DNA from: an uncultured Rhizobiaceae bacterium
Lineage (GTDB): Bacteria > Pseudomonadota > Alphaproteobacteria > CADEGL01
Direction of reading: 5' to 3'
Length of the DNA stretch: 47,071 nt
Assembly: GCA_964477375.1 (NCBI GenBank)
Contig: CAYZFH010000001.1
Location: 3,367 to 50,437, forward strand
Shown here: positions 1 to 47,071 of the stretch, piece by piece
How the letters are laid out: the number at the start of each line of letters is the position of its first letter
How positions within the stretch are numbered: position 1 is the stretch's first letter
Notes under the pieces: generated by a model
Told to the model about the DNA's origin: nothing
What the model saw: only the letters and a program-made list of their open reading frames with translations
Databases searched by the model: none
Program-made: the position numbers and the translations under genes

Positions 1-168
1 GTCGTGGTCAGCGGCCCGATGTTCGGTGCCGGCAACCAGATCTTCGTCCCGGCTTCGCAGGTCCACATGTCTGGCGGCCGGGTGATGGCCAATGTTCCGC
101 CGGCCAACTTGGCCCAATCTCAGCGGTTCCAAGCCGCCGAGATGCAGCGCTTCGTCGTCGTGAACTGA
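1..168 (+). CDS. 3' end of a hypothetical protein (5'-truncated by window edge)
   Basis: Frame 1 is open from nt 1 to TGA at 166-168 (...RFQAAEMQRFVVVN*). Third codon positions are GC-rich and a strong hairpin terminator follows. No family recognised. Confidence 0.4.
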   Translation, partial: VVVSGPMFGAGNQIFVPASQVHMSGGRVMANVPPANLAQSQRFQAAEMQRFVVVN

Positions 169-192
169 CGGGACGCAACCGTCGAACCGAAA

Positions 193-220
193 GCGGCGCG
201 CCGTATCACCGGCGCGCCGC
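193..220 (+). terminator. Rho-independent terminator-like hairpin
   Basis: GCGGCGCGCCG-tatcac-CGGCGCGCCGC, a perfect 11-bp GC stem followed by tggcGTTTTG, 25 nt after the stop at 168. Confidence 0.6.
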
Positions 221-253
221 TGGCGTTTTGAGGTCCTGCTTCGCGCTTGTCAC

Positions 254-279
254 GGAACCGGCTTGGAACGGCGCGGGTT
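254..279 (+). promoter_or_regulatory. Candidate EcfG-type (alphaproteobacterial general stress response) promoter of csbD
   Basis: GGAAC (254-258), 17-nt spacer, GGTT (276-279), about 55 nt upstream of the csbD ATG. This resembles the GGAAC-N16-17-cGTT consensus. The same GGAAC/GGTT pair is found upstream of katE. Confidence 0.4.
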
Positions 280-332
280 TAGTTGGCGATGGCGCTCTTG
301 CGGCGCCGAATCCGTAAATCGAAGGAGTCGAC

Positions 333-530
333 ATGAATTGGGATACGACCAAAGGCAACTGGAATCAGTTCAAGGGCAAGGTCAAGGAACAGTGGGGCAA
401 GCTGACCGATGACGATCTGGCCCGCATCGAAGGCCAGCGCGACCAGCTTCTCGGCCGCGTGCAGGAGCGCTATGGCATCGAGAAGGAAGAAGCCGAAAAG
501 CAGGTGAAGCAGTTCGAGAGCCGCCACTAA
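333..530 (+). CDS. csbD: CsbD-family stress response protein
   Basis: 65 aa reading MNWDTTKGNWNQFKGKVKEQWGKLTDDDL...GRVQERYG, the typical CsbD repeat signature. GAAGGAG RBS at 321-327. Terminator follows. Confidence 0.9.
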   Translation: MNWDTTKGNWNQFKGKVKEQWGKLTDDDLARIEGQRDQLLGRVQERYGIEKEEAEKQVKQFESRH

Positions 531-552
531 GCGGTCATCGGACGGAACGGAA

Positions 553-576
553 GCCCGGCCTTTTGCGAGGCCGGGC
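553..576. terminator. Bidirectional terminator hairpin between convergent csbD and ppd
   Basis: GCCCGGCC-ttttgcga-GGCCGGGC, a perfect 8-bp stem flanked by A-rich sequence upstream (gaa) and TTTC downstream. It lies between stops at 530 (+) and 587 (-). Confidence 0.6.
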
Positions 577-586
577 TTTCGCGTTT

Positions 587-1747
587 CTAGCGTCCGGTCA
601 CAAAGGCGCGGAAGCGGCGCGCCACATCCTTGGGCGCGACCGTGGGGCGGCCGAGTTTCTCCATCGAGCCCGGTGCGATGCGGGCGTGGATCAATGAGGG
701 GCCGGATGTCTTGATCGCGGTGCGGAAAGCGTCCTGGAAACCATCCGCGTCGTCGCAGCGCGCGGCGGTGGCATAGCCGCAGGCCAGCGCCGCCGAGGCG
801 AAGTCGACCGAAGGCGAGACGGTTGCCTGGCCGCCGGTCGAATCATGGGTGCCGTTGTCCAGCACGATGTGAATCAAGTTCTTCGGTGCATAGGCGCCGA
901 TGGTGGCCAGGTTGCCCATCTTCATCAGTGCCGCGCCGTCGCCGTCCAGCACCACCACGGGACGTTCCGTGTTCAGCGCGACGCCAAGGCCCATGGCGCT
1001 TGCGCCGCCCATGGAGCCGACCTGATAGAGGTGTTGCGCGCGGTCGGCCAGGGTGAACAGTTCGCGGCCGCATTTTCCGGTCGTGGCGACCACGGCGGCT
1101 TCGGCGGGCACGATGTCGAGGAAGCGCGTAAGGACATCGGCGCGTGTCGGCCGTGCGCCGTGCCGTCGCAGATCGGCCGAGGCGCCCGCAGGCCGCGTCT
1201 CGGGAGCGGCTTGGTCCAGCCCGTCATCGCGCACGGAATCCTTTTCCATCACGAAGGCGAAGGGCAGGGCGCTGGAGCCCATGTGGGACAACGCGGCTTC
1301 GAGCGCGGGCGCGACTTGGCTTTCCGCGCGCGGAAACGGCGCGTGGCGGATTTCCATCGCTTCCAGCAGGCGCTGGGTGATCTGGCCCATCAGCTCGTGC
1401 TGCGGCTCGTCCTTCAATCCCGGCTGGCCGCGCCAGGTCACGATCAGAAGCGTCGGGATACGGAACGGATAATTGAGGGACGTCAGAGGATTGACCGTGT
1501 TTCCCAGGCCCGAGTTCTGGCACATCACGGCGGTTTCGCGCCCGGCCAGCCAAGCGCCCGCCGCGATCGCGACCGCTTCGCCCTCGCTGGCCGCGCCGAC
1601 ATAGCGGATGCGTTTGTCGGAAATGACCCGGTTGATCAGCGGCGTCAAGAACGAGCAGGGCACGCCGGTATAGAAATCGACGCCGCACGCCCGCGCCGCA
1701 TCGAGAAAGATGTCGGCGGAGATTTGGCTAGAGGAAGTTGCGGGCAT
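587..1747 (-). CDS. ppd: Phosphonopyruvate decarboxylase (ThDP-dependent)
   Basis: 386 aa. The N-terminus ([28 protein letters not shown]) and the ThDP motif [16 protein letters not shown]...[18 protein letters not shown] are typical of Ppd/AepY. The start overlaps the pepM stop by 20 nt, indicating an operon. Confidence 0.85.
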
Positions 1748-3395
1748 TCGCCAGATCGTAGGCGTCGTTGACGTCGAGCCACTGGCCCGCGACGTAGGTC
1801 ACATCCAGCCGCACACCGCGCGCGACCAGGCGGCCGAACAGATCGGGCAAGCCCGCCGTCTTCCAGGAGCCATCGGCTTTCATGGAAGCGATCTCTTCGC
1901 GCACCAGTGCCGATCCCTTGGCACTCAGCTTGGCCAGGCCGACCCATTCGCCGTCGATGGCGTTCGGCTTCAGGATGCCGCCGATGCCGGTGATGGTGGC
2001 GTGTTCGTCGTCCAGCACGCCGGCGGTCGAGGGGCGTGAACAATTGACCAGGTCGCGCGTGCGCCCGCCCCCCACGCCCTCGCGCGCCTTCCACAGCGCA
2101 TCGACGGCGAGCACGATGTCGCCCGGCGCATCCAGAAGGGAGGACAGGATGTGGTTGCGGAACAGGATGTCGCCATAGCTGATCAGGCATTCGCCTTCGA
2201 TCTGCTTCTCGGCGCAAGCCAGCGACGCCACTTCGCCCGTGGTCTCGTAGGCGTCGTTGTCGACCGTGCGGATCGCGGGAACGTCGATCGCATCCTTGCG
2301 ATAGCCGCGCACGACGGTCACGTCGCGCACGCCCTGTTCGCGCAGGGAGCCAACCAGGCGGCGCAGCAAAGGCTGGCCGCGGATATCGACCATGCATTTC
2401 GGCTTGTCGGCGGTCAGCGCTTCTAGCGTGCTGCCGCGCGAGGCGGCCAGCACCACGGCCTTGGGCTTCGCCTTGGCAACACCGAGATAGCGCCGCTCGG
2501 CGTCGTTCAACTCCGCGTTCTCCGACAGGTCGAAGACGTCCTGCACGCTGGCCACGCGGCCTTCCACGCTCGCCAGATTGCCTTCGCGGTAGATGCGCTC
2601 GGAGGTCTCGCGCATGGCCGTGATGGCCGCGCGCAGATTGTGGTTGGCCCAGATCACCAGCGAGACGCCGGCGTCGGCGAAGGCCTCGGTCGGCGTCGCG
2701 TGATACATGGTCGGCACGATGACGACGGGGCAGCGACCGGCCCATTCGGTCATGAAGCGCAGGATCTCGTCGGCGGTCTTCAGCTTGGAGTGGATCAGGA
2801 TCGCGTCGGCGCCGGCCGCGTGATAGGCCTCGGCGCGGCGCAACGCCTCGTCGATGCCCCAGCCCGAGATCAGCGCCTCAACGCGCGCGACCATGCAGAA
2901 ATCGTCGTCAAGCTGGCTGTCCTTGCCGGCCTTGATCTTGCCGCAGAACTCCTCGATGTCGGCCAAAGGCTGGGCGTCGCCGATGAAGCTGTTGGTCTTG
3001 GGGAACAGCTTGTCCTCGATGCACACGCCCGCGATGTTGCGCTGGCACAGCTTGCGCACCAGGCGGCGCACATTGTTGAAATTGCCATAGCCCGTGTCGC
3101 CGTCGACCAGGATGGGGATCCGGGTGGCGTCGGACATGAATTCCAGGACCTCGAGCACCTGGGTCCAGGACGCCTCGTTGGAATCGCGCACGCCCAGCGC
3201 GGCCGAGATCGACAAGCCCGAGGCCCAGATGCCCTCGAAGCCCGCCTGCTCGACGATCTTCGCCGACAGGCCGTTATGGGCCTCCATGATGAAGGACAGT
3301 TCGGGCGCGTTCAGCATCGCACGCAGCCGCGCGGCCTTGCTGGGCTGCGCGTCGGTGGGCGGCGTCCGGGGGATCGCGACCGGTCTCTGGGCCAT
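1728..3395 (-). CDS. pepM: Phosphoenolpyruvate mutase fused to a C-terminal nucleotidyltransferase (PntC/LicC-like) domain
   Basis: 555 aa. Residues 1-300 are isocitrate-lyase/PEP-mutase fold and carry the PepM-diagnostic EDKxxxxxNS motif (E127-DKLFPKT-NS136, nt 2988-3017). Residues about 312-555 start with [31 protein letters not shown], a sugar/phosphobase nucleotidyltransferase signature. Confidence 0.9.
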
Positions 3396-3461
3396 GGGGC
3401 GGGACTTAAACCGGCCTTCTCCGGGAACTCAAGGCCTAAGGCGGTCCCGGGCGGGCGGCCT

Positions 3462-3483
3462 GCCGTTCCGGTCCTGGAACGGC
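3462..3483 (+). promoter_or_regulatory. Perfect 8-bp hairpin/palindrome in the pepM-ligase divergent intergenic region
   Basis: GCCGTTCC-ggtcct-GGAACGGC with a T5 run 7 nt downstream (3491-3495), about 65 nt upstream of the ligase ATG. It could be a leader structure or a protein-binding dyad. Function unknown. Confidence 0.3.
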
Positions 3484-3546
3484 GCTGCCATTTTTATGGG
3501 CTCCCTATATCATTGGCCCCGTTGGGGGATTTCGGAAGGCAGGGAA

Positions 3547-5166
3547 ATGGTTGCCAGCACCCATGATGCCGTCGCGTTCCGGCGGGCCGTCGAGGCCGAG
3601 CCATTGCCGGAAACCCTGCCCGCACTCCTGGACCAGGCGGCCTCGCGCCATCCCGACCGGCTGATCTGGAACTTCTTCGAGCGGAACGAGAGCTACACCT
3701 ACCGCCAGGCGCAGGAGCGCGTGGCGCGGGCTGCCAACGCCCTGCGCGCGCTCGGTGTGCGCAAGGGCACCCATGTCGGGATCATGTCGCCCAACGTCGG
3801 CGCCTTTCCCGTCACCTGGCTCGCGCTCGGGCGGCTCGGCGCCGTAGCGGTCGCGCTCAACACCCGCTACACGCCGCGTGAGGTCGATTACGTCCTACGC
3901 GACAGCGACGCCGACTTCTTCATCGTGCACGAAAGCCTGCGCGCGATTTATGAAGCGATTCCCGACAAGCCGCCGCGCATCGCGAAAGACCGCATCGTTG
4001 TCATCGAAGGCGCGGGCTCCGGCTACAAAGTCTGGGACGATTTGGTGAATGCAGCGGCGCCCGACTTCACGGCGCAGGAGCCGGTCGCCTGCGACGACGT
4101 GCTCAACATCCAATACACCTCGGGCACCAGCGGCTTCCCCAAGGGCTGCCTGCTGACGCATCGCTATTGGCTGACCATGGGCAAGTCGCACAGCGCGATC
4201 ACCGAGATGCCGATCGAGCGTGCGCTCTACAACCAAAACTTCTTCTATCTGGACGGGCCGTGCATCGCGACGATGTGCATGTTCCTGGGCGCCACGTTCT
4301 TCTTCGCGTCCAAGCCGAGCGCCGCCAAGTTCGTCGAATGGGCGCGCACCCACCGCATCAATTACTTGTTCTTCTTCGAAGTGCTCTACAAGCAGCCCGA
4401 GACCCCGCTCGACGGTCAGAGCGAGTTGAAGATGATTCACATCTTCGGCTTCAACAAAAAATACCACACCGATCTCGAACGCCGCTTCGCGCTGATCGCG
4501 CGCGAGTCCTACGGTATGACCGAGGCCGGTTGCATCACCTACATGCCGGTGGCGGACGCGCACATGGTGGGCTCTGGCTCCTGCGGCATCCCCGCACCCT
4601 GGCGCGAGGTGAAGATCGCGGGCGACGACGGCGTGCCCGTCGCGCGTGGCGAGATCGGTGAATTGTGGGTGCGCGGCCCGGGCATGATGCTGGGCTACTA
4701 CAAGAAGCCCGAGGCCAATGCCGAATCCCTGCGCGACGGCTGGTTCCTGACCGGCGATCTGCTGCGGCAGGATGAGGCCGGCTACTACTACATTGTGGGC
4801 CGGAAGAAGGACATGATCCGGCGCAACGCCGAGAACGTCGCCGCGCGCGAGGTCGAGGCCGTGCTGCGTGGCCTGCCGCAAGTGAAGGAAGCCGCCGTGG
4901 TGCCGGTGCCGGACGAGCGGGTGGGCGAGGAGATCAAGGCCTATCTGCAACTCCAGCCGGGCTTGAAGCACGCCGATCTTCCGCCCGAACAGGTGATCGC
5001 CCACTGCAAGGCGAATCTCGCCAGCTTCAAGATCCCGCGCTACATCGCCTTCGCGGACACGTTTCCGATGACCGATTCGGACCGGGTCGAGAAGAAAAAG
5101 CTCGTCGCGGGCGTGCCCGACCTCACGCGCGACAGTTACGATCGCGTCGACAACATCTGGCGATAG
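3547..5166 (+). CDS. AMP-dependent synthetase/ligase (ANL superfamily, acyl-CoA synthetase-like)
   Basis: 539 aa from ATG 3547 (ggaaggcagggaa upstream). Motifs present: A3 YTSGTSGFPKGC, A5 YGMTE, A7 TGDL and A8 GRKKDMIRR. The ORF-track extension 3094-3546 lies antisense to pepM and is not used. Confidence 0.85.
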   Translation: MVASTHDAVAFRRAVEAEPLPETLPALLDQAASRHPDRLIWNFFERNESYTYRQAQERVARAANALRALGVRKGTHVGIMSPNVGAFPVTWLALGRLGAVAVALNTRYTPREVDYVLRDSDADFFIVHESLRAIYEAIPDKPPRIAKDRIVVIEGAGSGYKVWDDLVNAAAPDFTAQEPVACDDVLNIQYTSGTSGFPKGCLLTHRYWLTMGKSHSAITEMPIERALYNQNFFYLDGPCIATMCMFLGATFFFASKPSAAKFVEWARTHRINYLFFFEVLYKQPETPLDGQSELKMIHIFGFNKKYHTDLERRFALIARESYGMTEAGCITYMPVADAHMVGSGSCGIPAPWREVKIAGDDGVPVARGEIGELWVRGPGMMLGYYKKPEANAESLRDGWFLTGDLLRQDEAGYYYIVGRKKDMIRRNAENVAAREVEAVLRGLPQVKEAAVVPVPDERVGEEIKAYLQLQPGLKHADLPPEQVIAHCKANLASFKIPRYIAFADTFPMTDSDRVEKKKLVAGVPDLTRDSYDRVDNIWR

Positions 5167-5177
5167 GGAAAACGAGG

Positions 5178-5570
5178 ATGGCCGAGAAGGAACCGGTGAC
5201 CGAGGGGATGCTGCGCTTGCGCCTCGGCCTGCACGACACCCATTACGCGGACGGTCTGATCCCCGCGGCCACGATCATGCGCCTGTTCGCCGATTGCCAG
5301 TCCGAGGTGTCGATCCGCATGGACGGTGTCGACGGCTACATGGCGGCGTACGAGAAGTCGGAATTCCTGAAGCCCATCTATGCCGGCGACTATCTCGAGA
5401 TTCGCGCGAAGCTGATCGGCCAAGGCAACCGTTCGCGGCGCTTCGCCATGGAAGCCCTGCGCTGCTTGGCGACCAAGGAGCTGGGCGGCGGATTATCGGG
5501 CGGCACCATTTTCGATCCGCCGGAGCTTGTGGCGCGTGCAACGCTGGTGTGCGTGAAGCCGCGCACCTGA
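5178..5570 (+). CDS. Hotdog-fold protein resembling 3-aminobutyryl-CoA / beta-alanyl-CoA ammonia-lyase (Kal-like)
   Basis: 130 aa, starting 12 nt after the ligase stop. The pattern LRLRLGLHDTHYADGLIPAATIMRLFAD...DGVDGYMAAYEKSEFLKPIYAGDYLE matches my recollection of the Kal family. The specific lyase call is tentative; the hotdog fold is likely. Confidence 0.6.
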   Translation: MAEKEPVTEGMLRLRLGLHDTHYADGLIPAATIMRLFADCQSEVSIRMDGVDGYMAAYEKSEFLKPIYAGDYLEIRAKLIGQGNRSRRFAMEALRCLATKELGGGLSGGTIFDPPELVARATLVCVKPRT

Positions 5571-5642
5571 CGGGCCGCCCCGTGGCGGGCGGCGCCCATC
5601 GCGGGCGATGCGGCGGCTGCCGGCGGCATCACGGTCAATGCT

Positions 5643-5843
5643 TTGGCTATCCTGCAGAACGATCTGAAGGGTCCGTCCGGCAAGCCGCTTCTGGTCGAAA
5701 CCTACGAGCGCGAAGTGATCGGCGGGCCGGGCGCTTTTGCGATGGCCGCGCGTGAACGGGCGGACTTCGCCCGCGCCCTGCGCCAGAAGATGGTGCGCGA
5801 GATCGCGGGTGCAGAGAAACCGCTGACGCTTGCCAGTCAGTAG
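5643..5843 (+). CDS. Small hypothetical protein (66 aa, TTG start)
   Basis: Only possible start in frame after the in-frame TGA at 5568-5570. Third positions are strongly GC-biased, consistent with coding. The 3' end overlaps the convergent gene by 7 nt. No family recognised. Confidence 0.35.
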   Translation: MAILQNDLKGPSGKPLLVETYEREVIGGPGAFAMAARERADFARALRQKMVREIAGAEKPLTLASQ

Positions 5844-6535
5844 CGCGTCGCGGCCGCTTTATCGGGCGCGGGAGTCTCCAGCAGCTTGCCGGCGCGCGCC
5901 TCCATGGCGTCGCGCGGGCGCAGACGCCGCGCCTGCGCCGTGCTCAGAAGCGGGAAGTGGCGCGTCTCGTCGATCGCGAGCGCGGCGTCCCAGCAATGGT
6001 CCTTGCTGGTGACCCACAGGGCGGGATCGAGGCGGCGCAAATCGTAGGGCTGCGAATAGCGGCGCAGCGTCTTCCGCGTGCCGATGACGTATTCGTGAAA
6101 ATAGGACAGCGCCAGTTCGCGCGGGCTGCGGTAGATCGGATCACGCCAGCGCAGCCAGATGTGGTTGCTCTTCGAGATGGCGCCCCAGTGTTTGCCGCGG
6201 CGGAACAGGGCCACCACATGGTCATCGTCGCCCTGCGCCTGGAAATCCATCAGCAGCGGCGGTTGTCCCGCCAGCCACAGGGCGCAGGCCGCGGTGAACG
6301 CGGCCTCGATGCAATGGGCGTGGCCGGCGTCGAGCGTGGACGCGACCGAAAGGCAGGTATCGCCGTTCGGCTCGAAGTTGGTCGGCAGGGCGGAGATGAA
6401 ATCCTGAATGCGTTCCGGCGTGCGCAGCTTCGCCAAGGTCGCCGCATGGGCGCGCGAAAGCCCGAGCTTGCGCCCGAGCGCCGTACCGCGCAGGCGGCTT
6501 CGCTTAGAAACGGTCGGCGCGGAACGGCGCGACAT
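5837..6535 (-). CDS. Hypothetical protein, possible papain/transglutaminase-like Cys-His hydrolase fold
   Basis: 232 aa. GHAHCIEAAFTAACAL (candidate nucleophile Cys) is followed by DDDHVVALF (candidate His). The start overlaps the upstream FAD oxidoreductase stop by 32 nt. The fold call is weak. Confidence 0.55.
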   Translation of the reverse strand: MSRRSAPTVSKRSRLRGTALGRKLGLSRAHAATLAKLRTPERIQDFISALPTNFEPNGDTCLSVASTLDAGHAHCIEAAFTAACALWLAGQPPLLMDFQAQGDDDHVVALFRRGKHWGAISKSNHIWLRWRDPIYRSPRELALSYFHEYVIGTRKTLRRYSQPYDLRRLDPALWVTSKDHCWDAALAIDETRHFPLLSTAQARRLRPRDAMEARAGKLLETPAPDKAAATRY

Positions 6536-7775
6536 CGAAATCCGTTTTGCGGCCGGCGACGAGATCGGCGATGGCCTTGCCGGTCACGGCACCCAGCGTC
6601 AGGCCGTAATGATCGTGGCCGAAGGCCAGCATGACGCCGGGTGTATTGGGCGCGGGGCCGACGACCGGCTTCGAATCCGGCAGCGACGGCCGCATGCCCA
6701 TCCAGGGGACAGCACCCTCGGTGTTCAACCCGGGCACCAGGCGCTTGGCGCGCTTAATCATCGGGTCGACGCGGCGATAGTCGGGCGCCGCATGTACGCT
6801 GGCCAATTCGTCAGTGCCGGCGATGCGCAAGCCCAATTCCATCGGCGTCATATAGAAGCCGCCTTCGGCGGACTTCACCGGAATGCGCAGCTCGACGCCG
6901 GGGTTCGGCAGCATGGCGTGATAGCCGCGTTCGGTATCCAGCGGCACGCGCGATCCGGCCTGTGCGGCGAATTGCTTGGACAGCGCGCCGGCCGCGACGA
7001 CGACCAGATCGGCGTCCAGCGGCGCACCGTCCGTGTGCACGGTCGACTTGCCGCCGCCCTTGGCCTCGATGCGCTTGGCCTCGCCGCGCACGAACGTGCC
7101 GCCGCGCTTCGCCGCCAGTTCGGCGATGCGCTGGCTGTGCTTCAGCGGGTTGATGACGGTGTCCATGTCGGTGCGATGGATGCCGCCCGCGAAATTGCCG
7201 GCGAGCGCAGGCTCGATCTGGCGGATTTCCTCCGGGCCCACCACGTTCAGCGGCACGCCGTGGCGTTGGCGCATCTTCACGCTGGTCTGGATGTTGTCGA
7301 ACGCGGTCTTGGTTTCGAACACCTCCAGCGCGCCGCGCGGGCGGATCAGGTCGGCCAGGCCCGCTTCGGCCACGATGGGCTCATAGCATTTGCGCGCATG
7401 CGCGATCATCGCGCCGAAATCGCGCATGAAGGATTCGACGTTCTGCGGCGTCGCGGAGGCGACGAAGCGGATAAGCCAAGGCGCCAAGGTCAGAAGGTGG
7501 GCCCAGCGGATGGTCAAGGGACCCATCGGGTCCATCAGCATGCCGGGCACGCGCTTGAGGATACCGGGGGTGGCCAGCGGCAAGAAGGTCGAGTCCGAGC
7601 GTTGCCCGGCGTTGCCGTAGGAGCAGCCTTCGCCTGGCCCGCGCGGGTCGATCCAGGTGACTTGCCAGCCGTCGCGCTGCAGATAAGTGCCGCAGCACAG
7701 TCCCACGATGCCCGCGCCGATCACCACCGCATGGCCGCGGCCGCTTGTGCCCTGAGACGTCACGAGATCCCCCAT
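6504..7775 (-). CDS. FAD-dependent oxidoreductase, D-amino-acid dehydrogenase/DAO family
   Basis: The GHAVVIGAGIVGLCCGTYLQRDG dinucleotide-binding motif and about 420 aa length are typical of DadA-like enzymes. Start is taken at ATG 7775 (MGDLVTSQ); a GTG at 7799 is an alternative. Confidence 0.8.
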   Translation of the reverse strand: MGDLVTSQGTSGRGHAVVIGAGIVGLCCGTYLQRDGWQVTWIDPRGPGEGCSYGNAGQRSDSTFLPLATPGILKRVPGMLMDPMGPLTIRWAHLLTLAPWLIRFVASATPQNVESFMRDFGAMIAHARKCYEPIVAEAGLADLIRPRGALEVFETKTAFDNIQTSVKMRQRHGVPLNVVGPEEIRQIEPALAGNFAGGIHRTDMDTVINPLKHSQRIAELAAKRGGTFVRGEAKRIEAKGGGKSTVHTDGAPLDADLVVVAAGALSKQFAAQAGSRVPLDTERGYHAMLPNPGVELRIPVKSAEGGFYMTPMELGLRIAGTDELASVHAAPDYRRVDPMIKRAKRLVPGLNTEGAVPWMGMRPSLPDSKPVVGPAPNTPGVMLAFGHDHYGLTLGAVTGKAIADLVAGRKTDFDVAPFRADRF

Positions 7776-7859
7776 TGGTTGACCTGAGAAAAATACCACA
7801 CCAGGCGCGCGACGGCAATTCGGTTAGCATGGCGCCCCGGTCGGACGGAGAGGGCAGAC

Positions 7860-8246
7860 ATGGCGGCGCATCGGAACTGGTGGCTGGTCTTGGCCGGCTT
7901 GAACGGCGCGGCTTTCGTGGCGCTGGGCGCCTATGGTGCGCACGGTCTGGGAGACGCGCCGCAGGCGCAGCGCTGGTTCGACATTGCGCTCCGCTTTCAC
8001 GCCTGGCATGCGGCGGCCATGCTGGCCGTCGCGCTGTGGCTGCCCGCGGGAAGCGCCGTGCGCTGGCTGCGTGGCATCGCCTTGGCGCTGTTCCTGAGCG
8101 GCACGATTCTCTTCAGCGGCTCTCTTTATCGGATGGCGCTCACGGATTTGCCGCTGTTCGCGGGCGCCGCGCCCATCGGGGGCACGAGTTTCATTCTCGG
8201 CTGGCTTACACTCGCCGCGGCAGGTTTCGTCAGGTCGAGGGCTTGA
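7860..8246 (+). CDS. DUF423-domain inner-membrane protein
   Basis: 128 aa with four hydrophobic helices. The pattern GLNGAAFVALGAYGAHGL...HAWHA...LFSGSLY is typical of DUF423/YgdD-like proteins. GGAGAGGG RBS. Confidence 0.85.
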   Translation: MAAHRNWWLVLAGLNGAAFVALGAYGAHGLGDAPQAQRWFDIALRFHAWHAAAMLAVALWLPAGSAVRWLRGIALALFLSGTILFSGSLYRMALTDLPLFAGAAPIGGTSFILGWLTLAAAGFVRSRA

Positions 8247-8892
8247 AGCTGATCGCCAGTTCCAGCGCGGCCGATTCCAGCAGAGCGCCCATGGTTTTTG
8301 GGGCGTGGGCGCGCCGTCCTGATTTGCCGAAGAACGGACCGCCGCCTTCCATCAGCGCATAGATGCAGGCGGCAGTGCCGCGCCGGCCGGCTTCGTCGAG
8401 ATCCGGACGCAGAGCTTCCAGCAGGATCGCGTATTGGGTGGTGACCCAGTCGTACCAGTCGCCCACGATCGTGCCAGCTTCCTCGTCATGCGCGGCGAAG
8501 GCCCATTTCTCCCAGGCCTGCGCCTTCACCACCTCGTCGCGGCTCAGCGAATTTTCGTAGCGCAGCATGGTCAGAATGCGCGTGCGTGGCTCGGCCGGCG
8601 CGCCCGCCAGATGCTTCGTCCAACGCTCCTTCTGCCGGCTCACCTGATAGGACAGGACGGCGCGCAACAGCGTCGTCTTGGTCGGGAAATAATATTGAAG
8701 ATTGCCTTTGCGCACGCCGGTGGCGCTGGCGATCTTGCCGATGCTCAGGCTGGCGTAACCCTCGCGCCCCATGATCTCGAGCGCGGTCGCCAGGATATGG
8801 TCCGAGGTGCGGCGGCCCTTGGGCGAACGCGGGCGGGCGCTGTCACGGGCCGGTGCCGCGCGGCGCGGCGAGTCCGTTCGTCGTGCGGCCAC
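8230..8892 (-). CDS. TetR/AcrR-family transcriptional regulator
   Basis: HTH region ILATALEIMGREGYASLSIGKIASATGVRKGNLQYYFPTKTTLL. GTG start with AGGGGA RBS. Divergent from the PhyH operon. The 3' end overlaps the DUF423 gene by 17 nt. Confidence 0.9.
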   Translation of the reverse strand: MAARRTDSPRRAAPARDSARPRSPKGRRTSDHILATALEIMGREGYASLSIGKIASATGVRKGNLQYYFPTKTTLLRAVLSYQVSRQKERWTKHLAGAPAEPRTRILTMLRYENSLSRDEVVKAQAWEKWAFAAHDEEAGTIVGDWYDWVTTQYAILLEALRPDLDEAGRRGTAACIYALMEGGGPFFGKSGRRAHAPKTMGALLESAALELAISFKPST

Positions 8893-8987
8893 TGTGTCGA
8901 ATCCCCTGTGTTCCGGTTCCCCGCGCTTAAACTAAGCGCCGCAGGCCCGCTAGTCACGGGTTGACTTGGCTGGATTATTCTCTCTTA

Positions 8988-9007
8988 ATTAGGCCGTACG
9001 ACCTAAT
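8988..9007. promoter_or_regulatory. Candidate TetR operator overlapping a sigma70-like promoter
   Basis: ATTAGGcCGTACGaCCTAAT, with 9 of 10 symmetric pairs. It overlaps the -10 of TTGACT (8961-8966)-N17-CTTAAT (8984-8989), 14 nt upstream of the PhyH ATG at 9021. Confidence 0.4.
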
Positions 9008-9020
9008 AATAGAGGCCGCC

Positions 9021-9938
9021 ATGCCCGCTTCGCCCCTGCCCACGCCGACCAGCGATCTTGCCCGCCTGAAGGCGGACATGGACACGCATGGCTACTGCCT
9101 TGTGGCCGATGCGCTCACTCCAGCACAGGTCGCGACGGCCCGGCAACGGCTGGAGGAGCAGGCCGAGGCCGAGCGTCAGCAAGGCATCCGCATTCAGAAC
9201 GCGCCCCATGTGGACGAGATCAACCAATGGGTGACGATGCTGATCAACAAGGGGCCGATCTTCGCCGAGCTGGCGACCAACCCCGCGACGCTGGCGGTCG
9301 TCGATCATGTCATCGGCGGCGATTTCCTCCTGTCGGTGCTGGAGGCCCATCTGGTGCGCGCGGGCGGCGCGCCCATGTCGCTCCATTGCGACCAATGGTG
9401 GCTGCCGTTCCCCGCTCCGGCCGATGCCTCTTATGCGCGCGTCGGCAAGATCACGCGCGCCACCGTGCCGACCACGCCGGCCGATCCCGCGGGCAAGGTG
9501 ATTTGGCCCGCGGCCGTGGTGAACTGCATGTTCATGCTGACCGATTACACCGAACGAAACGGCGCCACGCGCATCGTGCCCGGCAGCCATCTGAGCGGGG
9601 CGCAGCCTTTGGCGGCTATTCCCCATCCGGTGGAGACGATCGCCGCCGAGGCGCCGGCCGGCACCGCGGTCATCTTCGAAGGGCGCACCTGGCACGCCGC
9701 CGGCCTCAACACGACCAATCAGGCGCGGCTCGGCGTCACCTGCACCTATTGCGGGCCGATGTTCCGCCAGCTCACCAACTTCACCGTCGGGACTTGCGAC
9801 GACGTGCTGCAAGGCGCTTCGCCTTTGCTGCGCCGCCTCTTGGGCTTCAAGATCTGGTCGACCTATGGCGGCGTGGACGACCATGCGGCCGAGTTCATCG
9901 AACGCGCGCCGGGCAAGGTCCGCGAACTGTCGCCCTAG
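9021..9938 (+). CDS. Phytanoyl-CoA dioxygenase (PhyH) family Fe(II)/2-oxoglutarate oxygenase
   Basis: 305 aa from ATG 9021. It has the HxD facial-triad motif (MSLHCDQWW), [11 protein letters not shown] and a distal His in GRTWHAAG. The TTG at 8961 in the ORF track lies inside the promoter/operator and is rejected. Confidence 0.8.
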
Positions 9939-9996
9939 CCTGCGTCGACGCGGCGCGCGACAATCGGGCGAGAATCGCGATGAGGGGGAGGACACC

Positions 9997-10884
9997 ATGA
10001 ACTATGAAGTGATCGTCACCTGCGCCATCACGGGCGCGGGCGATACGGTGGGACGCCATCCGGCGATTCCGGTGACGCCGCAGCAGATCGCGGATTCCGC
10101 GATCGAGGCCGCCAAGGCCGGCGCATCGGTCGTCCATTGCCATGTCCGTGATCCCAAGACCGGCAAGGGCACACGCGACGTGAATCTCTACCGCGAGGTG
10201 GTCGAGCGCATCCGCAAAAGCGGCGTGGACGTCGTGCTCAATCTGACCTGCGGCATGGGTGGAGACCTCACCGTCGACGATGCGGATCCCACGCGCCCCG
10301 GCCCCGGCACCGATCTGGTCGACGCTATGACGCGTCTCGAGCATGTCGTCGAGCTGCGGCCGGAAATCTGCACGCTCGATTGCGGCACGATGAATTTCGG
10401 CGACGGTAATACGATCGTTATCCAGACGCCCAACATGCTGCGCGCGATGGCCAAGCGTGTGCGCGAACTGGGTGTAAAGCCGGAACTCGAAGTGTTCGAC
10501 ACCGGCCAGCTTTGGTTCGGCAAGCAGATGTACCAAGAGGGTCTGCTCGACGATCCGCCGCTGTTCCAGCTTTGCCTGGGCATCCCGTGGGGCGCGCCGG
10601 CCGACAGCCAGACCATGGCGCACATGGTGCAGCAATTGCCGCCCAGCGCCGTCTGGGCCGGTTTCGGTATCAGCCGCGCCCAGATGCCGATGGTGGCGCA
10701 GGCCGCGCTGCTCGGCGGCAATGTGCGCGTGGGCCTCGAGGACAATCTCTATTTGGAGAAAGGCGTCTTCGCGACCAATGCCCAGCTGGTCGAAAAGGCC
10801 ATCCGGATTTTGCGGGAATTGGGCGCGCGGCCCTGCACGGCCGAGGAGACCCGGCAGAGGTTGCGGCTTAAGAAGCAGCGCTAG
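9997..10884 (+). CDS. Beta-keto acid cleavage enzyme (BKACE / 3-keto-5-aminohexanoate cleavage enzyme family, DUF849)
   Basis: 295 aa. The start [15 protein letters not shown], the zinc motif VVHCHVRDP and GLEDNLY are typical of Kce/BKACE. GGGGGAGG RBS at 9984-9991. Confidence 0.85.
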
Positions 10885-10970
10885 AGCCGCAATCGCGTCA
10901 TCCCCGAAACGCATGGCGGGCGCGGCTTCGCGGCTTGCCCGGTGTGGCCGATCGGCCTAGGTTTTCGGCC

Positions 10971-12206
10971 ATGACAGCCATTGCCACGACGACCACGTTC
11001 CGCGCCGACGCCAAGGTCATGGGTCTGGTCGGCACGGCGCATTTCAGCAGCCACTTCTTTCAATTGGCGCTGGCGCCGCTGTTTCCGATCCTGGCCATGC
11101 AATTCGGCGTCAGCTTCGCCGAGCTGGGGGCGGTCGTCACGGTCTTCTATGTCGCGTCCGGCATCTGCCAGGCCTTCGCCGGCATCGTGGTCGATCGTTT
11201 CGGCGCGCGCCCCATTCTGGCGCTCGGCTTGGCATTGTTGGCCGGCTCAATCGCGCTGTCGGGTCTCGTTACACACTATTGGATGCTTTTGCCGCTCGCG
11301 ATCCTGGCCGGCATCGGCAACAGCGTGTTCCATCCGGCGGATTTCTCGATCCTGACCGCCAAGATCGACAAGACCCGCATCGGCCGTGCCTACAGCATTC
11401 ACGCGCTGCTCGGCACCATCGGCTATGCCATGGCGCCGGTCGTGATCACTTTGCTGGCGGAGCAGCTTGGCAACTGGCGGCCCGCTTTGATCGTTCCGGG
11501 CGTGGCCGGCGTCGTCATCGCGTTGATCCTGTGGCGTTCGCCGACCTTGGTGGTGACGCCGACCCATCTTCGCGGCGGTAAAACCGCGGGCGAAACGGCG
11601 GCGTTCAGCTATGGGCGCCTGATCGCCAATCCCGCGATCGTCGCTTCGTTCCTGTATTTCGTCTTCACGGCGGGGGCCAGCATCGGCCTGACGTCGTTCA
11701 GCGTCTCCGCCTTCTCAGAAATCTTCAGTTTCACGACAGGCGATCAGATCGCCCAGGCCGGTTTGCTTCTGACCGCGTTCCTGGTTTCCAGCGCCTCCGG
11801 CATGCTGATCGGCGGCATCATCGCCGACCGCACCACGCGCCATCACATCGTGGCCATGGCGGGCATGACGTCCGCGGCCCTGTTCATGCTGCTGTTGGCC
11901 TTCGGCGATTTGTCCTACTGGGCGACGGTCGCGGCGATGGCGATCGCCGGACTGACCTATGGCAGCACAGCGCCTTCGCGCGACATGCTGGTGCGCGCGG
12001 CGACACCGCCGGGCGCCACGGGCAAGGTCTTCGGCTTTGTCTATTCTGGTCTGGACGTGGGTTCGTGGCTGGTGCCGGTGTTCTACGGCGGTTTCATCGA
12101 CAACCACACGCCGCACTACGTGTTCCTGACCTCGGCCGTCCTGTTCGCCTTTGCGATCGGCACGGTCATGCAGGTGCGCAAGCGTTCGGTGCCGAAGCCC
12201 GCCTAA
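10971..12206 (+). CDS. MFS transporter
   Basis: 411 aa with about 12 hydrophobic helices and the MFS loop motif VDRFGARP between TM2 and TM3. ATG at 10971. Confidence 0.85.
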   Translation: MTAIATTTTFRADAKVMGLVGTAHFSSHFFQLALAPLFPILAMQFGVSFAELGAVVTVFYVASGICQAFAGIVVDRFGARPILALGLALLAGSIALSGLVTHYWMLLPLAILAGIGNSVFHPADFSILTAKIDKTRIGRAYSIHALLGTIGYAMAPVVITLLAEQLGNWRPALIVPGVAGVVIALILWRSPTLVVTPTHLRGGKTAGETAAFSYGRLIANPAIVASFLYFVFTAGASIGLTSFSVSAFSEIFSFTTGDQIAQAGLLLTAFLVSSASGMLIGGIIADRTTRHHIVAMAGMTSAALFMLLLAFGDLSYWATVAAMAIAGLTYGSTAPSRDMLVRAATPPGATGKVFGFVYSGLDVGSWLVPVFYGGFIDNHTPHYVFLTSAVLFAFAIGTVMQVRKRSVPKPA

Positions 12207-12228
12207 CGTCGTCCGCATCACGGAGGGG

Positions 12229-13032
12229 ATGATGACGGAGGTTCTCTGGGGAAATTTGCGGGCGCCAGCCTTGCGCGCGCTCGCCGCGCGCGGTGCGCTT
12301 GCCATCGTGCCCGTGGGTTCCATCGAGCAGCACGGCCCCCATCTGCCGGTCCAGGTCGATGCCCTGCTGGCGGGCGAGATCGCGCGCCGCGCGGCGGTGA
12401 AGGTCGCGAAGAAGCAACCCGTTGTCGTCGCGCCCACGATCTGGTCGGGCCTGGCCGAACATCACATGTCGCTGGGCGGCACCATCACGCTCGACCTGCC
12501 GACGTTCCACGCGGTGATCCGCTGCGTCTGCGCTTCCATCCTGCGTCACGGCTTCAAGCGCATTTTGATCCTGAACGGCCATGGCGGGAACATCGCGGCG
12601 TTGACAGTCCTGGTCGGTGAGCTGGCGCGCGATCTCGACGCCTCCATTGCCACCGCAACCTACTGGACGATGCCGGAGACGCAGGCCTCGTTCGCCAAGA
12701 TCCTGAAGAAGCAGAAAACCGTGCGTCACGCCTGCGAGGCCGAGACGTCGATGCTGCTCGTGCTGAAGCCCGAGCTGGTCGACCGCGCCGCCGCGCGGAG
12801 CGTGCGTGCGCCGATCGAGGGGCTGGCGCCGGAGGACGGCATCTACCGCTATCGCCCCATCGCCCATTGGACGAAGTCGGGCGTGCTGGGCGTGCCCTCG
12901 GCGGCATCGGTGGATAAGGGCGAGAAACTTCTCGAAGCGGCGGCTGCTTCCGTCGCGAATGCGATTCTGGCTGGCAAGGCATGGCGGAGCGATGACGCCT
13001 CTCCTCGTAAGCGAAAGGGTAAGCGTTCATGA
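12229..13032 (+). CDS. Creatininase-family amidohydrolase
   Basis: 267 aa. The metal-binding motifs GSIEQHGPHLP, NGHGGN and ACEAETS are typical of the creatinine amidohydrolase/MftE family. GGAGGGG RBS. Confidence 0.85.
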   Translation: MMTEVLWGNLRAPALRALAARGALAIVPVGSIEQHGPHLPVQVDALLAGEIARRAAVKVAKKQPVVVAPTIWSGLAEHHMSLGGTITLDLPTFHAVIRCVCASILRHGFKRILILNGHGGNIAALTVLVGELARDLDASIATATYWTMPETQASFAKILKKQKTVRHACEAETSMLLVLKPELVDRAAARSVRAPIEGLAPEDGIYRYRPIAHWTKSGVLGVPSAASVDKGEKLLEAAAASVANAILAGKAWRSDDASPRKRKGKRS

Positions 13033-13520
13033 AACTTCGATTGCTCGCATGCGCGGCGGCATTCGCCGTTCTCGGTTCCGTTCCGGTTCTGGCCGCGATT
13101 GGAAGCCAAGCCGATTGGCAGTTCGCCGAACGGCCGACCCAGAACGGCGATAAGAAACTGATCTCGGCCAGCACGGGATCCGCCATCGATGGCCAGCCTG
13201 TCTCGCTGACCATCTCGTGCATCGGCGGCAAGCCGGCCGTCACGTTGCAGGCGCCGGCCAACTGGACCGTCCAGCGATTCCAGTTCCAGTTCGACGAAGC
13301 GCAGGTCCGCAATATCGTCGACGAGATTCAGACCAAGGACACCGTGATGGTGGTGCGGGGCCGCCCCGCGCGATTCTTCATCCGCAGCGCTTCGGAGGCG
13401 AAATCGGTCCTGGTCACCTATGCGGCCCAGCCGGAATCGCAGGGCGTCCGTTACGATCTGTCGGGTTTCCAGGCCGGCGCGGCGGACCTTTTGGCCGCGT
13501 GCAAGGATGCGCTGATCTAG
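13029..13520 (+). CDS. Secreted hypothetical protein (Sec signal peptide)
   Basis: 163 aa. MKLRLLACAAAFAVLGSVPVLA|AIG is a classical signal peptide. The ATGA overlap with the preceding stop indicates translational coupling. No family recognised. Confidence 0.7.
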   Translation: MKLRLLACAAAFAVLGSVPVLAAIGSQADWQFAERPTQNGDKKLISASTGSAIDGQPVSLTISCIGGKPAVTLQAPANWTVQRFQFQFDEAQVRNIVDEIQTKDTVMVVRGRPARFFIRSASEAKSVLVTYAAQPESQGVRYDLSGFQAGAADLLAACKDALI

Positions 13521-13626
13521 CGTTCATTTTTCTCCCCCCGATTGCGCCGGTGTAGGGGGGAGGGATAGTCTGCCTCCATCGGAGCATATCGGCCGTTCGA
13601 CACGAAGACACGGGGAGACGCGCGCC

Positions 13627-14499
13627 ATGAGTTACAAAAGCATCTTGGTCCATATCGACGACAGCAAGCGCAATGCGGCGCGGCTCGATTTCGCGATTGA
13701 CATGGCCATCGCCCACAAGGCGCATCTGACCGGCGTCTACGTGCTGCGTCCGCCCACCGCCGTGCTCTATGCCGAAGGCGGCATGCCGGTCGAGTTCTAC
13801 GAGAAGGAAGCAGCCGCGACGCAGGATTTGGCCGATAAGGCCAAGGCCGCGTTCGAGAAGCGCCTGGGCAAGGAAAGCCTGTCGTTCGAATGGCGTCAGG
13901 GCCAGGGCGACCATGCCGAGGTCATCACCACCAACGCGCGTTACGCCGACATTACCATCATGGGTCAGACCGACCTGGAGGACACCTCGTCGTCCACGCC
14001 CCCCGATCTTGCCGAGCTGATCGCGCTGTCCAGCGGCCGCCCGATCCTGACCGTTCCCTTCGCGGGCACGTTCAAGTTCGGCCAACCGCACATCATGGTG
14101 GCTTGGAACGGCAGCCGTGAGGCCACGCGCGCCGTGCACGACACGCTGCCCCTGCTTCAGAGCGCCAAGAAGGTGACGGTGCTGGTGGTTTCCCAGAAGA
14201 AGGAAGCCGAAGGCCACGGCGAGCAGCCGGGCGCCGACATCGCCCTCTATCTTGCCCGCCATGGCGTGAAGGCCGAGGCGCATTTCGTCGTCGCGCCGCA
14301 TGACAGCTCCGCCGGCCACCGCTTCTCGCTGCCCAAGATCGACGTGGGCGGCGAGGTTCTATCGCGCGCGGCGGATTTCGGCGCCGATATGATCGTGATG
14401 GGCGCCTATGGCCACTCGCGCTTGCGCGAACTGGTGCTGGGCGGCGTGACCCACCACGTCTTCCGCCACATGACCGTTCCGGTCGTGGTCTCGCACTAA
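13627..14499 (+). CDS. Universal stress protein, tandem UspA domains
   Basis: 290 aa with two Usp halves. The second ends in ADMIVMGAYGHSRLRELVLGGVTHHVFRHMTVPVVVSH, the canonical Usp ATP-binding C-terminus. Confidence 0.9.
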   Translation: MSYKSILVHIDDSKRNAARLDFAIDMAIAHKAHLTGVYVLRPPTAVLYAEGGMPVEFYEKEAAATQDLADKAKAAFEKRLGKESLSFEWRQGQGDHAEVITTNARYADITIMGQTDLEDTSSSTPPDLAELIALSSGRPILTVPFAGTFKFGQPHIMVAWNGSREATRAVHDTLPLLQSAKKVTVLVVSQKKEAEGHGEQPGADIALYLARHGVKAEAHFVVAPHDSSAGHRFSLPKIDVGGEVLSRAADFGADMIVMGAYGHSRLRELVLGGVTHHVFRHMTVPVVVSH

Positions 14500-14529
14500 G
14501 GCGGTTTCGCTCCGGCCGAGGGGCGCCTG

Positions 14530-15138
14530 TCAGGCGCTCCCGGCCGCCAGCGCCATCCGGACCAAATCGGACAGGCTGCGGGCACCCATCTTCTCCATCA
14601 CGTTGGCACGGTGGATTTCGACCGTGCGCGGGCTGATGTCCAGCACGTGCGCGATGGCTTTGTTCTGCAGTCCCTCGACCAGGCGGTCCAGCACCTCGCG
14701 TTCGCGCGGGCTCAGGCGCGCGAGCCGCGCTTCTGCCTCGGCTTTCCCGCCGACCGCGCGTGCGCGTTGCTCGACCTGGTTTGCCGCGCGCGTGACGGCG
14801 TCCAGGATCGTCTCGTCCGAATAGGGCTTCTCGACGAAATCGACCGCGCCGTCGCGCATGGCCTGAACCGCCATCGGGATGTCGCCATGCCCGCTCATCA
14901 CCACGACCGGCAGCATGTGGCCGGCCAGGCGGCGCTGAAGCTCGAGCCCGTCCATCTCGGGCATGCGCACATCGGTCAAGACGCACCCGCGCGTGCCCTT
15001 GTCGATCGCGGCCAAAAGCTTCGGCGCCGATTCGAACGCGCGCACCTCGAAGCCGCGGGTCTGCAGCAGCGCCGCCAGCGAATCGCGGACGGCCTCGTCG
15101 TCGTCGACGACGAAAATCGTGACCTTCTTTTCAGCCAT
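14530..15138 (-). CDS. Two-component response regulator, FixJ/NarL (LuxR-HTH) family
   Basis: 202 aa. REC domain (VVDDDEAVR...VLTDVRMPEMDG...KP) plus C-terminal LSPREREVLDRLVEGLQNKAIAHVLDISPRTVEIHRANVMEKMG. The start overlaps the kinase stop by 8 nt. Confidence 0.9.
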   Translation of the reverse strand: MAEKKVTIFVVDDDEAVRDSLAALLQTRGFEVRAFESAPKLLAAIDKGTRGCVLTDVRMPEMDGLELQRRLAGHMLPVVVMSGHGDIPMAVQAMRDGAVDFVEKPYSDETILDAVTRAANQVEQRARAVGGKAEAEARLARLSPREREVLDRLVEGLQNKAIAHVLDISPRTVEIHRANVMEKMGARSLSDLVRMALAAGSA

Positions 15139-17164
15139 GGCTCGCGCCGAAGGCCGGCAGGGTGAAGGCGAAGACGGCGCCGCCCGACGGGTTCGCTTCG
15201 TGCCGGAGGCGGCCGTGATGGGCCTCGACGATGGTCCGGCAGATGGAAAGCCCCACGCCCATGCCGTCGGCCTTGGTGGTGACGAAGGGCTCGAACAGCC
15301 GGCCTTCGATCTCGGGCGCCAGGCCCGGGCCGCTGTCGATCACGGCGACCTCGACGCCGCCCTCCGGCGTCGCGCGCGTGCGGATCGACAATTCGCGGCG
15401 CGGCGAGTTGGCCATGGCGTCGATCGCGTTGCGCACCAGGTTGATCACGACCTGCTGGATCTGCAGACGGTCGACGGCCACGTCCGGCAGGTTGGGCGCC
15501 AGGTCCAAGACCGTGCGGACGCCGGCGTTGCTGGCGCCGGCAAGCGCCAGTGCGTTGGCCTCGGCGACCAGGCGATTGGCGCTTTCGCGCGTGATCTCGG
15601 GCTCGCGCTTCTTCAGGAACGAGCGCAGGTTGCGGATGATGCCGCCGGCGCGCTCGGCCTGGGCCGCGGCCTTGCCGATGACGTAGCGGGTCTTCACGCG
15701 CCAGTCAGCGTCCTCGTCGGTTAGCAAATGCTTGCCGGCCTGGACGTAGTTCATGATCGCGGTCAGCGGCTGGTTGATCTCGTGCGCCAACGCCGAGGCG
15801 ATGTGCCCCATGGTGCTGAGCCGCGTGACGTGCAGCAACTCGCTCTGCAGCTCCTGCAGGCGGCGCTCGGTCGATTGCCGTTTGGAGATGTCGTGGATGA
15901 ACACGGTGAGGATGCGGCGCTCGCGCGTGCGCGCCTCGCCGATCGAAAGCTCGGTCGGAAAGGCCGAACCGTCCTTGCGGTGCGCCATCACGGCGCGGTT
16001 CCGGCCCGGCGACAGATGGCCGGGTAGATCGCTTTCGTAATCCTCGCGATAGGGGCTCGACAGCAGCATGGCGAAGCTTTGGCCGACAAGCTCGGATTCG
16101 GCATAGCCGAACAAGCTCGAGGCCGCCGCGCCGAAGGATTCGATCTTGCCGTCTTCGTTGACCGTGACGAGCGCGTCCGGCACGGCGTCCAGGATCGAGC
16201 GCAGGCGCGCCTCGCGTTCCGTCAGCGCCTTTTCGCTGATGCGCCGCGCGTCCGAGGCGGTGAACACGACATAGGTCGCGATGGCCGTGGTCGACAGGAA
16301 CGCCTGCAGCCAGATCACCTGATCGGCCAGCGAACCCATGATCTGGGTGGTCGGCCCTTCGCCGAGGGAGGTCGCCCAGGAACCGACGACGGAGACGGCG
16401 ACCAGGAGCGTCACGATCTCAAGGGCCGTGCGGCGGACGGCCAGCCATACGAAGATCGGCACCAGCACATAGACGCCCATCAAGCGCAGCGTCTGGCTGG
16501 TCAGGAAGTCCATGAAGACCACGGCCGTGATGCCCAGGATCGCGAGGGCGAAGACATAGGCCGAGCGGGAATGCCCCGCCGCGTGCAGGGCTTCGCGCGG
16601 GCGCATCCAGGCCAAGATGGCGGGCGTGATGAACAGCGTGCCGGTGAAGACTGCGGGCGCCCAAACGATCCAGACCAGGCCATAGAAGGCGGCGAAGGCG
16701 TTCTGGTAGGCGGCCGCGCCCAGCGTCGCGGACAGAGCCGCGTTCACCATGGCCGCGGCGATCAGCGCCATGACCGGCCGGCGCGCGTCCAGCGGCAAGA
16801 CCGAGCCCGCGATCGCCTTGTAAACAAAGGCCGCGACCAGCGCGGCGACGATACCGTTCGAGGCGAGCCACAGGCCGAGCCAGAACGGCCCGCCGGAGAG
16901 GTAGATCACGATGGCCTCGGCCGCGAACAGCGCCGCCATCAACGGCAGCCAGTCGCGTTTTGGCCACCACAGGAACGCCGCCAGCGCCACGCCGGCGGAC
17001 ATCGAGCAGACCGCGATCTCCTGCGGCTCGATCCGCAGATGGATGTCGAGCAGGGTCGTGATCGCCCCGAGCGCGGCGATGACCAGACATGCCAGGGGCA
17101 AGGGGGCACGGCCTGACCGGAGGGGTGCGCTTGGGTGGGGGGTCACGTCGGACTTTCGGGGCAA
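15131..17164 (-). CDS. Sensor histidine kinase: multi-pass membrane module (MASE1-like) + PAS + FixL-type HisKA/HATPase
   Basis: 677 aa. Residues 1-300 have about 8 hydrophobic helices and residues 318-430 form a PAS domain. The stretch RLQELQSELLHVTRLSTMGHIASALAHEINQPL is almost identical in pattern to the FixL H-box region. TTG start at 17164 (GTG at 17146 is an alternative). Confidence 0.85.
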   Translation of the reverse strand: MPRKSDVTPHPSAPLRSGRAPLPLACLVIAALGAITTLLDIHLRIEPQEIAVCSMSAGVALAAFLWWPKRDWLPLMAALFAAEAIVIYLSGGPFWLGLWLASNGIVAALVAAFVYKAIAGSVLPLDARRPVMALIAAAMVNAALSATLGAAAYQNAFAAFYGLVWIVWAPAVFTGTLFITPAILAWMRPREALHAAGHSRSAYVFALAILGITAVVFMDFLTSQTLRLMGVYVLVPIFVWLAVRRTALEIVTLLVAVSVVGSWATSLGEGPTTQIMGSLADQVIWLQAFLSTTAIATYVVFTASDARRISEKALTEREARLRSILDAVPDALVTVNEDGKIESFGAAASSLFGYAESELVGQSFAMLLSSPYREDYESDLPGHLSPGRNRAVMAHRKDGSAFPTELSIGEARTRERRILTVFIHDISKRQSTERRLQELQSELLHVTRLSTMGHIASALAHEINQPLTAIMNYVQAGKHLLTDEDADWRVKTRYVIGKAAAQAERAGGIIRNLRSFLKKREPEITRESANRLVAEANALALAGASNAGVRTVLDLAPNLPDVAVDRLQIQQVVINLVRNAIDAMANSPRRELSIRTRATPEGGVEVAVIDSGPGLAPEIEGRLFEPFVTTKADGMGVGLSICRTIVEAHHGRLRHEANPSGGAVFAFTLPAFGASHG

Positions 17165-17224
17165 CCAGCCGGGCCTTTTTTACCCCGCGCGGCGGGGTGG
17201 GCGGAAGCCGGGGCGGCAATTCTC

Positions 17225-18742
17225 CTACGGACGGATTCGCACCCGACGGAACAGAAGGGCAATCGGCGCGGCGCACAACGCCGCCACCATGATGACCGCG
17301 AAGGTCTGGTTGTAACCGATCATCCCCGCCTGGCGCAGGATTTCGGCGTGCATCGCCGAGATGCCCGAGGCGCGCCCCACGTCCCACAGGTCCGGCATCG
17401 TGTGAATCAGCGGGTTATAGGGCGAAACGAACTCGATCAGCATGGCCCGCGTGCTCTGGGTGTGGTTAGTCCAATAGGTCACCGTGCTGGCGATGCCGAT
17501 GCTCGAGCCTAGATTGACGAGCAGATAGAACAGCGGCACGGCCTGCGGCCGGTCCTCCGTCGCCACGGTGGCGAAGGCCAGCGTGTTGAAGGGGATGAAG
17601 GCCAGGGCGCAGCCGATGCCCTGGGTGACGGCCACGAACGCCACGTTCCACAGCGTGACGTCCGTCGACCAAAGCGACATCTCGAAGGCCGAAAAAGCGA
17701 TCAGCCCGAAGCCGCATACGGCCACGAGGCGCGGATCGGCATGCCGCATCAGGAACCCGGTCAGGACGCTGCCGGTCAGATAGCCGAGCTGCCTGGGCGT
17801 CAGCAGAAGGCCGATCATCTCGACCGGCAAGCCCCGGAAGTTCTGTAGCAGCAAAGGCAGCATCACCGTCGGCAAGGCCCACAGCATGCCGTAGATGAAG
17901 GCGCCGAGCAGCCCGATCACGTAGTTCCGGTCGCGGAACGGCTCGGGTTTCAGGAACGGGTTGTTGGCCGTCGCGGAGTGGGCGAGGAACAGATAAAGGC
18001 ACAGAACCGCGACGATGCATTCCACGACGATCTCGGTCGAGCCGAACCAGTCCAGCCGCGCGCCGCGGTTGAACAGAAGCTGGATCGCGCCCAGCCCCAT
18101 GATCAGGGTGATCAAGCCGAAAGTGTCCAGGCGCCGCGGCCGCTCGGTCGATTCGGACGGTACGACCGCGAGCGCTCCGATCAATCCCAGCACCGCCAGC
18201 GGCACGTTCATGTAGAAGACGGCCGGCCAGCCATACGCCTCGATCACGTAGCCCGCCAGAGGCGGCGCGATGATCGAGCCGGCCACGCTGCCGACGCTCC
18301 ACAGCATCAAGGCATGGCCGTATTTGGCGCGCGGATAGGCGTCGACCGCGATCACCTGCGAGAGCGGAATGATCATCGCGCCGTTAAGGCCGAGCAGAAA
18401 ACGCCACAGCACTTCTTCTTCGAGGGTATGCGCGTTGGCGCACAGGATGGTGATGACCAGGAACGCGCCGATGGAGAAGATGAACAGGCGCCTGCGGCCC
18501 ATCACCCCGGTCAGCCAGCCGACCAGCGTGATGGTCACGGTCGCGCCCACGATGAACGCCGTCACCACCCAGGCAATCTGGTCGGGCGTCGCCGAGAATG
18601 TACCCTGCATATGGGGCAGGGCGACGCTGACCACGGTCAGGTCGAGCGAGTACATGCTGGCCGCCAGCATGGTCGTGGCCATGACCAGCCGGCGCCGCAG
18701 GGCGGAATCGCCGCTGGCCGCTTTTGCGAGGCCGCGCATCAT
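17225..18742 (-). CDS. MFS transporter, DHA2 (EmrB/QacA-like, 14-TMS) family
   Basis: SLDLTVVSVALPHMQG, the motif GWLTGVMGRRRLF and about 14 helices. Start is taken at ATGATG 18742. The ORF track's 18796 ATG lacks any RBS but cannot be excluded. Confidence 0.8.
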   Translation of the reverse strand: MMRGLAKAASGDSALRRRLVMATTMLAASMYSLDLTVVSVALPHMQGTFSATPDQIAWVVTAFIVGATVTITLVGWLTGVMGRRRLFIFSIGAFLVITILCANAHTLEEEVLWRFLLGLNGAMIIPLSQVIAVDAYPRAKYGHALMLWSVGSVAGSIIAPPLAGYVIEAYGWPAVFYMNVPLAVLGLIGALAVVPSESTERPRRLDTFGLITLIMGLGAIQLLFNRGARLDWFGSTEIVVECIVAVLCLYLFLAHSATANNPFLKPEPFRDRNYVIGLLGAFIYGMLWALPTVMLPLLLQNFRGLPVEMIGLLLTPRQLGYLTGSVLTGFLMRHADPRLVAVCGFGLIAFSAFEMSLWSTDVTLWNVAFVAVTQGIGCALAFIPFNTLAFATVATEDRPQAVPLFYLLVNLGSSIGIASTVTYWTNHTQSTRAMLIEFVSPYNPLIHTMPDLWDVGRASGISAMHAEILRQAGMIGYNQTFAVIMVAALCAAPIALLFRRVRIRP

Positions 18743-18933
18743 GGCCGGGTCGCTCGGTCCTCTTTCGACGGCCGGCGGATGGGGCCGGCGGCGCATTGTG
18801 GCGGCGGCGGCGGAGATGCGCCATCGCCGCCTACGACGAAAGTCGGCTTGCCCTCGGCTTTGAAATATCGCCTTATATCTGCGGCTTAGAAGCCTTCCTC
18901 GATATCCGGGGGTGGGCCAAACGTCGGGGCCGG

Positions 18934-20901
<1,968 letters not shown>

Positions 20902-20931
20902 TACGCGGAAAGCGGCGATGGCGTTCGCGCG

Positions 20932-23463
20932 ATGACGACCACGGTTGAAACGGCGCAATCCGGTAAGCGGGGCCGCTTGGCCTGGCTGCGCGGCCGACTC
21001 GCGAACCGGCCGGACAGCGAGCACGAACAGGCCGTCATCCGCGTCGTCATCGTCAGCCTGCTGGCGCTCTATTTTTACATCCTGGACGACGGCACGACTC
21101 TCGTGGGCGTCGACTACCACGCGGGCTTCCTGTTCGCCTGCTTCTATCTCGCAACTGCCGTCCTGATTGTCGGCATGATCGTCGCGCGGCCGGGCAAGTC
21201 GGTCGCGCGCCGCATCTTCGCCATGGTGGGCGATCAGACGACCTTGTCGGTCCTCATGTATTTCGGCGGCGAGGCGGGTGCGGGCATCTACCCGATCTAT
21301 CTCTGGATCACCCTCGGCTACGGCTTCCGCTACGGTGTCGCGTATCTGCGCCCCGCGGCGCTGTTCAGCATCCTCGGCTTCCTCGCCGTCACGCTGACCA
21401 ACGAGTATTGGAGCATCAGCCATCCGCTTTCGATCGGCCTTCTTTTGGCGCTGGTCGTGCTGCCCGCCTATGTCAGCACGCTGATCAAGAAGCTGACCGA
21501 GGCCAAGGCGCTGGCCGAGGACGCCAACCAGGCCAAGAGCCGCTTCCTGGCCAACATGAGCCACGAGCTGCGCACACCGTTGAACGCCATCATCGGCATG
21601 AGCGACCTTCTGCGCGGCACCACGCTCGACGCCGAACAGCGCGACATGACGCACACGATCGGCAGCTCCGGCCGCCAGCTCTTGTCGCTGATCGACGACA
21701 TCCTCGATCTCTCAAAGATCGAAGCGCAGAAATACGCGGTCGAGGTTTCCGATTTCGATCTCCACGCGGAGATGGCGGATCTTTTGTCGATCGTGCAGCC
21801 CCAGGCCGCGGGCAAGGGCTTGGACCTGCGCGTCCATTTCACGGCCCACACGCCCCATGCCCTGCGCGGCGATATCCGCCATTTGCGCCAGGTGCTGATG
21901 AACTTCCTATCGAACGCGGTGAAGTTCACCGAACGCGGCCACGTCGTCCTGTCGGTCGACGCGGTCGACACGCAGGGCGACAAGGCCGTGCTTCTGTTCC
22001 GCGTGATCGATTCGGGTATCGGCATCCGGCCCGAGGACCGGCAGCGCATCTTCGACAGCTTCACCCAGGCCGACGACGCCACCAACCGCCGCTATGGCGG
22101 CACGGGGCTGGGCCTGGCCATCGCAAAGCAGCTCGCGGGTCTTCTGGGCGGCGAGATCGGCGTCGAAAGCATGGTGGGCGAGGGCAGCACCTTCTGGATC
22201 AAGTTGCCCGTCGCCATGCGTGCGGAGGCCGCCGCCGCCGCGCTGGAAGGCCGCGCCCTCGTGCTTACGGCCGACGGCGCTCTGGCCGGCGAACTGCTGC
22301 CCCTGGTCGAGCGCGTGGGCATGGAGTCCGCCCTGGCCCCGACCGCCAGCAAGGCCATCGAGGAGGCCACGGGCGCAGCCGCCGCGGGCATGGCTTACCG
22401 GGTCGTTCTCGTCGATGCGCGCGCGCCGGGGGTCGAGGCCCACGGCATCGTCGATGCGGTCCGGGCAAGCGACCGCACCTGCCAGTTCATCCTGTTGCGC
22501 GGAACTGCTGGCGAGGCCGTGATCCGCGGGTATGTCGCGAGCGTGCCCGTGCCGCTCGCGGCTGAATCGATCGAGAACGCGCTGCGCGCCGCGGCGTCGT
22601 TCGATCCCGCCCGCCACGCCGCGACCTTGGTTCGCGCCGCCCTGCCGCGCCGCGCGCTGCGCGTGCTGATCGCCGAGGACAATCCGGTCAACCGCAAGGT
22701 GACGGCCAAGATCCTGGAGAAAGGCGGTCATATCCCGGTTCTGGTCGGCACCGCCGACGAGGCGCTCGACCTCTTGGACGCCGAGCCGTTCGATGTCGTG
22801 CTGATGGACGTCAACATGCCGGGCACCAGCGGGCTCGACGCGGTCAAGCTATACCGGATGGCGCATCTCGATGAGCGGCGCCTGCCTTTCATTGCGCTGA
22901 CCGCCGACGCCACGCCCGAGGCGCGCAAGCGCTGCGAGGATGCGGGCATGGACGCCTATCTGACCAAGCCGGTCGATACCGCGCGCTTGCTGGCGACGAT
23001 CGAAGCGCTGGCCGCTTCAGCCGAGGCGCCCGCCGAGGCCGATGCGGGCCGGGTGGCCGACATCACCAAGCACCCGCGCTTTCAAAGCGAGGCGCAGCCC
23101 GTGGTGGATTTCCGCGCGCTGGACGAATTGCACGCGCTGGGGCAGGGGGGCGCGTTCGTGGCCGAGGTGATCGATGATTTCATCGCCGATGCCGAACAGG
23201 TGATCGACGATCTGCGCGCCGCCGTGGCCGCCGACGATGTCCCGGCCTTCCGCGACAGTCTCCACGCCCTGCGTAGCAGCGCCGCCAATGTGGGCGCTGT
23301 GCGCTTGCATCGCGTCTGCTCGGGCTTCGACCGTCGCGGGGCGGCTTCGCTCCGCGGCGAGGGCGCCGATCAAGCCGGACAGATCGCTGAGGAGTTCGCG
23401 CGCTACCGCTCGGTGGTCGCGCGCCATCTGGCCGAACGCTACGGACGCTCGCACCCCTCCTGA
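20932..23463 (+). CDS. rpfC: RpfC-type hybrid sensor kinase: 5-6 TM input, HisKA, HATPase, degenerate receiver-like insert, REC, HPt
   Basis: 843 aa. NRPDSEHE motif then hydrophobic helices, as I recall for RpfC input domains. H211 in [21 protein letters not shown]-box [12 protein letters not shown] with D625 ([13 protein letters not shown]) and HPt H778 ([12 protein letters not shown]). The gene symbol is assigned by architecture and context only. Confidence 0.8.
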
Positions 23464-23513
23464 CGGCGGGAGCCGCCCGGCCCCCGCCCGCTCAGCCTTA
23501 GTTGCCGCCAGCT

Positions 23514-24482
23514 TCAGTTGCTAATGGAAGCCCAGCGCCGGTCCTGCGCCGCGGCCAGACGCTCCATCTTCCGCAGATCGCTGTTCTCGAGCGTCAGCGC
23601 CGTCTCGACCCACAAGTCGGTGACGTCCAGCAGCTCCTGATGCGAGACCGGGCTGACCATGCGGCGCACCTTGTACACCGCGCGGTGGGCATTGAAGCTG
23701 CGGTCGCGCTGCTCGACGAAGTCATAGACCGCTTCCTCGCCCTGGCCATCCGGCGCGACCACATCGATCACGTCCAGCGCCTTCAGCTCCTCCGCGGAAT
23801 AGATGCGTCCGGACAGGATCATTTCCTCCGCGCGCGCCGGGCCGATGCGGCGGCCCAACAGGCTGTAAGCACCCATGCCGGGGAACAGGTTGAACAGGAT
23901 TTCCGGCAGGCCGAACTTGGCGCTTTTCTCGGCCACGATGACGTCGGCGGCCAGCGCGCATTCGAAGCCGCCGCCGAGCGCGTCGCCCTGGACCAGCGAG
24001 ATGCTGACCACGGGCGCGTTCATGTTGATCGCCCGCGCGTACTGTACGTCGATGCAGGCATGGGCATAGCGGCGGAGGCCGGCGCGGTCCTTAGCGCGGA
24101 TCTGCTCCACGAACAGCGGCAGGTCGCCGCCCAGGTTGAAGATGCCGGGCATGCGCGACGCCATCACGACATATCGCATCGGCGCCTCGCCCGCGTTTGC
24201 GTCCTCGGCGAAGGTGGATTCGACCCAGCGCTGGGCCGTGCGCATGTCGGACAGAAGCCCCATGGTGAAGCTCGGGCGTCCCGCGGGCTTCATGTGCTGC
24301 CACAAGATGCGCGCGGGCGCGTCGAGCCGCACGTCAAGCTCGGCCAGTTGCCCGGCCTCGCCCAGTTCGGGCGCGGGCGAGGGGCGCGGCTGGATGGCTA
24401 GGTTTCCGGCGTATTCCAGTTTGCGGGACGCGGGCCGCCTTGCTGGCGCGAACGCGTGGATGGTCTGCTTGGTTTCGCTCAT
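23514..24482 (-). CDS. rpfF: RpfF-type DSF (cis-2-enoic acid signal) synthase, crotonase superfamily
   Basis: 322 aa from ATG 24482 with AAGGAGA RBS. The core IFNLGGDLPLF...ISLVQGDALGGGFE(174)...FGLPE(194)ILFNLFPGMGAYS...IYSAEEL...LWVETAL...LRKMERLAAAQ closely follows Xanthomonas RpfF as I remember it, including both catalytic Glu with identical 20-residue spacing. Confidence 0.8.
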   Translation of the reverse strand: MSETKQTIHAFAPARRPASRKLEYAGNLAIQPRPSPAPELGEAGQLAELDVRLDAPARILWQHMKPAGRPSFTMGLLSDMRTAQRWVESTFAEDANAGEAPMRYVVMASRMPGIFNLGGDLPLFVEQIRAKDRAGLRRYAHACIDVQYARAINMNAPVVSISLVQGDALGGGFECALAADVIVAEKSAKFGLPEILFNLFPGMGAYSLLGRRIGPARAEEMILSGRIYSAEELKALDVIDVVAPDGQGEEAVYDFVEQRDRSFNAHRAVYKVRRMVSPVSHQELLDVTDLWVETALTLENSDLRKMERLAAAQDRRWASISN

Positions 24483-24682
24483 GATCGTCTCCTTGGGAAC
24501 CGGGACGGGGGCGAAGATGAATGCCCCCTGCCAAAAAGATGCGCGCCGCATTTGACAGGCGCAATACGGCCTATACGTCCGACGGGTTTGCCGCGGTTGC
24601 AAAAGTGGTCCCAGGCGCTTGGCCCCATGCCCGTCCAGCGGCTAAGCTGCGGGCCCGCAAAGGGAAATAAGGGGAGTCTCCC

Positions 24683-26392
24683 GTGCAATACGACTACGTC
24701 ATCATCGGCGGCGGGTCCGCCGGTTGCGTGCTCGCGAACCGCCTGTCGGAAAACGCGAACAAGACCGTGTGTCTGATCGAGGCTGGGCCGAACGAGTCGC
24801 CCGAGCACATGCCGCAGTCGCTCTACGAGGCATCCTTCCTGCCCGACTATTTCGAGGACAAGCGGTACTGGACCAAGCTCGAAGCCTTCATGGACCCGAT
24901 CGGCAACAAGTCGGTCGACGAGCTCGCGGCCACGGGCAAGGCGCGCCGCTACGAGCAGGCGCGAGTGATCGGCGGCGGCTCGGCCGTGAACGGCCAGGTC
25001 GCGATCCGCGGCATCCCCTCCGACTACGACGAATGGGCGTCACTCGGCGCCGACGGCTGGACCTTCAAGGAGGTGCTGCCCTATTTCAACAAGCTCGAGC
25101 ACGATCAGGATTTCGACGGCCCCTATCACGGCAAACAGGGGCGCATTCCCATCCACCGCATCTTCCCGCAAGATTGGGGCGGTCTGTCGCTGGCCTTCCG
25201 CGACGCGGTCGGCGCGCGCGGCATTCCCTATTACGACGATTGCCACGCCAATTTCGTCGACGGCTGTTTCCCCTTCACGCGCAACAACGCCTATCTGCAC
25301 CGCGTGTCGACCAACACCGGCTATCTCGACGGCGCCACGCGGCAGCGCAAGAACCTTCACATCAGCGGACACAGTTTCGTCGACTCCCTCGTCTTCGAGG
25401 GCAACCGTGTCGTGGGCGCGCGGGTGCGCCGGGGCGGCCAGACGGATGTGATAAAAGGCCGCGAGGTGATCGTCTCCTGCGGCGCCATCCATTCGCCCGC
25501 CATGCTGATGCGCGCGGGCATCGGTCCGGCCGACCATCTGAAAGAACGCGGCGTCGCGGTGCGCGTCGACCGGCCGGGCGTGGGCTCGAACCTGCAGGAC
25601 CATCCGCTGATCGGTTACGGCCTGCACTTGAAGCCCGAGGGCCGCATGGCTGAGACCTTGCGCTGCAACTTCATGTTGCATATGCGCTGGTCGTCCAAGT
25701 TCGAGGGCTGCACGCCCATGGACATGAAGCTGTCGGTCTCGAACCGCTTCTCATGGAGCAAAATGGGCCAGCAGATCGCGACCATCCAGTTCGGCGCCAA
25801 CAAGGCCTATTCCAAGGGCTTCGTGCGGTTGAAGACCACTTCGCCGGACGACGAGCCGATCGTGGCCTTCAACCTCCTGTCCGATCCGCGCGATCTGCAG
25901 CGGACGATGTGGGCCGCGCGCTTCGTTTACGACGTGCTGATGAACAAGCCGGTCAAGGACATGTATCACTCCGCCTGGCCGGGTATTTACGCCGACTCCG
26001 TCCGCAACCTGCAGCCGGAGACGGGTATCAACAAGTTCATCACCAACATGGCCGCGAAGCTGCTCGACCTGGGCGGTCCGGCGCGCGACTTCGTCATCAA
26101 CCAGGCCGTTGACAAGCGCTTCGACCTGCACGAGATCCAGAAGAACGAAAAGCTGATGGAGGAATGGATCCGCGCGGGCGTGCAGGGTGACTGGCATGCC
26201 TGCGGCACCTGCCGCATGGGCCGCAAGGACGACCGCATGGCGGTGACCGACCCGCACGGCCGCGTCTACGGTGTCGAAGGCCTACGCGTGGTCGATGCCT
26301 CGATCATGCCGTCGGTGCCCTGCGCCAACACCAACATCTCGACGATCATGATCGGCGAGAAGATGTCCGACCACATCAAGGCGGCGGGCTGA
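24683..26392 (+). CDS. GMC-family FAD oxidoreductase (choline/alcohol dehydrogenase-like)
   Basis: 569 aa. N-terminus YDYVIIGGGSAGCVLANRLSE. C-terminal GMC signature HACGTCRMG and the active-site region GLRVVDASIMP. GTG start with AAGGGGAG RBS. Confidence 0.9.
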   Translation: MQYDYVIIGGGSAGCVLANRLSENANKTVCLIEAGPNESPEHMPQSLYEASFLPDYFEDKRYWTKLEAFMDPIGNKSVDELAATGKARRYEQARVIGGGSAVNGQVAIRGIPSDYDEWASLGADGWTFKEVLPYFNKLEHDQDFDGPYHGKQGRIPIHRIFPQDWGGLSLAFRDAVGARGIPYYDDCHANFVDGCFPFTRNNAYLHRVSTNTGYLDGATRQRKNLHISGHSFVDSLVFEGNRVVGARVRRGGQTDVIKGREVIVSCGAIHSPAMLMRAGIGPADHLKERGVAVRVDRPGVGSNLQDHPLIGYGLHLKPEGRMAETLRCNFMLHMRWSSKFEGCTPMDMKLSVSNRFSWSKMGQQIATIQFGANKAYSKGFVRLKTTSPDDEPIVAFNLLSDPRDLQRTMWAARFVYDVLMNKPVKDMYHSAWPGIYADSVRNLQPETGINKFITNMAAKLLDLGGPARDFVINQAVDKRFDLHEIQKNEKLMEEWIRAGVQGDWHACGTCRMGRKDDRMAVTDPHGRVYGVEGLRVVDASIMPSVPCANTNISTIMIGEKMSDHIKAAG

Positions 26393-26402
26393 CGGAGGCC
26401 GG

Positions 26403-26765
26403 ATGGCGGCGGTTGCGGCGGAACGGTCGAGCGGAACACTGATCGCGGGCGTCCTTGCGGCGCTCGTGGTCGTGGCCGCCGCGCTGGCCGTCCGCTTCAT
26501 CATCATCGAGGGCCAGATGGCCCAGGCCTGCATCGCGATGACGCCGCCGTCCTGGTGCGCGGCGCGCAATTCGCTGGTGCAGTTTTTCCGCGCTGAGGGC
26601 TTCGGGTACGCGGCGCTGGCCGCCGGCATCCTGGCGCATCTGTTCGGCGGCAAGCCCGCGGCCATCGTGGCGCTGATCGTGGGGGCGGCAGGGCTGGTGC
26701 TCTACAACACCGGCTTGGCGTCGGTCGCCGTCCTGCTCGGCCTGCTGCGTCTCGTCCGGCCCTAG
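26403..26765 (+). CDS. Small integral membrane protein (hypothetical)
   Basis: 120 aa with 3-4 hydrophobic helices. GGAGG RBS 5 nt upstream, 10 nt after the GMC stop. The 3' end overlaps the convergent ndvC-like stop by 4 nt. Confidence 0.55.
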   Translation: MAAVAAERSSGTLIAGVLAALVVVAAALAVRFIIIEGQMAQACIAMTPPSWCAARNSLVQFFRAEGFGYAALAAGILAHLFGGKPAAIVALIVGAAGLVLYNTGLASVAVLLGLLRLVRP

Positions 26766-28399
26766 GCGCGCTTCCGCAAACCGAGCCAGGGCCAGGCCAG
26801 GACCAGGCACGTCACGGTCCAGCCCCAGGCCTGCCAGTTCTCGAACCCTTCGCGCACACCGCCCACCACGGCCGCTGCGGCCAGGAGCCACGCCAGCCAG
26901 CGTTCCTCCGCGCGCCCCGGCGCGAGCCGCGAATCGGCGGCCAGGAAGCCGATCGCCGGGATCAGGAATGCGACGGTCGGGAAATCGCGGTAGCGCGGAT
27001 CGAACACGAGGGCCAGCGCGATGGCGGTCGCGGCGAACACCGATGCGCCGTGCAGGACGCCGAGCCACAGCGACGGCGTGAAGGGCGCCGCCCAGAAATG
27101 GCGCGGCCACGCCAACACATCGCGCAAGGGCGCCGCGCGGTAGCCGTCGCCTGCATAGCGCCAGAACAGCGCGCCGCGCGCGGCATGGCGCAGCAAAGTC
27201 CAGGCTGTCGCCAGCGACAAGGCGATGCCCGCGATGCCGAAGCCCCAGTCGCGTAACGTGACGCTGGTGATCGCGACGAAGCGTGCCTGCACGACGGCGA
27301 TGCAGCCCGCCGCGACGGCGGCGAATGTGAAGACCAGCCATTCGCCGGTTGAAAAGCGCCGGCCGCGGCGCAGCGCGTAGAGGACCGGCAGCGCGCCAAG
27401 GACCAGCGAGACCGCGAGCCGTTTGAGCCAGAAGGCGTCGCCGCCGGCAGGCCCGATGAAGGGGAACTTGGCTTGGCGCGCGGTGTCATAGAGGCCCCAA
27501 TAGCCGCCGACCGTGCCTTCCTGCGCGCGCTTCCACGATTGGTCGAAGGCTTCGATCACGTTGTAGTCGATGCCCCTGGCCTCGGCGAGATTGACGAAGC
27601 CGCGGATGAAACGCGCCTGGTTGGCGGGGCTGGGCCGCGCGGCCTCGCGCATGCGCCCTTCGCTTGGCCAGCCCGTTTCGCCGATCAGAAGTTTCTTGTT
27701 GGGGAACTTGCCCTGCACGATCGACAGGATGTTGGCGATGTGGTCGACCGCATGGTCGATGCCGATCGGCTCGTCCTCCCAATAGGGCAGGATGTGGATG
27801 GTCACGAAATCCGCCGCTTCGGCCAGTTGCGGATTGCGGATCCAGAACTCCCACACATCGGCATAGGTGACGGGCACTTTGGTCGCCTGCCGCGCCCGGT
27901 TCATCATCGCGGCCAGCGCTTCGGGCGGCTGCTCCTGGCGCAGAAGCGTCTCGTTGCCGATGACCAGCGCCCGCACCGTGTCGGGATAGGCATTGGCTAG
28001 TTCGATCACCTCTTGCAGCTCGCGCGCGTTGCGGTCGGCCTCGCGGCCGATCCAGGCGCCCACGATGACTTTGATACCGAGCTTCTGTGCAAGGCGCGGG
28101 ATCGCGTCCTGGCCATGGGCCGTGGAATAGGTGCGCACGCAATCGAAGCGTTCCGCCAGATAGCGCAGGTCGGCTTCCATCTGCGCGGGCGGGATCATCA
28201 GTTCCGGATCGGCCGGCGTCTGCCAGCCCTGGAACGGCGCGTAGGATACGCAGCGCAGCTTGGCGGTCGGCGCGTCGGGAATTCCCGCGACCGGCTGGCC
28301 CTCGAACCACCAGCCGACGGCGGCGGCGAATGCGGCCAGCAGGAACGCAAGCGCGCCGATCCAGCGCGGCCGGAAGCCTTGCGCCTGTTGCTCCGCCAT
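26762..28399 (-). CDS. ndvC: NdvC-like beta-glucan glycosyl hydrolase/transferase (GH17 domain + C-terminal multi-pass membrane domain)
   Basis: 545 aa from ATG 28399. N-terminal anchor, GH17 catalytic motifs (LVIGNETL, LLIGETGWPS), then about 6 C-terminal helices, matching the Bradyrhizobium NdvC plan. The ORF-track extension to 29047 overlaps exoD in another frame and is rejected. Confidence 0.75.
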   Translation of the reverse strand: MAEQQAQGFRPRWIGALAFLLAAFAAAVGWWFEGQPVAGIPDAPTAKLRCVSYAPFQGWQTPADPELMIPPAQMEADLRYLAERFDCVRTYSTAHGQDAIPRLAQKLGIKVIVGAWIGREADRNARELQEVIELANAYPDTVRALVIGNETLLRQEQPPEALAAMMNRARQATKVPVTYADVWEFWIRNPQLAEAADFVTIHILPYWEDEPIGIDHAVDHIANILSIVQGKFPNKKLLIGETGWPSEGRMREAARPSPANQARFIRGFVNLAEARGIDYNVIEAFDQSWKRAQEGTVGGYWGLYDTARQAKFPFIGPAGGDAFWLKRLAVSLVLGALPVLYALRRGRRFSTGEWLVFTFAAVAAGCIAVVQARFVAITSVTLRDWGFGIAGIALSLATAWTLLRHAARGALFWRYAGDGYRAAPLRDVLAWPRHFWAAPFTPSLWLGVLHGASVFAATAIALALVFDPRYRDFPTVAFLIPAIGFLAADSRLAPGRAEERWLAWLLAAAAVVGGVREGFENWQAWGWTVTCLVLAWPWLGLRKRA

Positions 28400-29016
28400 C
28401 ACCAGACCTGGAGCTGTTGGAAGAAACGGGTCACGGCATAGAAGCCGGTGCCCACGATGGCGGCGAAGACGGCAAGCGCCACGGCGCTGGCCAAGACGCC
28501 GGCCAGCACCGTCACGCCGTCGGCTTCGATCAGCCCGAGCGAGACGATGGCGATGCCGATGGCGGGCAGAAGATTGGCGCCCACGAGAGGCAGCAGCAGC
28601 ACGAAGCCCAGCACGACCAAGAGAAGGCCGAGCAGCCGTTCGGCCAGCCCCTGCGGCGTCACGGTCAGGCGCGGCTTGCAGTAGCGCTCGAAGCGTTCGA
28701 TGGACGGGCGCACCCGGTCGGCCATGCGTTTGAAGTCGGCGCGGCGCACATCGCGCGCGAGCAGTTTCCGGGGCAGCCACGGGCGCTTTTGGCCCAACAT
28801 CATCTGGCCGGCCGTGATCACGATCAGCATGCCGAACAGCGAGGAGATGCCGGGCAGGGGGATCATGTTGGGCAGCGCCCAGATGAACAGGATGACGCCG
28901 AAGCCCCGGTCGCCCAACTCCTCCGCCAGATCGGCGAAGGACAGGCGATCTTCGGGATGGCCTTCGTCCGCGATGCGCCGCAGAAGCGTGGAAATGCGTT
29001 CGTGATGCGGTCGCAT
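28399..29016 (-). CDS. exoD: ExoD-family exopolysaccharide synthesis protein
   Basis: 205 aa from ATG 29016. LSFADLAEELGDRGFGVILFIWALPNMIPLPGISS...LPRKLL is typical of ExoD. Its TGA shares one nt with the ndvC-like ATG (TGATG). Confidence 0.8.
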   Translation of the reverse strand: MRPHHERISTLLRRIADEGHPEDRLSFADLAEELGDRGFGVILFIWALPNMIPLPGISSLFGMLIVITAGQMMLGQKRPWLPRKLLARDVRRADFKRMADRVRPSIERFERYCKPRLTVTPQGLAERLLGLLLVVLGFVLLLPLVGANLLPAIGIAIVSLGLIEADGVTVLAGVLASAVALAVFAAIVGTGFYAVTRFFQQLQVW

Positions 29017-29173
29017 GGACGGCGAAAACTCCCAACAGGTTGGCCATAAAGACCCCACCGGGCGGCGGGCGTCAATCGCGCGAAAGGCCGTTTTTTCGCC
29101 AGATTCCGCGTGTCGGGCCTTGAAGGTTCGGGGCCGCTGTTGGAAACATGGGCGGCCAACCGAGGGGACCCCC

Positions 29174-30172
29174 ATGCAAATCCAGACGCCGTATCTTTTG
29201 TTCCTGGGCGACGCCCGTGACCAGCTCGCCGCCAAGACCGCCCAGGGCATCGCCTATTGGCGTCCGGAATGGTGCGTGGGGCAGCTTCGCCTGCCGGACT
29301 GCAACGCCAATCTCGGCCTCAAGGAATTGACCATCGCGGATGCCGCCAAGGCGGGCGTGAAGACGGTGATCGTCGGCGTGGCCAACCGCGGCGGCATTAT
29401 TTCCGACGCTTGGACCACGGTCCTCAACGAGGCGCTGGAGCGCGGCATGGATCTGGCGGCGGGCCTCCACAACAAACTGTCCGAAGTGCCGAAGCTGCGC
29501 GAAACGGCCGCGCGCCTTGGCCGTCAACTGTTTGACGTGCGCCACCCGACGAAGCCTTTCCCGCTCGGCACCGGCGCCAAGCGGCCTGGTCTGCGCCTCC
29601 TGGCCGTTGGCACCGACGTCTCGTCGGGCAAGATGTACACGACGCTCGCACTCGAGAAGGAATTGAAGAAACGCGGCCGCAAGGCAGATTTCCGCGCCAC
29701 CGGCCAGACCGGCATTTTCATCGCCGGCAGCGGCGTATCGATCGACGCCGTGGTTTCCGACTTCGTCTCGGGTGCCGTCGAAGAGCTGTCGCCACCCAAC
29801 GATCCCGACCATTGGGACCTGGTGGAAGGGCAGGGCTCGCTGTTCCACGCCTCGTATGCCGGCGTCACGCTCGGCCTCATCCACGGCTCGCAGCCGGACG
29901 CGCTGGTCATGTGCCACGAGCCGACGCGTCAGCATGTGCGCGGCCTGCCGCACTACAAGCTGCCGGGCATCAAGGAATGCATGGAAGCCAATCTGGCCGC
30001 CGCGCGCCTGACCAATCCGGCCGCCAAGTTCGTCGGCATCGCGCTCAACACCTCGCAGATGTCCGAGGCCGATGCGCTGAAGGAGATCAAGAAGACTGAG
30101 GACGCGCACGGCCTGCCCACGGTCGATCCGGTGCGCCAGGGCGTCGCCAAGATCGCCGACCGTCTCTGGTAG
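29174..30172 (+). CDS. dgcN: DUF1611-family protein (DgcN-like D-glutamate N-acetyltransferase family)
   Basis: 332 aa from ATG 29174 (GAGGGGA RBS). PYLLFLGD...AKTA.GI..WRPE and VGTD.SSGKMYT are typical of DUF1611. It is paired with an enolase-superfamily epimerase, as in the described DgcN/DgcA module. The symbol is tentative. Confidence 0.7.
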   Translation: MQIQTPYLLFLGDARDQLAAKTAQGIAYWRPEWCVGQLRLPDCNANLGLKELTIADAAKAGVKTVIVGVANRGGIISDAWTTVLNEALERGMDLAAGLHNKLSEVPKLRETAARLGRQLFDVRHPTKPFPLGTGAKRPGLRLLAVGTDVSSGKMYTTLALEKELKKRGRKADFRATGQTGIFIAGSGVSIDAVVSDFVSGAVEELSPPNDPDHWDLVEGQGSLFHASYAGVTLGLIHGSQPDALVMCHEPTRQHVRGLPHYKLPGIKECMEANLAAARLTNPAAKFVGIALNTSQMSEADALKEIKKTEDAHGLPTVDPVRQGVAKIADRLW

Positions 30173-30176
30173 TTCG

Positions 30177-31157
30177 ATGACGGATCTCGACGTCCGCCGC
30201 GAATCCTGGCCGATCCGCGGCACCTTCGCCATCTCGCGCGGCAGCCGCACCGCGACCGAAGTCGTCGTCGTCGAGCTGACGCGCGACGACCATATCGGGC
30301 GTGGCGAATGTGTGCCCTATCCCCGCTATGGCGAGACGGTCGAAGGCGTGATCGCGGACATCGAATCGTTGCGCGCGCGCCTGGCGGGTGGGCTCGACCG
30401 CGACGGGTTGCAGACGGCGCTGCCGGCCGGCGCCGCGCGCAATGCTGTCGATTGCGCCTTTTGGGACCTGGAAGCCAAGCGCGCTGGACGGCGCGCCTTT
30501 GAACTTGCTGGCTTACCTGCGCCCCAGCCGCTTACCACCGCCTACACGCTCTCGCTCGATGCGCCCGAGGCTATGGGGCGTGCCGCGGCGGCGAACGCGC
30601 ACCGTCCGCTCCTCAAGCTCAAGGTGACGGGCGATGGCGATCTGGATCGCGTGCGTGCCGTCCGCGCCAACGCGTTGGGGTCCAAATTGGTGGTCGACGC
30701 CAACGAGGCATGGACGCCCGAACAGTTCACGCGCTTTGTGCCGGAGTTGGCGGGGCTTGGCGTCACCATGATCGAGCAGCCGCTGCCCGCAAAGGCGGAT
30801 GCGCCATTGGCTTCGCTCAAGCGTGCCATTCCGGTCTGCGCCGACGAATCCTGCCACGATGCGAGCACGATCGAAGAGCTGGTCGGCCGCTACGACATGA
30901 TCAACATCAAGCTCGACAAGACCGGCGGCCTGACCGAGGCGCTGAAGCTGCGCGCTGCCGCCGAGGCCAAGGGCTTCGGCGTCATGGTCGGCTGCATGAT
31001 CGCGACCTCGCTGTCGATGGCGCCCGCGGTCCTCGTGGCGCAGGGCGCCGCAGTCGTCGATCTCGACGGGCCGCTTCTCCTCGCGCGCGACCGCGATGCG
31101 GGCCTGCGCTATGACGGCAGCACGGTCCATCCCGCGGACGCCGCCCTCTGGGGCTGA
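30177..31157 (+). CDS. dgcA: Enolase-superfamily dipeptide epimerase-like protein (DgcA-like N-acetyl-D-Glu racemase family)
   Basis: 326 aa, 4 nt after the DUF1611 stop. KLKV, VDANEAW, IEQPL, CADES and INIKLDKTGGLTEA are the MLE-subgroup metal and acid/base motifs. The symbol is tentative. Confidence 0.75.
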   Translation: MTDLDVRRESWPIRGTFAISRGSRTATEVVVVELTRDDHIGRGECVPYPRYGETVEGVIADIESLRARLAGGLDRDGLQTALPAGAARNAVDCAFWDLEAKRAGRRAFELAGLPAPQPLTTAYTLSLDAPEAMGRAAAANAHRPLLKLKVTGDGDLDRVRAVRANALGSKLVVDANEAWTPEQFTRFVPELAGLGVTMIEQPLPAKADAPLASLKRAIPVCADESCHDASTIEELVGRYDMINIKLDKTGGLTEALKLRAAAEAKGFGVMVGCMIATSLSMAPAVLVAQGAAVVDLDGPLLLARDRDAGLRYDGSTVHPADAALWG

Positions 31158-31251
31158 CGCGCCGGCGTCAAGAAGCCGTAACCTGTGGAATGCGTTGCTG
31201 TCTGCGCGGCGCGCGCCCCGCGCCTCTGGCACGACTTATGAAAGGTAAAGA

Positions 31252-31272
31252 AGGCAGGGGCTGATACTGCCT
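31252..31272 (-). terminator. Weak terminator-like hairpin after the HADH-like gene
   Basis: On the minus strand: AGGCAG-tatcagccc-CTGCCT followed by TCTTTACCTTTC. The stem is only 6 bp. Confidence 0.3.
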
Positions 31273-31317
31273 GCGCAACGGAATCGGGTCAGCCAGCCGG
31301 AAAGCCGCCCACCGTTT

Positions 31318-32262
31318 TCAGTTCTTTTCGAACGCGTTCTTGATCTTGGCCAGCTCGACCAGCCGGGCGTCGCGCGCCCGCGCCATGTCGGCGGGCGTGC
31401 GGCCGTTCAGCATCTCCTCGACCTGATCGATCAGGATCTTCTGCTGCTCCGGCGTCAGGCGGATGCGCGAAGCGCGGTCGACCGCCATCGTGTCGCGCGG
31501 ACCGAAGATCTCGAAGGTGCGCTTCAGCCCGCCTTCACCGCCCGCCAGCATGTAGGACAGGAACGGGCCGATGAAGGCCCAGCGCCGTCCCGGTCCTTCC
31601 GTGATGGCGGCGTCCACGTCGGCCGCGGTGCAATAGCCCTGCAGCACCATCTGCACGGCCTCGTTCCAGACCACGTATTGCAGGCGGTTGGCGATGTGGC
31701 CGTAGATCTCGCGCTTGAGCCGCACGGGCTTGAGGCCGGCCTCGGCATAGAACGCCTCGGCCAGGTCGATCGCCGCGGGATCGGTACGTTCGCCGCCGGC
31801 CAGCTCCATCAGCGGCACCAGGTGCGGCGGGTTGAACGGGTGCGCCAGGATGCAGCGTTCGGGATGCGCGCATTTGAGCGCCAGCCGCGTCATCACCAGC
31901 GCCGAGGTGCTGGAGGCGATCACCCGTTCCTTGGGAAACGCGGCGTCGATCTCGGCCAGCACGTCGATCTTGAGCGCTTCGGTCTCCGGCGCGTTCTCCT
32001 GCACGAAATCGGCGTCTTTCACGCAAGCGGCGACATCGCGCGCGAAGGCGAAGGGCGGCGGCGCGTCGAGCTTCGTCGCGCCGATCTCGCGCAGCTGCGG
32101 CCAGATGCGCGCGACGAAGGCGCGGAGCTTCGCTTCGCCGTCCGGCGCGGGATCGGTCGCCGTCACCTGATAGCCGCGCGCGAGGAAATGGGCGCAGAAC
32201 GAGCCGCCGATGGTGCCCGTGCCGACCAGCGCGATGTGCTTGATCTTCCGCCGCTCGATCAT
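31318..32262 (-). CDS. 3-hydroxyacyl-CoA dehydrogenase family protein (L-carnitine dehydrogenase-like)
   Basis: 314 aa from ATG 32262 (GGAGAG RBS). IALVGTGTIGGSF Rossmann motif, plus HPFNPPHLVPLMEL and GHIANRL, typical of the HADH/LcdH family. Confidence 0.8.
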   Translation of the reverse strand: MIERRKIKHIALVGTGTIGGSFCAHFLARGYQVTATDPAPDGEAKLRAFVARIWPQLREIGATKLDAPPPFAFARDVAACVKDADFVQENAPETEALKIDVLAEIDAAFPKERVIASSTSALVMTRLALKCAHPERCILAHPFNPPHLVPLMELAGGERTDPAAIDLAEAFYAEAGLKPVRLKREIYGHIANRLQYVVWNEAVQMVLQGYCTAADVDAAITEGPGRRWAFIGPFLSYMLAGGEGGLKRTFEIFGPRDTMAVDRASRIRLTPEQQKILIDQVEEMLNGRTPADMARARDARLVELAKIKNAFEKN

Positions 32263-32273
32263 CGTGCTCTCCG

Positions 32274-32687
32274 TCAGTGGATCGTCTTGGAAGGTTTGGT
32301 GGGCACCGGCTTTTCCTCGGGCGGTGCGTCGTTGGTGGGGCCGGCTTGGTGATGGGTCATGCGCCAGACGCCGTCCTCGCGCGCGAAGATGTTGGTCGCG
32401 ATCAGATAGCCGCCGTCCACCATCTCGAAGCAGATCACGAACGCCACGTCGCCGATCACGAAGGCGCGCGCGCCGCGGCAGGTCACCTTGGGCGCGTTCG
32501 TGCTGGACAGGATGCCCTGCCAGCTCGTCATCACGGCTTCGCGGGTGGTGAGCGCGCCCCAGCCCGGATGGATGCAGGCCACCGGCGCGCGCTTGGCCCA
32601 CAGGTTCTCCATGGCGGCTATGTCGTGGTCCGAGAACGCCTTGTAGAAGGCCTCGTTGGCTTGCAGGACCAGATCGTCGTCGTTCAT
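32274..32687 (-). CDS. NTF2/SnoaL-like fold protein
   Basis: 137 aa. ANEAFYKAFSDHDIAAMENLWA...CIHPGW is typical of SnoaL-like/DUF4440 proteins. It lies 11 nt upstream of the HADH-like gene. Confidence 0.7.
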   Translation of the reverse strand: MNDDDLVLQANEAFYKAFSDHDIAAMENLWAKRAPVACIHPGWGALTTREAVMTSWQGILSSTNAPKVTCRGARAFVIGDVAFVICFEMVDGGYLIATNIFAREDGVWRMTHHQAGPTNDAPPEEKPVPTKPSKTIH

Positions 32688-32742
32688 GCCCTATCCCCGT
32701 TGGTGCCGCCAGTGAAGCGGAACTAGGCCGCGCGGTCGAGCC

Positions 32743-33867
32743 TCATGCGAAGCGGCCGGGATTGAAGCGCGCCAGGTCCAAGGGCGGCGCGCGGCCCTGG
32801 ATCATCTCGGACAGGGCCAGCGCCTGCGCCGGCCCCATGTGGAAACCGCCGCGCGCGCCGGCCGCGATATAGGCCTGGTCGTGGCCGGGCAGGCGGCCGA
32901 TCACGGGCAGCGCGTCCGGCGTCACGGCCTGAAACCCGGCCCAGCTTCGCACCGCGCGCAGATTGGCCAAGCCCGGCACCACGGTCGTGGCGGTGGCCCA
33001 GTTCTGGCGCAGCCGGTCGTAATCGGTTTTGCGCTGGCCGGTCGCGAACACGCCGCGTCCCTGCCAGCCGCCGCCGATCATGCAGGTGCCGTTCTCGTAT
33101 TGCTTGAGCGTCAGGATGCCGGCCACATGGCTGACCACACGGTCGAACACCCTGGGTCCGGGTTCGGTGATGGTCAGCATGTTGGTGTCGACATAGAGCG
33201 GCAGCGTCACGCCCAGCATGCGCGCAACCTCGCCCGACCACGGCCCCGCCGTGACGATAACGGCGCGGCAGCGTGTGACGCCAAAGCGCGTCTTCACCGC
33301 ATAGCCCGCGCCTTCGCGTGCGATGGATTCGACCGGCGTCTGCGACGAGACGTGTGCGCCCGCGCGCCGCGCGGCGGCGACCACTTCGTTGCCGGCCAAA
33401 AGCGGGCTCGCGTGGGAATCCTCATCGCAGAAGGTGGCGGCGCGCACGCCCTGGCCGAGCCAGGGTCCGCGGTCGCGCATCTGGTTGGCTTCCAGCCACT
33501 CCAGCTCAAGCCCTGCCTCTGCCTGCTTGGCGGCGTAGTCGCGCAGATGCGCGATGTGGGCATCGTCGGTCGCGACCAGAAAGCCGCCCAGCCGGTGGAA
33601 GCCGACCTCCATGCCGTCTTCTTCTTGGAACCGCTTCCACAGCGTGATGCCGAGGCGCGCCATGGCCAGCACCTCGACGCGCATGGCCTGGATAGAGAGG
33701 GTGCCGGCGTTGGAGCCCGAGGCGTCGCTCCACGGCTCGGTACGGTCGAAGACAGCAACCGAGCGGCCCGCGCGCGCCAGGTACAGTGCGGCGCACATAC
33801 CGACCACGCCGCCGCCGATCACGGCCACGTCCACCTCGTTCGGGGCCGCGGAATTCCTGCCGTCCAT
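32743..33867 (-). CDS. FAD-dependent oxidoreductase (DAO family; sarcosine/D-amino-acid oxidase-like)
   Basis: 374 aa. VDVAVIGGGVVGMCAALYLARAGRSVAVFD dinucleotide motif. AGGTGAG RBS. First gene of a three-gene minus-strand operon. Confidence 0.85.
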   Translation of the reverse strand: MDGRNSAAPNEVDVAVIGGGVVGMCAALYLARAGRSVAVFDRTEPWSDASGSNAGTLSIQAMRVEVLAMARLGITLWKRFQEEDGMEVGFHRLGGFLVATDDAHIAHLRDYAAKQAEAGLELEWLEANQMRDRGPWLGQGVRAATFCDEDSHASPLLAGNEVVAAARRAGAHVSSQTPVESIAREGAGYAVKTRFGVTRCRAVIVTAGPWSGEVARMLGVTLPLYVDTNMLTITEPGPRVFDRVVSHVAGILTLKQYENGTCMIGGGWQGRGVFATGQRKTDYDRLRQNWATATTVVPGLANLRAVRSWAGFQAVTPDALPVIGRLPGHDQAYIAAGARGGFHMGPAQALALSEMIQGRAPPLDLARFNPGRFA

Positions 33868-34002
33868 CGTCTCACCTGCTCCGGCGGGGGAGGATGCCGC
33901 TCCCGCCTATCGCAGGGCAATCGCTATTCGCGCCCGCGCGTTGGCTTGGGGGACGCGCGGCCGATATGCTCGTCGATATCGCCACGCACGGGGGAGAGTT
34001 TC

Positions 34003-35574
34003 ATGGCACGCCAAGCGCTCGGGACACTCGACGGCAAGCAGTTCGACGTGGCTGTTATCGGCGCGGGCCTCAACGGCATCTCGTCGGCCCAGCATCTGGC
34101 GGCGGCCGGCTATTCCGTTCTCCTGGTCGAGAAGAACGATTTCTGCACCGGCGCCTCCAGCCGCTCCAGCCGCATGCTCTCCTGCGGCATCCGTTATCTC
34201 GAGCGCGGCATGTCCATGTGGCAGTTCATGGCCAAGCCGGACCTCTTGTTCGCCTCGCTCAAGATGGCGCGCCAGGCCATGAAGACGCGCAGCCAGTTCG
34301 TCAACACGGCGTCCCCGCATCTGCGCGAACTGAAGTTCGCCTTCCCGATCTACGGCACGGACTACTACCAGCCCTGGCAGGTGAAGCTCGCATTCAAGAT
34401 GCTCGAGATCATGGGGCCGGGCGACGTGCCGATCGACTTCAAGATCCTGAAGCCGGCCGAGATCAAGAACCAGCCGCTGCTGTCCTGGATGCGCGACCAG
34501 GACAAGATGAAGGGCGCGGCCATGTTCCGCGAGTATCACTTCGACTGGCCGGAGCGCGTGGCCATGGACGCGGTGCTGGACGCAGAGCGCATGGGCGCCG
34601 TCATCCGCAACTACACGCCGGTCACGGGGCTGCGCCGCGACGGCGAGGGCTGGCGCGTCTCGCTGGCCGATTCGCTGCAGCCGGGCGCGGAAGCGACGGT
34701 GAAGGCCAAGGTCGTCCTCAACATGGCGGGCACCTGGATCGACCGCGTCAACAAGCTGGCGGGCGATTCGGCCAAGCGGAAGATCTGCGGCACCAAGGGT
34801 GTGCATTTCGCGGTGAAGCTGCCGCCCGAATGCCAGTATCGCGGCGTCATGGGCCACCACCGCGAGCACGAGCATCTCTACTGCTTCCCCTGGCGCGACC
34901 TGCATTATTTCGGCCCGACCGAGACGCTGTTCGAAGGCAACATCGACGACATCCGGGCGACCGATAACGAGATCGACTGGCTGTTGGCCGAGGCCAACTA
35001 TCTGTTCCCGTCGCTCAACCTGAAGCGCTCGGACATCCTGTTCTCATGGGCGGGCGTGCGGCCGCTGACCTATGACGAACGTTATCCGAAAGGTTCGCGC
35101 GACCGGCTGGTGCACGATTTGGCGTCGGAAGGGATGCCAGGCGTTCTGGCCATGACGGCGGGACCGATCATGACCCACCGTTCGGCGGGCCAGGAGATGT
35201 GCGCGGCGGTGCAGGGCAAGATCCAACCGTCGGGCACGCCGCAGGCGATCGACTATTCGGCGCGCAAATTCCCGGAGAACCAGAATTCGCCGCCGCTGCT
35301 CGACCATTGGACGACGGCCAAGGTCTCCGACCTGAAGCATGTCGCGGCGAACGAATATCCCGCGACGCTGGTGGATGCGATCCGCCGCGTGGGCGCGCAC
35401 TGGACGCGCACCATGGCGGGCGAAGCGGCGGAGAAGGCCGCGCGCGCCATCGCGCCCGAAATGGGTTGGGACGAGGCGCGGGTCATGAAGGAAGCCAAGG
35501 ACTATGTGGCCTATATCGCGCACCAGCATCTGCGCGGGCCCGATGGGCTGATCCATTCGGACGCCAAGCAATAG
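34003..35574 (+). CDS. GlpD-like FAD-dependent oxidoreductase (glycerol-3-phosphate dehydrogenase family), paralog 1
   Basis: 523 aa from ATG 34003 (GGGGAGAG RBS). FDVAVIGAGLNGISSAQHLAAAGYSVLLVEKNDFCTGASSRSSRMLSCGIRYLE follows the GlpD N-terminal pattern (..SS.SSKLIHGGLRYLE). Confidence 0.8.
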   Translation: MARQALGTLDGKQFDVAVIGAGLNGISSAQHLAAAGYSVLLVEKNDFCTGASSRSSRMLSCGIRYLERGMSMWQFMAKPDLLFASLKMARQAMKTRSQFVNTASPHLRELKFAFPIYGTDYYQPWQVKLAFKMLEIMGPGDVPIDFKILKPAEIKNQPLLSWMRDQDKMKGAAMFREYHFDWPERVAMDAVLDAERMGAVIRNYTPVTGLRRDGEGWRVSLADSLQPGAEATVKAKVVLNMAGTWIDRVNKLAGDSAKRKICGTKGVHFAVKLPPECQYRGVMGHHREHEHLYCFPWRDLHYFGPTETLFEGNIDDIRATDNEIDWLLAEANYLFPSLNLKRSDILFSWAGVRPLTYDERYPKGSRDRLVHDLASEGMPGVLAMTAGPIMTHRSAGQEMCAAVQGKIQPSGTPQAIDYSARKFPENQNSPPLLDHWTTAKVSDLKHVAANEYPATLVDAIRRVGAHWTRTMAGEAAEKAARAIAPEMGWDEARVMKEAKDYVAYIAHQHLRGPDGLIHSDAKQ

Positions 35575-35578
35575 GCGT

Positions 35579-36517
35579 CTAGAAGCGGAGAGCCGCGCCC
35601 GTCAGATGCACCGACGGCACCGAGCGGGCCAACTCCTTCAAGACCTTGTTCAGGTCGGTGAAGAAATCTTGCGCAGTCCGCGACGGCGGGCGGTAGCGCG
35701 AGCCGATCGCGAAGATGCGGAAGTCGATGCTGGGTTTGAAGCGGCGGATCTCAAGGCCGCTGAACGGCCCCGCGAGAGACGCCGAATCCACCAACCCCAC
35801 GACGCCGCCTTCCGTCACCATGGTCAGCGCCGTCAGGGACAGGTTGGATTCGATGATGGCGTCCATCTGCTCCGGGCGCAGGGCTTCGCGGATCAGCATG
35901 CCGGTCATCGCGTTGACGGTCAGCGTCACGATCCGCTCGCCGATCAGATCTCCGGCCGCGACGACGCGCTTCTGCGCCAGGCGGTGTCCCGGCGGGAACA
36001 CGCACACGATCTCGGACCGGCAGATGGGGATCGAGCGCACCTTGGAAAGGTCCGTCGGCGAATAGACGAAGCCGAAATCGACCTCGTGGCGGATGACGGA
36101 TTCCGCGATCCTTGTCATGGCGTGCGATTCGAGCCGGATGCTGACCTTCGGTTTCCGCTGCGCGTAGCGCGCCACGGCGCGCGACAGGAAGGCTGTCACC
36201 AAGCCGGGCGGCGCCGCGATCGCGAGGGTGCCTTCGTTGCGCGTGCGGACGGCCTTGATGCGGCCCTCGACCAGATCGTGATGGAGAAGCAGCTCGTCGA
36301 TCTCGGGCAACAGGTTTTGCGCCTCGACGGTGGGCGTGGTGCGCCCGCTGGAGCGGTTGAACAGGGGAAAGCCGACCTGCTCCTCCAGCTCGAACAGGGC
36401 GCGGGAGGTGGCCGGCTGGGAAATGCCCAACTGCTGCGCGGCCTCGGTGATCGAGCGGGCGCGCATCACGGTCTGGAAAATCAGCATGTGCCGGCGGCGC
36501 AGGCTCGCCATACCCAT
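35579..36517 (-). CDS. LysR-family transcriptional regulator
   Basis: HTH region MLIFQTVMRARSITEAAQQLGISQPATSRALFELEEQVGFPLF. Start at 36517 (MGMAS) or 36511. Divergent from GlpD-like paralog 2. Confidence 0.85.
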   Translation of the reverse strand: MGMASLRRRHMLIFQTVMRARSITEAAQQLGISQPATSRALFELEEQVGFPLFNRSSGRTTPTVEAQNLLPEIDELLLHHDLVEGRIKAVRTRNEGTLAIAAPPGLVTAFLSRAVARYAQRKPKVSIRLESHAMTRIAESVIRHEVDFGFVYSPTDLSKVRSIPICRSEIVCVFPPGHRLAQKRVVAAGDLIGERIVTLTVNAMTGMLIREALRPEQMDAIIESNLSLTALTMVTEGGVVGLVDSASLAGPFSGLEIRRFKPSIDFRIFAIGSRYRPPSRTAQDFFTDLNKVLKELARSVPSVHLTGAALRF

Positions 36518-36638
36518 TTGGTTATGACCCGCATTTGTTAGATTATTGGACGGCCAGAATGTGGGCCGTTTAGATGGTCCGTCAAATAGAATGGCGGGAA
36601 GGCTGTTCTCGCCGCAGGCAGGGTTGGGGGAAAGACCG

Positions 36639-38207
36639 ATGAAACGGATGGCTCTGAAGGAACTCGACGGGCGCAAATTCGACGCCATCGTCGTGGGCGC
36701 GGGCGTGAACGGGTCCAGCGGCGCGCATCACCTTGCCGCCGCGGGCTACAAGGTGCTGGTGGTGGACAAGGGCGATTTCGCCGCCGGTTCGTCCAGCCGC
36801 TCCAGCCGCCTGCTCCATTGCGGCCTGCGCTTCATCGAGCCGGGCGAGGGTCTGGGCTACCGCAAGCCCAGCATGTTCGACTATTTCACCAAGCCCAAGG
36901 ACACGATCCGCAACCTGGGCCGCGCGCGCGACGCCATGAACGCGCGCAGCCAGATTTCGACGACGATGCCGGAGCGCGTGCGCGCCTTCTCCTTCTGCTT
37001 CCCGGTCTACACTGACAGCATCTACAAGCCCTGGCAGGTCACGGTCGGCATGAAGCTCCTGGCGGCGCTCGGCCCCGGTGACGTGCCGCTTGATCCGAAG
37101 CGCATTCCGGCCAAGGAAGCGCTGCAGATGCCGCTGCTCAAATGGCTGCGCGATCCCGAGAAGCTGACCTCGGTGTTCAGCTACCGGGAATACCGCTACG
37201 AATGGCCCGAGCGCATCGCCATGGACACGCTGCTCGATGCCGAGCGGATGGGGGCCGTGGTGCGCAATTACACGCCCGCGACCAAGATGGTGCGCGAGGA
37301 CGATCACTGGCGCATTGATCTGGCCGACGCCTTCGATCCGAACGCCAAGGCCTCGGTCGAGGCGCCGGTCGTGCTGAACACCGGCGGCATCTGGACCGAC
37401 CGGATCAACAAGCTGGCGACTGAGCACGCGCGCCGGAAGATCCTGGGCACCAAGGGCTCGCACATCATGTTCCGGCTGCCGCCCGAGTGCGAAAACATGG
37501 GCGTCATCGCCCACACGACGGACCGCGAGCCGCACTACGTCATCCCCTGGCGCGGCATGCACTACACGGGTCCGACGGACACGAAATACGAGGGCGATAT
37601 CGACGATATCAGCGCGACGGAGGAGGAGAAGGAGCACCTGATCCACGAGACCAACGCGCTCTTGCCCGGCCTCGGCCTCACGCGCAAGGACGTGCTGTTC
37701 TCCTGGGCCGGCGTGCGCCCGCTGACCTACGATCCCGATCTGCCCATGGGCAAGCGCGGCCACACGCTGCATGACCTCGAGGCCGACGGCCTGCCCGGCA
37801 TGTACGCCATGACGTCCTCGCCTATCCAGTCGCACCGCCTGGCGGGTGTGCAGCTCGCGACCGCCGTGCAGAAGAAGTTCAAGCCCTCGGGCCAGCCGCA
37901 GCAGATCTCTTACGCGGCCAAGCCGTACCCGAAGGACGACTCGCCCGCGCTTCTCAACCATTGGCCCGATGCGCGCCTCTCCCACCTGCATGCGGCGGCC
38001 AAGAACGAGCAGCCGATGACGCTCGTCGACCTGATGTTCCGCCGCGTGGGCGCGGGCTGGACCCAGACCATGGGGCGCGAGGTTGCCCGCCGCGCGGCGC
38101 AGGAGGTGGCGCCAATCCTGGGCTGGGACCAGGCGCGCCAGGATAAGGAAGTGCGCGACTATCTGGCGCATATCGACCGGCTGCACGGGGTGAAGGCCGA
38201 CGGCTGA
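36639..38207 (+). CDS. GlpD-like FAD-dependent oxidoreductase, paralog 2
   Basis: 522 aa from ATG 36639. FDAIVVGAGVNGSSGAHHLAAAGYKVLVVDKGDFAAGSSSRSSRLLHCGLRFIE. It is colinear with paralog 1 along the full length, with many identical blocks (WPERxAMD, AERMGAVxRNYTP, GTKGxH, LFSWAGVRPLTYD). Confidence 0.8.
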   Translation: MKRMALKELDGRKFDAIVVGAGVNGSSGAHHLAAAGYKVLVVDKGDFAAGSSSRSSRLLHCGLRFIEPGEGLGYRKPSMFDYFTKPKDTIRNLGRARDAMNARSQISTTMPERVRAFSFCFPVYTDSIYKPWQVTVGMKLLAALGPGDVPLDPKRIPAKEALQMPLLKWLRDPEKLTSVFSYREYRYEWPERIAMDTLLDAERMGAVVRNYTPATKMVREDDHWRIDLADAFDPNAKASVEAPVVLNTGGIWTDRINKLATEHARRKILGTKGSHIMFRLPPECENMGVIAHTTDREPHYVIPWRGMHYTGPTDTKYEGDIDDISATEEEKEHLIHETNALLPGLGLTRKDVLFSWAGVRPLTYDPDLPMGKRGHTLHDLEADGLPGMYAMTSSPIQSHRLAGVQLATAVQKKFKPSGQPQQISYAAKPYPKDDSPALLNHWPDARLSHLHAAAKNEQPMTLVDLMFRRVGAGWTQTMGREVARRAAQEVAPILGWDQARQDKEVRDYLAHIDRLHGVKADG

Positions 38208-38244
38208 TCCCGGGATGCTTTCGTAGAACGATGGAGGCGACGCC

Positions 38245-39096
38245 ATGAACGCGATGACGGTCCGGCGCTTGACCGGCTATCTGGGCGCGGAAATCTCCGG
38301 CATCAATCTGAACAGCCTCAGCCCGTTCGAGGTGTCGTCCATCCGCAAGGCGTTCCTGGAACACCAGGTCGTCTTCTTCCCCGGGCAGAGGCTGAGCGCC
38401 GACAGCTTCGCCGCCCTGGCGGAGAAGTTCGGCGAGATCGAGCCGCCCCATACCGGCCTCGACAAGCATCCCGACAACACGAAGGTGATGCTGGTCACGG
38501 CGCGCGCGGCCAAGGGCGGCAAAAACTACAACGACATCTGGCACTCGGATGTTTCGTTCGACGAGACGCCGCCGCTCGGCTCCTTCCTTCATCCGATGAC
38601 GCTGCCGCCGATCGGCGGCGATACGCTGTGGGTCTCCATGTACGCCGCGTACGAGGCCCTCTCGGATCGCATGAAGACGATGATCGAGGGGCTTCAGGTG
38701 CTGCATGATGGTGTGCCCACCTTCACGCCCTTCCTGTTGGACCCGGCGACCAAGGATGGGCCGGAGCGCCTCAAGAAAATGAAGGTCGAGAAGCCGGGCT
38801 CCGTGCACCCGATGGTCATCCGCCATCCGGAAACCGGCCGGCGCGCGCTGTTCATCAGCCGCGCCTATGCGGCACGCATCATCGGCGTGTCGGACATCGA
38901 AAGCCGCCACCTACTTGCCATGCTCTGCGACCACTGCGAGCAGGCCAATTTCCAGGTCCGTTGGCGCTGGACCGAGGGCGATGTGGCCTTCTGGGACAAT
39001 CGCTGCACGATCCACTACGCCGCCAACGACTATGGCGTCGAGGCCCGCCAGATGATGCGGGTCACAATCAAGGGCTCGAGGCCGCAGGCCGCCTAG
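38245..39096 (+). CDS. TauD/TfdA-family Fe(II)/2-oxoglutarate dioxygenase
   Basis: 283 aa. LGAEISGINL, WHSDVSFDETPP (HxD), GGDTLW, HPMVIRHPETGR and WDNRCTIHYA are all canonical TauD motifs. Confidence 0.9.
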   Translation: MNAMTVRRLTGYLGAEISGINLNSLSPFEVSSIRKAFLEHQVVFFPGQRLSADSFAALAEKFGEIEPPHTGLDKHPDNTKVMLVTARAAKGGKNYNDIWHSDVSFDETPPLGSFLHPMTLPPIGGDTLWVSMYAAYEALSDRMKTMIEGLQVLHDGVPTFTPFLLDPATKDGPERLKKMKVEKPGSVHPMVIRHPETGRRALFISRAYAARIIGVSDIESRHLLAMLCDHCEQANFQVRWRWTEGDVAFWDNRCTIHYAANDYGVEARQMMRVTIKGSRPQAA

Positions 39097-39099
39097 GCG

Positions 39100-40593
39100 T
39101 CAGTCCAGTCCGGCCTTCTTCCGGATGATGGCCAGCCCCTCGCTGCGGTCGTAGGTGCGGTAGAGCTCTTCGCGCAAGGGCGCCGCCGGCGTCGCGTTCA
39201 AATTCTCGAACAATGCGATGCGCAGGGCCGCCCCGCTCGACGACATGTCCCAGATCAGGTTGAACAGCCGGTTCTTCTCCCGCGCCGAAATCTTGTAGCC
39301 GGGCAGATAGCGGTCGAGCAGCGGGCCAATATCCTGCCGCTCCCAGGTCGCGCGCGGCACCCGGCTGATCAGGCCCTGGCCGGACAGCTCGCGCAAATTC
39401 TGCATGATGCCCGGCAGGCCGACCACGGAGTGGAGACGGCAGGCCGTGACCATCACGGGGTCGGGCAGGACGACGCCGCTTTCGGTCGGCTGCGCGCGCT
39501 CCACCGCTGCGACCATGAAGGCGCGCAAGGTGGCGGCATAGGCGCAGACATCGGCCACCAGCATGCGGACGCCGGGAATATGGTCGGTGCCCAGCGCATC
39601 GACGATGGCTTGCGCCGCACCCGCGAAGATCTCCGCCCGGTACGAGAGGCGCGCGGCGATCTTGAACTGGGCGAAACGGCCGAGCGTGTAGTAAGCGCCC
39701 GAAGTCGCCTGGTTCTTGAAGCTGAAGACGTATTCGTCCGGGATGAAGACCCGGTCGAACAGCAGCATTCCGTCGCCTTCCTCGCCGCAGGAATCGAGCG
39801 GATGGTCTTCGGGATGCTCGAGGCCGGTGGTCGCGGGCTCGCGCAGGATGTTCTTGATGCCCTCGATGTGCGAGGGCACGACCGACCACAGCATGCACTC
39901 CTCGGGCATGGTCGGGTTGGGCGGCGGCATCGAGATGGTGCCGATATTGCCTTGGGCCATGACCGAGTTGCCGGCCTTGATGCCGGAGACGATGACGCCG
40001 TCCTTGCGCTGCTCGATCACGCGCAGGCGCCCTTCCTGCTCGGGCATCGGCAGCTTCCGGCTGGTCTGGACGTCGATGATGATGTCGGCGCTGACCAGGT
40101 TGTGGCGCTGGCCGATCTCGATGAAACGCTCGATCTTTTCGATCGCGCCCGGCTCTTCCTTCTTCACCAGGTGGTTGAAGGCCATGAAGCCGATGGCTTT
40201 CACCGGGCCGTAATCGGGCGGCCGGCCGAAGACGCCGAACGTCTGCAAGGTCGAGAAACGGATCGTCGCCAGATGCCGTTTCAGATCGTCCTTGCTGCGC
40301 GGCACCAGCCAGCCGGTGGCGATGCGGTTGCCGCTCTTAGGCTCGATCGAGGTGACCTCTTCGCGCGTCGCGGGATCGAATTGCGCGTCGAACACTCCGG
40401 CCAAGGTGTCGATGCCGCGCCGGAGCTGGGGCTCCTCGGTCACGTCTTTCACGTCGCGCCCGCCCAGGATCACGTTGCGCCCATCGCGCAGGCTCTCGAT
40501 GTATTGGGCGCCCGTGCGCAGACACGGATCGGTGCGTTCGACCGCGCGGCCGATCAGCCATTCGCCCGTGGCGGGCAGTATCGGCTTGTTCAT
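39100..40593 (-). CDS. HpaB-family protein (4-hydroxyphenylacetate 3-monooxygenase oxygenase component / 4-hydroxybutyryl-CoA dehydratase superfamily)
   Basis: 497 aa from ATG 40593. The N-terminal TGAQYIESLRDGRNV and overall length fit the HpaB/AbfD superfamily. The ATGA overlap with the upstream deacetylase-fold gene indicates coupling. The ORF-track extension to 40851 is rejected. Confidence 0.75.
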   Translation of the reverse strand: MNKPILPATGEWLIGRAVERTDPCLRTGAQYIESLRDGRNVILGGRDVKDVTEEPQLRRGIDTLAGVFDAQFDPATREEVTSIEPKSGNRIATGWLVPRSKDDLKRHLATIRFSTLQTFGVFGRPPDYGPVKAIGFMAFNHLVKKEEPGAIEKIERFIEIGQRHNLVSADIIIDVQTSRKLPMPEQEGRLRVIEQRKDGVIVSGIKAGNSVMAQGNIGTISMPPPNPTMPEECMLWSVVPSHIEGIKNILREPATTGLEHPEDHPLDSCGEEGDGMLLFDRVFIPDEYVFSFKNQATSGAYYTLGRFAQFKIAARLSYRAEIFAGAAQAIVDALGTDHIPGVRMLVADVCAYAATLRAFMVAAVERAQPTESGVVLPDPVMVTACRLHSVVGLPGIMQNLRELSGQGLISRVPRATWERQDIGPLLDRYLPGYKISAREKNRLFNLIWDMSSSGAALRIALFENLNATPAAPLREELYRTYDRSEGLAIIRKKAGLD

Positions 40594-41510
40594 GGCCGCA
40601 CCTTGTCCGGCTTCACGTCGCCGAGTTCGGGGATGGGGCCGGTGTAGTAGGGAAGCTGATCGACGCGCGGTTGCCAGCGTCCTTCGGTCGCCATCTTGCG
40701 CGCATGCGCCGCGATCTCCTCCAGCGGCGCGAACCACACCTTGCCTTTGCGTTCCATGTGCTGGATCAGCTTGTCGATCCAATGGGCGCGCGCCAGGCGC
40801 CCCGAGAGGAACGGGTGCCAAACGCTGATCCACAGGCCGCCGTATTCCCACGCGGCCTCGAACTCGTCGAGGAAGACCTGATAGGCCTGGCTCGGCGCCT
40901 TCACGGCCATGATGTAGTTGAAGTCGCGGCTGACCTGGTAATGCGGCCAGTCGTCGAGCCCGTAGTGCGAGGGCAGTTCGACCACCGAGCCCTTCTTGTT
41001 GGAGATGATGTAGGGAATGTCGTCGCCGAACAGCGACGCGTCGTACTCGATGCCGTTATCCAACAGGATATCGAGGGTGTTGCGCGAGAATTTGTACGTC
41101 GCGGCGCGGTAGCCGCGCGGCTTGCGCCCGGTCGCCTTCACGATCACGTCCATCGAGCGCTCGAACCAATAGCGCTCCTCGTCCGGCTCGAGCTCGTTCG
41201 GGTGCTCGTGGAGATAGCTGTGATGCGCGATCTCGTGCCCGTCCTTCAGAATCATCTCGACCGCGGCCGGATAGCGTTCGATGCACCAGGCCGGCAGGAA
41301 GAAGGTCTGCTTGATGCCGTGCCGCCGGTACATGTCGACCAGCCGCGGCACCGCGACCTCGGGCCCATAGCGCAGGCCCGACATCGACGCCACGCGCGTA
41401 TCGGCCGAGGCGTGGTGGGCCAGATGCAGGATGCTGTCGGCATCCATGTCGAAGGTGAAAGCGACGGCGCAGCGCGCCCCATCGGGCCACGGAATCTGGT
41501 TGCGAATCAC
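40590..41510 (-). CDS. Polysaccharide deacetylase (NodB-homology) family hydrolase
   Basis: 306 aa from GTG 41510 with a strong AGGGGAGGA RBS. It has the TFDMDAD aspartate motif and the HHSYLHEH histidine motif of NodB-fold enzymes. The ATG at 41597 lies in the AT-rich regulatory region and is rejected. Confidence 0.75.
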   Translation of the reverse strand: MIRNQIPWPDGARCAVAFTFDMDADSILHLAHHASADTRVASMSGLRYGPEVAVPRLVDMYRRHGIKQTFFLPAWCIERYPAAVEMILKDGHEIAHHSYLHEHPNELEPDEERYWFERSMDVIVKATGRKPRGYRAATYKFSRNTLDILLDNGIEYDASLFGDDIPYIISNKKGSVVELPSHYGLDDWPHYQVSRDFNYIMAVKAPSQAYQVFLDEFEAAWEYGGLWISVWHPFLSGRLARAHWIDKLIQHMERKGKVWFAPLEEIAAHARKMATEGRWQPRVDQLPYYTGPIPELGDVKPDKVRP

Positions 41511-41578
41511 GGCTGGTCCTCCCCTGCGCGCGCCCGGAGCGGCGCGCGGGCGGCAGCGTTGCAAATCCCAGGTCGATA

Positions 41579-41595
41579 GAGAAATATAGTTTCTC
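41579..41595. promoter_or_regulatory. Inverted repeat in the LysR/deacetylase divergent region (candidate LTTR site)
   Basis: GAGAAA-tatag-TTTCTC, a perfect 6-bp dyad in an AT-rich 100-bp intergenic region, 21 nt upstream of the LysR TTG start. Confidence 0.3.
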
Positions 41596-41615
41596 AATCA
41601 TCGGGATCAGGAAAC

Positions 41616-42524
41616 TTGATCGATATATCTCTGCGCGTGCTGCGCTATTTCGTGGCCGCCGCCGACCACGGCAACGTCACCGCGGCCGCGCGCGCGCTCA
41701 AGGTGTCGCAGCCTTCGGTCTCCCTCGCGATCGCCCAGATCGAGGAGGCGCTGAACACCCAACTCTTCGTGCGCCAGCATTCGCGCGGCGTGGCGCTGAC
41801 GCCCGCCGGCACCACGGTTCTGCGCGAGGCGCGCAAGCTTCTGGCCCATGTCGGCGACTTCGCCGACGGCGTTTCGGGCGTGGCGGAGGAAACGCGCGGC
41901 AGCCTGGCCATCGGCTGCCTCGGCTATCTGGCGCCGCGCTATCTGGCCGCGCTTCTCAGCGGTTTCCTCGCGCAGTATCCGCAGACGGACGTGACCTTCC
42001 GCGACGGCGACCAGCCCGATCTCATGCGCGGAATGGTCAACGGCGAGCTGGAGGTGGCGCTGACCTACGACCTGATGCTGCCGCGGCCCTTCGCGGTCGA
42101 GCCGCTTTTGGAGCTGCCGCCTTATATCCTGCTGTCCGCGCGGCATCGGTTGGCCAAGCGCGGCGCGATCCATCTGCGCGAGGTTGCGGACGAACCCTGC
42201 GCGCTTCTCGATCTTCCGATCAGCCAGGATTATTTCGGTTCGGTCTTCGCCTCGCAGGGGCTCACCCCCAACGTGCGCTACCGCACGGGCTCGATGGAGA
42301 CGGTGCGCAGCCTGGTCGGCAACGGCTTGGCCTATTCGATCCTGACCCTGCCGCTGAAGGTCTCGGCCAGTTACGACGGCAAGCGCATCGCCGCCGTGCG
42401 CCTGCGCGATTCGGTCCAGCCCGCGCGCATCGCCGCCGTGCATCTGGCCGAGCACAAGCCGCGCCCCATCGCCCAGGCCTTCCTGGCCTTCGCGCGCGGC
42501 TTCTTTCGCAAAGAGGTCGCCTAA
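41616..42524 (+). CDS. LysR-family transcriptional regulator
   Basis: 302 aa. LRVLRYFVAAADHGNVTAAARALKVSQPSVSLAIAQIEEALNTQLFVR. TTG start. Divergent from the deacetylase/HpaB operon. Confidence 0.85.
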   Translation: MIDISLRVLRYFVAAADHGNVTAAARALKVSQPSVSLAIAQIEEALNTQLFVRQHSRGVALTPAGTTVLREARKLLAHVGDFADGVSGVAEETRGSLAIGCLGYLAPRYLAALLSGFLAQYPQTDVTFRDGDQPDLMRGMVNGELEVALTYDLMLPRPFAVEPLLELPPYILLSARHRLAKRGAIHLREVADEPCALLDLPISQDYFGSVFASQGLTPNVRYRTGSMETVRSLVGNGLAYSILTLPLKVSASYDGKRIAAVRLRDSVQPARIAAVHLAEHKPRPIAQAFLAFARGFFRKEVA

Positions 42525-42738
42525 ACCGCGGCTAAGCCCCCTGGGCAAAAGGGTCTTAGGTTCCAAAACTTCTCGCATTTTGCAAATTGGAAATCTTTTA
42601 ATGATGCGGCGCACAATAGACCGTTGTTCGCGAAGCGTAGGAATGAACTAAGTATTTGATTAAAAATATTTTTTGTTCCTCTTCCGCAGCCATGATTTTG
42701 CCTTAACGGTGGCATCCGGGTTGCTCTTAAACCCTATC

Positions 42739-44214
42739 ATGGCGACCTTCTACGGCACCCCCGGCAACGACACGATCAGCGGCACAATCCAGGCCGACCT
42801 GATCTATGGCTATGCGGGCAACGACACGCTGTCCGGCATCGCGGGCAACGACACCATCTTCGGCGGCGTCGACAGCGACACGATCTTCGGCGGCTCGGGC
42901 AGCACCGTGCTGTGGGGCGACGAAGGCTGGTATCAGGACCAGGACGGCAACGACGTCATCTATGGCGGCGCGGCCGGCAACAACACGCTCTATGGCGGCG
43001 GCGGCCGGGACATCATCTTCGGCAGCGGCAGCCGCGACCTGATCTTCGGCGACCTTTGGTACGCCAACACCAGCTCGCGCCCCGCGGGCTGGCACAACGA
43101 CACGATCGACGCTGGCAAGGGCGATGATACCGTCTATGGCGGCAACGATTCCGACAGTATCCAGGGCGGCGACGGAAACGATTTGATCTATGGCGATTAT
43201 GATTCGCCGACCGCCTATGACGGCGCCGATTCGATCGACGGCGGCAAGGGCGACGACACGATCTATGGCGGCGGCGCGGGCGACACGATCACCGGCGGCG
43301 ACGACAACGACCTGATCTACGGCGACTTCGCCTCATACTCGGACCAGGACGGCAACGACCTGATCTATGGCGGCAAGGGCGACGACACCGTCTATGGCGG
43401 TGGCGGCAACGATCTCATCCTCGGCGAAGACGGCAACGACGTCCTGTGGGGCGGTTTCGACTATTACGATTCGCGCGATGGCAACGACACGATCGACGCG
43501 GGCGCGGGCAAGGACACTGTTTTCGGCGGCGCGGGCAACGACCTGATCTACGGCGGCGACGGCGACGACATCCTGTGGGGCGGGTTGGGCTTCAACTATT
43601 ACGATCCGCTGGATGGCAACGACATCATCTACGGCGACAAGGGCAACGACACCATCTTCGGCGGCGGCGGCAACGATACGCTGTACGGCGGTGACGGCAA
43701 CGACGTCATCTATGGCGATCTGAACCTGGGTTACAGCAGCCAATACGAAGGCAACGACCTTCTGATCGGCGGCGCCGGCAACGACACGATGTATGGCGGC
43801 GGCGGCAACGACACGCTGTGGGCCGGAAGCGGCAACGATACGCTGTTCGGCGGCAACGGCGACGATCAGCTCTATGCCGGCCCGGGCGTCAGCGTCTTGT
43901 CGGGCGGCGAAGGCTACGACACGTATTTCTTCGGCCGCGGCGACGGCCAGGCCACCATCAACGACGGCGGCACCGGCTCGAACGCGCTGGAGATCTACTA
44001 CGGCTTCAACGCCCCGCCGCAGAACATCACGCCCAGCGACATCGCCTTCACGAACAACAACAACGGCACCTGGACGATCACCATCACCGCGACCAACGAC
44101 TCGGTGACCTTCAAGTCCAGCGAGATCCACGACATCAGCGTTTGGGGCACCAACCAGGCCTATTGGTACGAGTGGAACGGCACCAACTACGGCCAGCCGC
44201 ACCTCGACGTCTAA
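42739..44214 (+). CDS. RTX-type calcium-binding repeat protein (probable type I secretion substrate)
   Basis: 491 aa from ATG 42739 with no signal peptide. About 40 GGxGxDxUx nonapeptides (for example [20 protein letters not shown]), then a roughly 90-aa non-repeat C-terminus. Confidence 0.85.
42754..43953 (+). repeat. Coding tandem-repeat array (27-nt RTX nonapeptide units organised in larger super-repeats)
   Basis: GGC/GAC/AAC/GAC-rich 27-nt periodicity is visible in the DNA. Blocks of 3-4 nonapeptides are separated by aromatic/acidic linkers ([52 protein letters not shown]). Confidence 0.8.
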
Positions 44215-44221
44215 AAGAAAA

Positions 44222-44248
44222 CCCCCGCCCGGGCGAACCCGGCGGGGG
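44222..44248. terminator. Bidirectional rho-independent terminator between RTX gene and katE
   Basis: CCCCCGCCCGGG-cgaa-CCCGGCGGGGG (11-12 bp GC stem with one bulge), flanked by AAAAGAAAA upstream and TTTCTCGTT downstream. Confidence 0.7.
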
Positions 44249-44267
44249 TTTCTCGTTCCGGAAAAAT

Positions 44268-46400
44268 CTAGCCGCGCTTCCGCGGCTTTTCCGCCGTTGG
44301 CGTGCCGGGCTTGCGCAGCTCCGGCTCGCGGTCCCAGATGCGATGTTTCTTGGCCACCGCGATGAACGCCTTGATGCCGCCGCTTCCGGCCAGCGAGACC
44401 GTGCCCTCGTCGGCGTCGGTGCCGATGCCCGCCTTGTCGAACAGCGGATCGGCGGCCGGCACATGCCCGATCGCTTTCAAATGCCCGAAGGCGTCGCGCA
44501 GCCAGTCGATCGCGGCGGCTTCGGATACCAGCATCTCAGCCCCCTCGTCGGAAGGCAGCAGCGCGACCGCATCGAACAGCACCGACGGGCCGGCCGGCAG
44601 CGCGTGATGCGCCGGCATTCGCTTGCCATCCGAAAGCGTCGCGCCGCCGACTTTCGGCGCCACGATCTGCAGAGCAGCACCTTCGCCCTCGACGGCTTTT
44701 TTCAAGGCCGATAGAAGCTTCGCGTCGGTGCCGTCGGTGATCAGCACACCGATCGTACGGCCCTTGATCGTCTCCGGCGCCTTGGCGATCAGGCTCAGCG
44801 CGGGCGAAGGCTTCATGGTCTTGGGTTGAACAACGGGCGCGATGGTGTCGGCTTGGCCTTCCATGCCCAGCGCCGCTTCCACGCGGCCGTGCAGGTCGCC
44901 GTCGACATTGGCCAGATGGCCCAGCATGCGCGTGCGCACGGCGACAACCTCGCACTTGCCCAGCTCGAAGGCGAAGGCGCTGGCGATATGCCGCTTCTCC
45001 GGCTCGGTCATCGAGTTCCAGAACAGGCGCGCCTGGGTGTAGTGGTCGGCGAAGGTCTCCGACCGCTCGCGAACCTTTTCGCCGCGCACCGGCTCGGCAA
45101 CGCTGGTGAAGCCGTGTACGGGGCAGCCGCGCGGTCCGCCATTGTCCAGACTGTTGGGCTCATAGGCCACGCGGCCTTTCGGCACTTGCATGCGGTGCTG
45201 CCCGTCGCGCTGGAAATTGCGCATGGGGCAAACCGGCCGATTGATCGGGATCTCGTGGAAGTTCGGTCCGCCCAGGCGGCTCAACTGCGTGTCGAGATAG
45301 GAGTGGAGGCGGCCCTGCAGCAACGGATCGTTGGTGAAGTCGATGCCCGGCACGACATGGCCTGGGTGGAAGGCGACCTGCTCCGTCTCGGCGAAGAAAT
45401 TGTCGGGGTTGCGGTCCAGCACCATCTTGCCCACGGGCTGGATCGGCACGACCTCCTCCGGAATCAATTTCGTCGGATCCAAGATATCGAACCCGAACGA
45501 ATCGGCCTTCTTCTGGTCGAATGTCTGCAGGCACAATTCGTATTCCGGGAAGGCGCCCATTTCGATCGCGTTCCACAGGTCGCGCCGGTGGAAATCGAAA
45601 TCCGCGCCGATCAGCTTCACGGCCTCGTCCCATACCAGCGACGCGGCGCCGATGGTCGGGCGCCAGTGGAACTTGACGAAGGTCGATTGGCCCTTCCCGT
45701 TCACCAGGCGGAACGTGTGGACGCCGAAGCCTTCCATCATGCGGTACGAGCGCGGAATGGCCCGGTCCGACATGGCCCACATCAGCATGTGGATGCTTTC
45801 GGGCATCAGCCCGACGAAATCCCAGAACGTGTCGTGGGCGGAAGCCGCCTGGGGAAAGCCGCGGTCCGGCTCCATCTTCACCGAATGGACCAGGTCGGGG
45901 AATTTCATCGCATCCTGGATGAAGAAGACCGGGATGTTGTTGCCGACCAGGTCGAAATTGCCTTCGCTGGTGTAGAACTTGACCGCGAAACCGCGCACGT
46001 CGCGCACCGTGTCGGGCGAGCCCGCGCCGCCCGCGACCGTCGAGAAGCGGGTGAAGACGCGCGTCTTGGCCTTGGTGTCGTTCAGGAACGCCGCGCGCGT
46101 CAGGTGGGGCAGCGGCTTATAGAGCTGGAAATACCCGTGCGCGGCCGAACCGCGTGCGTGGACGATGCGCTCGGGGATCCGCTCGTGGTCGAAATGCGTG
46201 ATCTTCTCGCGCATCACGAAGTCTTCGAGCAGCGTCGGGCCGCGCAGTCCGCCGCGCAGGGAATTCTGGTTGTCGGAAACGACCACGCCCTGGTTGGTGG
46301 TCAGCATGTCCATGCCGTTGGCGGCGCTGGCTTCCTGATGTGTCTCTCCGCCCCGGCCCTGGCGGCTCTTCGGGGTTTTCGTCGAGGTGCTTTTTGCCAT
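44268..46400 (-). CDS. katE: Large-subunit monofunctional catalase (HPII type)
   Basis: 710 aa. FDHERIPERIVHARGSAAHGYF, the heme-catalase core, plus a C-terminal DJ-1/PfpI-like domain (GRTIGVLITDGTD...). Confidence 0.95.
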   Translation of the reverse strand: MAKSTSTKTPKSRQGRGGETHQEASAANGMDMLTTNQGVVVSDNQNSLRGGLRGPTLLEDFVMREKITHFDHERIPERIVHARGSAAHGYFQLYKPLPHLTRAAFLNDTKAKTRVFTRFSTVAGGAGSPDTVRDVRGFAVKFYTSEGNFDLVGNNIPVFFIQDAMKFPDLVHSVKMEPDRGFPQAASAHDTFWDFVGLMPESIHMLMWAMSDRAIPRSYRMMEGFGVHTFRLVNGKGQSTFVKFHWRPTIGAASLVWDEAVKLIGADFDFHRRDLWNAIEMGAFPEYELCLQTFDQKKADSFGFDILDPTKLIPEEVVPIQPVGKMVLDRNPDNFFAETEQVAFHPGHVVPGIDFTNDPLLQGRLHSYLDTQLSRLGGPNFHEIPINRPVCPMRNFQRDGQHRMQVPKGRVAYEPNSLDNGGPRGCPVHGFTSVAEPVRGEKVRERSETFADHYTQARLFWNSMTEPEKRHIASAFAFELGKCEVVAVRTRMLGHLANVDGDLHGRVEAALGMEGQADTIAPVVQPKTMKPSPALSLIAKAPETIKGRTIGVLITDGTDAKLLSALKKAVEGEGAALQIVAPKVGGATLSDGKRMPAHHALPAGPSVLFDAVALLPSDEGAEMLVSEAAAIDWLRDAFGHLKAIGHVPAADPLFDKAGIGTDADEGTVSLAGSGGIKAFIAVAKKHRIWDREPELRKPGTPTAEKPRKRG

Positions 46401-46456
46401 GCTGGATCTCCCGCGCGCGATGGCCGCGCCCGTCGCCGGCGCGGCCGTGCGGAGAT

Positions 46457-46481
46457 AACCGGGCCATGGGTGCCGAGTTCC
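46457..46481 (-). promoter_or_regulatory. Candidate EcfG-type general-stress promoter of katE
   Basis: The minus strand reads GGAAC (46481-46477), 16-nt spacer, GGTT (46460-46457), about 57 nt upstream of the katE ATG. The -35/-10 words match those upstream of csbD. Confidence 0.4.
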
Positions 46482-46610
46482 TCGCTCTTTAGAGGAAATA
46501 AAAAAATGACAAGGGCATACCAGATCTGGGGGAAAACGGGATGCTTCCCCCTCGACCTGCGGTTTTGCGCGTCACTATAGTGTTCTTTGGATTTTTCCCA
46601 GGAGATATCG

Positions 46611-47071
46611 GTGATCAGACAGGTTTTTGCTGTCGCTGCGTTCGTGACCGCAACGGCCCTCGGCGCAGGTGTCGCCTTGGCGGAGTATCAGACCTCTTCC
46701 GCGCCGGTCTCCTCCTCTGTCGTCCTGCAATTTGCCGGCCCCAACACGTCAAACACCGTGTCGAATGGCTTCAAAACGAATTTCATAAACGACCTCGCAA
46801 AGGCCAGCGGCATGAATCCGGACCGGATTCAAATCACGCCGATGCAAAGCGGCGAGGCTCCCAACGGCAAACGGATGGGCGGCGGCTTCGCCAACAACGG
46901 CACGGGCGCCTCGGCGGGTACCGGCGAAAACCGCCTGGGCCTGTGGTCCAACTTCTCGGGCTCGGGTTTCTCGGAGAACCAGTCGGCGATCGCGTCCAGC
47001 GGTCAGGTCTATACCTTCGCGGTCGGCGCGGATTACCGCATCAACGATTGGGTGCTGGCGGGCCTGTCGGC
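46611..47071 (+). CDS. Autotransporter-like outer-membrane protein, 5' part (3'-truncated by window edge)
   Basis: GTG 46611 with AGGAGA RBS at 46600-46605. Signal peptide VIRQVFAVAAFVTATALGAGVALA. The frame is open to the window end. ...NRLGLWSNFSGSGFSENQ...YTFAVGADYRINDWVLAGLS resembles the start of an autotransporter beta-barrel domain. Confidence 0.55.
   Translation, partial: MIRQVFAVAAFVTATALGAGVALAEYQTSSAPVSSSVVLQFAGPNTSNTVSNGFKTNFINDLAKASGMNPDRIQITPMQSGEAPNGKRMGGGFANNGTGASAGTGENRLGLWSNFSGSGFSENQSAIASSGQVYTFAVGADYRINDWVLAGLS

Follow-up and report, generated by a model that had tools for sequence, protein, structure and literature searches.

PEP mutases (PepM, or Ppm) fused to a PF12804 nucleotidyltransferase (NTase) domain, known as AepX, make up about a third of the known Ppm according to Rice et al. 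(2019, PMC6697681), and the fusions are taken there as evidence that nucleotidyl activation is predominant in phosphonate biosynthesis. Proteins assayed in that study are Ari1348 and the Tde1415 fusion of an NTase with an AEP transaminase (AEPT), with Oul593 being insoluble, and the Ppm-fused domain is apparently not among them; no assay of a Ppm-fused PF12804 domain was found in the literature searched. A neighbourhood with Ppm and Ppd that lacks all seven known branch-point enzymes is a recognised category, termed ‘post-Ppd other’ (Li & Horsman 2022, PMC8942020), whose families usually carry other distinctive biosynthetic genes. The ‘Burkholderiales_CDP-OH’ or Group 1 phosphonolipid clusters (PMC8942020) have seven core genes, among them a fused Ppm and Ppd with a free PntC, an AEPT, a CDP-OH transferase and an LPG-synthase domain as partners. 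In Fom1 of fosfomycin biosynthesis, a cytidylyltransferase whose substrate is a downstream phosphonate is joined to PepM.

The window, a 47 kb stretch of DNA, carries pepM and ppd as two real overlapping genes, whose products are by homology the enzymes for steps one and two of phosphonate (carbon–phosphorus) biosynthesis. Homologous pepM/ppd loci in relatives were numbered L001, L003 and so on. The features discussed below are the following:

333-530, plus strand: csbD (PF05532 at 2e-21)
544-586, no strand assigned: G+C-rich hairpin between the convergent csbD and ppd, core stem 551-560/569-578
587-1747, minus strand: aepY/ppd, ThDP-dependent phosphonopyruvate decarboxylase, 386 aa
1728-1747, minus strand: 20-nt overlap of the pepM stop and the ppd start, from the ORF coordinates
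1728-3395, minus strand: aepX/pepM, 555 aa, PEP mutase N-terminal and LicC/PntC-fold nucleotidyltransferase-like domain C-terminal
1731-2462, minus strand: PntC/LicC-fold domain with a non-canonical active site, residues 312-555
2397-2441, minus strand: divergent P-loop S319-R-G-S-T...P332-K333, where PntC/LicC have G-X-G-(T/S)-R...P-K
2517-3326, minus strand: PEP mutase TIM-barrel domain by structure match, residues 24-293
2988-3017, minus strand: intact PepM-diagnostic EDKxxxxxNS motif, residues 127-136, read from the translation
3396-3547, no strand assigned: control region of 152 bp between the divergent pepM and AMP-ligase genes, 90% identity in five genomes
3462-3483, no strand assigned: palindrome GCCGTTCC-N6-GGAACGGC inside this control region, with invariant arms and a variable spacer in five genomes

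In profile searches, the pepM product, with an ICL/PEP-mutase TIM barrel, scored 395.4 bits against the PEP mutase equivalog TIGR02320 (cut-off 319.55) and matched PF13714 at residues 24-268 (3.4e-63) and PF12804 at residues 313-431 (1.6e-12). The best Foldseek matches of the PepM domain were the Mytilus PEP mutase structures 1PYM/1S2T (60-65% identity, TMt 0.89-0.95), and the AlphaFold model of the whole 555-aa fusion had a mean pLDDT of 84.9. The columns D71, D98, D100, E127, K133, N135, S136, R171 and H202 were invariant among 91 homologues, and the motif string was identical in 109 of 120 close homologues. Strong homology thus predicts that this domain is a PEP mutase converting PEP to phosphonopyruvate, and the PepM-nucleotidyltransferase fusion with an intact motif, as described in the earlier note, is upheld. 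The architecture is that of the AepX fusions, PF13714 with EDKxxxxxNS followed by PF12804, with ppd directly downstream. A PepM-NTase fusion is likewise shared with Fom1, but Fom1 carries its NTase at the N-terminus and with another fold, that of PF01467, whereas the domain here is a C-terminal PF12804 and the profile searches gave no PF01467 match in the pepM product.

The ppd product scored 446.6 bits against TIGR03297 (cut-off 312.5), with residues 22-383 covering model positions 1-360 of 360, and contains both ThDP domains (PF02776 and PF02775) and the GDG-X25-DN ThDP motif. Both products therefore lie far above their equivalog cut-offs, a wide margin that supports the predicted enzyme identities, and the complete ThDP-dependent Ppd overlapping the PepM stop was correctly noted before. 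The same 20-nt overlap is found in L001, L006, L007 and L008, suggesting translational coupling of pepM and ppd. Comparison of the window with four relatives (dS 0.25-0.56) showed that the lengths and start codons of both genes, as well as the overlap, are the same in all five genomes, and gave dN/dS values of 0.03-0.13 for the PepM domain, 0.09-0.22 for the NTase-like domain and 0.055-0.095 for Ppd. With dN/dS of 0.03-0.22, purifying selection acts on each of the three parts.

In Pfam and NCBIfam searches covering all credible ORFs of the 47 kb, there was no match to an aminotransferase, Fe-ADH, free NTase, CDP-OH transferase, LicD or glycosyltransferase, and profile searches of the window found no PhnY-type dehydrogenase and no MpnS/HepD-type enzyme; an oxygenase, an AEPT, a second NTase and lipid genes were likewise absent from the 47 kb. 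The window extends only 586 nt past ppd. In the syntenic L001, the next 10 kb beyond encodes CsbD, PRC proteins, PhyR, NepR and EcfG, and none of the same classes of tailoring genes occurs in the 10 kb beyond csbD in syntenic relatives. The absence of a tailoring gene in or beside the operon, as claimed earlier, is correct. Compared with the canonical Ppm-Ppd-AEPT locus, the AEP transaminase is missing from the 47 kb and the syntenic flanks, and compared with the CDP-alcohol-type phosphonolipid cluster, the window lacks the free PntC and the CDP-alcohol phosphatidyltransferase (with or without LPG_synthase_TM). Two sets of genes in the window were considered as phosphonate genes and rejected, namely the DAO-type oxidoreductase (6504-7799) and the TauD and FAD-oxidoreductase genes (34-39 kb), since the models matched by this group are those of D-amino-acid dehydrogenase, glycerol-3-phosphate-dehydrogenase-like proteins and taurine dioxygenase. 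The sole HpnW-like match among these candidates covers a short N-terminal stretch (residues 24-66). For the closest annotated MAG, GCA_054606255.1 (PepM MHB1218382.1), a search for a PntC encoded in trans through the accession neighbourhoods of PntC homologues, with 10 candidates, returned four accessions, of which 0 of 4 matched.

We surveyed 39 related loci with Ppd and at least 5 kb on both sides, and partner genes were sought within 10 kb. Sixteen of the 39 were orphan pairs, without AEPT, free NTase, CDP-OH transferase, DegT or LPG-synthase genes in that range, and their flanks were mutually unrelated and mostly ABC transporters. Chromosome-level genomes with an orphan pair are OZ245851.1, OZ241738.1, OZ251509.1 and OZ244947.1. 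An adjacent AEP transaminase was present at only 4 of the 39, and 16 loci had a free NTase and no AEPT within 10 kb. All loci with a CDP-OH transferase also had a free NTase (11/11). The complete clusters, combining a free canonical cytidylyltransferase, an AEPT and a CDP-alcohol transferase, were found in Roseomonas, Mycetohabitans and MAGs, often beside hopanoid genes, and also adjoin MMPL and Mla genes. The L003 cluster contains a free NTase, three CDP-OH transferases, LPG_synthase_TM, MMPL, MlaC and Aminotran_5, while that of Roseomonas marmotae contains a free cytidylyltransferase, aepX, aepY, an LPG-synthase domain, an AEP transaminase and a CDP-alcohol transferase, followed by hpn genes; the Mycetohabitans and L089 clusters resemble these two. 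An AEP transaminase is encoded at L003, L064, L071 and the Roseomonas and Mycetohabitans loci, and in many lipid-type clusters a NAD-dependent epimerase/dehydratase-family protein stands in place of AEPT. The window PepM is 51-59% identical over its full length to the annotated aepX of Roseomonas, Mycetohabitans, Burkholderia and Cupriavidus.

The locus thus shares with the Group 1 clusters the fused Ppm and Ppd core and the SRG-type domain described below, and the Group 1 partners are carried by related alphaproteobacterial clusters, but the locus itself has just two of the seven core genes. As in the ‘post-Ppd other’ category, Ppm and Ppd occur and each of the seven known branch-point enzymes is lacking, but no other distinctive biosynthetic gene is plausibly linked. 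A stand-alone PepM-Ppd arrangement is ordinary and common among related bacteria. As a correction to the earlier note, a tailoring-free pair is not unusual, given the equally orphan pairs, the fusions being a major known class and the recognised category without branch-point enzymes; the locus belongs, as an unremarkable example, to the commonest phosphonate core-gene class and gives no pointer to a new pathway.

The model of the fused C-terminal domain has a pLDDT of 90.7 and a pTM of 0.90, and its best PDB matches in Foldseek were PntC (6PD2, E 2.4e-17, TMq 0.78) and LicC (1JYK, TMt 0.83). It has the LicC-like PF12804 nucleotidyltransferase fold of PntC, with TMq values of 0.74-0.78 over Tde-PntC, Ari-PntC and S. 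pneumoniae LicC (6PD1/6PD2, 1JYK), and aligned with free PntC-like NTases at an hhalign probability of 99.1%, but the identity to PntC/LicC is only 17-20%. The PntC signature GXG(T/S)R-X4-8-PK is not kept: the G and R are missing in the S-R-G-S-T loop, and K25 is kept as K333. Among 91 fused sequences, the G11 position is S in 84, T in six and A in one, and the R15 position is A in 49, E in 11, K in 10, Q in six and T in five; of the fused sequences examined, 74 to 91 in number, not one keeps these two signature residues. By profile-profile alignment, K153 falls on G470 of the window, a placement that depends on the alignment of a low-identity region, and in the family this position is R in 58, G in 16 and A in six of 91. 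Y407 occupies the position of PntC E104 and LicC D105, and the C-terminal motif of acidic metal ligands is D541-V-N543 instead of E220-x-D222, with the last position being D in 68 and N in 23 of the family. K333, D409 (the equivalent of the metal ligand D106) and D541 are invariant in the fused family, and 90 of 91 sequences have R320, adjacent to the glycine of the P-loop. In contrast, the free NTases have G11, R15, K25, D106, E220 and D222 in 18 of 18 and G13 and K153 in 17 of 18, and the same split between a fused SRG and a free GxGxR is seen in Burkholderia, Cupriavidus and Mycetohabitans. PntC is a phosphonate-specific cytidylyltransferase that makes CMP-AEP from CTP and prefers AEP, with a kcat/KM of 10^4-10^5 M-1 s-1 for Ari- and Tde-PntC. 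K153 of PntC contacts a phosphonate oxygen, R15 and K25 are needed for activity, and R15A and K153A left Tde-PntC with less than 10% activity (PMC6697681). The PntC/LicC-type NTase of the earlier note therefore stands as to its fold, but as a working enzyme it is put in doubt by the missing G and R and the missing K153 equivalent.

These residues indicate a remodelled pyrophosphate site in a domain that has the PntC fold and is strongly conserved. We think that activation does not fall mainly to the fused domain, which would more likely act as a nucleotidyltransferase of weak or altered activity, or as a module on PepM that binds a nucleotide or CMP-phosphonate. The standard Ppm-PntC fusion model of Rice et al. 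would instead make it a fully active cytidylyltransferase, such that the operon, together with a housekeeping or catabolic-type transaminase in trans, suffices for CMP-AEP. PntC as the best structural match, the purifying selection on the domain and the absence of a free NTase from the window are in accordance with that model, and R320 may replace R15 while K333, D409 and D541 are kept, so that catalytic activity is possible. However, it has to account for the signature residues lost throughout the family and for the G at the K153 position, and a free canonical NTase at every CDP-OH transferase locus would be redundant if the fused domain sufficed. Further, Ppd-less relatives with different downstream genes have the same fused domain, which makes an AEP-specific ligand unlikely. 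We consider full activity unlikely on this balance.

We favour, with a probability of roughly 0.55, a phosphonoacetaldehyde-generating two-gene core whose later steps are encoded in trans, with a membrane phosphonolipid as the likely product and the fused domain not being the main activator. By strong homology, the PepM domain would convert PEP to phosphonopyruvate and Ppd would decarboxylate it irreversibly to phosphonoacetaldehyde, thereby drawing the unfavourable mutase equilibrium forward. Phosphonoacetaldehyde would then be transaminated to 2-aminoethylphosphonate, which a canonical free PntC-type cytidylyltransferase would activate with CMP and CDP-alcohol phosphotransferases would transfer to a lipid acceptor. 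In this lineage the genes for these steps would sit at other genomic sites, as in the many relatives with equally isolated pairs. Analogy with the complete clusters described above (Roseomonas, Mycetohabitans, several MAGs) suggests what the trans partners would be, and makes a membrane phosphonolipid the likely end product. Both options of the earlier note, missing steps encoded in trans and a different role for the NTase domain, are still the right alternatives.

Most lipid-type clusters in the clade have no adjacent AEPT (the 16 loci with a free NTase), so the head group may not be AEP. An alternative reading takes phosphonoacetaldehyde to a small non-AEP phosphonate (2-hydroxyethylphosphonate or phosphonoacetate) via unlinked redox enzymes, with the fused domain nucleotidylating the product, as Fom1 does with HEP. 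The rarity of an adjacent AEPT and its replacement by the epimerase/dehydratase-family protein would fit this reading, and the substrate-side change to Y407 would suit another substrate. However, the window has no Fe-ADH, PhnY-type dehydrogenase or MpnS/HepD-type enzyme, and the pyrophosphate-side residues are altered too, beyond the substrate side, leaving this reading improbable.

The regions flanking the pair are also conserved. The csbD/ppd hairpin folds at -33.1 kcal/mol on the plus strand (z -3.7) and -27.0 kcal/mol on the minus strand (z -3.3), and it is kept in four relatives, with one compensatory change, C-G to U-A, in L001. A consensus terminator scan did not flag it, because its T tract is weak. 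The hairpin is probably a terminator for both genes. Of what had been read earlier, the hairpin facing csbD is correct, and its function as a bidirectional terminator is plausible, not proven. An EcfG-type promoter with one mismatch is present for csbD. Given that general-stress genes adjoin, such a promoter was also considered for pepM and rejected, since no GGAAC-N15-18-CGTT occurs upstream and the sole match elsewhere is at chance frequency. A riboswitch or known RNA in the conserved pepM leader was rejected likewise: Rfam gave nothing at E up to 1, and the fold z-score was only -1.3.

The conserved control region could tie the pair to the divergent cluster of AMP-ligase, Kal-like hotdog, BKACE, PhyH and DAO genes, which would then make or consume a novel acylated phosphonate. 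The 90% identity of the 152 bp, the invariant palindrome arms and the synteny kept in L001, L006, L007 and L008 would agree with such a link. However, this synteny is confined to one shallow lineage (PepM at least 90% identical), for which reason the link was rejected as the main reading, and the neighbours of other orphan pairs are unrelated. The neighbours here resemble a beta-amino-acid or beta-keto-acid catabolic set with its own TetR and MFS genes, with profile matches to 3-aminobutyryl-CoA ammonia lyase and 3-keto-5-aminohexanoate cleavage enzyme, and we regard the link as very unlikely. Least likely of all, the pair could be what is left of a larger phosphonolipid cluster, either decaying or silent. 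This would explain the isolation of the pair from all partner genes and the truncated DUF1194 gene nearby in the window, but hardly genes without frameshifts or stops, identical lengths and overlap in five genomes, dN/dS far below 1 in all three parts, and a conserved upstream region and terminator.

Returning to the two-gene core with later steps in trans, the role of its fused domain has a possible parallel. GMPPA retains an NTase fold although its catalytic residues are altered, and it occurs together with a paralogue that is canonical and active. By analogy, the fused domain might be a GMPPA-like catalytically impaired regulatory paralogue, which we offer as a hypothesis only. Tentatively, and with more doubt than belief, this can be extended to the PepM-fused PF12804 domains throughout the large clade of Alpha- and Betaproteobacteria, including Burkholderia: these would not be PntC but a remodelled module that binds a nucleotide or CMP-phosphonate and has a regulatory or scaffolding role for PepM, or would catalyse a different reaction, while a separate canonical cytidylyltransferase does the activation and PepM-Ppd serves as an autonomous phosphonoacetaldehyde cassette feeding a separate hopanoid-linked lipid module.

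The frequency of orphan pairs implies that phosphonate producers are undercounted or misclassified by neighbourhood-based inventories. A general question is also raised, since the fused domain, here and in Burkholderiales, lacks residues crucial to PntC, and every locus with a lipid transferase also has a canonical free enzyme. Should the fused domain prove regulatory or inactive, thousands of ‘bifunctional’ AepX annotations would need revision, and so would the pathways predicted for widespread Alphaproteobacteria of soil and water.

The phosphonate genes of the window are two overlapping ORFs on the reverse strand, listed here with the elements that flank them.

333–530, forward strand: csbD, convergent to ppd (family match)
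551–560/569–578, both strands: core stem of a G+C-rich hairpin between csbD and ppd (folding, conservation)
587–1747, reverse strand: ppd, 386 aa (ORF; TIGR03297, both ThDP domains)
1728–1747, reverse strand: 20-nt overlap of pepM and ppd (ORF coordinates)
1728–3395, reverse strand: pepM fusion, 555 aa (ORF; TIGR02320, PF13714, PF12804)
3462–3483, divergent region of pepM and the AMP-ligase gene: perfect palindrome GCCGTTCC-N6-GGAACGGC (five-genome comparison)

At the profile and motif level, the locus passed the tests for both PepM and Ppd. PepM scored 395.4 bits against TIGR02320 (cut-off 319.55) and matched PF13714 at 3.4e-63, while its C-terminal part matched PF12804 at 1.6e-12; Ppd matched TIGR03297 over its full length at 446.6 bits (cut-off 312.5), with both ThDP domains present. 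The diagnostic PepM motif (residues 127–136) was intact and the full ThDP-dependent Ppd overlapped the PepM stop by 20 nt, as the earlier note had described, and this overlap suggests translational coupling. In an AlphaFold model of the whole fusion (mean pLDDT 84.9), the N-terminal half resembled the solved Mytilus PEP mutase (60–65% identity, TMt about 0.9). The columns aligned to D58, D85, D87, E114, K120, N122, S123, R159 and H190, which we take to be the catalytic residues of the Mytilus enzyme, were invariant among 91 homologues (D71, D98, D100, E127, K133, N135, S136, R171 and H202).

More than 8000 homologues of the fusion were present in the protein collection, and all of the best 120 of them carried PF13714 together with PF12804. 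A scan of species-representative genomes with the fusion protein yielded 80 loci, nearly all from uncultured Alphaproteobacteria or Rhodospirillales, and the window gene order was common to four genomes at 90–93% identity (L001, L006, L007 and L008). Genes in the related loci were called, clustered and searched with seed proteins; as the calls were heuristic, tblastn was also run with the seeds so that fewer genes would be missed. Of the 53 loci that extended 5 kb or more to each side, 39 had ppd directly downstream of pepM. Within 10 kb, these 39 loci contained a class-V AEP transaminase in 4 cases, a free NTase (a separate PntC-like gene) in 19 and a CDP-alcohol transferase in 11, the last accompanied by the free NTase every time (11/11). 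All three were absent from 16 of the 39, and the contexts of these orphan pairs were unrelated, mainly consisting of transporters.

Complete phosphonate clusters were found in L003 (71% identity) and L089. On Roseomonas marmotae plasmid p1318-3 lie a free cytidylyltransferase gene, aepX, aepY and genes for an LPG-synthase-domain protein, an AEP transaminase and a CDP-alcohol transferase, then hpn/shc genes; on Mycetohabitans rhizoxinica pBRH01, a seven-gene core, which is the 'Burkholderiales_CDP-OH' core of Li & Horsman (2022; PMC8942020), is followed by dxs, the gene of an MMPL transporter and ispH. From the survey, with its orphan pairs and these complete clusters, the two-gene arrangement is therefore a common form of an already known system and no oddity. 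Moreover, the L088 locus has a free PntC-like NTase inside a hopanoid cluster and no pepM within 10 kb, and thus the phosphonate-core and lipid modules can be separate. Free PntC-like NTases and lipid genes adjoined hopanoid/isoprenoid genes in L086 (Roseomonas), L088, L089 and L090 (Mycetohabitans), including CDP-alcohol transferases and an LPG-synthase-domain protein in L086, L089 and L090; the neighbours were squalene-hopene cyclase and hpnH-type genes with ispH and MMPL in L086, L088 and L089, and dxs, MMPL and ispH in L090.

By homology, PepM would convert PEP to phosphonopyruvate, and Ppd would convert this to phosphonoacetaldehyde and CO2. Because the relatives' complete clusters carry the later steps, with MMPL, MlaC/VacJ and hopanoid genes, we infer that a transaminase gene elsewhere in the genome provides the step to AEP, that most of the CMP activation falls to a canonical free enzyme of the PntC type, also encoded elsewhere, and that CDP-alcohol transferases carry out the transfer to lipid. 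We assign a probability of about 0.55 to this whole reading, a PepM-Ppd core with later steps in trans and a lipid end transfer.

Alternatively, the fused domain (residues 312–555 of PepM) might itself be a fully active PntC. The domain-only model (pLDDT 90.7, pTM 0.90) had its best match in 6PD2, a PntC phosphonate cytidylyltransferase (E 2.4e-17, TMq 0.78), and the next in LicC 1JYK (TMt 0.83), and is predicted to be a complete PntC/LicC fold. The pyrophosphate site of PntC is defined by GXG(T/S)R-X4-8-PK, and the R15A, K25A and K153A mutants of Tde-PntC each show <10% activity (Rice et al., PMC6697681). In contrast, the window domain reads S319-R-G-S-T…P-K333, and among 91 homologues the G11 position was S in 84, T in 6 and A in 1, and the R15 position A in 49, E in 11, K in 10, Q in 6 and T in 5; the equivalents of K25 and D106 were invariant. 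The K153-equivalent lysine, invariant in 40 free PntC-like NTases, aligned to G470 of the window protein in a profile-profile alignment (probability 99.1%, identity about 27%), and at this position, placed from the same low-identity alignment, the family had R in 58 and G in 16. The E-x-D metal motif of PntC is D-V-N in the window domain, its last position being D in 68 and N in 23 of the homologues, and E104, the AEP-amine contact (D105 in LicC), is replaced by an almost invariant tyrosine. Hence, the domain passed the fold test for PntC but failed the signature test and, by a low-identity alignment, the K153 test. The free NTases adjoining related pepM genes, with Tde-PntC as their best PDB match at full length, kept G11, R15, K25, D106, E220 and D222 in 18/18 and G13 and K153 in 17/18; Burkholderia cenocepacia, Cupriavidus and Mycetohabitans show this difference too, with 'AASRGxxL…PK' in the fused domain and 'AAGxGxRL…PK' in the free enzyme. 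A fully active PntC in the fused domain therefore appears unlikely. The fused domains have an invariant polar set of their own in the 91 homologues (K333, K367, N380, E388, D409, D432, D448, R522, Y534, W539 and D547, with R320 near-invariant), a pattern clearly pointing to some ligand-involving role, and some nucleotidyltransferase activity may persist, with R320 in place of R15. Rice et al. (PMC6697681) assayed Ari1348, which they report to be a monomer, and Tde1415, an NTase-AEPT fusion; the literature searched contained no assay of a PF12804 domain fused to Ppm.

Another alternative, diversion to a non-AEP phosphonate, is quite improbable for the window pair. In the survey, ppd was absent from 14 loci, 12 of them with a DegT-type aminotransferase nearby, and clustering placed PhyH dioxygenase and hydantoinase A/B genes in these DegT-type loci as well. 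Ten ppd-less loci (L024, L029, L030, L032, L036, L040, L049, L050, L059 and L072; ~8.5–17 kb of each) combine the same PepM-NTase fusion with a DegT-type aminotransferase gene in divergent orientation, a PhyH dioxygenase gene immediately downstream and hydantoinase B/A; they resemble a phosphonate cluster type that is unassigned and possibly branches at phosphonopyruvate. The contig L010 (DATIWG010000080.1), binned as the archaeon Nitrosotalea, has an alphaproteobacterial-type fusion (70% identical, same ASRG motif), possibly through mis-binning or horizontal transfer; no ppd was detected in the stretch covered.

All ORFs of the 47-kb window whose GC3 was coding-like were compared with Pfam, and many of them with NCBIfam too. 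These scans detected neither an aminotransferase nor an Fe-ADH, a free nucleotidyltransferase, a CDP-alcohol transferase, LicD or a glycosyltransferase in the 47 kb, in agreement with the earlier claim that the operon and its neighbourhood lack tailoring genes. The window stops 586 nt past ppd; in syntenic L001 (PepM 90% identical), the next 10 kb encode CsbD, PRC-barrel proteins and a PhyR-NepR-EcfG stress module, and no tailoring genes. Divergent from pepM lie genes for an AMP-dependent ligase, a hotdog protein (130 aa) similar to 3-aminobutyryl-CoA ammonia lyase, a DUF1194 remnant and a protein without family match (232 aa), then a D-amino-acid-dehydrogenase-like flavoprotein, DUF423, TetR (8230–8892), PhyH, a BKACE enzyme similar to the 3-keto-5-aminohexanoate cleavage enzyme, an MFS transporter and a hydrolase of the creatininase family. 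Judged by these families, 3520–13032 resembles a gene cluster for the catabolism of a beta-amino or beta-keto acid; a link between it and pepM-ppd is very improbable. The DUF1194 ORF (5643–5843, forward strand, 66 aa) matches only the last 42 positions of the family, and since the syntenic gene in L001 encodes 253 aa, the window copy is a truncated remnant. Farther along are two-component sensors, CoA-ester enzymes, DgcN/DgcA, taurine dioxygenase, HpaB, an RTX protein and catalase; the DgcN/DgcA pair (29006–31157, forward strand; N-acetyltransferase DgcN and N-acetyl-D-Glu racemase) scored above both NCBIfam cut-offs.

The 152-bp region upstream of pepM, shared with the divergent AMP-ligase gene, is 90% identical in the window and its four syntenic relatives, and the palindrome GCCGTTCC-N6-GGAACGGC, with invariant arms and a variable spacer in the five genomes, is probably an operator. 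The hairpin between csbD and ppd had a folding energy of -33.1 kcal/mol (z -3.7) on the forward strand and -27.0 kcal/mol (z -3.3) on the reverse strand and was kept in the four relatives; L001 shows a compensatory change in it. The proposed bidirectional terminator facing csbD is thus plausible as a conserved hairpin that folds on both strands, but a consensus terminator scan did not flag it, because the T tract is weak. Upstream of csbD is an EcfG-type general-stress promoter, GGAAC-N17-GGTT (253–281, forward strand), both blocks of which are invariant and the spacer variable in L001, L006, L007 and L008; L001 encodes PhyR, NepR and an ECF sigma factor a few kb past csbD. Across the five genomes (dS 0.25–0.56), dN/dS was 0.03–0.13 for the PepM domain, 0.09–0.22 for the NTase-like fused domain and 0.055–0.095 for Ppd, and the genes were identical in length, start codon and 20-nt overlap. 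With the conserved upstream region, these values and identities make a decaying remnant unlikely, and we give a silent remnant hardly any weight.

Compared with the canonical AEP locus and the phosphonolipid cluster, the window locus fails at the locus level in both cases. Its architecture and orphan state are already known types: PF12804 occurs on 33% of Ppm proteins and is the commonest Ppm fusion (Rice et al., PMC6697681), and a ppm neighbourhood without a branch-point enzyme is a recognised class (Li & Horsman 2022, PMC8942020). Two features are of general interest beyond this window: the active site of PF12804 domains fused to Ppm is non-canonical, and a canonical free enzyme constantly accompanies these domains where a CDP-alcohol transferase is present.
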